The notes beneath the pieces were generated by a model that was not told the DNA's origin, made no database searches, and saw only the letters and a program-made list of their open reading frames with translations. From the NCBI RefSeq assembly GCF_006345805.1, contig NW_021833603.1, positions 11,469 to 75,468 on the forward strand: a DNA stretch of 64,000 nt. Direction: 5' to 3'. Numbering within the stretch: position 1 is the first letter of the stretch; each line of letters starts with the position of its first letter. This document shows positions 1-64,000 of the stretch, piece by piece. The DNA comes from Octopus sinensis (lineage: Eukaryota). The position numbers were made by a program, and so were the translations under genes.

Positions 1-1529
1 TTTACATCAATTTGAAAGAAATCATTCTCGTCGGATGAACGCATAGACTTCAAACATAAAGTATAAACATTTTTTTTAATAAATGCACATCAATAATGGA
101 AAAAAAATATTAACATTGTTTCCTTTTGTTATATCTCTGGCAGATTGAATTTATAAAAAAAATAATGCATACCTTGTTAAGCCTACTATAATTTAGAGTG
201 TAGCAGAAGGAATAGTGGAACGTCAAGATAACAGGAGTGGTGATGTAGTTACTTAGCTTTAGAAAACCTTATGTAGTATGTAGTCTTCAGCCATTTAGAA
301 TTAAATCCATAGAGAGTTGCCTAGTAAATGGGGATATATCAATTAATGTCAATCAACTATACTGGAACCATATATATAGCTTTATCTACATAAGAGGGTA
401 CGTTGTTAGGCTGGTAGTAAGAAAATGTCTGATGGGAAGGGGTGATAACTGGAAGAAAGAAGGATAGGCTTGGCCAATACTTAGATTATCAAATAAAGAA
501 GAAGATAATGAAAAACCAAAAGAGATAAGTCATAAACTTTAGTGGTGAAAATTAGAATTGAAGGATATGGAAGGCAGTAATTTATAACTTAGCAAATTTA
601 TAATATTAAATTGAGAAAATTTAAATCAATATATAGAATAAGGATAGAAATTAAACTTAGAACCTAATAATGGGATACTTTAGTATATAAGAAAAAAAAA
701 GAATATTCTAAGTATATTGTTTAGAAAGTCATGATAAAGACATTCTAAATAAATATATAAAAGGAATTAGATTATCATACGGGTAGACGTACACAGTATA
801 TATTAGAGCAATAAAAAGAACTATTCTCTTCATTACGGGTGGATAAGCATAAGATATTGTAAAATACGGTATCGAATATAAAGGGTAATTGAATTAGAGG
901 TATTGTTTCCGAATTACTCCCTTATACATTTAGTATACCTGTAATTCTGAAACATTAAGTAACGTAGGCGCAGACAAACCAACACTGGTTGTCAATCAAT
1001 GGTGATGGAGAAAAACAAAGACACACACACATACACACAGATATATTTATGTATGTAACTAGCTTCCACTCAGTTTCCATCTACCAATTCACTAACAAGG
1101 CATTGACCTACCCGGTGTTACAGTAAAACACACTTGCCCAAATGTGCCGCGAAGTGGGACAGGACCCGAAATCACGTGGACGCAAACCGAGCCTCTTAAC
1201 TGCACGGGCTTCCTGTGCTTATGCGTGTATATTGCGTATTTATTTGTGCAGTGTTCTTGATACAGAATTTGATTATTCATTACATTTAAATGTGATATTA
1301 TGTTAATTACGTAATTAAATAGTAATGATGTTTTACTCTACGGAAACAGCTGTAGAAAACAATTAATTATGCAACACATAAAAATTTCAAGCTATTCTGC
1401 CGTTTACTATTCTATTTATATTCCTCTCAACTACCAGAGTAGCCCATAGTGTATGTACACGCAAATTTATTCCATGAATATTTATTACATTGTAATTGTA
1501 TTTATTGCACTGTATTAGAGTTTAACTTA

Positions 1530-1567
<38 letters not shown>

Positions 1568-1757
1568 TGGTGGTGTAGACAACAAACAGATGTATTAGTT
1601 TAACGCTCGGGAAGTGAAAAAGTCTTTAACATTTCGAGCCCACAGAAAGGAACACAGAAAGAAAGAAGGAGAGAAAATAAAGAATGTGTGGCTAGCGATC
1701 TATCATGGCGAATATATTTACATTAGACGGATATTTGTTCTCATCTTGTTTTTTGTT

Positions 1758-1803
1758 AACACAACGTTTCGGCAGATATACCCTCCAGCCTTCATCAGGT
1801 GTC
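1758..1803 (-). ncRNA. Minimal type I hammerhead ribozyme (Penelope-type)
   Basis: Minus strand GACAC-CUGAUGA-AGGCUG...CUGCC-GAAAC-GUU-GUGUU: intact core, stem I GACAC/GUGUU, palindromic AACGUU stem III. Confidence 0.7.
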
Positions 1804-1997
1804 TTGGGAGAAATTTCGAACCTGGGTTCTCATTCCTAAGGTATTTTTCGATGTTGTTGTTATCATTATTATTGCCTGTGGGCAATTATGGAGTGAATTT
1901 TAGGGCTTATAAATCCTGAATAATAATATTCAGTGACCTGAATAATAACAACAACAACAACAACAACAACAACAATAATAATAATAATAATAATAAT

Positions 1998-2484
1998 AAA
2001 TGCCCTGATGCAGTACCAGGCAGTGGCTCTCGTGGCTTCTGATCTTAACTGATTGGAAGTGTTATCATGTACATTGTTTTGTCTTGGTATAAAAAATGGG
2101 CTACAGCAAATATTCTGCTCAATACCACAGATTTGCTTGTCAGTTGTTTGACCTTAACCAGTTGAGCATGTCCCTTAGTGGCTGGCGATATGTGCATCTC
2201 TGATCACGAGCAGAATTAGTGGGGGAGCATCATAGCCATGTGTTGAGAGGGATTCTTTGGGGGTTTGACTAATTCACCTCTGGAAACATGGGTGGTTCTT
2301 TCAACATCCTTAAACAACCCTTATTCAGGGACCTTTTGAGCGGGATGGGCTACTCAACCTGAAGAAAATTCTAATTGGGTCCCACCTGCAAGGTCATGTG
2401 CTGTTTATCTTGATATGATATCACCATATCGCGCACACATGGTCGTGATGCATGTGCCTAGTGTACCCTTATCAGACAGGTAGT
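1998..2484 (+). mobile_element. Non-coding dispersed repeat attached to (AAT)n; second copy at 37525-38040
   Basis: High similarity between the two copies over about 400 bp; begins after, or ends in, (AAT)n. Confidence 0.75.
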
Positions 2485-3221
2485 CTATAGCGGAAGACAC
2501 TTGCCCAAGGTGCCACGCAGTGGAACTGAACCTAGAACCATGTGATTGGGAAGCAAACTTCTTACCTCACAACTACGCTTGCGCCTGATACACATATATG
2601 TATGTGTGTGTGTGTGCGCGTGTGTGTGAGTGTGCGTGTGTGTGTGAGTGTGTGTGTGTGTGTGGTGTGTGTGTGTGCGTGTATGTGTGTGTGCCTGTGT
2701 ACATATATATAGGCAGCTAAGGTATAGATGCATACATACATACATACATACACTTATACAAGCATACATGCATATGTCTGCGATCTGTATGCACATAACG
2801 GTGCGTCGAAGTGCATTCAGTTAATTCAAAAGGTATCTTCGCCACTCGATAACAAGAGATCAATTAGAGAAATATCAAACATGCACAAGTATTGACGTGG
2901 ATACGATCAACTATAAACTTTTACAGGCGTTGCCCTAACATGACCTTTACTTCATTGACTGATGCCAGCAAAAGCAGATGTCATCGAATTCGATTAAATA
3001 TTTCAATTCAGCGTGTATCGATTATGTCATCCAGTATGTTGTCACACTTTAGAATTGTGTAACCTACATTTATGAAGATAATTTCTTTACAGGTTTCATA
3101 ACATTATAAATGATAGACCTAGAGTGCAAAGAAATGTATTTTAAACCTTCACAACTATATTTTATTTTCTAGAGTGTGTAATTTTCTTAGATCGCCATAC
3201 GTACGGTGAAGCAAGAATCAA

Positions 3222-3530
3222 AAACGTTTCGGCAGATTCGAACCTGAATATACTAATCACTGTTTTTTTTGTTTTTTTTTTGTCACAGGAGAATAGCTTC
3301 TTTACAATGAATGTGTGTTCATAACATACTCGATTCATTAGCACAAGGGATTCTGAACACCCTGAACTAATGAATTTATAAAGAGCCGATGCTTTGTTTA
3401 TAGCTTCAGCCATTCCAAAATCCGTTGCCTTAATGAATTGAGTGTTATAAATGTACATTCGTCAAAAAGTTGTTCTCCTGTGACAAAATATAACAAAATA
3501 TTGATGTCCGAATCTGCCGAAACGGTTAAA
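3222..3530. mobile_element. Degenerate MITE with ~90-bp inverted ends
   Basis: cgtttcggcagattcg...tttgtcacaggagaa and ttctcctgtgacaaa...cgaatctgccgaaacggttaa. Confidence 0.55.
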
Positions 3531-4733
3531 TAATGAATATGCATGTCATCTTTTTCTTGCCTATTCCAAATGTCAGTGGTCCAGTTAAATCAACTCCAAT
3601 GCTGGATCAAGTTTTCGTCATTCAAATATTATCTTCGACTACCGATGAGTTTTCTTTCGTAAAACAAAACTGGACCAAAGCAGGCTGTAATTCAGAAATA
3701 CAGTAAGTACTCATTCTCTCTGTTACTACCGGCAATCGAACGTGACTCGCTTTTTCCATCTTTACCTGTATAATATTGCTAACCTAGACGTCACAGTGCA
3801 GCAAATAAAAGAATTGTTGTTTTCACTTTCTTTGTCTATGTGCAATTATCGATCTGACCGTAGCGAATGCATTCTTAAGTTTCCGGTGCTGAAGTTGGCA
3901 GAAATAAAAGGAAGCCAGACGTCTAATAAAAAGAATAACACCAAACAGGAAAAATCGAAGAAAAGGGAAAAAACATTCTACACGACCATTTCACAAAATC
4001 GTTAGTGCGTTTCAGTAAAACAGTCGGCGGTATTTGTTCCGTCTTTTAAAATTTTAAGTTCAAATCCAGCCAAGATGAAATTCGCATTCCATTGCTATGG
4101 GCTCGATAAAATAAAGTATCAGTAAAAAAAACTGGTTTCGATATAAAGGAGTAACACTCCTCGCCCAAATTTCATGCTTTGTGTATGATTTAGAACCATG
4201 GAGAAAATGCCTTGTGATATTTAATTGCGGCTCTCTACGTTCTGAACTCAAATTTCACCGACGTTAACTTTGACTCCCGGAGTCGATAGTAGAGAGAAAA
4301 CCTTTCCTCTTAAAACTGCTGACTTTTGTGAGTATTTACAAATACGCCGAAACAAATAAAAGATTAAAAAAGATGAATATATTTACATAATAAAGCCATT
4401 TCCTCTAGCGATATCAGTTACTATGCAATAGTATACAGTATACAGATATCATGACTATGCAAATCTGGTTCACCAATTTGATAAAAAAGATAATAATTGT
4501 CTAAGGAATTTGCGACAAGAGCTTAGATAATTTTTCTTACTAACGTAGGTAAATCTGAGTGGTTAACAGTTTCGATTTTGCGACCTCAAGGTTTAGAGTG
4601 GTAAACTACCACTGCACGACACTTTGGGCAACTAACTTGTGTTGTCCGATACTTTGGTAGACGGAAATGATTAAAAGTCCGTTTCTTCCCCACCACACAT
4701 ACACACAAACATACACGCACACGCACACACACG

Positions 4734-4778
<45 letters not shown>

Positions 4779-4779
<1 letters not shown>

Positions 4780-5018
4780 CTAATAAGGATAAAATTTCTT
4801 TTGAAAAAAATTTTATCAATGGCCAGCATATTAAAAAATACCTTTAAAGGTTAAATTTATAAACAATTCATAAATAAGGGCAAAGGAAAAAATTTCAAAT
4901 GCCAAATATGCCGAAAAATTGTACATATTGTCCATTAACCATATAATTTCTTCACAAAGCGCACGCTACTCGAAAAAAGGCCGACCGAAATTTCTAAAAA
5001 ATTCCATGAATTGTTTAT

Positions 5019-5049
<31 letters not shown>

Positions 5050-5282
5050 CTAATGAGGATAAAATTTCTTTTGAAAAAAATTTTATCAATGGCCAGCATA
5101 TTAAAAAATACCTTTAAAGGTTAAATTTATAAACAATTCATAAATAAGGGCAAAGGAAAAAATTTCAAATGCCAAATATGCCGAAAAATTGTACATATTG
5201 TCCATTAACCATATAATTTCTTCACAAAGCGCACGCTACTCGAAAAAAGGCCGACCGAAATTTCTAAAAAATTCCATGAATT

Positions 5283-5286
<4 letters not shown>
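4779..5286 (+). repeat. Tandem pair of near-identical ~238-bp units in (TA)n; diverged inverted copy at about 57730-57895
   Basis: 4779-5016 versus 5049-5286. Confidence 0.9.
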
Positions 5287-5321
<35 letters not shown>

Positions 5322-5524
5322 TGTGCGTGTGTGTGTGTGTGTATGTGTGTGTGTGTGCGCGTGTTTATAGAGTGTTTTAGGTTTATATAAAGCAACAAAC
5401 CGTACGTGTCGCAACAAAAGAAGTAGACTTCAATATCATTGAAACGGAGGACTATTCTTAATATAAAATCCTGCGCCTATATGGATATATGGATATGGAT
5501 ATAACGTAGAAGAGTATGAAACCG

Positions 5525-6035
5525 GATAATGTAAAACAATGGTTTAAGGTAAATGAGTGAGGCACTGACATAACGTAGGGGAATGAAATACTAGTATAAG
5601 GTGAGTAAGACACTGGTATAAAGTAGGAGAATAAGACACTGGTATAACGAAGGAGAGTAAGACACTGGAATGAGGTAGGAGAGTAAACCAGTGGTATAAG
5701 GTGGGAGAGTAAGACATTGGTGTTAGGTAGAAGGTAAGGCACTGGTATAATGTAGGATAGTAAGACATTGGTATAATGCAGGAGAGTAAGAGATTGGTGT
5801 TAGGTAGAAGGTAAGACACTGGTATAATGTAGGATTGTAAAACATTGGTATAACGCAGGAGAGTAAGATATTGGTATAAAGAAGGAGAATAAGATACTGG
5901 TGCAGCGTAGGGGAGTAAGACATTGGTATAACGAAGGAGAGTAAAACACTGGTATAACAGAGTACGACACTGGTGGTATAACGTAGGAGAGGGAGACATC
6001 GGTATAACGCAGGAAGTGAGACACTGGTATAACGA
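5525..6035. repeat. Minisatellite, ~26-bp unit (GTAAGACACTGGTATAACGTAGGAGA), ~19 copies
   Basis: Periodicity read directly. Confidence 0.9.
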
Positions 6036-7880
6036 AAGAATTATCCAGTAAAATTTTTTTGCTAGTTTATTTTGTCTCTCTGTCTACTTTCCTAGTGCTA
6101 TATGAACATTTAATGTGGCTTTAGGGTCAGGTTTTGACTGCTATTTCAGCGTGGTGGTATCTCTCAGATATCCTAATTTATAATTTTAAATAATTATTAC
6201 CTTTGTAAGGTTTTCATTCCAAGGCTGGCCACTTGATAAGATCGATATTTAAATATCGATCTTATTCTTATTTATAAATATAAATATATATATATATATG
6301 TGTGTGTGGGGGGTGGGGTGAGTGTGTGTGTGTGTGTGTGTACGTATGTATGTGTTTAAGTAAGTATGTATATATGTATGTATGTCCGAGTGTTTTTCAC
6401 CTCCACCACCGCCTTAACATTTATATCTCCCGTCTGGTGTGTTATTGAGAAGAATATAGTTCAACCAGTTTCATTCATTTCAGAATGATATATTCAACAA
6501 ACATGAAGGAAATTTACCATAGAAAACCACCTTTGACTAAGGAAAAGAATTTAAAGCGACATTCTTTAAATTCTCTCTATATATATGTTGTATTTTCCAT
6601 TCGAAATAGGTAAATTTATGACGCATAAAACTGTTATACACCAGATATACAGTGACCGCCCAATTAGAGCACAGCAAATATAGATTTTCTCCCCATTTTT
6701 CTCTCTCTCTCTTTCTACATTTCTCTTTCTTTTCCTTTGTTCACTGATGGTCTCATCTCAAGGTAAATAGGCCATACTGTGGCCGAATTTTTCATTCCTT
6801 GACTTCGTACCAAGATTGTCTCAAGTGATGGATATTACTTCAAATGGATTATTAAATGTTATTGTTTGTTTATTTATAGGCCTAGACATGTCTTCGAGGT
6901 TAAGAAGAAGAAGAGAAGGAGAGAAGAAAACACAATCGTATTTGCGTTAACAGCACGCTAACTACTACACGACAAGTTCAGCTACACAAGTTCTTAGTTA
7001 CCTGATCCTCTGATGTGCATAATAGTTTCTCAACTTATCTAATTATCAGGCCGAGATTATCTTACCTAAATGAAGCTTAGATTGTCGTTTGGAATTTCCA
7101 CCTTAATTAATAGCTGCTATATTATTGCTCGGAATTTCCAAATTCACTTGCTGCAGTGTTGAGTAACTATTATGTCAGAGGGTCGACTTGCTAAGAAACT
7201 TGAGTAAGCTACATTTTAAGCATTTCACCCCATTAATTTGGATGTTTACGTGCATTTGTAGTAACTCTAGTTGCTAACCGTGAGCCATTAAGACACTATC
7301 AGCTTCTCGAATTCCTTCGTAATTTCGATATGTGGAAAACTGTGTATCTTTCGATGCCAATAAATCGCCATTGTTCTCTAACGTACATTATCCAGTAATT
7401 GTTCTAATACCTGCCAAACTGCAAGAAACTAACAAACTAGCTACACTTGGATCCTTGGATCTTACACCTGCATAGCGAAATACCGATATATATGTATATA
7501 TGTACTTTTACTGCTTATATTTTGTACTGTCGTTACTGTCCTGTTTTTGTTACCATTTTTACCCCTCTGCAAAAAGATCTCAAATTTTATTTGATTTGCT
7601 TTCCGCAGGAAGGAAAGTTTCTATCAAAGATGCGTCTCGCCTTCACTTTCGAAACGCAAAGTAGATGAAACCATGGCGACTGAAGAAGGAGTTTTTTCCT
7701 TGTGTTATTTGTCCTGTACTCTATTTTTTTGTTAAGTAAAATGTCCAGTTCCTTGGGTTTGTGTCTATGTTTTCGTTTCTCATTATGTTCGATGTTTTTG
7801 TTGGTGTTCTGTACTCATATATGCGTGTATATATATTAATGTAGAGGTAGGGAGTACATATATGCATATTTTATTTATTA

Positions 7881-7927
<47 letters not shown>

Positions 7928-8206
7928 TATATATAGTTAATCCAAATATGAAAACACAAAGAGAAAAGACAACAACGCGAGAACGTGGAACAAGTATAGT
8001 ATTATTGGACGCTCAGGAAAAAGGAAAAGAAGGAGGGTCTAACGGAGCTCTTCGCCAGAAACACAGGAAAAGGAAAGGTCCAAAGAAAGGAAGACGGAGG
8101 GAAAAATCGCCAAAGGTACACACGCGGTCACATACATACATACATACATACATACATACATACGTACATACACACACACACACACACACCACACACACAC
8201 ACACAC

Positions 8207-8251
<45 letters not shown>

Positions 8252-8297
8252 CTAATAGTGGTTTTGTCTCTAATTTAATATAAGATATATATATATA

Positions 8298-8695
8298 GGC
8301 GCAGCAGTGGCTGTGTGGTAAGTAGCTTGCTAACCAACCACATGGTTCCGGGTTCAGTCCCACTGCGTGGCATCTTGGGCAAGTGTCTTCTGCTATAGCC
8401 CCGGGCCGACCAATGCCTTGTGAGTGGATTTGGTAGACGGAAACTGAAAGAAGCCTGTCGTATATATGTATATATATATGTGTGTTTATGTGTCTGTGTT
8501 TGTCCCCCTAGCATTGCTTGACAACCGATGCTGGTGTGTTTACGTCCCCGTCACTTAGCAGTTCGGCAAAAGAGACCGATAGAATAAGTACTAGGCTTAC
8601 AAAGAATAAGTCCCGCGGTCGATTTGCTCGACTAAAGGCGGTGCTCCAGCATGGCCGCAGTCAAATGACTCAAACAAGTAAAACAGTAAAAGAGT

Positions 8696-8743
<48 letters not shown>

Positions 8744-9064
8744 GTGTATATATATATATAGATATATATGTATATATACATACATATATGTATATATTAT
8801 ATATTTGTATATATATATAGTGTCTTAATGGCTCACGGTTAGCAACTAGAGTTACTACAAATGCAAGTAAACATCCAAATTAATGGGGTGAAATCCTTAA
8901 AGGCGCAGCAGTGGCTGTGTGGTAAGTAGCTTGCTAACCAACCACATGGTTCCGGGTTCAGTCCCTCTGCGGGGCATCTTGGGCAAGTGTCTTCTGCTAT
9001 AGCTCCGGGCCGACCAATGCCTTGTGAGTGGATTTGGTAGACGGAAACTGAAATAAGCCTCTCG

Positions 9065-9097
<33 letters not shown>

Positions 9098-9316
9098 TTG
9101 TGTGTCTGTGTTTGTCCCCCTAGCATTGCTTGACAACCGATGCTGGTGTGTTTCCGTCCCCGATACTTAGCGGTGCGGCAAAAAAGACCGATAGAATAAG
9201 TACTGGGCTTACAAAGAATAAGTCCCGGGGTCGATTTGTTCGACTAAAGGCAGTGCTCCAGCATGACCGCAGTCAAATGACTGAAACAAGTAAAAGAGTA
9301 AAAGAGTAAAAAGAGA
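8298..9316 (+). mobile_element. Two tRNA-headed SINE family A copies (8298-8695 and 8902-9316); further copies at about 960-1215, 2485-2585, 14430-14575, 35400-35630, 41600-41930, 54615-55030
   Basis: A box TGGCTGTGTGG, B box GGTTCAGTCCC, internal (TA/TG)n, (GTAAAAGA)n tail. Confidence 0.85.
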
Positions 9317-9949
9317 GTATGTATATATATATATATGTATATACATATATGTATATATATATACGAAAGAAGGTTTGAAAATGCAATTTAAAAGATGTTT
9401 ATTTACTTTACCGGTTTCACTCTTTGGAAAAAGATTGTCAAAAGTAACATGTGGAAGTTTGGTTGCGTTAATTATTTGTCGTTTCAAATCGCTACATTAC
9501 ATATATATATACAGTCTTTGGTAACAGGGACATGTTAAGGACATAAAAAAGTTCAACAAGTTCCTTAAAATATTGGGCAAAAAAGATTACATAAATAATC
9601 GTTTTCAAGGACATACTTAAGATAGTTTCCAGAAGGAATTGATATTGGTACTGTATCTGTATATTGAAACATGCACAGAATATTGGTTGACACAGAGTAC
9701 TATAATCCATATAAATATACATTCTTTGGTGACAACAGTATGTTGAGAATATAAAAAAGTTTAACAAGCTCATTGAAATAATGGGCAGAAAAGGTTAAAA
9801 CAAATATATTATACATCTCAAGGTAATTTATATATATATACATATACATACATGCATAATACATAAATACATACATACATACGTACAGAGATACATACGT
9901 ACATACATACATACATACATACATACATACATACATACATACATACATA

Positions 9950-10430
9950 CGAGGGTAACCCCAACAGTAAGGTCTCCAAAAATATTTAGAAATCACAGAA
10001 ATATTTATTGTCAATGATGTTTACATTATTTTAAAGTTTGAACCATTTATCTATTTTTCTACATAATCCAGAGTGATTCGCCGATTTTCACGCAGGAATT
10101 GCCCAAACATCGCAACTGCCTCGTCGGAAATTAATAGTCGCCTGCGTCTTTCTTCATCATGTATTTGAGTACGACAAGCTGCAAATTCCCTATACCACTG
10201 GCGGACGTTTTTGACATCCATGCACGACTCACCATACACTTACGGTTAAATGACTTTTGCGTTAAAAAATCGAATAACTGCGCGATTTTACACATGGCAG
10301 TAGCATCAAGTGGTAGCTCCAGCAGATACAACTGATACAAGCCAAGACTTAGCGTAGCAGCCAGGTACTCGCAGGGGCAGACGCATGCACAACAAACACA
10401 ATGGTGTTGCCAAGAGCCGCACGAACATTT
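9950..10430 (-). mobile_element. Mariner remnant (transposase N-terminal HTH)
   Basis: YGESCMDVKNVRQWYREF...HDEER...ENRRIT; TA|CGAGGG end at 9948-9955. Confidence 0.8.
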
Positions 10431-10489
10431 TCCCTTCGTCCCCAGCGTTTTTGTTAAATATTGTTATTGTTTTTGCTCAATAAAATTTG

Positions 10490-10525
10490 TTGAAAAAATT
10501 CGCAATAGTTATGCACCAACCCAAT
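10490..10525 (-). mobile_element. Hsmar1/MADE1-like mariner TIR
   Basis: TATTGGGTTGGTGCATAACTATTGCG on the minus strand. Confidence 0.6.
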
Positions 10526-12124
10526 ATATATATATATAATATATAATATACTATAATATAAATATATGCATGCATACATACATATATGTACATACATATA
10601 TATGTATATATACATGCATATCTGGGTACAGGACATCAAAAACGTTGAACACAATGAGAAACGAGAACATAAAATCAAAGACATTAAAAACGAACTTTTG
10701 TTTCAAACAACGAAAAAATAACCCCAGAAAAACGAGGCATAAAAAATAATCCCCTTCATCAGTTGTCCCTCTTTCATCTACTCCGCGATCGAAGGTAAGG
10801 ACAAGACGCGACTTCGTTGAAACAATCCTTCCCGCAAAGCAAATTAAATAAAATTTGGGATTTTTTGCGGAGGGTGAAAGTGGTAAGAAGAACAGGACAG
10901 TGAGAGCAAGTCAGTAAAAGCAAACGTTGAGTGCTGTTAAGCCGAGACGATAGAAAAATTATCGTAATTATTACGATAAAACTTACTTGGAAATGTGTGT
11001 GTATGCGTGTGTCTGTGTGTGAGTCTGTTGTGTGTGTAAGATAAAATGCGTAAAGTCCGTCCCTACTGAGCAGATTTAACTTCTTTCATCTGCTCTTGGT
11101 GTACTTCTAACTTCTAATTTGCTAAAGGTTCTCTAAGGTCTTTGTAATACTGTTGCATTACAATAGCATGGGATGACGTTCACTTATTACACTGACTAAT
11201 ATGTATGCATATCAGAGAGAGTTTGTGACTGGAAAAAGCATATAGTATTTTGCAAGGGAAATGAGTTTTAATCACTAGCCTGATGATCATCACACACTGA
11301 AGATGGGCAACTACTCAGAAACTCGGGTTTGTGAGTATCACAAAAAGCTAGAGACGGGAGCGATGACCTCCCCTCGTAAATACTAATCAGACACAGTCAG
11401 CATGTCTTTAGTCAGCTAGAGGAGATGTGTTCTTGGGGCTAAAAACAACAGTAATATCGTTCTAATCCACACACAAGGCCTTGGTCAGCTCGAGACTGTA
11501 TAGAAGATACTTGCCTAAGGTACCACGCGGTGGGCCTCAACCTGATACCATGTGGTTGGAAAGCAAACTTCTTATCACACAACCATTCATATATATATAT
11601 ACATATATGAATGTATGCACTTACATGTGCATACTTAGGAACATAAGGAGCTTAAGAGGAAATCGTCCAATGAAAATAACATACAATTCTATATATCTCC
11701 GCCAACAATTCACCAAATTTTATCTTTAAAACGAATATATACATACATGTATATGCATATGTATACGTATGTATGTATGTATGTATGTATGTATGTATGT
11801 ATGTATGTATGTATGTATGTATGTATGTATGTAGGTATGTATGCATGTATATAAAGAAAGCCATTGGAGAAAAACATTACTTACAAACGACATTACGAAC
11901 AAGAGTATCAAGATTGAAAATATAAGTGAGTTGATTTATGCTTTTACTTCGCTTTGTTTAATTAATGTTAGTGTTTGCTCGTCAAATCCCGATGGATATT
12001 TTTTCTCTTCTATTGTTAATACACTTTCGCACCGCTGCCATTTTCCGGCAGCTTAATTTCGTAAGGTCTACATAAATTATACTCCTGAATACAGTTAAGT
12101 GACCTGAACTATTAATAACTGCTT

Positions 12125-12198
<74 letters not shown>

Positions 12199-12387
12199 CT
12201 TGTGATGATGATGGTGGTGGTGCTGGTGATCATTGTTTTGTTGTTGATCCCCACGTCTACTCTCATTGAATATGCCTACGACGAAATCTCCTTTAGCTGT
12301 TACTATCCTGTATTGTTTTATTTTTTGAGTCATAGTATATGTGCGACTACCTTATCCAATACGTCTTTCATTTTCAAGTCGACAGTG

Positions 12388-13540
12388 TGATTTGAGAGAT
12401 ATTTCAGCCGCTACATCTAGGAGAACATAAGACACAACAAATGAGGCACTACTTTGTCAAATGTGTTTTCCCCTATAAAACCCGAAGGTAGGATTTGAGA
12501 GAGATTTCGGCCGCTACATCTAGGAGAACATAAGACACAAATGAGGCACTACTTTGTCAAATAGGTTTTCCCCTATAAAACCCGAATGTAGCATTTGAGA
12601 GATATTTCGGCCGCTACATCTAGGAGAACATAAGACACAAATGAGGCACTACTTTACTACTTTGTCAAATAGGTTTTCCCCTATAAAACCCGAAGGTAGT
12701 ATTTGAGAGATATTTCGGCCGCTACATCTAGGAGAATATAAGACACAAATGAGGCACTACTTTACTACTTTGTCAAATAGGTTTTCCCCCACATCTACAT
12801 AAGTCTCAAATGAGGCACTACTTTACTACTTTGTCAAATAGGTTTTCCCCTATAAAAACCGAATGTAGGATTTGAGAGAGATTTCAGCCGCTACATCTAG
12901 GAGAACATAAGACACAAATGAGGCACTACTTTACTACTTTGTCAAATAGGTTTTCCCCTATAAAACCCGAATGTAGGATTTGAGAGATATTTCGGCCGCT
13001 ACATCTAGGAGAACATAAGACACAAATGAGGCACTACTTTACTACTTTGTCAAATAGGTTTTCCCCTATAACAACCGAATGTAGGATTTGAGAGATATTT
13101 CGGCCGCTACATCTAGGAGAACATAAGACACAAATGAGGCACTACTTTACTACTTTGTCAATAGGTTTTCCCCTATAAAACCCGAAGGTAGTATTTGAGA
13201 GATATTTCGGCCGCTACATCTAGGAGAACATAAGACACAAATGAGGCACTACTTTACTACTTTGTCAAATAGGTTTTCCCCTATAAAACCGGAAGGTAGG
13301 ATTTGAGAGATATTTCGGCCGCTACATCTACGAGAACATAAGACACAAATGAGGCACTACTTTACTACTTTGTCAAATAGGTCTTTCTCTATAAAACCGG
13401 AAGGTAGGTTTTGAGAGAGATTCCAGCCGCTACATCTAGAACATAAGACACAATAAATGAGTCACTACTTTGTCAAATAGGTTTTCCCTATAAAACACCA
13501 AGGTAGAATTTGAGAGAGATATTGGCTGTTACTTCTAGCA
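12388..13540. repeat. Tandem array, ~108-bp unit, ~10.5 copies
   Basis: atttgagag recurs at about 12593, 12701, 12870, 12978, 13086, 13194 and 13301. Confidence 0.93.
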
Positions 13541-13767
13541 GGTTAAATTACCACCTTGAGGTAGTCTCAGTCTGCACACTAAATGTATATCAAACATAGG
13601 AATGTTATACATTCCACAAATAATGTGCACATATTGAATTGCAATTATATCGAGTGTTAGATATTTCAGCACAATATAAATCAACCAGTTTTTATAGACA
13701 AGCAAGTAACCTATTTACGAAAGAAAAGTAAAACGTGTATAAAATATCGACAAACTATATTTTAAAC

Positions 13768-14089
13768 CAGTGATTCTCAAAGTGGGCAGTATTACCCCAC
13801 CCCCACCCCACCGAGGGAGGAGGTGGAAAGTTCCAAGGGGGCGTCGAAGAAACGTGGGGCGATGATGAGGTAGCGATTCATGTAAAAATTAGGGCGATAA
13901 TGGGGTTAGCAGTTCATGTAAAAACAACATAAAAGGTTTATTAGGTGAAGTTTTATTTATAAAATACAGTTGCTTTGAATTTGCTTCAGAAAGCGGTCTA
14001 TGTTTGTGATGGTTAGTTGGGGTGGTGCTGCTAGGAATGTGGACTGAGTGTCAACGGGGCGGCAGCCCAAAAAAGTTTCGGAACCACTG
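13768..14089. mobile_element. hAT MITE
   Basis: CAGTGATTCTCAAAGT...AGTTTCGGAACCACTG ends; 8-bp TSD ttttaaac/tttcaaac. Confidence 0.8.
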
Positions 14090-14186
14090 TTTCAAACCAT
14101 AACCTCAATTGTATACGATGCATATTTTTCAACATACAAAGGTAAAAATATTAGTTTGCCTGCAACTATTTGTGTTTGGGCAAGAT

Positions 14187-14226
<40 letters not shown>

Positions 14227-14730
14227 TGTGTGTGTGTGTGTGTGTGAAGTGTGTGGTTGAAATCACCTTGAAGAAGGTATTTCTTTTCCATTTACTTTGG
14301 TGAATAACGCTTACGTCAGGAAGAAGTGACAGCAGTAGACGGTATCTAACGATCATCGGGTTTTTTAAGCTATTACCTCATCGCATACAATGCGTGTTTC
14401 CCATTTGACAAAGACAAAAATACTCTGCAGTATTTCTTTTATTCTTTTACTTGCTTCAGTCATTTGACTGCGGCCGTGCTGGAGCATCGCCTTTAATCGA
14501 ACAAATCGACCCCAGGACTTATTCTTCCCAAGCCTAGAACTTATTCTATCGTTATTTCGCTAAACCGCTATGTTACAATCCTAAAGTATGCATGTATGTG
14601 GATATATATATACATATATACATATATACATATATACATATATATGTATATATATATATATATAATATATATATATATATATAGGTATATATTAGATATA
14701 GATATTATGATAGATAGATAGACAGATAGC

Positions 14731-14763
<33 letters not shown>

Positions 14764-14769
14764 CAGATA

Positions 14770-14847
<78 letters not shown>

Positions 14848-16395
14848 TAGATAATAATATATATAATATAGATAGATAGATAGATAGATATATATATATA
14901 TATATATATAACGGGAAGCTTTATGAAAATAAACAAAAGACGAAGGCAGGTGGAGTACAAACAACAATTGTATTAGTATGGCGCTCAGGATATAATAAAA
15001 CAAGTCTTTTACGTTTCGAGCCTACGCTCTTCAACAGAAAGATACACAGAAAAGAAACACGGAGAGAAACAAGGAGAGAAAAAAAATGCGTACAGAAGCT
15101 AGCGAATCAACATGGCGATCTGATTCCGGCCAGAAGTCAAAGATCAAACGTGAGACGCAAGAGCGAAAATAGGGGAGATAACAGGGTCAAATGACCACGC
15201 CCCAACATAAGGGTGTGTGTGTGTATGAGAGAGTATGTAGTGCGTATGAAAGGTCTGGACGTGTGTATGTATGTATGATGTGATTTGTAATGTCGTATGG
15301 TGTAGTGTAGAGAGAGGAGATGAGGGGGAGAGGGGAGGGGGATGGAGGAGGATGGAGGAGAGGGGGGAGATAAGGGGGAGAACTACCTTAAGAACGTGAA
15401 CCGAATACCTTAACCACTAAGCCACGCGCCTGTACTTGTAAACTTGTATGTAACAGACTGAGTCTGTTAGTGAGATGGTTGCGTTTACATTGAAATTTTC
15501 TGAATATACAAAGTCACCAAGGCCCACTTTGCCTTTCATCCTTTCGGGGTCTATAAATTAAGAAGCAGTAGCGTACTAGGGTCGATCTAATCGACTGGCC
15601 CCCTCCCACCAAATTTCGGGCCTTGTGCCTAGAGTAGAAAAGAATCGTTACCGCGATGGGCAAAAGGCTTAGCAGTATTTCGTCAGTCTCTACGTACTGG
15701 GATAAAATTCCGCCGTGGTGACATTCGGGGTCGATTTAATTGACTTACTCTCTTCTCGAATTTGCTGGCCTTGTGCCAATAGTTGAAACCAGTATCTATT
15801 TCAATGCAAAGGTGACAAGCTGGTGGAATCGTTAGCACACCGGGAAAAAATAGCGGCATTTCGGTCTTTATGTTCTGAGTTCAAATTCCGCGAGGTTGTC
15901 TTTTCTTTTTATCTTCCCAGGCTCGATAAAAGAAGTACCAGTTGAACACGAGGGTAAGTGTAATCGACTTAGCCTCACTCCACCCATGAAATCAATCATA
16001 TTTTACCAGAGTCAATATATTTTAATTCATTGCTAAGAATGCAGCAATCAAGTATTGGACGCGATGGTATTGACTAATCTACTCCACTCAAATCTGTTAG
16101 CCTTCTGCCTAAATCAGAAACTATTTATAGCGCCAAAGCTGTGAGCAGGCAGAATGGTTGGGGCATCGGACATTTCATGCGCAATTTTTCTGTACCGTCA
16201 CTTCTGACGAAGTTAACTTTGCTTTTCATCTCTCCGTAGGCGACAAAATAAATTATCAATCAAGTACAAGAGTCGATAATATCGACTGCTGCCCCACCTC
16301 TAAAAAATTGCTGACCTTGTGCCTAAATCAGAAGCTATTATAAAAGATCCATTTGCATTTGAATACTTTTAAAGAAATGCTGCCAGCTGGCCACC

Positions 16396-16476
<81 letters not shown>

Positions 16477-16477
<1 letters not shown>

Positions 16478-17346
16478 TGTTGACAATGCATAGAATGCAC
16501 CACCCTAAGGCAGATACAGAACGACTTTATCTGCCAAGAAAAGGGGGGGCCGTGGACTTTTACAACTGGCAATAACAATGAAGATTGCTACAATTGGCCT
16601 AGACACCTACCTGTAAAACTCTGAGGACTGGATGTTAAAACTTGTCTCAAAACATGAAAACAGAAAGCATCATACTCAGTAACAAAACAGGCAAAGGAAT
16701 ATCTAAGTGAATTCCGAATACAACAAATTTCGGATTAGAGATAGACATACAAGAAACAGGCACAGAAAAAGCTAAGCGCATGAAAACCCGTGCTAAATCT
16801 GCGGCCTTAGATATTCTGAATGATAAATGGCAAGAAAAACCTCTCTATGGCAAATACCCAAAGAGAACAAATAATGCAGATGTTGACAAAGCCCTGACCC
16901 ATCAATGGCTAATGGCCTCTGGCTTAAAATCTGAAAGAGAGGGGTTTATCATAGCAGCTCAAGATCAATGCCTACTAACAAGAAACTACCACGCCAACAT
17001 ATTAAAGATCAGAAGCAGTCCAACGTGTCGTGTATGCAAGCAACAAAATGAAACCATTGACCATGTGGTCTCCAAGTGCAGTCTTCTAGCGCCTACAGAG
17101 TATCTCAACAGGCACGATAGAGCTGCACAATATATTCACTGGGTAATCTGTAAAAACCTGGATTTGCCCCATGAAAAAAACTGGTGGGAACACAAACCAC
17201 TCCCATTGCTTGAAAATGACTACATCTCACTCCTCTGGAACTTCACAACAACATAACAACATGAACTTCCAACCCTGTTGTCTCTTGAGGTCTCTGGGTG
17301 AGACTTGGAGCCAACTTGTACAAATATAAAGCAAAAGTCAAACATA

Positions 17347-17348
<2 letters not shown>
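16477..17348 (+). mobile_element. R4/Dong-type RLE LINE (family 1), 5'-truncated, endonuclease region deleted
   Basis: MHHPKAD motif and CCHC knuckle CRVC...H....C; jumps from LWNFT straight to the 3'UTR; (AAT)n on both sides. Confidence 0.88.
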
Positions 17349-17377
<29 letters not shown>

Positions 17378-17378
<1 letters not shown>

Positions 17379-19430
17379 TCACAACAAGCGCAGAAATCTC
17401 AACTCCGCATGGATTGACTATAAAAAGGCCTTCGACAGTATACCGCATCCATGGATCTTGAGATCGCTGGACATCTTCAAAATTTCCCCTGTGATTTCAA
17501 ACTTCCTGAAGCACAATATGTCGTTGTGGGATACGAATCTCCAATTATACCACTCTAATGGAGTACTTGCCTCAGAAAATATAAACATCAACTGTGGAAT
17601 TTTCCAAGGTGACTCACTTTCACCTTTAATATTCTGCATAGCCCTAATACCCCTTAGAAGTGAAATAAACAGAACAGGGTATGGGTATAAAATTGCCAAT
17701 AAAAAAATAAGCCATCTATTTTATATGGATGACTTAAAACTCTATGGTAAAGACGATAATGAACTTGAAGGCCTATTGCACACTGTGAAAGCATTCAGCG
17801 ATGACATCGGGATGGAGTTTGGGCTTGAGAAGTGTGCCAAGGCCACTTTCCACAAAGGGAAAGTGAAGACCACAAATTCAGTCGTGTTAGATGTTGACAC
17901 AGTCATACGAGAGCTTGAGCAAGAACAAACATACAAATATTTAGGGATAAATGAAGGCTCTGGTATTCAGCATTCAAGCATGAAAGAGAAGATCAGGAAG
18001 GAATGTTATAGGAGAGTTCGTGCAGTCCTGAAATCTGAACTAAATGCACGTAACAAGGTGTTAGCTATAAATTCCTTAGCAGTTCCAGTTGTTACTTATA
18101 GCTACAATGTGTTGAACTGGAATATGAGTGAAGTAAAGAATATAGATAGGAAATACGAAAGCTGCTGAGTTGTAATAGGATGCACCACCCAAAGGCAGAC
18201 GTAGATCGCCTTTACCTTCCCAGAGCCCAAGGAGGTCGAGGCCTGATCCAATTTGAACTAGCTTACAAAACAACCACAATTGGACTGGCCAAATATCTTG
18301 AAATAACGAATGACTGGATGCTAAAGCTCGTGGAAATCACGAGAGACGAAAGAAGCTTCATTCTATCATAAAGCAAAGCAAAAATTTGCTATTGATCTCG
18401 TGCAGGATACCAAACTGAACAACCCGAGGGAAGTACAACTATTGTTGCAAAGAAGGTGAAAATAATGGCAACGAAAAAGCGCACGAGCAATTGGCTGATA
18501 GGTGGGAGGAGAAACCTCTGCATGGCAAATATGTGGCCCGCAGCAAACAAGCTGATGTTGACCAGAAGCAAACCCATCAGTGGCTACGGAGCTCAGGGCT
18601 AAAAGCAGAGAGCGAAGGTTTCATCCTGGCTTATCAAGATCAAAGCCTATTAACCCGGAACTACCAGGCCAATGTCATGAAAAATGGAGCAGGCCCAAAA
18701 TGCCGATTCTGCAACGACATGATTGAAACAGTGGACCACCTAATCTCTGGATGTAAAGTCTTAGCACCAGTGGAGTATAAATTAAGACATGACAGAGTTG
18801 GCCAATATCTCCACTGGCTAATAAGTCGGCATTACAATATCAGAACTGCCGACAAGTGGTATAATCACCACCCTGAAGCTGTAACTGAAGGAGAAAATGT
18901 AACGATTTTGTGGGACTTTCCAGTACATACAGACCGAACCATCAAAGTCAATAAACCAGATATTGTTGTGAAAGACCAAAACTATAAAGTTTGCTTATTG
19001 ATCGACATGAGCATCCCCTGTGATCATAATATCTCGGCGAAAGAATTTGACAAGCTCAGAAAATATAAAGACCTGCTCATTGAAATTGAGAAAATGTGGC
19101 ATCTCAAGGCGGTTACAATACCAGTGATCGTAGGAGCACTAGGAATGATCAAGAAGGGAACAGAAAATTATGAGAATGATCCCTGGCTTACCATCCCTGC
19201 AAGAAGTGCAAAAGATTGTCTTAACTGGTACATCACACGTATTGAGAAGAGCATTGTCGATGTGAGAACTATTACTACCCATGTATTTTAATTTTAACTT
19301 AAAAAAAAAATGAACGAACTATTGAGTTTAGTTTAATGGCCTATCAATGTATACTATGAGTTTCATTGCCCTAGGAGTCGAGAAGACACTCGGCAAGAAA
19401 TGGAAGCAGATTTGAAAGAAGAAAAAAAAA
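17378..19430 (+). mobile_element. R4/Dong-type RLE LINE (family 2): RT, CCHC and PD-(D/E)xK endonuclease, frameshifted
   Basis: WIDYKKAFD, GIFQGDSLSP, HLFYMDDLKL, CRFC...H...GC, RHD, KPDIVV...IDMSIP...K..KYKDL; starts directly after (AAT)n. Confidence 0.92.
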
Positions 19431-19572
19431 ATATTAACAATCATTTCTGCTTTAGGAATAAGGCCCTAAATTTTTGGGCTGGGGTCCAGTCGATTAGATC
19501 GACTCCAGTACGCATCTGCTACCTAATTTATTGGCCCCGAAAGGAGAAACGGTAAGGTCGATCTCGGTGGAT

Positions 19573-19860
19573 TCACAGGTCTGCACTTAGAGACGTACCA
19601 TACACCCTTGCCATTTTTGCAACATTTAACCACCTTTCAGTAAACTCACTTGAGGACAGTACTTGCATCTCCACTCTCAATTTCCTTTTCAAGTGAAACC
19701 TGAAGAAGTCAATGAGAGGAATGTATCTGTCCTCATTCATTTCAGCCTTGTCCACCAAACAAGCTCTTTCGCCACACCCACCAGGCAAAGAAAAACTGCC
19801 TTGCCTGCCCGATTGAAGGAGGGCAGCAGTGCGATCACCACTACAGACTCGGTCGACATC
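19573..19860 (-). mobile_element. Probable L1/Tx1-type LINE ORF2 C-terminal fragment
   Basis: LIDFFRFHLKRKLRVEMQVLSSSEFTERWLNVAKM resembles Tx1-like C-termini (recalled); inserted within a SINE. Confidence 0.45.
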
Positions 19861-19954
19861 TGGTTTAAGCATAAGGACTTCAGTTTTTAGGGGAAGGTTT
19901 TGTTAATAATACTGACCCCAATATTTGACTGGTACTTTATTCTATAGACCCAGA

Positions 19955-20230
<276 letters not shown>

Positions 20231-21082
20231 GTTAAAACCTTTTTGTTGGTACATATATGAAAGTTCTTAGAAAACAATGAAGTAATCCAGTTATGGGACT
20301 TAGCCTGAAAATTTGAAAAAGAAGTCGGGAACAAGAAGCAGGATAATGTAGTCGTTGATAAGAAGGTGAAGACGGTATCTCGTATTTGACGTGGCATGTT
20401 CACTTAATACTAAATAAAGGAAATTGTATAAGTAGAATAGTAATACACACTTGGACTACCAAATTCTCAAATACTGGATTACAGAAGTTTTCAGGGTTAA
20501 ACGATAAGGTCAAAAGATAAGTATCAGTTGTGAATATACTGACGAAGAAACTGAAAGTAAGCTATCAGAAAATAGATCTCAATAAGGGAGTGGCTGTAGT
20601 GCAATAAACTAGTGTGTTGAGATCACTAAGAATTATATAGAGGGTTCTCGACACGGAAGTAAGGATAGGCGTGAACAGCATGGAAGGGCTTTAATAGGAA
20701 GCCTAATTGAAGCACCTAGAGTACGAATACAATATAACAGCAGAATAATTTCGTCTACCTTTGGTACAAAGTCGAAATTTTGTGGGATGGGGACTAGAAA
20801 ATTACATCAATCTTAGTATTCATCTCATTGACCCCGAAAGGGATGAAAAGCAAAGTCGACCTCGACAGAAATTGAACTCAGAACGTGAAGACGTGCGAAA
20901 TGTCGATAAGCGTTTTTTTTTTCCTTTTCCGGCACGTTACCAATTTCGTCCTCTCACAGCCTGATGATTATCGTAAGAGAAGGAAGAGTATAAAGTTAAG
21001 ACTTTTGTTGTTAGTATTTAGTCGTTTTATTGCTGTTGTTGTTTTGTTGTTATTGTTGTTGTTTTGTTGTTGTTGATGTCGA

Positions 21083-21101
21083 TTTCTTCTTTCTCTTCCA
21101 G
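21083..21101 (+). promoter_or_regulatory. Splice acceptor of a 5'UTR intron of the laccase gene
   Basis: Polypyrimidine tract plus CAG (tttcttctttctcttccag), 22 nt upstream of the ATG. Confidence 0.7.
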
Positions 21102-21123
21102 TTTCTAGCTTCGAACTTTAAAG

Positions 21124-23043
21124 ATGTCTGCATTTTTCCTGTTGGTACTGGTACTGATGCTTGTTAACCCGAGTTATGTTACCTTAGCAAGACGTAATTC
21201 CTGCCACTACGAAGACACAGTATGTGAGTTTAGTTTAACCGTTACTCACAAACTACCGATGACTTATCATGGCCATTCAGTCGAAATTATCGACGGCAAA
21301 CTGTATTATTTCCACAAAGGCAAACATTACATCGATGCTGATGATGTATTAACCATGGATGGTTATGATGAGCAATGGTTAGCAATCACTGTAAATGAAA
21401 CTATCCCAGGCCCTACTATTGAAGTTTTCATCAACCAGACTGTCATCATAAAAGTCACAAATGAATTGTGGTCCACTGCTACCAGCTTACATTGGCATGG
21501 AATTGACCAAGTAGGATCTCCATTTATGGATGGTGTTAGCTTTGTTACCCAGTGTCCAATACAACCAAGTGAGTCGTTCATTTACATATTCAATACCACT
21601 AAGACAGGTACATATTTCTACCATTCTCATATCGGATTACAAAGGATAATGGGACTTTATGGAGCACTTATTGTACGGGATAAACCTCCTATTATTCAGG
21701 AGAAGGTTTTAATAATTAGTGAATACAATCACTTTTGGAATGCGAATAAAGCATGGATGAAAACAATCTATTCCAGTGCATTACATGGGAAAAAAACGCC
21801 CGATTTAAGAACATATGATGGAACGTATTTAGGGCAATTTCTGTATACATCTGGTTTAGTAAACGGCAGAGGACGATATTATGACAAACGAGGACATCAC
21901 AATGGGGCACCGTTATCAAGATTTAACGTTCAACAAGATCGAATGTATCGATTCCGAGTTATTTCCGCAGCCAGTGAATTGCCTTTTGAATTTTCAATTG
22001 ATTCCCATCCTCTTCAGATTGTAGCGTCTGATGGAGCAGATTTGAAAGGATCTTTTTACGATTCTGTCATCATACAGCCAGGAGAACGATATGATTTCTT
22101 CATAACAACTAACAAAGACATAAAAAATTATTGGATTCGAGGTAAAACGTTAACAGAGAATCTAAATCAAACATTCGAAGCCATATTATCATACGAAGGA
22201 GCCTCAGATACAGATCCGACCAGCAGAAGCAAAAACTGTAGTCGTACAGTCTGTGATGTCCTCAACTGTCCATTTATGTATTTTCCAGTAAAATATAATA
22301 AAAGATGCCATTCCATTTCTGGTCTCCGTTCGCCTAAAGTTCAAAATGTACCAAAGTATGAAGAGCACCATTGGGAAGAATATTTTCTTAATTTCGCTTT
22401 TCCTAATGGTACAGCTTCCGTGAATGGACGAAGTTTTCTTTATCCTCATGTCAACCCATTGCTCCAACCAAATGAAGTAAAAACATTGTGCAAAGAAACT
22501 GAATGTGGTCCTGGAAAAACTTGCTCATGCACGCATTCAATAACGTTATCAAATGGTAATAATGTTCAACTAGTTTTAACAAATATGCACAGACTTTATG
22601 GAGTTTCTCACCCTATACATTTACACGGCCATTCTTTTCATGTGGTGAAAATGGGTTTTCCTACCTATAACAAAACAACAGGAAAATTAATTTCAATTAA
22701 TAAGGATATCATGTGTTACGGTGACACGGGGTATGAATATTGTAATAATCCAGTCTGGCGAAATAAGACATGGAAAGGAGACAATATACCCGGATTGAAT
22801 TTAGTAAACCCTCCCTTAAAGGATACTGTAACATTACCCTCAGGTGGTTACGTTGTTGTCAGACTGAAAGCCAATAATCCTGGCTTATGGTTTATGCATT
22901 GCCACATGGCATTTCATACCTTTGAAGGAATGGCTCTGGTAGTAAACGAATCATTTACAGACATACCGACTTGGAAATACCCCTTGCCTAAATGTCGAAG
23001 CGTAAATTTACATGGACATTTTTTTTCTAAAGGGGCAGATTAA
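21124..23043 (+). CDS. Secreted laccase-like multicopper oxidase (3 cupredoxin domains), 639 aa, intronless CDS
   Basis: Hydrophobic signal peptide MSAFFLLVLVLMLV. All four copper-binding signatures intact: HWHG...MDGVSFVTQCPI, GTYFYHSH, HPIHLHGH, PGLWFMHCHMAFHTFEGM. Cys-rich invertebrate-type insert CKETECGPGKTCSCTH. No frameshifts. Confidence 0.96.
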   Translation: MSAFFLLVLVLMLVNPSYVTLARRNSCHYEDTVCEFSLTVTHKLPMTYHGHSVEIIDGKLYYFHKGKHYIDADDVLTMDGYDEQWLAITVNETIPGPTIEVFINQTVIIKVTNELWSTATSLHWHGIDQVGSPFMDGVSFVTQCPIQPSESFIYIFNTTKTGTYFYHSHIGLQRIMGLYGALIVRDKPPIIQEKVLIISEYNHFWNANKAWMKTIYSSALHGKKTPDLRTYDGTYLGQFLYTSGLVNGRGRYYDKRGHHNGAPLSRFNVQQDRMYRFRVISAASELPFEFSIDSHPLQIVASDGADLKGSFYDSVIIQPGERYDFFITTNKDIKNYWIRGKTLTENLNQTFEAILSYEGASDTDPTSRSKNCSRTVCDVLNCPFMYFPVKYNKRCHSISGLRSPKVQNVPKYEEHHWEEYFLNFAFPNGTASVNGRSFLYPHVNPLLQPNEVKTLCKETECGPGKTCSCTHSITLSNGNNVQLVLTNMHRLYGVSHPIHLHGHSFHVVKMGFPTYNKTTGKLISINKDIMCYGDTGYEYCNNPVWRNKTWKGDNIPGLNLVNPPLKDTVTLPSGGYVVVRLKANNPGLWFMHCHMAFHTFEGMALVVNESFTDIPTWKYPLPKCRSVNLHGHFFSKGAD

Positions 23044-24095
23044 ATACTTTTAAGAAACTGTCGTAGTCTTTGAAGAGCATATATTAATATACGAAAGTGA
23101 GAGAGAGAGAGGGGGGCAGGGAGAAAATTTATATACGGGTTTGTGAGGTGTCTATGTATGTATTTGTGTATGAGAGAGATCATGTGTTTGTGTGCGTGTG
23201 TAATATCTGTAGGCATGTGTGTATGTATATATATATATATGTATGCCCATATATACATATACATATATACATATACAGTGTGTGTGAAGGAGTGAGAAGA
23301 TGTGGGTACGCGTGCGTGATTTTTGTAAAGATATATATATATATATATATACATATTTATATATAAATACAAAATGGGACAAGAACGCAAAACACCTGGA
23401 CAGTTAGGTGATATAAAAGGGACAACAAAACATCCAGATAGACGATACAAAGAAAACAAGGACTGGTCATTCGAAGTTTTCTTTTTAGTATACCAAGGAA
23501 CTAGAACAGTTTTCCCTCCATTATCAGATGGATGACAATGGATAAAAGGTTCGAAATAGCTGCATAACTCAACTTTGAAGAAACGTTTATAAATGACCGC
23601 TGGGAAAAGGCATTTGCTTGCTTCATTTGAACAATTGAAACCGTTTTGGGCAATTAAATTTACAATGTTCTTTTCATAATATTGCTAAATTGTTATTATA
23701 TATTATTTACGAGTGGCTGCCAAAACGTTACTGCTTTTGGCAAAAGAAAATACCACTGGATCAGTTATGATTTTCTTCAACATATTCCGCTCTCAAATTC
23801 ACACACTTGTTGCAGTGATCCTTCAGTTATTCCAAGACCTCTAAAACTCGGAGGTTTGGGCCTCCTATCAGGTTTTTCACGATACGCTTAAATTCAGGAA
23901 CTTCTCAGCATCCTTTCGTATAATATAATTTTTATTTGTCATGTTTTTCTCAACTTTATACTGTTATAATAACTCACCCGATGTAAAATTCTGTTAGCAT
24001 TTTTTAAATATTTTTGTCTAAGTAATGTCCCGCTTTTATGTCCTTGGAGAAAATAAAGAAATTATAACTTGAAACCATTATCATTATTATTCTTA

Positions 24096-25646
24096 TTCTA
24101 TGTTTGAATTTTGCTTTACATTTACACAAGACCTCAAGAGACAACAAGTTGGAAGTTCATGTTGGTGTTATGCCTAGGATGCCATATATTTGGATTTTGT
24201 ACTTAGTGTTGTACTAGTGAATGCCTAAAAAACCATACGAAAATTATGAGTTTTTTTTAAAATTGACATTACAAAGAAAGTATTTTGCCTAGGCTATGAG
24301 CAGTTCCCATGAGCACTATCTTTTGAATTTCTGCCATTCTGGGGTTTCCTGGTATCTGAGTTAGGTAGCAATCAGCCCCTTTTGCTATCATTCCCAGGGC
24401 GCCTATGACAACAGGTATTGTTTTAGTCTTCAGGTTCCACATTTTGCTGATTTCTATTTCAAGATCTTTATATTTGCTCAGTTTCTGGTAGGTCTTGACA
24501 GATACGTTTATATCGATTGGGACAGTCATATCAATGAAGATGCATGTTTTTTGTCTGAAGTCTTTTACTATTATGTCTGGCCTATTCGCGTCTATCTTTC
24601 TGTCAGTTTGAATGGTGAAGTTCCAGAGGAGTGAGATGTGGTCATTTTCAAGCACTGGCGGTGGTTTGTGTTCCCACCAGTTTTTTTCAGGGGGCATGTC
24701 CAGGCTTTTGCAAATTACCCAGTGAATATATTGTGCAGCTATATCATGCCTGTTGAGATAATCTGTAGGCGAAAGAAGACTGCACTTGGAGACAACTTGA
24801 TCTGTGGTTTCATTTTGTTGCTGGCATACACGACATGTTGGGCTACTGCAGTTCTTTAAAATGTTGGCCTGGTAGTTCCTTGTAGGTAGGCATTGATCTT
24901 GAGCTGCTATAATAAACCCTTCTGTTTCAGATTTTAAGCCATAAGCCATTAGCCATTGATGGGTCAGGGCTTTGTCAACATCTGTATTATTCATTCTCTT
25001 TGGATATTTGCCATTGAGAGGTTTTTCTTGCCATTTATCATTCAGAATATCTAAGGCAGCTGTTTTAGCACGGGTTTTCATGCGCTTAGCTTTTTCTGTG
25101 CTTGTTTCTTGTGTGTCTAATTCCGGAATTTGTTGCACTTGGAATTCACTTAGGTATTCCTTTGCCTGTTTTGTTAGTGAGTATGATGCTTTCTTGTTTT
25201 CATGTTTTGAGACAAGTTTTAACATCCAGTACTTTAACATCCAGAGTTTTTCAGGTAGGTGTCTAGACCAATTGTAGCAACCTTCATTGTCATTGCTAGT
25301 TGTAAAAGACCACGGCCTCCCTCTTTTCTTGGTAGATAAAGTCGATCTATATCTGCCTTAGGGTGGTGCATTCTATGCATTGTCAACAGGTTTCGTATTT
25401 TTCTGTCAAGATTACATATTTCAGTAATTGACCAGTTTACGATATTGAAACTGTAAGTCACGACTGGCTAAAGCATTGATCGCTTCGATCCTGTTTCTCG
25501 CATTCAGGTCTGTCTTGAGTATTGCACTTACTCTGCGATAACATTCTCTCCTGATCCTTTCCTTCATCATTGAATGCCTTATTCCATCCCCTTCAATTAC
25601 CCCTAGGTACTTGTAGCTCTCCACTGGGTCTAACTCTTTTATGACA
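24096..25646 (-). mobile_element. R4/Dong LINE family 1, 5'-truncated
   Basis: ORF 24269-25240 with CCHC and RPDIIVKD...IDMTVP endonuclease; bordered by (ATT)n. Confidence 0.92.
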
Positions 25647-25692
25647 TGAGTTAGACCCAGTATTATTATTATTATTATTATTATTATAATCA

Positions 25693-27317
<1,625 letters not shown>

Positions 27318-27359
27318 TATTATTATTATTATTATTATTATTCTTCTTATTATTATTAT

Positions 27360-27800
27360 TATATGTTTGACTTTTGCTTTATATTTGTACAAGTTGGCTC
27401 CAAGTCTCACCCAGAGAACTCAAGAGACAACAGGTTGGAAGTTCATGTTGTTGTTATGCCTAGTGTGCCATATATTTGGGGGGCGGTTGGTGTTGTACTA
27501 ATGAATGTCTAAAAAAAAAATTATTATTATTATTGTTGTTGTTGTTGTTGTTGTGTGTTCTTCTTCTTCTTCTTCTTCTTCTTCTTCTTCCTTATTATTA
27601 TTATTAATTTTATTATTATTATTATTATTTATTATTATTATTTATTATTATGTTTGACTTTTGCTTATATTTGTACAAGTTGGCTCTCCAAGTCTCACCC
27701 AGAGAACTCAAGAGACAACAGGTTGGAAGTTCATGTTGTTGTTATGCCTAGTGTGCCATATATTTGGGGGGGGTTGGTGTTGTACTAATGAATGTCTAAA
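27360..27800 (-). mobile_element. Two ~150-bp 3'UTR-only stubs of Dong family 1 (27360-27512 and 27648-27800)
   Basis: Match the 3'UTRs at 27960-28100, 24096-24230 and 17250-17348; each sits in ATT/CTT microsatellite. Confidence 0.85.
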
Positions 27801-27909
27801 AAAAAAATTATTATTATTATTGTTGTTCTTCTTCTTCTTCTCCTTCTTCATCATCTTCTTCTTCTTCTTCTTCTTCTTCTTTTTCTTCTTCTTCTTCTTC
27901 TTCTTCTTC

Positions 27910-27942
<33 letters not shown>

Positions 27943-27959
27943 TATTATTATTATTATTA

Positions 27960-28106
27960 TTCTATGTTTCACTTTTGCTTTATGTCTGTACAAGTTGGCT
28001 CCAAGTCTCACCCAGAGACCTCAAGAGACAACAGGTTGGATGTTCTGTGCCATATATTTGGGGTTATTATTTTTTTTTTGTGTTGTACAAGTGAATGTCT
28101 AATACA

Positions 28107-28137
<31 letters not shown>

Positions 28138-29793
28138 AAAAAAGTTTGTTTTAAACCTTGGGATTACATAGAGAGTATTTTGCGTAGGATATGAGCAGCT
28201 CCCATGAGCACTATCTTTTGAATTTCTGCCATTTTGGGGTTTCCTGGTATCTGAGTTAGGTAGCAATCATTCCCTTTCGCTATCATTCCCAGGGCACCTA
28301 TGACAACAGGTATTGTTTTAGTCTTCAGCTTCCACATTTTGCTGATTTCTATTTCAAGATCTTTATATTTGCTCAGTTTTTGGTAGGTCTTGACAGATAC
28401 GTTTATATCGATTGGGACAGTCATATCAATGAGGAGGCATGTTCTTTGTCTGAAGTCTTTCAATATAATGTCTGGCCTATTTGCATCTATCTTCCTGTCA
28501 GTTTGAATGGTGAAGTTCCAGAGGAGTGAGATGTGGTCATTTTCAAGCACAGGAGATGGATTGTGTTCCCACCAGTTGTTTACATGGGGTAAATCCAGGT
28601 TTTTGCAAATTACCCAGAGAATATATTGTGCAGCTATATCATGCCTACTGAGGTACTCTGTAGGCGCTAGAAGACTGCATTTGGAGACAACATGGTCAAT
28701 GGTTTCATTTTGTTGTCGGCATACACGACATGTTGTGCTACTGCAGTTCTTTAATATGTTGGCCTGATAGTTTCTTGTTGGTAGGCATTGATCTTGAGCT
28801 GCTATGATAAACCCCTCTGTTTCAGATTTTAAGCCAGAGGCTATCAGCCATTGATGGGTCAGGGCTTTGTCGATATCTGCATTATTCGCTCTCTTTGGGT
28901 ATTTGCCATTGAGAGGTTTTTCTTGCCATTTATTATTCAGAATATCTAAGGCCGCAGTTTTGGCACGGGTTTTCATGCGCCTAGCTTTTTCTGTGCTTGT
29001 TTCTTGTATATCTATCTCTAATTCCGAAATTGGTTGTATTCGGAATTCACTTAGATATTCCTTTGCCTGTTTTGTGACTGAGTATGATGCTTTCTTGTTT
29101 TCATGTTTTGAGACAAGTTTTAACATCCAGTCCTCAGAGTTTTTCAGGTAGGTGTCTAGGCCAATTGTAGCAATCTTCATTGTTATTGCCAGTTGCAAAA
29201 GACCACGGCCTCCCTCTTTTCTTGGCAGATAGAGTCGTTCTGTATCTGCCTTAGGGTGGTGCATTCTATGCATTGTCAACAGTTTCCTTATTTTTCTGTC
29301 GTGCTGACATATTTCAGTAATTGACCAGTTAACAATATTGAAACTGTAAGTCACGACTGGTATGGCTAATGCATTGATCGCTTCGATCTTGTTTCTTGCA
29401 TTCAGCTCTGTCTTGAGTATTGCTCTCACTCTTCGATAGCATTCTCTCCTGATCCTTTCCTTCATCTCTGAATGCCTTATTCCGTTCCCTTCAATTACCC
29501 CTAGGTACTTGTAGCTCTCCGCTGGATCTAGTTCTTTTATGACATTCTGTTGGTCAAGGTTAACGTTAGATGTTTCTGTCATTTTTCCTTTGATAAAGGT
29601 AGCCTTTGCACATTTATCGAGGCCGAATTGCATTCTGATGTCGTCACTGAATTGTTTGACTATCGCTAGTAAGCCCTTGAGTTGTTCGTCATTTTTTGCA
29701 AAAAGCTTTAAATCATCCATGTAAACGAGATGATTTATATTTTTATCAAACATTTTATACCCGTACTCGCGTCATTGAGCAGCTTTGAGAGAG

Positions 29794-29795
<2 letters not shown>
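27960..29795 (-). mobile_element. R4/Dong LINE family 1, longest copy (RT C-half to 3'UTR)
   Basis: 529-aa ORF 28164-29753: YMDDLKL, CRVC knuckle, RHD, RPDIILKD...IDMTVP...KYKDL; (ATT)n on both sides. Confidence 0.95.
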
Positions 29796-29859
<64 letters not shown>

Positions 29860-29861
<2 letters not shown>

Positions 29862-30754
29862 AGTTTTTTTCCATTATAACTTTATTTCAGCTGCCTCAGT
29901 ACTGGGCATCTTCTGGAGGCCAAGAGTATCGAGGGCACTTTTGATTTGCTATGCATGTTAAAATTTTCACTACATTTATTTTATATTAGATGGAGAGTGC
30001 TTTCCGCAGTATATAGGATGTACCTATCAAGGTTATCTTTTGCAGTTCACGGAGACTGGAGTTAACAGCGAGTTGTTTAATATACGTTTTGCTCCATTTA
30101 TTATTCCTAATGCACCAATTATTACTGTTATTATTGTTGTACTAAGCTTCCACATTTTTGCGATTTCAATTTGCAGATATTTATAGTGAGAAAGGTTTTC
30201 GTATTCTTTTCTTGAAACATTTTGATTTTGTGGAACGGACATAGCTATTAACAGACAACTTCCTCTGTTGTAGTCCTTGATGACAATGCCTGGTCGATTG
30301 GAGTCAATTTTTCTGTCTATTTGTATTGGGAAGTTCCAAAGTATGGTGACACCCTCGCCACTTACCACATCCTCTGGATGGTGCCTGTACCACTCAATAT
30401 GGGATTTAATATTGTAATATATACAAGCATTCCAGTGGATGTACTACCCTAGTCTTTCATGTCTTATGAAGTACTCCTTTTCAGCGAAGGCTAGGCAACC
30501 AGAAACATGATCAATTTCTTTGTGAATATCCCGAAAATTCTGCTTGAGGGGTCACATCCATTTTAAAGAACGTTTGCATGGTAGTTTCTGGTAGGTAAGC
30601 TCTGATCTTGCGCTGCAATAACAAAACCTTCTGCTTCCTCTTTCAGACTTCTCTCTTCTAGCCATTGGTGTGTTAGATTTTTTATCAATATCTGGCTTGA
30701 ATAGGTTGTTAGGATATTTTCCATGCAGGTGTTTGCCTTTCCAGTTGTCTTCGA

Positions 30755-30755
<1 letters not shown>
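29860..30755 (-). mobile_element. R4/Dong LINE family 4, degenerate 3' fragment
   Basis: WKGKHLHGKY and ILWNFPIQIDRKIDSNRP motifs; (ATT)n on both sides. Confidence 0.85.
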
Positions 30756-30796
<41 letters not shown>

Positions 30797-30904
30797 AGCG
30801 GTGTGCTGGCAGAATCGTTAGCACGCCGGGCGAAATACTTTAGGAAAGTGTCTTCTACTATAACCTCGTCCTGTGAGTAGATCTGGAAGACGGAAACTGA
30901 TATG

Positions 30905-30949
<45 letters not shown>

Positions 30950-31004
30950 GTATATATACATATATATATATACATATACATATACATATATATATATATA
31001 TATA

Positions 31005-31328
31005 TAGTTATTTATTTCTATTAGTTTATTTATTTATCTGTGTATTTATTATGTTTTCAGGATCCTCTATCGTCATATGTTGTGGTGTGTGTTAGTGCTC
31101 CATTCTAGTTTTCTATTCAGGCTAGGTTTATTTTCTATTATGTGTGTAGCTTCTGTAATTTGTCTAATTGTTGCATCTGATCTACACACATAATAGAAAA
31201 TAAAGCTAGCCTGAATAGAAAACTAGAATGGAGCACTAACACACACCACAACATATGACGATAGAGGATCCTGAAAACATAATAAATACACAGATAAATA
31301 GATAAACTAATAGAAATAAATAACTATA
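31005..31328. repeat. Palindrome (~145-bp arms, ~32-nt loop) within (TA)n
   Basis: Reverse-complement match read directly. Confidence 0.9.
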
Positions 31329-31331
31329 TAT

Positions 31332-31418
<87 letters not shown>

Positions 31419-32031
31419 CGATTCAATTTATTATTATTATTACTAGTATTATTGTTATACATACATACATACATACATACATACATACAAGCATATGTAA
31501 TGATAATAATGGGTGGATGTAAACACATGAACAAAATAAGAACAAAAACAAAAAACAAAAAACAAAAAAAAACAAAAAAAACAACAAAATACAAAATACA
31601 AATTACATGAACATATAAAATTACAAATTACAAATTACATGAACATATATAAACAGAAGATACAAATATTACAGGCATCCCCCCACACACACACTAAATA
31701 AACATAAACGCACATAGAGATATAAGCATGCGCAAATGAAGACATACAATAGAAATACAAAATGGCTGACGGTTAGTAAGGAGAGATACAAATAAGTAAG
31801 AAGAAAACAAAGGACCACTGATGCGGTCACAGGAGTGTGACGAAAGAACTCTGGCCGAAATAAGATTAAGATTAATGTAAAAAATAAATAACACTGAAGC
31901 AAAGTAACACCAAATATATAGTGCGTGTGTTTTTATTGGCTAAACTGGCAAAATGACCATTCCTAAATACAACAATATCTGTTTCAACACACGACTTCAC
32001 ATAAAAAATCTTGCACAACAAATATTTAAAC

Positions 32032-32132
<101 letters not shown>

Positions 32133-32184
32133 TGTGTGTGTGCGTGTGTGTGTATGTATGTATATATACACATGCATATAAGCA

Positions 32185-33680
32185 GTTGTTTGCTATATTA
32201 TACCGTAAAGGAAAATTATAGTCGTCGACTAAACTTCTCTGGTTATTTTTCTAAGTAATGAAGGTAACCTTTTTTCATCACCACTGTAGCATTCCCCTTG
32301 TCTACTGGAAGTATTATGATGGAATTGTCACTCTGTAGTCTTTTGATAGCGATCATTTCTTCCTTAGTGATGTTTAGTTTGGGAAGTTTTGCTTTTTCTT
32401 GTACCTGTCTCACTTTCCACCTTAGTTCATCTCCCTGAGCTTTTGGTATCTTTATAGCTATCACTTTAATAGGGGCTATTATGTCCAAGTATGGAATACG
32501 CTTAATGGTTGTCGCAAAGTTGAGACCTTTGTTTAGTACTGCTTCTTCAGAGCTTTCTAGATGTCGGCTACTTACATTAATTACTGCTTTCAAAGGTGGG
32601 CGACGGACTTCAGTCTTCATTCTCTGAGCTTTGAGTTTCATAAACCTCTTAATCTGGCGTGTCTTCACCATTTCAAAGTCTTTCATGTACGTCTTTTCTA
32701 GATCCTGTTGGATTCTCTTTCTATCATCATCTCTGGTTATTTTCCTACGTAATGAAAATAACCTCTTGACTAAACTTGACTAATGGTGTGAAAACACCTA
32801 CATTGCAAGAAATAGGAGCTAAAGTGCTCCAAAGCTGTTACAAATCACATAGCATATACTCTGATAGGGGCTGTAATCGCCCCGAACACCGAACCGGGAA
32901 TTTCTTAGACCAACCGGCCATTTCCGTAGCCATCTTTAGTAAAGCCAGCTCGTTCGGTTGATTCCGGGCTAGCTCGCCCATAATCAAGTTTAGTTGGCGA
33001 CTATAGTTTTCCTTTACCGTATAATATTCTTTTCTACTCTAGGCACAAGGCCCGAAACTTTGGGGGTGGGAGGCCAGCCTATTAGATCGATCCAAGTATG
33101 CAACTAGTACTTAATTTATCGATCCCACGAAAGGATGAAGAGTAAAATCGACCTCGGTGAAATTTAAACTCAGAACGTAAAGACAGATGAAATACCTATT
33201 TCTTTACTACCTACAGAGAGGACAAACAAGGAGAGACAAACGGATTAAGTCAATTATATCGACACCAGTACGTAACTGGTACTTAATTTATGGAACCCGA
33301 AAGGATGAAAGGCAAAGTCGACCTCGGCGGAATTTGAACTCAGAACGTGCAGACATGTGAAATACCGCTAAGCATTTTACCCTGCGTGCTAACGTTTCTG
33401 CCAGCTCGCCGCCTTTTTACGGTATAATATTGCAAACAGTAGTTTTTATTCATTTGTTGTATAAACATTAGCGATCTGCTAGCCCGGAATCAACCGAACG
33501 AACTGGTCTTACTGAAGATGGCTTGGGAAATAGACGATACTGGCCGGTCAGTCTAAGGAATTCTTGATTCGGGGTGATTGCAGCCCCTATCAGAATATAT
33601 GCTATGTGCTTTGTAACAACATTGGAACATTTTGGCCCCTATTTCTAGCTATGTAGGTGTTATTCATATCCTTCATAAAG
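32185..33680 (-). mobile_element. Penelope-like element remnant: N-terminal ORF piece plus inverted pLTR-like arms, with a SINE inserted
   Basis: VINVSS..L...E..VLNKGLNF...NITKEE..AIKRL.....IIILPVDKGNATVVM (DKG motif); inverted arms 32790-32975 and 33478-33665. Confidence 0.85.
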
Positions 33681-33711
33681 TTCATTTGACGACAATGATT
33701 TTCCTATATAT

Positions 33712-34086
33712 ATACATAAAATTTTATAATCATGAGTATAATTATAATTAGGGTTCAGCAAAAAAGTGTTTAATTTTTGCTGTACTCTCAAATTTAAAAT
33801 CTTGAATTACTGTGCTGAAGAGGAGAATGATAGAGTGAAATATGATTTTACATTTTTCACATCTCTCAAACCTCCATAACGCGTGCACAGTTAATCAAAG
33901 CCAGGTGGATTCGTTATTTTTTTCGCTTTACCTGTGTGGGTTGTTGAGTATTGCTATTTGTGGAATTTTCTTATAGTAGTGAAATAGTTAGTTTTAACTG
34001 CTATTTCTAAATTTCAGTATGTGTTGAAGCAAATTTTTGCTGAACCCTAATTATAATTATACTCATGATTATAAAATTTTATGTAT
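33712..34086. repeat. Inverted repeat (~55-bp arms, ~265-bp spacer)
   Basis: atacataaaattttataatcatgag...cagcaaaaa and tttttgctg...ctcatgattataaaattttatgtat. Confidence 0.85.
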
Positions 34087-34254
34087 AAGTTTACGGATAA
34101 TGGTTCTTTTAACATACCGAACGACTTGGTAAAATTATTAATTATTAATTAATTAATTAATTTTACCCTTTATTATTATGGATAATATATATATATATAT
34201 GTATGTATATATATATATATATATGTGTATATATATGTATATATATATATATAT

Positions 34255-34931
34255 AAAAATTCACTCTACCACACACCGAACTTTTCAGAAATAGCAGCCA
34301 AAAATTTGGCTATTTCTTCAACTGCAAATAAAAGTCTCCAGACAATGCATACTCAGAAAATAACTCACATAGGTATAAGGGAAAAAACAATGAAAGATCA
34401 CATCCATATACGATACCCGAGGACAGTCTGTTTCTGGATTTGTGGGTAAAACGCCACTTTTCCTTCATCAGCTCAGAGATTTCTTCTGATTTAGATTTGA
34501 AAATACTAAGAATCAAACATACCCGTCCGATATCTGTAACATCGGACAAACCATGCCAGACACCCAGTACTAGCGAATCCAAAAATAGATCTCATTCGTA
34601 TTTTTGGATTCGCTACTACTGGGTGTCTGGCATGGTTTGTCCGATGTTACAGATATCGGACGGGTATGTTTGATTCTTAGTATTTTCAAATCTAAATCAG
34701 AAGAAATCTCTGAGCTGATGAAGGAAAAGTGGCGTTTTACCCACAAATCCAGAAACAGACTGTCCTCGGGTATCGTATATGGATGTGATCTTTCATTGTT
34801 TTTCCCTTATACCTATGTGAGTTATTTTCTGAGTATGCATTGTCTGGAGACTTTTATTTGCAGTTGAAGAAATAGCCAAATTTTTGGCTGCTATTTCTGA
34901 AAAGTTCGGTGTGTGGTAGAGTGAATTTTTT
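34255..34931. repeat. Near-perfect palindrome (~333-bp arms, 11-nt loop), probably a Penelope 3' end
   Basis: Arms are reverse complements about the centre 34588-34598; embedded in (TA)n; DLDLKILRIKHTRP resembles a PLE GIY-YIG C-terminus. Confidence 0.9.
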
Positions 34932-34952
34932 TACTTTACCATATTTTTATAA

Positions 34953-34991
<39 letters not shown>

Positions 34992-35003
34992 TGTGTATAT
35001 ATA

Positions 35004-35048
<45 letters not shown>

Positions 35049-36790
35049 ATATATTATATATATATATATTATATATATATATATAACGAGGAGCGCTCTG
35101 TCGGTTACGACGACGAGGGTCCCAGCTGATACGATCAACGGAACAGCTTGACAGTGTGTGACAAGGCTGGCCCTTTGAAATACAGGTACTACTCATTTTT
35201 GCCAGCTGAGTGGACTGGCGCAACGTGCCGCTGGGAATTGAACTCACGACCTTACGATCATGACCCGAATGCCCTAACCACTAAGCCACGCACCTTCACG
35301 GACACGCGCGCATTCACACACACACACACATACACACACACACACACACACACAATTATAACATGTGTGAAATTTATACATACATGTATATATATCTGTG
35401 TGTGTGTCTGTGTGTCTTTGTATATATATTTGTTCACCCCTACCATCACCGCTTGACAACTAGTACTGGTGTCTTTACGTCCCCGTAACATAGCGGTTCG
35501 GTACAAGAGACCGATACAATAAGTACTAGGCGTAAAAAAACTCGGTCGATTTATTCGATTATAACCGTTCAGAGTGGTGCTCCAGCATGGCCGCTGCCAT
35601 ATGACTGAAACAAGTAAAAGAATAAAAGAATATATATATATACACACCCAGCATACTTATTTGTGTCACTGGAGTGCTGCCACCAAGGGGCTACCGCCTT
35701 TAAGGGTTGCTTAATCTTTAAAAAACAAAGTTACGGCGATTATATAAACAATTATATTTTTTTTTCTTTATTGCCCACAGGGGGCAAACAAGGACAGACA
35801 AAGAAATTAAGTCGATTACATCGACAACAGCGCGTAACTTATATTCATTTAACTGGCTCCGAAAGGATGAAAGAAAAAGTCGACGTCGGTGGAATTTGAA
35901 CTCAGATCGTAACGGAAGGAGAAATAGCGTTAAGCATTTCGCCCAGCGTGCTAACAATTCTGCCACCTCGCTGTGATTGTATTATATCATATTATCTTAA
36001 ACTATATTATATTATATTATATATATGCGTGTGTTTGTGTTATTAATTGGTGTAGGGGAGACAAACACAAACACTCGCATGTATATAATATAATATAATA
36101 TAATATAATATAATATACAATATAACATAATATAATATAATATGAGACGGGCTTCCACGTAGTTTCTGTCTACCAGATTTCCTAATAAGATATTTGGTCG
36201 TCTCGGGGTTATAGTAGAATACACTGGGGCAAGGTGCCCTGGTTGCAAAGCAGCTTCGTAATCATACGGTCATGTTTTGAGTAATAAACTATTACGGTGT
36301 GAATTGAAGTAAACTATAAATTTATCAGATTTTATTGACAGGTAGCGAGTTAGAACAGTAGGTGGGAGTTTGTTGGCCTGTTTGGTAATATGTCTCTATC
36401 CCTGAGTTCGAATCTTTCTGTGGTCGACTTTTTTTTTTCTTCGTAACTTCGAGGTTGGTAAACATAATACCACCCAAGTAGTGGCAATCTTTCATTTAAC
36501 TTCTGGACTCGGCCATTTTCATATAGTAGACATACGTAGAAAGGAGTGTCTACTAATGTTGACACGGTTTTTTCTTCCCCACCGTCCCAATCTTATCACC
36601 ACCTTCCTTAGCGAAATCGGTAGGGTGAAACGAAACATAATATCAGAGCCTGCCCTCCGTCGCCACCCTGGGTGGAAGACGAGCATTTCAATTGGCTAAT
36701 TTTGTTTCCTGTTGTTCATTTCCATTGTGAATCATTCAGTAAATATAATCTGTAACTTAAACCACTAACAGCGGAGATATAATGGTGTCA

Positions 36791-36797
36791 TATAAAA
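36791..36797 (+). promoter_or_regulatory. Candidate TATA box of the TIR-DBB gene
   Basis: TATAAAA 150 nt upstream of the ATG in non-repetitive sequence. Confidence 0.3.
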
Positions 36798-36941
36798 GTG
36801 ACGAACAGAAATTTCAAATAGCATAAAATACAAGCGTCTTGTAGATTTAGACAAACACACATTCATACAGACAGAGAAAACGAGAACAAGATAAGAGAGA
36901 AGAAATCAGTGAAACTACTCGAGTACTACTAAACAGAGGCG

Positions 36942-36966
36942 ATGGCTGACAGTGGAAACTACGAAA
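36942..36966 (+). CDS. TIR-DBB gene exon 1 coding part (MADSGNYE+A)
   Basis: gcgATGG context. Donor A|gtaagt, phase 1, matches the start of exon 2. Confidence 0.7.
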
Positions 36967-37143
36967 GTAAGTAAATGTAAACAATAGGCAAAAACTCTGT
37001 AAAGCACCACAAGAAATGTCTTCAAATGTATATTCACATGCTTAACTTTAAATCTTATTTCGTTCCATTTCGTCATTTATCTTTCTACACTTATCAGCCC
37101 CGCTTCTTTTATTTCTTATTCTCTACCTATATTAAAAATAACA

Positions 37144-37211
<68 letters not shown>

Positions 37212-37339
37212 ATTATTATTATATATTATTATTATTATAATTATTATTATTATTTATTATTATTATTATTATTATTATATAGAAAAGAATTATTATTATT
37301 ATTATAATTATTATTATTATAATTATTATATAGAAAAGA

Positions 37340-37372
<33 letters not shown>

Positions 37373-37424
37373 GTCATTTACTTTTAATCTGCATGTTCGA
37401 TGCAATCACTTGCCGGGGCACACC

Positions 37425-37463
<39 letters not shown>

Positions 37464-38058
37464 CACTATTATCATTATCATTATTATTGTTGTTGTTGTT
37501 GTTTTGTCATATGTACTTTGTTTTATCTTATCATTGTACATTGTTTTATCTTGGTATAAAAGATGGACTACAGCAAATATTCTGCTCAATACCACAGATT
37601 TGCTTGTCAGTTGTTTGACCTTAACCAGTTGAGCATGTCCCTTAGTGGCTGACGATATGTGCATCTCTGATCACGAGCAGAAGTAGTGGGGAGCATCATA
37701 GCCGTGTGTTGAGAGGGATTCTTTGGGGTTTGAATAATTCACCTCCGGAAACATGGGTGTTTCGTTCAACATCCTTAAACAACCCTTATTCAGGGACCTT
37801 TTGAGCGGGATGGGTTACTCGACCAGAAGAAAATTCTAACTGGGCCCCATCTGCAAGGTCATGTGTTGTTTATCTTGATATGAGATCACCATGTCGCAAC
37901 ATATAGCTGTGATGCATGTACCTGGTGTACATCATGTCTACCTGGTGTACCAGACAGGTAGACATGATGGGTATACTGGGCGGCTTCGTATATTTTCTAC
38001 CCCAGTATCACTTTGATGGCATGTACTGCTTTCTCACTCAATAATAATAATAATAATA

Positions 38059-38089
<31 letters not shown>

Positions 38090-41000
38090 TTGATCAATCA
38101 CGCATACACTCGAATGTCTAGACAATCATATATACATTTTAATACCCATAGGACTACACATGCACCCTAATGTTCACACAACTACGGTATTTCCTCTGTC
38201 TTTACGTTCTGAGTTGAAATCCTGCCGAGGTCGACTTTGCCTTTTATCCTTCGCGGTCGATAAAATAAGTACCAGTTGCATACTGGGGTCGATCTAATCG
38301 ACTGGCCCCTCCCCCCAAAATTTAGGGCCTTGTGCCTAGAGTAGAAAAGAATATTCATAATCCAGGGAAACGAACCCAGATTTACCCATCAGAAGAATTA
38401 CAACGGGATTTCTCACCCTATTTGATCATTGAAGTTTTTTATTATTTGATGTTGTTGTGGTTCTTTTTGACTTTTGCTCTGATAATTTTGAGTGACATAA
38501 GCGTCACATGCCGACCTCTTCCTTGTTTTCAACTTCGAAATTTGATGTGTTATGTCTATTCTGTTACTTGTTTCAATCACTGGACTGCTGCTATGCTTGA
38601 ACACCCTCTGGAATGGTTTGTCCGAACAAATCTACCCCAGTTCTTTATCTACACCGGTACTTGTTCAATTGGTGTTCTTCGTCGAACTGCAGGCGACGAT
38701 AACCAAACAACACCGGTTGTCCAGCGATGTGACGACAAACATCCACACACATACACACACACACACAGACACACACACACACACATACACATATACCTGT
38801 ATACAAACACACACACGTATATACATATAAATGTATACAAACACACACACATATACATATACATGTATACAAACACAGACAGACACATATACATATATAC
38901 AAACACACGCACATATACATATATACATGTATACAAACATACACACACATACATACACATACATGCGTATCAGGGGTGTATACACAGGTGTGGTAGGTGC
39001 GCTAGGTGTCCGCTGCACAGCCACCGAAAATGGCAAATTCATTACAAATATTAACCATACTCATTAATTTAATTATTTTAATGGAAAACTTCCGTTATAG
39101 CCCTGCTTGAAATTTGGTGGCATTGGGTGTATAACAACCACTATGCGCCACTGATCTGTAACTTCATGTATGCTTCCACAGATTCCTTCTACGAAATCCA
39201 AATCTAATTCTACTCACAACACTTTAATTGGTTTGGACTTACAGTCGCAGATACTAACCCGAGATGCCATACAATGGGGCTGAACCAGAAACAATATGCT
39301 TTCGAAACGAATTTATAACCCACACAACCATGCCTGCACCTTATATAAAATTACGTTCTATTATAATAAGATTTTATAGTTAGCTCGAAGCATTGTACAT
39401 GGAATATAATGTTGAAAGATGTAAAAGGCCAAACAATACAAATAGATTTTAAGATGAGGTAACGTAAACTAAAAGTGTATCCACTATTTTGGGACATACA
39501 AGAATCTTCTTCAGGGTTAAAAAGGAACTGTCCTTGGTTAGATGTTTGTTATCAGAGATAAACTAATTCTGATTATATTTGAATATTCAAGCGTTTAAAA
39601 TTCAAATATAATCATAGAATTATTTTATCTCCGACAAGAAACATCTAATCAAGGGCAGTTATTTTTTAACCCTGAAGAAGAGACTTGTATGTCCCAAAAT
39701 ATTGGATACACATAAGACCAAAGATTACCAGCTAACTTATCTTTAGGAGGCAAGTTTTGTCTAGTGAATGTTTAAAAAAAAGATGGGTGAATGTAGCAAG
39801 GATGGCACGTATGAATGACGAAGCCACCTTGACTATGATTCTATGAACCGTAAAAATTAATACAGAGAGTTGCTTATTTGCAAAAAAAAAAAAAAAAGAA
39901 ATATAACATGTGACTTCATTGACCGAGGTTACCGTGGTCTTTTCCGTAGGCTTTTCTTTCCACGGGTAAACCTCACCTGTCCTCCCCTTTACACTTCATA
40001 TTGACATTTCTGTGATTACGATCCCTATTGATCAACTTTTTTTTTTCCTCTCCCCTTTTCTTTTTTTTCCTCTCCCCTTTTCTTTTTTTTTTCCTCTCCC
40101 CCCCTTTTTTAAAATCCTCCCCTTTTTTTGTCCTCTTTATTTCCTTTCACGATCCCTTTTGATCGAAAACCAACCCCCCTTTTTTTTTACCCCCAAAAGA
40201 AAAGCTCTACCTTGTAATTTGTTCTGTCTGTGTGCAGCCCTGTGTGGCTAATAAAGAAACATATTTTCATTGTTTGGCGTTTTACATTTTTCAACATTAT
40301 GTTCTATTAATTTTTGCTTTTTTTTTTGTTATCGTTCACTATTTAAGTTTTTATTGTTTTTTTTACAGAAATTTTATTTATTCACTCTGCTGATGGCGAA
40401 GATTGGAGCAAGTATTTGCAAGAAATGTTACTTACGGAGTATAAAATTTCATCTGACAACACTCAGTATAAAGACATTTGCGATACTCATTTCAACAATT
40501 ATTTAATCAAAGTACTCATTTTCACGCCATTAATGGAAGAGGAGGACAAAGTTAGTGCCACTCTGAAAAATGACACTTTAAGCTTATATGTCTTACTTCA
40601 TTGCTCCGTTGATATAGAGCAGTCTGTATGCCAATATAAAAAAATGAACATAGTGTACACTAAAGAGATAGACCAAGTAGAGACGACTGTTCGAAATGTT
40701 CTTGAGAATATTATCGAGCTACACGAATCCTACTTCGATCATTACGAAGAAATTGATGAAAAGAAACTTCCATTCCGTTTTTTCCCGAATACCTTTTATC
40801 CTGTAAGTATAGAATAATAGTGAAGACTTTTGACCCAGCGGTTAGGGTATTGCTTTCCACATCGGTTTAGCGTGATTTCGATTCTCACTCACATTTTTTT
40901 GTTGTTTTTACAGAAATTTTATTTATCTACTCTGCTGTTGCCTCCCAGTTATAAGATTGTTTGCTCCTTCTCAAGCCATGCCTGGCTCATAAGGTTTCCT

Positions 41001-44000
41001 TGGCGTATAGGTTCCCCACCTGGACACCTTCTGCCGGAGCCGCGTGGAACTTAGGTGTTTCGCTCATAAACACACTCATCGCACAGTCTGAGATTCGAAC
41101 CCGCGATCCCTCGACCGCGAGTCCGCTGCTCTAACCACTAGGCCATGTGCCTCCACAATTATAAGATTACATCTGATAAAAACTGAATATAGAAAATTCG
41201 TGAAATTCGTTTCGACGATTACTAAATTAAAGTACCCAGGTTCATGCCATTAATGGTACGCTGTATTTTTGAGCAAAACAACTTCAATTATTTCGACATT
41301 TGCCATGCGACATCACGTGCGCCAGTAAAAAGCAACATCAATGTGATGGAGGTGGGGGTCGGGGTCAGGGTGGGGGTAGGGGTGGCGATGAGCTAATGTG
41401 CTGCATAACAAAAGAAACACGATTGTCGTGTAGTTGTGGAGAGGAAACACAGACAAATACACGCACACACACACACACACATATGCACACGCACAGAGAC
41501 ATATATATATATACATACACACATATATGTATGTGTATATGTATATATATATATACACACACACATAGATGTAAGGGCGCAAGTGTAGGTGCGCAGATGC
41601 AGGCGTGGCTGTGTGGTAAGCTTCCTTTCTAACCTCACGGTTTCGGGTTCAGTCCCACTGCGTGGGCAAGTGTCTGTTATAATAGCCCCGAGCCGAGGCT
41701 ATAAGACGCCCGTCGTATATATGTGTGTGTGTGGGTGTATACATTTGTATGTCTGTGTTTGTCCCCCCCCCCCCGCCAACATCCCTTGTCAACCGATGTT
41801 GGTGTGTTTACGTCCCCGTAAGCTAGCGGTTCGGCAAAAGAGACTCACAAAGAATAAGTCCTGGGTTCGATTTGTCCGACAAAAGGCGGTGCTCCAGCAT
41901 GGCTGCAGTCAAATGACTGAAACAAATACAACAATGTACACACACACGCACACACATACGCACACACACACGCACACACACACAACGGGTTTCTTTCAGT
42001 TTTCGTCTACGAAATCCACTCACAAGACATTGGTCGACTCGGGCTCGGGGCTATAATACAAGACACTTGTGCAGTGTGCCGCGAAGTGGAACCGAACCTG
42101 AAACCAGGTGGTTGCAAGGCGATTTTCTTAACCACACAGCCATGCATGTACCTTATATGGCCATACCTTAACTTCATTAGCATTAATGCATGTAATATAT
42201 AAAGAACATTTCTGAATCAATTATAATGAGTTATAGTAAATTATAATGAATTTCAAACAAATACGCCAACAATAAGAAATTTATAATTGTTTTATTACAA
42301 ACTAGCAGAATTACCCGGCGATGCTCGGGGCTGAATTGCTTGAAAGTACTGTTAATGATTGCACTGAATTATGATGATTATTCAGACAAATATTGATATA
42401 AGTTTACGGCGAATGAATGTATTTGTAAGTGTATAGAAAGCCGTGTAAAGGGGTTCCTACCCCCTCGTAGAATGGTGTAAGAATTGAATGTGAGGTTGCC
42501 TTGAAAAGAGCCATGTTGTTGTTCTCATAATTGTAAGAATTTGATAGTCATGGAAGGCGGTGTCAAACGTTCGCAGGTGAATAGGGTCTCTTCGTTTTCC
42601 ACGAACGGCAGCGGATGTGCTGTTGCAAAACTTCATGCTGTGTTAAAAGAGAATGGATGCCCTATGTAGGCAAGAGGGGAATGAAGCATGGGTGAGTAAA
42701 TATGGGTAATTTATAAAATATAGAACGATAGCATCTACTCACCATATGTCAGACCGGCAAGACTGTAGTGGTGCTGATTAGATGAATCACAACACAGTGG
42801 TGGAGATGTTTTCATTGATGGGCGTTATGATTAAATTTGTTGTTGTATAAAATGATCTGTTGCTTAGTTTCCAAAGTGTATGTTGCGATCGTGTTGTCGC
42901 TTATGTAAACTTTAACAGTGAGAGTGTAAATGTAGGGGGTAGATGTGTCATGTACGTTGGATATAGAAGATGAGGCTGGTGGTTTGATGATGAATGGATA
43001 GAAATAGAGGTGAGCGAAGGACAGGTGTTGGTTAAGTGTGAATTAATGTCATGAAACGCCTAGAAATGTAAATGCCATCATAAAAGAGAGTCGTATGTAA
43101 GTGAAATACTAACGTGTTCGAAAATGATGAAACGTAGTAATCCTATAAAACCTCCTTGTACACAATGTTTGTTGTTTTTCGTTGTGGAACGAATGCGAAA
43201 GCATCACTGTTGCTGCCGACGCGCGAGCAGGCAACATAAAGCTGACCATGAGAGAAACATGGCTCTCCAAAATGTATTCCCGCCACAGACAGTGTTTGAC
43301 CCTGCGCTTTGTTAATTGACATTGTGAAACATGGCCTTACTGGGAACTGGGACCTCCGAAATATGAAAGATAGGTTTGCTCCTGATGGGAAAAGATGCAT
43401 CCTAGGTATGAGCACAACGTTGCCTCGACCGCACCCTGTGATAATGGTGGCCTCAATCAGATTGGGAGATAAGGACCTAACGATCAAACGTGTGCCATTG
43501 CATTGTTTTGGGGGAAACAAATTTCTAATGAGCATTATAGGGGCACCAACTTTAAGTCTGAGAATGCGTGGTGGTAGTCCGGTGGGCTCAAAGGAATTGA
43601 GTACCTCTATTGGATAGTTGATGACGTCCTCTGGGTCAGGAGTTGTACCGATAGACTTATATACATAGACATCCCCAGGAATGAGTTTTAGCATTTCATC
43701 ATTAATATGGTGAACAGTTTTATTCCTCGGTGCCAGAATAGCCCTTTGGCCAATCCAATCCATATTCTGATATTAGCTTGTAGATCTGGGAACACTGCAT
43801 CTCTGAGATCAGAAGGCGTTTTAACAATGGTACAAATGGAATCGATGGCAATATTACCATTTTCATCCCCTGGTATTTTGCCTTCGCCAAGTGCAAGGAG
43901 GGTGTGAGAAAATGCTGCTGATGTGATATCAAGTCGCATATGAGCACGCATATTGGTGTGAAGTTTGAGTCTTCACCAGTGGCCACAATGTAGATGACTT

Positions 44001-47000
44001 AAGACACGCACTTACTGCATCAGCTCTCGTCCCTTTGGGAATAACGGGAAGTGTTTGTCGGAAGTCCCCTGAAAGAAGAAGTGTTATGCCTCCCATGGGA
44101 GCTGAAGAGTGTTTGATGTCTCTGAGAGATCTATCTAGTGCCTCAAGAGCACCTCTGTGGGCCACCGTGCATTCATCCCAAACGATAAGCTTGCATCGTC
44201 TGAAGACTTCTGCCTGATCGGAGCTGTTACTGATGTTGCAAGTTGGTGTCTCAGTTTTCGCTAAGTCAAGCGGGAGCTTGAAAGTGGAGTGAGCTGTCCT
44301 GCCGCCTGGCAACAAAGTAGCCACAATTCCAGATGATGCCACAGCTAGGTCAATGCCTTGTGTTCGCCTAATCTCAGCCAATATTAATTTGTTGACAAAA
44401 GTTTTCCCAGTGCCCCCAGGAGCGTGCAGGGAAAAAATCCCCCCAGCTTGGGTCCGGACTGAATTAACAACGGAGTTGTAAGCGAACTTCTGTTCTAGAA
44501 GGAGCTTTGGCTCATTGTCGGCTATATACTCGGCAAGCTCGTCAACATTAAAACATGTCTCACGCAGCAAATGTGAAGACAGAGTGTTTGTGCTTTCCGG
44601 TTTGTTGAAGGTAGGCCATAGACCGGCAAGGCACTACCGCCCATATCAAGTACAGTATCTTCGAACGTAGTTTGTTACCACACAGCCACACCTTCTCCTA
44701 TGTATGTGTGTGTGTTTGTGTGTGTGTGTGTGCGTATGTGTGTATGGGTAGATATATTATGCATGTATATATGTGTATATATATGTGTGTACATATTACA
44801 TGTACATCTATATATATATACATCTACACATAAAATACAAAATACAAAGTTATATCTTGATATCGCTAGTAATAACAATACTCAAAATATATAACAGAAT
44901 GGAATTGTAGGCCCGTCTCTGGCAATTTCGATCAAGTGGATCTTGTCCTCCCTCTTGTATAGAAGTGTACGGCTGCAGCGAAATTCATTTTTGGACTTTC
45001 TTCTATCGAAGGAATTTTAACAAAAATGCTTCCGTAAAGACGGTGAAAATATTGTCAATTTCCCCAAACAGGGACACAATTCAATTTTTAAACAATAACC
45101 AAAGCCCCTTCTCCGAAAGGGGGAGGGTTACGGTTTACAATTATTTAACAAATGCAACACAACAACGTTTCCCTGACGAGGAACAAACAAACGTGATTAC
45201 AATAGTCAAACAGTAATAATAATAACAAACCTTTTTAATTTATCCCCATTTATGTGAAACCACTTATTCAAGTTCAAGTCATTGATGCAATTTTATACGA
45301 ATTGCTAATACACACACACACACACACACACATAATAAGGGTGAAAAATTGAATATTAATTTGATTAATATGAATTGAAAACCAGTGGTGTAGCATATAA
45401 GACCATAGCGGATCTTCCTCTAGCAAAAAGGATGACCAGTTTTAATGGCTCATCCCTGTTATATAATACTTTCACTTTAATAGTTTCACCCTTGCAAAGA
45501 GAAAGTAGGAGAAAGTGTGGTGGTAATAGCAGGAGTAAACCACTTGAAATGAGAGGCAAATCGTAAAATATTGAGTTTTCTCGAATTTTTGCTTAATTGG
45601 GGGTCAAATTGAAAAAACTTTACATGCCGTGACCCAATCGAATCTACTTGGAAAAATCATAGGTAAATTCCAATTGAAGAAATTCTATATTGTAGAATTG
45701 TATTAAAAAGAAACATGGGAACAGGCAGAGAAAATCTGCCTTTTATCATAAGAGATATGTGTGTATTTGGAGCGAGAGCATTGCTTGCGTACTTGATGAT
45801 GATGATGAGGAGGAGGAGAAGGAGGAGAATGATGATGATGGATTATGATAATTCACTGTTACATTAGCTGTTTCATATTTCATCTATTGACAGGGTCAAA
45901 ACACACTTTTTATTGGATTCAACGAGCAAAAAGACACCACGTATTCGATAAAAATCTCGGAATGTCCAGACAGTATCCCAGTATTCCAGTGTGCGGAAAA
46001 TATTGGGAGTTGTACCCTTCCACGTAAGTTATAACATATATGTCTATAAGTGTGTATGTGTGTATAAAATCAATACCATGTTCTCATGTGTTAGCAGTGC
46101 GATTTACACTACTTGCTAGGGTCATCTCTACAGATATTCCATAGAAATTATAACCAACACTGATTTTCGTTACGACGTTTCGTACCCGAGACGTCAGATG
46201 TAAAAAAACGAATAATGCGATCGAAGATGAAAAAAGGATGATGTAGGTATATGCCACTTTTCGGGAGCTTTTTCTCCTTCATCAGCACCCATCTAATCCC
46301 TTATTCATCCACAAACACATTGCTTAAATAACAAGTTAATACAACGATGTAACATTATTGGATATGGCATTAATATTTGCGTACTGCCTCCTAGGAATGT
46401 GTTTAATATGTAAGATTGGAAGGCGGCGAGCTGGGAGAAACGTTAGCACGCCGGCCGAAATGCTTAGCAGTATCTCGTCTGCCGTTACGTTCTGAGTTCA
46501 AATTCCGCCGAGGTCGACTTTGCCTTTCATCCTTTCGGGGTCGATAAATTAAGTACCAGTTGCATACAGGAGTCGATCTAATCGACTGGCCCCGCCTCCT
46601 GTAAAATTTCTAGCCTTGTGCATAGAAGTAGAAAAAGAAAATGTAACATTGGTTATATATACCGTTGTCATTATATTCATCATCATCGTCATTACCGCCA
46701 ACACCTCCACCATTTCCCCACTAACTTCCCCACCACCCTTACCGTTACCATTCTCCTTAGCACGCTATTAATATTAAGTTTGTTTTTTGCTGGGCTTTTT
46801 TTTTTCTGCAGAATGTAAACCCGGACACAAAACTGTACAGTTGTTTGACGATAAGCGTCCTGAAGAGCAAGTATTCGCTTCAAATATTCTGATAATCACC
46901 ACAGAATCCTTGGTCAATGACATATTCGAGTACTACAGATCTTGCAAGTCTCCAAACATAAATTATAGAGGTAAATTTTACATTAGTGTGTAAATATTTG

Positions 47001-48140
47001 AAACATTCTGTAAGTATGTATGTTTTTATAGATGTGTGTGTAAGCACATATACATATGTGCATACATACAAACATACATACATACATACATACATACATA
47101 CATACATACATACATTACATACATACATACAACATACATACATACATACATACATACATACATACATACATACGTAATACATACATACATACATGCATAC
47201 ATACATACATACATATACATACATACATGCATACATACATACATACATACATACGTAATACATACATACATAATACATACATACATACATACATACATAC
47301 ATACATACATACATACATACGTACATACAAACATACATACATACATACATACATACATACATACATACATACATACATACATACATACATAAGTACCAGT
47401 TACGCACTTAATCCCTTCGTCTGTCCTTGTTTGTCCCTTCTATGTTTAACCCCATGTGGGCAATAATGAAATAAGAAACGTTAGCACGCCGGGCGAAATG
47501 CTTTGCGGTATTTCGTCTGCCGTTACGTTGTGAGTTCAAATTCCGCCGAGGTCGACTTTGCCTTTCATCCTTTTGGGGTCGATAAATTAAGCACCAGTTA
47601 CGCACTGGGGTCGATGTAATCGATTTAATACCTATGTCTGTCCTTGTTTGTCCCCTCTATGCTTAGCTCCTTGTGGGCAATAAAGAAATATGTATTTCGT
47701 CTGTTTTTATGTTCTGAGTTCAAATTCCACCGAGGTCGATTTTGCCTTTCATCCTTTCGATGAATTAAGTACCAGTTGCGTACTGGGGTTGATCTAATCG
47801 ATTGGCCCTCTCCCCCAAAATTTCGGGTCTTGTGCCTAGAGTAGAAAAGAATATTTACACGAGGCATAATTCTTATTCGGTGAGCATTAAGTTTTTACTT
47901 ACAATACCATATTGAATAACATCAGTATTACAATAATTAACATGTCTCCATAATTAACATGTCTCCATCATCGTTGTCATCGCCATCTTTGTATTTGACG
48001 GATCGCTTTTTCTTTTTTCCGTTTCTTCATTCTCAGGTTTTACCAAATCTAAGAATATTTTCAAAGGTCTACATAACTTTTACCAAGGGCTCCTTTCGGA
48101 TATAGTGAAAGATTCATTGAATGTTTCAGAGACTGAAGTA

Positions 48141-48198
<58 letters not shown>

Positions 48199-48207
48199 TT
48201 TTTATTA

Positions 48208-48251
<44 letters not shown>

Positions 48252-48408
48252 TATTATTATTATTATTATTATTATCGTCGTTGTTGTTGTTGTTGTTAGT
48301 ATTAGTATTATTAGTATAATTAGTATTAGTATTTAAGGCTGCGAACCGGTGGAATCGTTTCATCGTTACATCCTTTCGGAATCGATGAAATAAGTACCAA
48401 CAATTTGC

Positions 48409-48462
<54 letters not shown>

Positions 48463-48489
48463 TATTATTATTATTATTATTACTATTAC

Positions 48490-48543
<54 letters not shown>

Positions 48544-49447
48544 TATTATTATTATTATTATTATTTAATTTTTCTCCCTCTTTGAATTTTGTTTTCATTT
48601 CTTGCCGAGTGTCTTCCCGATACATAGGGCAGAGAAACTCACTGTATACATTGGTAGGCCATTAAAATAAACACAGTAGATTTTCATTTACAAAGTTATG
48701 TAATAGAAAGAAAGAGATAAAAAAAGGGAAAGAAAAAGACAAAAAGAAAAAGAAACTCGAAAAAGAAAGTAAAAGAAGAGAAAAAGAAAAAAAAAATCCA
48801 CAGCGATAAACCTCTTGTCAATACGTGTGACGTACAACTTTAAACCAGAGACTCTCAAAGTTTTTGCCCCCCCCCTCACCTCATGGCACCATGATACCCC
48901 CAGCGCCTACCCCTATTTGTTGTATAAATAATAAATTTTATATTTTACTAATTTATATATACTATGAATCATTTGTCAGTTAATATAATATTATATAATT
49001 TGTATACAAAACTATAATAATATTATAATAAATTCATAGCTTCCCCCAATTCACTGCCTTCCTCCAATGCCTCCTTTTTCTCCACCGCCTATCTCCACCA
49101 GCGCCTACCTGGACCGTCTCAACGTCCAACGGTGTGTGGTAGCGCCCGCTTTGAGAACCTATGCTTTAGATAACCTATCGCACTTTTTGCATGGATGGTA
49201 AACCAGGGATCATCCTCAAATACTTTTCTGTTCCTTTTTTGATCATTCCAAGTGTTCCTACAATCACTAATAAAACAACTGCCTTGAGAAACCAAAGGGT
49301 TTTCGATTTCATTGAGGAAATTTTTATACTTTCTGACCTTGTCTAATGTTTTGCAGAGATATTATGATCACAAGGCATGTTGATCAATAAACAAACTTTA
49401 TCATTTTGGTCTTGCATGCATGCATACATACATACATACATACATAT

Positions 49448-49478
<31 letters not shown>

Positions 49479-52400
49479 CATGCATACATACATACATACA
49501 TACATACATACATGCATACATGCATACATACATACATACATACATACATAATACATATATGCATACATACATACATACATACATACATACATACATACAT
49601 ACATACATACATGCATACATACATACATACATACATACATACATACATACATACATACATACATACATACATAAGGCGGCGAGCTGGCAGAGACGTTAGC
49701 ACGCCGGGCGAAATGCTTAGCGGTATTTCGTCTGTCGTTACGTTCTGGGTTCAAATTCCGCCGAGGTCGACTTTGCCTTTCATCCTTTCGAGATCGATAA
49801 ATTAAGTACCAGTTGCGCACTGGGGTCGATGTAATCGACTTAATCCGTTTGTCTGTCCTTGTTTGTCCCCTCTGTGTTTAGCCCCTTGTGGGTAATAAAG
49901 AAAAAAAATTCATACATACATACATGCATGCATACATACATACGTACATGCATACGTGCGTATGTGTGTGTATGTGAATGTACGAGTGTGTGTGTGTGTG
50001 TGTGTGGTGTTTGTCGGGGGTGGATGGATATAAACTTTGTCTTTTCTCTATTTTCAGGACGACAAGGCACCTCCTTTACCAGAGAGAAGTGAGTACATTA
50101 ATGCCATATTTTTGTTAATAACGGCACAACGTCCCCTTCTTTCATTTCGCCTCCTCATCCTTTCAATACTAACATACTGTCTCCCCTCCTGGGCCCTTGA
50201 GTTCAGACGGTACAAATGAGTAATCCTACGACGGACCAGGGAATAATATATACCCAAAGAAAACCAGAAAACCGACCCTATTCTCCTTATGGAATAATGT
50301 GGACTAACCCAACACATATGTTGTTCCCGGTCCCGTTTGAGTCCTTATTTATCAGAATAAAAACATACACAAAATTATTTAAATAAACTAGCTAATTAAA
50401 AAAAATCTCTATTACAGAGGAAAGCAGTAGCAATACTGAAAAATAATTATTGTCGCCATCTAAACAGGAGTGTTCTGGAAGAACAGACGATACTGCTATT
50501 TTAACCCCAGGAGGACACCTCCTCCAGCTGGCTATTCAGTATGCTTCGTACTAGGTATATATAGCAAGCAGAGAGAGAGAACTCACTCCTATTCCAGCTA
50601 TCGAGACAACCAGACCTTTCGGCTTCGACCTTATTATGGTCAACTTTGGTTATGGATTCTCGTCTGTTAGACATAGTAGTCATCATCATCATCATTGTTC
50701 GACCGTGGTCGAGGCAATGGAATTTACCATGCTACGCCAGACTTCACGGTCCATCATGGCATTACGGAGGTCCTGTTGCTGGATGCCTGTATCCCTGGAG
50801 ATTACATCAGGGTAGGAGAGTGTGCACCCTCTGGTATTGCGAGTAGATGGCTTCCAGAGGAGAAGAGTAGAAATTACCTCTTTTTCAGCTCTACAACAAT
50901 GTCCAGCAAACTGGTCAGCCTGTAATGACATGCATAAGATCTGGTCATCAAATCTAAGTAGAGACTTCAAACTTGAAATCTTCAAAGCCACAGTCGAACC
51001 AATTCTACTATATGGCTCAGAAACCTGGACGCTATCAAAGAAGCTTGAGAGGCGATTGGATGGAACCTACACTCGCCTCCTTATGAGAGCTCAAAATCTC
51101 TCGTGGAAGCGCCATCCAACCAAAATGCAAATATATGGGAAACTACCACCTGTGTTATCTCTTGTGAAAGGTAAGAGAGTCCAGTTTTCAGGACATAGTA
51201 GTAGTTTACCCCAGCTTGCAATATATTAGAAATTAACTGATATACAGTCAGTGATTTTGTAGTAAAAAAACTAGCTCGTTAAGAAAATCTCTATAAGAGA
51301 CGAAAGCAGCACCTATACGGAAAAGTAATGATTATCGTCACATTTAACTCGGGAAAGCACCAAAACACCAAAATATCTGATATTAGGGATGTTTATGTCT
51401 TCCTCCCCTGATAAACCAAACAGACGATGCTTGCTACAAGAACCTTTAAAATGGAATTCAACGAAACTTGGTTGGAAATGTTGCTGTTACTAATTTTATA
51501 TTTAAAACATACTTAGAAATTATCTGGTGGATGTAAGATATAAGATAAACATTAAATAAGATACTATAATTTAGGAAAAAAGCGTATAATTTAAGAAAAA
51601 ATGATGTTCTAGTGAAGAGAACAATAAAATTATGAATCTTTTCATTCTGGTCTTCAATACAGTTTTGAGCATTTCTTTTTTTTATTTTTATGTCTTTTCC
51701 CTGCTCCTCGCCAAAATAGGTTTTATACATCTGATTACGGAAATTATAAAAAAACATGGGAAATAACAAAGAATTCCCAACAGCAGAGTTATTTGCTCTT
51801 ACAACGAGCGTTCCTGAAATGATTAGGTTAATAATGATGGCCTACTAAAGATGATGTTTGGTCGGGATACCTAGTTATGATAAATATTAGCCAGGAGGGT
51901 CGCATCTAAAAAATTTTAACTCTACAAAAGCCCTTGGCTCTTATATATTTCCTTATATATATTCTCTAAAGGGTTCTCATGGTTCATATGAGCTTACTAT
52001 AGACAATTTAATTTTATATGAATGCGCATGATCTGGTGGTTAGAGTGTTGTGCTAACAATCGCGATATCGTGAGCTCAATTCCTGGGCTGGCGCATTGTG
52101 ATCGTGAGCAAAACACTTCATTATATGTTGCTTTGTGATCACTTTCGCATCTGTCATGAAGCATCTGTACAGATAATGACGACTTGAGGGAAGGCATGAG
52201 GTAATGTGCAGCACGATCATTTAATCACTGTAAACAAATAATTTGTGTAGATTGATGAGCAGGAAATTGCAAAATCGTATTTCCCGGGTCCCAGAGGGTA
52301 CCCTACCATACAGAGATTCTTCTTATGTAATTAGCTAAAATTAACTTATGCAGGTATATACCGCTACCTCTTAGTAGAGTCGGTGTGGCATCGGAGAAAA

Positions 52401-55400
52401 TGTTTTCCCATATTTTTATTTTGGCTCCTTGCCTTCTCAAATTCTGCTGAGATCACCTTCACTTTTTACTTTTTCAACGTTGATGAAGTAAAGTACAAAG
52501 TACCAGTCTGAAACCTTAGCCGAATGGATTTGTACTCTATTGCAAGCATTCAAGTCAGGTTCCCAGTTTGAAGAGTCCATCTTTCCCATTTTTTTCTCCC
52601 ATCAGTCTCGAAGCTCCTGTAAAAAGCCTTGAACACTGTCTTTTCCCGTGAAGAAAGTTTTGTTATAAATGTTCCATCTCTATGCTTTATGAGTTCAAAT
52701 CCCTCCACAGCATCCAAGGGTCACTGCCTGGCTCTTGGATGTCAATAGGAGAGGAATCTGCTCTGTTACAATCATTAAGACTAGGACACCATTTTGGGGA
52801 TAGTTTCTTCCCTCTTTGCCATCAGTCTCGAAGACCTTTTAAAAGGTCATAGTTTGTGCCTTCTCAGAGGCCCTTTTCAGGTGCTTCTCGCTTCTGACTA
52901 ATCGTTAAAAAGAAACATATTATCTCTAGTTAGTTTCTTATCATCTGAATGCTTTTAGCCAGATCCTGTTTATTTAATGACCTCAAGTCAATCAATTATA
53001 AAATATATCTACCCATCCATCTCTTCCACTATACGTAGGATAGTCGTGAAGATAGAATTTTCAGGCACCTCCCCCATAAAGCCCTATCAGAAACAACCCG
53101 CGTTAGACTTTCCCGTTGGAAAGTATTATCTAACTATCTTGGTCATGGTCTACTCTTATGTTTCGTGCCGGTTCGCTCGGTTTGAAAAATCCGTCTTGCG
53201 ATTCTTTCCTGCAACCTTCTTATTTCATTATTGCCCACAAGAGGATAAATATAGAGGGAACAAACAAGGACAGACAAAGGGATTAAGTCGATTACGTTGA
53301 CCCAAGTGCGTAACTGGTACTTAATTTATCGACCCCGAAAGGATGAAAGACAAAGTCGACCTCGGCGGAATTTGGACCCAGAACGTAACAGAGGACGAAA
53401 TACCTATTTCTTTATTACCCACAAGGGGCTAAACACAGAGAGGACAAACAAGGACAGACAAACGGATTAAGTCGATTATATCAACCCCAGTGCGTAACTG
53501 GTACTTAGTTAATCGCCCCCGAAAGGATGAAAGGCAAAGTCGACCTCGGCGGAATTTGAACTCAGAACGTCACGGCAGACGAAATACGGCTATGCATTTC
53601 GCCCGGCGTGCTAACGTTTCTGCCAGCTCGCCGCCTTTCCTGCGACATTCTTATCACATATCTGTAGTACCAGAACAGTGACCTTTCAACGTGGAAAAGT
53701 AGCGGTCGGCCTGGAAGGACTCATTAATCTCCGAGCTATCCACCTTATCGAGTGTCTCTACTCCATAGACCTCACAGAGCAATTCCATTTTGGTCTCACT
53801 ACATTGATAAACATAGGTGAAGGTAGGCACGAAAACCGAATTATGGGCATAATTACCTTTTTCGTCCTCATCAATAAATTCTTCTTGTCTTTTTTAGAGC
53901 AACGAATTTACATGCGACCACCTCAAAACCCAGTAAGTATCTTTCAATCTTACACATTCATTTATGCATTATATCAATTGTTACAACAGCACTACATATT
54001 CTATTATTTATCTGTTTCTTTCACCCGTGTCCCTCCTTTATATACTACTAGCAGTATCGCCCAGCGTTGTTCGGGTTTGTTTCGACCCTTTAGAATTGGA
54101 ATTTTTGAAAAGTAAAAATTTTGAATTATGTAGCTTGTTATTCTCTTTAAGTGAACATTTTGGTTGAATAAAAATATCGTAAAAAATAGGGATTTTCATA
54201 GAAAAAAAAGCACCTTTTTAATGCAAATAACTTTTGGTGTTAACATAGTCCGATTTGAATTTTTTCTTCTATGGAAGGAAGAGCAAGCCTTCTTCTATCA
54301 TACTTTCAATTTTGGTCAACTTGCGCCGCAAGGTCTCGGAGGAGATAGTGTTAGTTGAAGGCTACCAAACCTGCCATACACAGACAACTTCAGCTTTATA
54401 TATAGAGAGATTATGTATTCTTTAAAACAGTTGTGTGACAAATGTTCCACCATGTTTCACAAAGTGTTACACATTCTCTTGTTTGTTTTCTTCTTGTTGT
54501 TGTTGTTTTAATCCCCATCGTGCGACCCAAGTCTTGCCCGTCATTTTCATCCCGTCTTTATTTTTTATTCCTCCAAAATATTATATACATTTGAATACAT
54601 TATACAATGTATCGCAGGAGTGGCTGTCTGGTAAGAAGCTTGCCTCTCTACCACATGGTTTCGGATTTAGTTCCGCTGTATGGAACCTTGGGCAAGTGAT
54701 TCTACCATGTTCTTGGGTCGACCAAATGTTTGTGAGTGGATTCGGTAGACAGAAACTAAAAGAAGCCCTTGTTATACATATATAAAAATGTGTGTGTGTG
54801 TATGTGTGTATGTGTGTGTGTCTGTGGTTGTCCGACACAGCATCACTTAAAAACTGATGTTAGAGTGTTTACGCTCTTGTAACCTAGCGGTTCTGCGAAA
54901 GAGACCGATAGAATTAGTAGTATGCTTTAAAAATATAAATCCTGGGGACGATTTGTTCGACTAACATCCATTATGATGGTGCCTCAGCATGGCCGCAGTC
55001 AGGTGACGTAATCAAAAAATAAAAAGATAAAAGACATTCCAGTACACAAGGAGAATAAAAACGCCTAATGTACACTCATTTTTCTTGATGTATACTCAGT
55101 AAATATACAGGGTGTCCTACAATTAACAATCTATTTTAATGAAATCGGAGAATTTTTCTAAAAGCTCCCTTTTATTTATATTAATCACGTATATTTAAGA
55201 GATGAGGAATTATGTACATTATTTACATTTGACGGATGTTTCATCAAATGTAAATAATGTAAATGAAATGCTTACCTGACAAAACCGACACCTGATCCAC
55301 TTAGTTTTCTTTTAATTATAATTTGTCAAATCGTTAATTAAAGAACATTTTCCTTTTCATCATAAATAAAGAACACAAAAAAATTTCAAATCATTCGCTT

Positions 55401-56979
55401 TCAGGAACCACATTCAAGAAAGCGAGCTGAAATGAGACAAAATATTGATTACCGAGGAGTAAGTACAGCATCCTCGGATATTTTGATTTGTGTTTCCTTC
55501 AGCCACCACATCCTCCACTCCTTCCTCTTCCTCAATTCCTTCTCTTCTTCCTTCTCCTTCCCCTTCCCCTTCTTCTTGTTCTTCTTGTTCTTCTTGTTCT
55601 TCTTCTTCTTCTTCTTCTTCTTCTTCTTCTTCTTCTTCTTCTTCTTTTCTTCTTCTTCTTCTTCTTCTTCTTCTTCTTGTTCTTGTTCTTCTTCTTGTTC
55701 TTCTTCTTGTTCTTCTTCTTCTTCTTCTTCTTGTTCTTCTTGTTCTTCTTGTTCTTCTTCTTCTTCTTCTTCTTCTTCTTCTTCTTCTTCTTCTTCTTCT
55801 TTTGGTCAACTTGCGCCGCAGCGTCTCGGAGGAGATAGTGTTAGTTGAAGGCTACCAAACCTGCCATACACAGACAACTTCAGCTTTATATATAGAGAGA
55901 TTTGCTTTAGTATCATAATGGGTTGCATATAGAGAACTTAATTTAGAGCGGATTGTAAATATTTGAAATCTACTTCTAGCATAGACGCTGGTCATTTCCA
56001 GTTGCCCTTAACTAAAAGTGTATTTTAAAAATTATATACGTAAATAAATTAATGTTACCTATAAGGTCATTTTTATGTGCTAGACCACTAATATAATCAT
56101 TTTAATGATTATATTCTTATCTTATAAGTGGCACTCCGTCGGTTACGGCGACGAGAGTTCCAGTTGATACGATCAACGGAACTGCCTGCTCGTGTACCCT
56201 TAACGTAATTCTCGGGAAGATTCAGCGTGACACAGAGTGTGACAAGGCTGTCCCTTTGAAATACAGGCACAACAGAAAGAGGAAGAAAGAGTGAGAGAAA
56301 GTTGTGGTGAAAGAGTACAGCAGGGTTCGCCATCACCCTCTGCCGGAGATCGTGGAACCATACGTGTTTTTTTGGCTCAATAAACACTGGGAATCGAAAC
56401 AGCGATCCTACGACCGCGAGTCCGCTGCCCTGACCACTGGGCCATTGTGCCTCCACTTCTTATCAGTTCACAATAAAGTAATACGCATAAAATTGTATCA
56501 ATTGTTTTAAAATTTGCCTAATTTCATTGAAATTATATAATTCCGATTTCATTAAAATAGATCATTCTTGGACACCCTGTGTCCCGGAATTAAGAGTATG
56601 AATCGAACAAATAAAATGCTTCTTCGATGAAGCTGACACCCGATCCGTTTGCTTTTTCAATTATAATTAAAGAAATTGTTAATTAAAAGATATTTGCTTT
56701 TACATCATAAAAAAAAAATTTTCAAATAATTTTGGTTTGTTGTTTCTGTTTCAGATTCCAGAAATAAGAGCCAGAAACTCACGAAATTTTAATTACCAAA
56801 AAGTAAGCACAACATTCTTGGATATTGTTTCGTGTTTTCTTCAGCCGCCACCTCCACTCCTATTTTCTTCTCTTCTCCCTCCTCTTCATTTTTTTCCTCC
56901 TTCTTCATTCTCCCCTTCGTTCTCTCCATCTTCCCCCTAAACTTCCTCCTGTCCTTCTTCCTCCTACTCTTCCTCCTAT

Positions 56980-57038
<59 letters not shown>

Positions 57039-58835
57039 TGTGTGTCTGTGTTTGTGTATGTATATGTGTATGCATGTATGCATATATGCGTCTTTGGGCT
57101 TGTGTTGCTTTATTTACATACCTGTAACTTAGTGGTTCGACAACGGAGACCAGCAGAATATATACTAGACAGCAAAATGAAACACAGAAAAGGAGATCGA
57201 TTTGTTCGAGTAGAGACACTTCAAGGCAGTGAACCGGAACTAGTAAATGATAAAAGACGAAAGTTAGCAGCTTGTCTGCTGTAAGCGACCTGAACGTGGC
57301 CACCCTTGTCGAATTTGAAGTACTTGATTGCCAAACCTTGTCACAACCTCGTTACGGTCGGGTCAGGCTTGACCCTTGCGCATCACCAATACCTGGTTAT
57401 GTCGGATCTTATATTTTGTTTGACTTCCGCTTCCGCATCTTATTAGAAGACAAAAGCCACTCAACCACATTGATATGATTGGCTGAAACACATTGCACAA
57501 AATTGTGTAGAGGAAGAAGAGGAAGAGAGGTAAGAGGAGGAGGAGGAATGGGGAAGAAGGAAGAAGCAGAGCAGGAGCAAGAGGAGTTGGAGAAGATAGA
57601 ATATGCGTGTGTGTGCGTGTGTGCGCGCGCGTGTTTTTGTGTATGTGTAAAGCCAGAACAATGCGAGAAGGTACAATAACCATATAACCATATAATTATA
57701 TGAATAACCAATAACCATATAATTATATGAATCATATGGTTATTGACGATTTGTTTATTTTCAGCATATTAGGCATTGGAATTTTTTTCTTTTGCCTTTG
57801 TTTATAAGTTGTTTATAAATTTAACCTCTAAAGATATTTTTAACATGCTGGCCATTAATAGAATTTTTTACGAAAAATTTTATCCAAATTAGATATATAT
57901 ATAATGATATTTATATTTAGAGAGACCGACAGACAGACAGATAGAGACAGACAGAAAGAGGGAGAGAGAGTGTGATTCAATCCTGTATCCATACTGTTGT
58001 ACACTTCATAGTATAGTGTGTGGTTGTGCAAACAAGGACATCTTCTAAGGAACCGATTCTAAGAAACCGATTCTCATGAATACTGGATGACTTACGGCTG
58101 CCACAACGGAGATGAGTCGATGAAAATATTTTGTCAATAAGCGATAGGTTTGTCGCTAAATGTTTGAAATTTTCCCCAAAAAAAGTGCCTAAGAGAGATA
58201 ACGCAAAATTATCCAATGGTTGTCCTTTATAGTTTTGAAAAACTCTAACCACAATGGAAAGAAATTTCGGGTAAAACAATAAAAATAACGAGAGAAATGA
58301 TAATACATTATTGAAGGATATCGTGTAGGCACGTGGCTCAGTGGTTAGGGTGTCAGCATCATGATTGTAAGATTGTGGTTTCGATTCCTGGACCGGGCGA
58401 CGCGTTGTGTTCTTGAGCAAAACACTTCATTTCACGTTGCTCCAGTCCACTCAGTAAAGCTGCGATGGACTAGCGTCCCGTCCAGCTAGGGAACATATAC
58501 GCCATAGAAACCGGGAAACCGGGCCCATGAGCCTGGCTAGGCTTTAAAAGAGCGCATTTATTTATTTTATTTATTGAAGGATATCGAAGATCACGTGAAA
58601 ATAAACGAAAATGGAATAGCAATAATCGTACGATATTAAAAAGCATGTCGAGCCATTCTTCTTTAATATACGTGCATAAATTTCGTATTTATTTTACATA
58701 TACAATTTATATTAACCATGTGGGATAATTAAGCATTTTCCTTATTTGCAGCTCATCAACAGACAAAAGATAAGCTCGTATCTAGATAATATAGTACCAC
58801 CAATTTTACCGGACAGAATAAATGGAAGACCATAA
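36942..58835 (+). CDS. Spliced 10-exon gene: BCAP/PIK3AP1-BANK1-Dof-like TIR-DBB adaptor, predicted 366 aa
   Basis: Exons 36942-36966, 40369-40802, 45894-46023, 46812-46970, 48037-48137, 50058-50088, 53898-53932, 55405-55458, 56755-56802, 58752-58835. All introns are GT-AG with phases 1,0,1,1,0,1,0,0,0, joining into one open frame of 1101 nt. The N-terminus KILFIHSADGEDWSKYL resembles BCAP DILIVYSPDAEEWCQYL (recalled, not aligned). Confidence 0.8.
39476..39710. repeat. Diverged palindrome (~110-bp arms) in intron 1 of the TIR-DBB gene
   Basis: tgtatcc...gggacatacaag...ttcttcagggttaaaaa mirrored by tttttaaccctgaagaa...cttgtatgtccc...ggataca. Confidence 0.85.
40369..40802 (+). CDS. TIR-DBB gene exon 2: TIR-like domain plus YEEI linker
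   Basis: Acceptor ttttttttacag, donor CCT|gtaagt. 434 nt open: ILFIHSADGEDWSKYLQEML...IKVLIFTP...HYEEIDEKKLPFRFFPNTFYP. Confidence 0.88.
40959..41158 (-). mobile_element. tRNA-headed SINE (family C) with TSD ttataagatt; relatives at 35085-35300, 56125-56455, 58325-58560
   Basis: TGGCCTAGTGG and GGTTCGAATCT boxes on the minus strand; TSD at 40949-40958 and 41159-41168. Confidence 0.8.
42302..45755 (-). mobile_element. Helitron, internally deleted (PIF1 helicase remnant, no Rep), in intron 2 of the TIR-DBB gene
   Basis: Minus strand A|TCTCTTATGATAAAAGGC 5' end; 3' hairpin CCCGAGCATCGCCGGG then CTAG|T; inserted between A and T with no TSD. Confidence 0.9.
43143..44570 (-). pseudogene. Frameshifted Helitron PIF1-like helicase
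   Basis: APGGTGKT, VASSGI, IVWDEC, GDFRQTLPV, CNGTRL, MSINKAQGQT, HGQLYVACSRV spread over 3 frames. Confidence 0.92.
45894..46023 (+). CDS. TIR-DBB gene exon 3 (DBB/TIG N-half)
   Basis: ttgacag|GGT...CCAC|gtaagt; GQNTLFIGFNEQKDTTYSIKISECPDSIPVFQCAENIGSCTLP. Confidence 0.82.
46812..46970 (+). CDS. TIR-DBB gene exon 4 (DBB/TIG C-half)
   Basis: tttttctgcag| ... AGAG|gtaaat; QCKPGHKTVQLFDDKRPEEQVFASNILIITTESLVNDIFEYYRSCKSPNINYR. Confidence 0.82.
48037..48137 (+). CDS. TIR-DBB gene exon 5
   Basis: ttcattctcag| ... GAA|gtaatt; GFTKSKNIFKGLHNFYQGLLSDIVKDSLNVSETE; in phase with exon 4. Confidence 0.75.
48565..49415 (-). mobile_element. Degenerate Dong family 2 3' fragment interrupted by a hAT MITE
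   Basis: 3'UTR matches 19320-19420 and abuts (ATT)n; KVCLLINMPCDHNISAK matches the 18491 ORF. Confidence 0.75.
48846..49163. mobile_element. hAT MITE
   Basis: CAGAGACTCTCAAAG...CTTTGAGAACCTATG; TSD-like ctttaaac/ctttagat. Confidence 0.65.
50058..50088 (+). CDS. TIR-DBB gene micro-exon 6 (DDKAPPLPER)
   Basis: ctattttcag| 31 nt |gtgagt; class II SH3-ligand-like PPLPER. Confidence 0.72.
50681..51191 (-). mobile_element. RTE-clade LINE 3' fragment with inverted 5' segment and 11-bp TSD
   Basis: (GAT)n tail; minus-strand QFAGHC...DREVWR; plus-strand PILLYGSETWTL...RVQFSGH; TSD gacatagtagt at 50670-50680 and 51192-51202. Confidence 0.88.
53898..53932 (+). CDS. TIR-DBB gene micro-exon 7 (KQRIYMRPPQNP)
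   Basis: ttgtcttttttag| 35 nt |gtaagt; phase 1 to 0, which complements exon 6. Confidence 0.7.
54048..54410 (-). mobile_element. Non-autonomous Helitron (~360 bp)
   Basis: Minus strand A|TCTCTCTATATATAAAG start; hairpin CCCGAACAACGCTGGG then CTAG|T end. Confidence 0.85.
55405..55458 (+). CDS. TIR-DBB gene micro-exon 8 (EPHSRKRAEMRQNIDYRG)
   Basis: gctttcag| 54 nt |gtaagt; symmetric phase 0. Confidence 0.68.
55801..55900 (-). mobile_element. 5'-end-only copy of the same small Helitron, fused to (CTT)n
   Basis: Near-identical to 54312-54410. Confidence 0.8.
56755..56802 (+). CDS. TIR-DBB gene micro-exon 9 (IPEIRARNSRNFNYQK)
   Basis: tttctgtttcag| 48 nt |gtaagc; symmetric phase 0; flanking introns are homologous to those of exon 8. 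Confidence 0.68.
58752..58835 (+). CDS. TIR-DBB gene terminal coding exon (LINRQKISSYLDNIVPPILPDRINGRP*)
   Basis: ttttccttatttgcag| phase 0, ends TAA; AT-rich 3'UTR follows. Confidence 0.68.
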   Translation, partial: LINRQKISSYLDNIVPPILPDRINGRP

Positions 58836-59110
58836 AAGTTACAGCACTTTCTCCACTACACCTGCTTACCTTGCAAAAGCAACGAAAAGACTAAAACATA
58901 GAGAGGAGGAAGCAAAGAAGAATCGAAATAGACTATACGCAATAACCATATGCATGTGGCAATGTTGATAGATTTAATATTCAAAGAATTCTACAAAAAA
59001 GAAATATTTATACGGACATCATATACACTTGATATACGCTTTACATATATGTTTTATATTTATTTATACGTTTAATTGTTAAATGTTACAACAAAAATCA
59101 AAGCTAGAAA

Positions 59111-59116
59111 AATAAA
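59111..59116 (+). promoter_or_regulatory. Candidate polyadenylation signal of the TIR-DBB gene
   Basis: AATAAA about 275 nt after the stop. The AT-rich context makes a chance match likely. Confidence 0.35.
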
Positions 59117-59542
59117 AAAAATAAAATAACCACATATTTTCATATAAATCAGAATCTTGCTTCAGAGTTATTTAATTTAAATTTATTGGATAAATGTCCG
59201 CTCTGCCGGAAATAAGGTAAGATAAATGCTGTACCGACGACGCCTTTTGAGGCAGAAAAACATGCCCACAGACGCCATCTCGTGTCTAGACAGCCAGATT
59301 GGCTTTTCCTCAATGGAATGTCAATTTCTGGGAATTTTTAATTCTTCAGATTATCTCACAAGGCGATTGATCAACACAACTTTGAAGCAGAGATAATCTT
59401 AAATAAACAAGAATTTATTTGGTATTTTGTTCAGTATACTGCATTCATGTTTTCTCCCCAACGTTATGCTACCAGCAACAATTAGTTGTCTAAATTCTGA
59501 GTAATTTTCGTTTAATTTGTGCATGTACGAATCTACATATAT

Positions 59543-59600
<58 letters not shown>

Positions 59601-59670
59601 ATATATATATATGTATGTATATATATATATATATATACATACATACATACATACATACATACATACATAC

Positions 59671-59727
<57 letters not shown>

Positions 59728-59836
59728 TATACATACATAATACATACATACATAATACATACATACATACAGGACACACACAATTATATATATATATATA
59801 TATATATAGATATATATATATATATACATACATACA

Positions 59837-59895
<59 letters not shown>

Positions 59896-60221
59896 TATAT
59901 ATATATTATATATATATATATGACAACTATTTGGTAGCCATGATAAAACTCCGAGTTTCGGATGCCGAGGTGGAAATTCACGCCGCCATCTCTTCATTTA
60001 TCTGGCCATCGGAAAAATGCTATGAAAACTGACCGTTATAAAAAGGGAAATTACTGTGTGATTAACCGTTATTAAGACAAAAGAGCTATTCGAATGACCG
60101 CTAAGTAAGGGAGTAAAGTAAGGGGTAAAAAGTTCATAGTATTCGCTTTAGCGCGCCTGTTCATACCTACACATGTGCGCCCACACACCCATGTGCGTGC
60201 ACATACATTCATCTATCCTCA

Positions 60222-60263
<42 letters not shown>

Positions 60264-60414
60264 CATCTTATACAGGGCACAAATGACAGTGAAATTTTAA
60301 GTGGTTGAAGAAAGGTATCATAAGTCCAACAGCTGTTTATGGGGGCTTGGTGATCCATGATAATATTGGTAGATTTAGTCCTTGACAAAATGCGGCCATA
60401 TGAATGCATTCAAC

Positions 60415-61664
60415 ATAGAACGATATGAGCCTCTACCATCATGGTCGAGAAACTCTTACATTTCAGGTCTTAAAGCCGAGAAGTTCAAAGATGGCTGATT
60501 TGAGGTTGTATTTGAAGTCATCAGGAAAGAATACTTCCCGAGAAGCTCACCTCCAATACGTACAAAATAGTTTTCTTCCCTTCTCAGCACTAAGTTAATG
60601 CTGCTGTTGTTGTGATATCTGAGAGAGACTATGCGACATTCGACGGTTGTCTGCACTGATCTCAAGCCCCTTACCTCTTTTATCTCCTCTTAGGTAGAGC
60701 CGGTCGTTATCACTATTTTTGTGGAGATTGCCAATTGATGTTAGAATCTTAAAGGTTTTAATGCCTATGAAGTGGATTTCTTCCAATGACCAGCAATTAT
60801 CCCAAATGTTGGGACCAGCACCATTACTGCATTGTGAGACATTGTCGTGTTGTAAGAGGAGACTTCAGACTTCCATGTTCCTTAAGCTGGTATAACATTC
60901 TTGGATCACTCTGTCTTTATTTACAGTACTTCGGTATGATATATTTTCATCCATGCTAAGGTACTTGCAGCATTCCTTGTGTGGAACTGGAGAGATAGTG
61001 AGACATGTTTGCTGTCTGAGAGACTGATTTTACCCGTTCAACATTTAAGTATGAACATTTCTTGTGGACAAATTCCATTTCTATGTCAGCTGAAAATGTT
61101 ATTAATTCCAGTTGTGTTTTTTGGGCATTGCTAACATTGTTAGCATAGATCTTAAGGTCATCCACAAAGAAATTATGGGTTACATTAATCTCTTGAAGTT
61201 GCACACCTTAGCATGTAGCCATTTGTTTTTTATAGCAGGAATGATAATATAATGGGTTTAACGCTAAAATGAACAGAAGTAAAGAGACGCTATCTCCCTG
61301 GAATATTCCCATTGAAATCTTTATGGAATTGGAAACGATCGTTGCACTGTCTGTTCTAAATGTGAGGATTGTGGTCAAGATTTATGTGAGCCTTTTAATG
61401 ACAGAAATTAAGGTAGCAGGCACTTTTGCTAAATGGAGACACTTCAGCAGCCATTCGTGGGGAATAGAATCAAATGCCTTCCCATAATGAAACCATACTG
61501 TTGTAAGGCTCCTACGATACGTTTTTGTTTGTACTTTTTCAGACAGTACAGCTTTGTTTATCAGAAGCTGTTTGGCACACTCCCACACTCCCTTCTTTCC
61601 ATCAGCCGGTTATCAGACACTATGTATGTATGTATGTATGTATGTATGTATGTTTGTATGTATG

Positions 61665-61698
<34 letters not shown>

Positions 61699-61875
61699 TG
61701 TATGTATGTATGTATGTATGTATATATGTATGTATGTATGCATGTATGTATGTATGTATGTATGTATGTATGTATGTATGTATGTATGTTTCTATGTATG
61801 TATGTATGTATGTAAGTATGTATTATGTATGTATGTATGTATGTATGTATGTATGTATGTATGTATGTATGTATG

Positions 61876-61909
<34 letters not shown>

Positions 61910-61935
61910 TGTATGTATGTATGCATGTATGTATG

Positions 61936-61969
<34 letters not shown>

Positions 61970-62760
61970 TGTATGTATGTATGTATGTATGTATGTTTGT
62001 ATGTATATATGTACGTATGTATGTATGTATGTATGTATGTATGTATGTATGTATGTATGTATGTATGTCACTGCTGTATCTAATCATTTAAATCCTTCCT
62101 CTGAAGTAGCTGGTTTCTAACAAATATACAAATCTCCACCTTTGGAATGTATTTAACGAAAACAACGTCACATTTTAAGCCTGAGAAAATTTTTGCATAG
62201 TTTTATAGTTCCACTTACAGATTGCATTTGTAATGTGCGAATTAGTTGGTTGATTTCTTTTTCTGAAAATCCAAGCTTATTCAGACCTACAGTTAGGCAC
62301 TTACAATACCAAGTGCTCCTACTATTGACGCTACAAATGTAAATTTGTAACCCGGCTATAGAAGCTGGAGATTTCGAAGCAGCTATCTTGAGTTATCCTC
62401 CTTCTCTTCGATTTTCAGAGATATTCGCATCAGCAGGGTAGCTGGCCTCTATGATGGTACATACTTTATTTTATCTGTCCCAACAATAATATTCGGCCTG
62501 TTATATTTACACTTGACTGAAGTTTCGATGGGAATGTTCCACCAGTATTCTTTATGCTGGTAATTGACCACGCATTCAATGACAGGACGATTCTCTACAT
62601 TTAATCTGGGACGGTGTTTTTTTTTTCCGAATGGTATTGCATATTGTTTTAGCAACAACGTCATGTTGCATAGGGAGATGGTACCCTGATAACATTTCGA
62701 GCAGCTGCTACTCACATGGGTGATATCTTACAGAGAAACATGACAGTCGACATTATTGGT
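60415..62760 (-). mobile_element. Old degenerate R4-like LINE fragments (RT, plus a separate endonuclease piece) split by (TATG)n
   Basis: YGKAFDSIPHEW, GIFQGDSVS, HNFFVDDLKIY, DRLYLRGDKRGKGL, NRPNIIV. Confidence 0.78.
61620..62068. repeat. (TATG)n microsatellite; similar long tracts at 47060-47390, 49415-49672, 59535-59920, 63205-64000, and (AGAT)n at 14690-14890
   Basis: Read directly. Confidence 0.95.
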
Positions 62761-62894
62761 TGCACCTTGGAACATTACGGCGACAATCTGCCAGCGGAAG
62801 AGTGAAGTTCGATATGTGACATTGCTTTGCTATCTGCATTCTTTATTTACAGGAAGACTTTAAACTCATTAGAAATAGAGATGAATATACATGC

Positions 62895-62926
<32 letters not shown>

Positions 62927-62930
<4 letters not shown>

Positions 62931-63193
62931 TGGTTGTATACTGTCAATCTAACACGAACGTGACAGTAGGCGGGTACACCACCGCTGTATAGCACTAGGA
63001 AGCATCGACGCCTCCTGATGGCTTTGACACATTTTTCCCTGTGTCCTTAAGGACACATATTTTTTTATGTATATAAGGACACAGGGAATAATGTGTCAAA
63101 GCCATCAGGAGCGTCGATGCTTCCTAGGCTATACACCGGTGGTGTACCCCCTACTGTCACGTTCGTGTTAGATTGACAGTATACAACCATTCT
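62927..63193. repeat. Palindrome (~125-bp arms)
   Basis: agaatggttgtatactgtc...tgtgtccttа mirrored by taaggacaca...gacagtatacaaccattct. Confidence 0.88.
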
Positions 63194-63823
63194 ATCGCCC
63201 CACCACATACATACATGCATACACTCACATACATATATACATACACACATACATCCAGCCATACATACATACATACATAAATACATACATACATACATAC
63301 ATACATACATACATTCATACATACATACTTACATAATGCACGCATGCATTCATAGATACATACTACATACATACTAACGTATACACACACATACGTACAT
63401 ATGTACATACATACATATATATATACATACATAGATACACACATACATGCATACATACATATACATAAATCCATACATACACCCACATACATACATATAT
63501 ACATACATACATACATACATACATACATACATACATACATAATACATACATACGTACATACATACGTACATACATGCACACATATACATACATACACATT
63601 CATACATACAGACGGATAGACATACAGACGTACATACAGACAGACAGGCAGATAGACAGACGAGACATGATATCTTTATTTGGGACAGATAAGATAAAAA
63701 CACAAGCAACATTGCGGCAACAATATGTCAGCGGAGAATGCAGTTTAACGTGACATTCATATGTACCTGCATACATATATACATACATATATACATACAT
63801 ACATACATACATACATACATACA

Positions 63824-63857
<34 letters not shown>

Positions 63858-63910
63858 CATACAGACATACAAACATACATACATTCATACATACATACAT
63901 GCATGCATGC

Positions 63911-63941
<31 letters not shown>

Positions 63942-64000
63942 CATACATGCATACATGCATGCATGCATACTTACATACATACATGCATGCATACATACAT

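Follow-up and report, generated by a model that had tools for sequence, protein, structure and literature searches.

Introduction

The Dof family is defined by a DBB domain, typically accompanied by ankyrin repeats, and its members carry an N-terminal TIR domain in most bilaterians, according to the available part of PMC7260276; oyster, limpet and annelid Dof/PI3KAP proteins are included in the legend of Fig. 2 of that paper. According to PMC6937578, BCAP has Grb2 and Nck as SH3-dependent partners, and a dimerisation that involves its DBB domain is needed for the inhibition of TLR signalling, as described in the accessible text of PMC7128310. The available section of PMC3634451 describes Dof as recruiting Csw/Shp2, Grb2/Drk and Src64B.

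Here, we analysed a 64,000-nt stretch of the Octopus sinensis genome (hereafter, the window) that contains LOC115230293, listed in RefSeq as an "uncharacterized protein". A preliminary description of this locus had proposed a signalling tail assembled from micro-exons, roughly one docking motif each, acting as a combinatorial splicing switchboard. Among the papers listed in our literature searches, none names LOC115230293 or describes cephalopod TIR-DBB proteins. We consider it probable that the gene product is an adaptor of the BCAP/BANK1/Dof type, short and divergent, with a TIR domain, a DBB domain and a disordered tail but no ankyrin repeats. Of the exons for the tail, exon 8 is alternative and exons 6, 7, 9 and 10 are likely constitutive.

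Results

The exon structure of the gene was established by in silico splicing. Joining exons 2-10 of the window gave a translation that equals RefSeq isoform X1 (P0003) letter for letter, and the match over exon 2 showed 100% identity to LOC115230293 and 99% to the O. vulgaris model. RefSeq lists three isoforms, all reproduced exactly by exon sets of the window: isoform X1 contains all exons (366 aa), isoform X2 lacks exon 8, and isoform X3 lacks exon 4. Both exon 4 and exon 8 are missing from the O. vulgaris model. All nine introns are GT-AG, and all exons lie on the + strand. The coding part of exon 1 (36942..36966; start codon, eight codons plus 1 nt) supplies the N-terminus found in RefSeq isoforms X1-X3. 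Exon 2 (40369..40802) encodes the predicted BCAP-type TIR domain (model residues 7-128), a linker with YEEI (Y134) and the first DBB strand, and exon 3 (45894..46023) encodes the first part of the DBB/TIG domain (residues 154-196). The last two predicted DBB strands and the first helix (residues 197-249) come from exon 4 (46812..46970; 159 nt, phase 1-1), and a helix after the DBB domain (residues 250-283), of low model confidence, from exon 5 (48037..48137; 101 nt).

Five small exons follow. Exon 6 (50058..50088; 31 nt, phase 0 to 1) encodes the class II SH3 ligand PPLPER, and exon 7 (53898..53932; 35 nt, phase 1 to 0), covered in all four transcript runs analysed, encodes a YxxP motif (Y298). 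Exon 8 (55405..55458; 54 nt, phase 0-0) is a cassette exon with DYRG (Y321), and its paralogue, exon 9 (56755..56802; 48 nt, phase 0-0), encodes NYQK. The coding part of the terminal exon 10 (58752..58835; 84 nt to the stop) contains YLDN and a second class II motif, PILPDR. The lengths and phases of these exons agree with the preliminary description, as do the places of all seven motifs, which lie on the + strand, and spliced junctions were present in public contigs. In silico translation further confirmed that the frame is kept on removal of exon 8, exon 9, exons 8 and 9 together or exons 6 and 7 together; loss of exon 6 or exon 7 alone led to a premature stop. By a looser microexon cut-off of ≤51 nt, three of the five exons would qualify. 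Under the published limits of ≤27 or ≤30 nt, the term micro-exon itself does not hold for any of them.

A crude splice-site scan recovered exons 4-9 and missed exons 2 and 3; in this non-exhaustive scan, no candidate for a further small exon was found between exons 6 and 10. Just 3' of exon 2, a near-copy of the exon 2 acceptor and its first ~25 nt was observed (40890-40935), possibly a decoy acceptor or the remnant of a small duplication. The window also contains other reading frames and fragments. Intron 2 holds broken PIF1-like helicase reading frames on the - strand (43143-44633), which we take to be a Helitron fragment from their resemblance, and the stretches 16711-19291, 24269-25357, 28164-29771 and 50816-51229 are presumably decayed non-LTR retrotransposon fragments (reverse transcriptase/endonuclease), again from resemblance. 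An intronless ORF of 640 aa at 21109-23043 encodes a multicopper oxidase (laccase-like) with all three Cu-oxidase Pfam domains; it had six other full-length matches in the genome at 50-52% identity.

The protein was modelled with AlphaFold from 13 sequences (mean pLDDT 62.5, pTM 0.46). The pLDDT was mostly 70-90 over residues 10-230 and below 50 over residues 134-142 and 238-338. The tail is accordingly predicted to be disordered over 238-338, and two class II SH3-ligand motifs in it are conserved, in keeping with the signalling tail proposed earlier. In a VIA-align search of 48,161 chains, the DBB domain of BCAP (6sws) ranked first (Z 11.3, rmsd 3.0, 96 aligned, model 142-240) and the TIR domain of BCAP (5for) ranked second (Z 10.7, rmsd 2.7, 119 aligned, model 7-128). 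Foldseek returned 6sws at ranks 1-3 (E 8.3e-7). Unrelated receiver, flavodoxin and plexin-IPT domains lay within 1 Z of the BCAP matches in the structure search, so that neither the TIR match nor the DBB match is decisive alone; the strength of this model-based assignment is that both BCAP domains came first, in BCAP order.

Other searches gave related results. The top match of a sequence-profile search of the PDB was 5for (E 0.0022), spanning the N-terminal motif of the BCAP TIR domain. Pfam TIR_3, the BCAP-type TIR family, matched eight of the 11 relatives, all below the curated cut-off (scores of 18.8 and 17.8 bits against 26.1). A BCAP-type N-terminal TIR domain is thus indicated by the structural and profile matches to 5for together with the sub-cut-off TIR_3 matches. 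Pfam DBB (PF14545) gave no match by sequence, and the DBB domain was recognised through predicted structure only. The first three structure rows of the ESM Atlas, computed with the Atlas's own model, were BCAP/BANK1 clusters; its feature search returned nothing usable. These matches also bear on whether the protein might stand outside BCAP/Dof descent, its flavodoxin-like/TIR and IPT/TIG domains having been fused independently. Such an origin would suit the identity of 12-15% to the BCAP domains, the sub-threshold Pfam scores, the nearly tied unrelated folds, the lack of ankyrin repeats and the finding of no longer relative linking the protein to canonical Dof. However, BCAP/BANK1 came first by four methods, the two domains adjoin each other in the order found in BCAP, and the N-terminal motif of the BCAP TIR lies within the sequence match, and we regard an independent fusion as scarcely credible.

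Several features separate this protein from its closest models. Pfam scans of 11 relatives detected no ankyrin repeats, and the protein ends ~125 residues after the DBB domain, mostly in low-confidence tail. The tail contains no YxxM, the single YxxM (Y98) lying inside the TIR fold, which makes direct docking of the PI3K p85 SH2 domains unlikely; the octopus protein has no YxN Grb2-SH2 site either. By its predicted architecture, the protein is a BCAP/Dof adaptor, yet an atypical member. The short, ankyrin-less TIR + DBB architecture is new among BCAP/Dof adaptors, and the splicing is of the ordinary cassette type.

An all-against-all profile search identified 10 relatives at E ≤ 0.001, comprising O. 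vulgaris, O. bimaculoides, Argonauta, an O. vulgaris paralogue and six further records. In O. sinensis, a paralogous TIR-DBB gene was located on contig C17 (39552935-39571400), with 27% identity over 237 residues and a short tail without PxxPxR. The accessions of the two O. vulgaris proteins are consecutive and their contigs are equal in length, so the gene and its paralogue are likely neighbours in that species. C17 also carries two of the six oxidase matches mentioned above (38.8-38.9 Mb), at a distance of ~0.6-0.7 Mb from the paralogous gene.

We also searched the genome for a canonical, ankyrin-bearing Dof/BCAP. The Pfam DBB search was empty, without any control match either, and Pfam TIR_3 led to the paralogue only, weakly; a search with P0011 returned both known loci and one weak, stop-containing match. 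No relative of 806-2300 aa scored, and tblastn over 40 kb covering the end of the paralogue and its downstream region detected no ankyrin-like homology and no homology to the tail of P0003. Because the genome searches were insensitive, the absence of a canonical Dof is not to be read as loss. The full-length relatives P0008, P0010 and P0011 share the TIR-DBB part and differ in their tails, which contain acidic tyrosine sites, a basic stretch and a C-terminal proline motif, suggesting from these sequences a small family whose tails evolve fast. A C-terminal PxxPx[RK] motif was present in two of the three full-length relatives scanned outside Octopus.

Skipping of exon 4 is annotated in two species (RefSeq isoform X3 and the O. 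vulgaris model). It is predicted to break the DBB domain, with its last two strands and the first helix lost, and judged from the model it is probably the more consequential splice event of the gene. A single-sequence fold of the exon 4-skipped isoform X3 was uninformative (mean pLDDT 34.6).

Splicing of the tail was examined in four of 24 runs (runs X1 and X3 from organism A, runs X9 and X13 from organism B), over two stretches. These were assembled contigs without tissue labels; exons 5, 6 and 10 lay outside the stretches examined. The four runs, whose RNA type is predicted rather than recorded, were treated as RNA because exact GT-AG junctions were present. The joint between exons 7 and 8 (GT..AG, 1472 nt skipped) was found in three of the four runs (X1, X9 and X13). 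In run X3, one contig ran from exon 7 to exon 9 and on to exon 10 directly, without exon 8, which is direct evidence of exon 8 skipping. Cover on exon 8 was zero in this run, and the skip is read from the exon 7-exon 9 contig, not from the gap in cover. In runs X9 and X13, the end of exon 8 precedes exon 9, and loose ends of 120 and 89 nt equal exons 6+7+8 and exons 7+8, respectively. The contigs of run X1 break at the end of exon 7 and at the start of exon 9, which would fit the presence of both forms. Exon 9 was joined to exon 10 in all four runs. Low-depth contigs running from the intron into exon 7 (53610-53927; runs X3 and X13) and from the intron into exon 9 (56650-56784; run X13) were also observed, consistent with pre-mRNA or intron retention.

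The depth of exon 8 equalled that of the exon 7-exon 8 joint in the three runs with exon 8, indicating that only exon 7 enters it. Skipping of exon 9 or of exons 6 and 7 was seen neither in the four runs nor in six protein models from three species (the three RefSeq isoforms, the O. vulgaris model and two O. bimaculoides models). As contigs drop rare forms, these missing skips are absence of evidence, and rare or tissue-restricted skips could escape. Exon 8 is a true cassette exon and the sole one of the five small exons observed to be skipped.

The proposed combinatorial switchboard, in which exons 6+7, exon 8 and exon 9 are included independently under tissue regulation to give up to eight tail variants, therefore stands only in part: exon 8 is alternative (RefSeq isoform X2 and the run X3 contig), and the other skips were not seen. 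That all three units are removable in frame and that the tail is predicted to be disordered would agree with such a switchboard, and human genes offer well-known cases of the principle (PMC3437557). The absence of the other skips from models and runs, the entry into exon 8 from exon 7 only, the terminal position of exon 10, the loss of the exon 7 and exon 9 tyrosines in O. bimaculoides and the 46% chance rate of YxxP all speak against it, and we consider it very improbable. In place of a combinatorial switchboard, the tail likely has one ordinary optional exon.

Exons 8 and 9 resemble each other beyond their coding parts. The unit of exon 8 and its flanking intron (55290..55520, + strand) is homologous to 56635-56859, which likely reflects a tandem exon duplication. 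The upstream flanks were identical in 83 of 110 aligned columns (75%; score 77 against a shuffle maximum of 17) and the downstream flanks in 49 of 57 (86%; score 69 against 13), while the exons alone (31/47 identical) were just at the shuffle maximum. These alignments point to a likely tandem duplication of the two exons. In a weak genome search, each unit matched itself alone, and the 75%-identical sister unit was also missed.

Three related possibilities were considered, and the first two were rejected. Duplication among the other small exons was not supported, 14 of the 15 exon-neighbourhood pairs being within the shuffle range. Exons 8 and 9 are not mutually exclusive, since RefSeq isoforms X1 and X3 join them, as do contigs of runs X9 and X13. 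A transposon origin of the pair found no support: no repeat-type pile-up was present on the immediate flanks in the runs examined, and the weak genome search above gave no further copies. Our literature search found no paper on tandem exon duplication with alternative splicing in cephalopods.

Class II SH3, YxxP, YEEI and ITIM motifs are assigned to their partners by consensus rules. We compared the motifs with O. bimaculoides, where the conservation expected by the preliminary description held for part of them. Both SH3 ligands keep PxxPxR (PPLPER is unchanged and PILPDR reads PILPKR), and two of the four tail tyrosines survive, those of YLDN and DYRG. The other two are lost: IYMRPP of exon 7 reads IQLRPT, without the tyrosine and YxxP, and NYQK of exon 9 reads NHQK. 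Exon 10 was identical in 25 of 27 residues (93%), against 62-70% for the DBB-region exons 3-5, and exons 7-9 were the least conserved (50-56%). No tail alignment was obtained outside the genus Octopus. YEEI (Y134) falls in the linker predicted between TIR and DBB; Argonauta has YEII at the aligned position and one other relative has YDII, and the O. bimaculoides models do not include this region.

Shuffling of the sequence gave the chance rate of each motif. YxxP appeared in 46% of tail shuffles and at least two class II PxxPx[RK] motifs in 4.0%; in the whole protein, YEEI appeared in 1.4% and the looser Y[DE][DE][ILV] in 8.3%. None of the SH2 consensus patterns scanned matched DYRG, NYQK or YLDN inside its own exon. 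The earlier idea of roughly one docking motif per exon was not supported in this respect: exons 8 and 9 both end in Tyr-x-x, with the Tyr+3 residue encoded by the next exon, and the terminal exon 10 has two motifs.

Exon 8 and the first codon of exon 9 together form an ITIM-like sequence, IDYRGI (Y321), which reads VDYRGV in O. bimaculoides and IDYRVI in the contigs of organism B, so that hydrophobic-D-Y-R-x-hydrophobic is found in all three versions of the junction. The pattern was spotted post hoc and occurs in 13% of tail shuffles, and as a candidate site this junction is a lead only.

These data also bear on whether the adaptor is as described with an exon 8 skip that is neutral, exon 8 being a leaky, redundant duplicate in a fast-drifting spacer that works only through its PxxPxR pair and the helix of exon 10. 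The low conservation of exons 7-9 (50-56% in O. bimaculoides), the likely origin of exon 8 as a duplicate of exon 9 and the 13% chance rate of the ITIM-like pattern would be expected from a neutral skip. Exon 8 is nevertheless retained in O. bimaculoides, with the hydrophobic-D-Y-R-x-hydrophobic pattern in three of three versions, and the runs differ sharply, run X3 having assembled the skipped form only and runs X9 and X13 the included form only. These differences may reflect regulation, or a species or assembly effect. On balance, we find a neutral exon 8 skip unlikely.

Discussion

Our results favour a BCAP/Dof-like adaptor with a single optional exon in its tail. By analogy with BCAP and Dof biology, the protein would be cytosolic, probably act as a dimer, and be brought by its TIR-DBB part to a Toll-like or FGF-type receptor once this is activated. 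SH3 adaptors of the Grb2/Nck type would bind the fixed PxxPxR motifs of exons 6 and 10, and phosphorylation of the tail tyrosines would add SH2 partners. Inclusion of exon 8 would add one tyrosine site, the ITIM-like sequence, as a candidate site for SHP2/Corkscrew. The gene would thus carry one binary switch in the tail (exon 8), and the annotated skip of exon 4 would be another, one that disables the DBB domain.

A bolder proposal goes further: octopuses would have turned Dof/BCAP into two short paralogues that lack ankyrin repeats and are uncoupled from PI3K. The copy studied here would have two independent splice switches, a lineage-specific exon 8 duplicate switching an SHP2-type inhibitory tyrosine motif on and off, and an exon 4 skip that destroys the DBB dimerisation domain and leaves a TIR-only modulator of Toll/FGF signalling. 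We hold this full scenario to be quite doubtful.

Under the adaptor reading, a gene listed as "uncharacterized" in the octopus, together with its paralogue, can be identified as a likely BCAP/Dof-like TIR-DBB adaptor of a kind that sequence-based annotation misses. In cephalopods, both proteins are candidates for connecting Toll-like or FGF receptors with SH3/SH2 partners. The locus is also a small example of a signalling tail that may have grown by the tandem duplication of an exon, one of whose copies is optional. The splicing follows a well-known principle, with no new mechanism.

Compared with known systems, the small exons recall neural microexons (3-27 nt, SRRM3/4 programme) in being small, partly frame-preserving exons of a signalling protein, but all five exceed 30 nt and two shift the frame when skipped alone. 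No paper found on octopus microexons dealt with LOC115230293 by title or abstract. Closer to the motif-embedding alternative exons in the available part of Buljan et al. 2012 (PMC3437557), octopus exon 8 is an in-frame cassette in a predicted disordered tail with a candidate phospho-tyrosine site; unlike the tissue-regulated exons described there, only one of the five small octopus exons was seen to be alternative, in a RefSeq isoform and in a contig without a tissue label.

BCAP (PIK3AP1) and BANK1 share with the octopus protein, as predicted, a cryptic N-terminal TIR domain followed by DBB/TIG and C-terminal helices, and a disordered tail in which tyrosines accompany proline-rich motifs for SH3 binding. 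BANK1-D2 drops the TIR domain, according to the accessible text of PMC7128310, and an annotated octopus isoform likewise drops part of the folded region. The octopus protein differs in its length (366 aa against ~800), its lack of ankyrin repeats and of a tail YxxM, and its identity of 12-15%. The Dofs in the available part of PMC7260276 have DBB and ankyrin repeats, whereas the octopus protein has neither ankyrin repeats nor a YxN Grb2-SH2 site. Drosophila Dof/Stumps and the lophotrochozoan Dof/PI3KAP proteins resemble it in combining a DBB-type domain with tyrosine docking sites, both predicted in the octopus, and the partner classes given for Dof in the available section of PMC3634451 (Csw/Shp2, Grb2/Drk and Src64B) would suit the octopus motifs.
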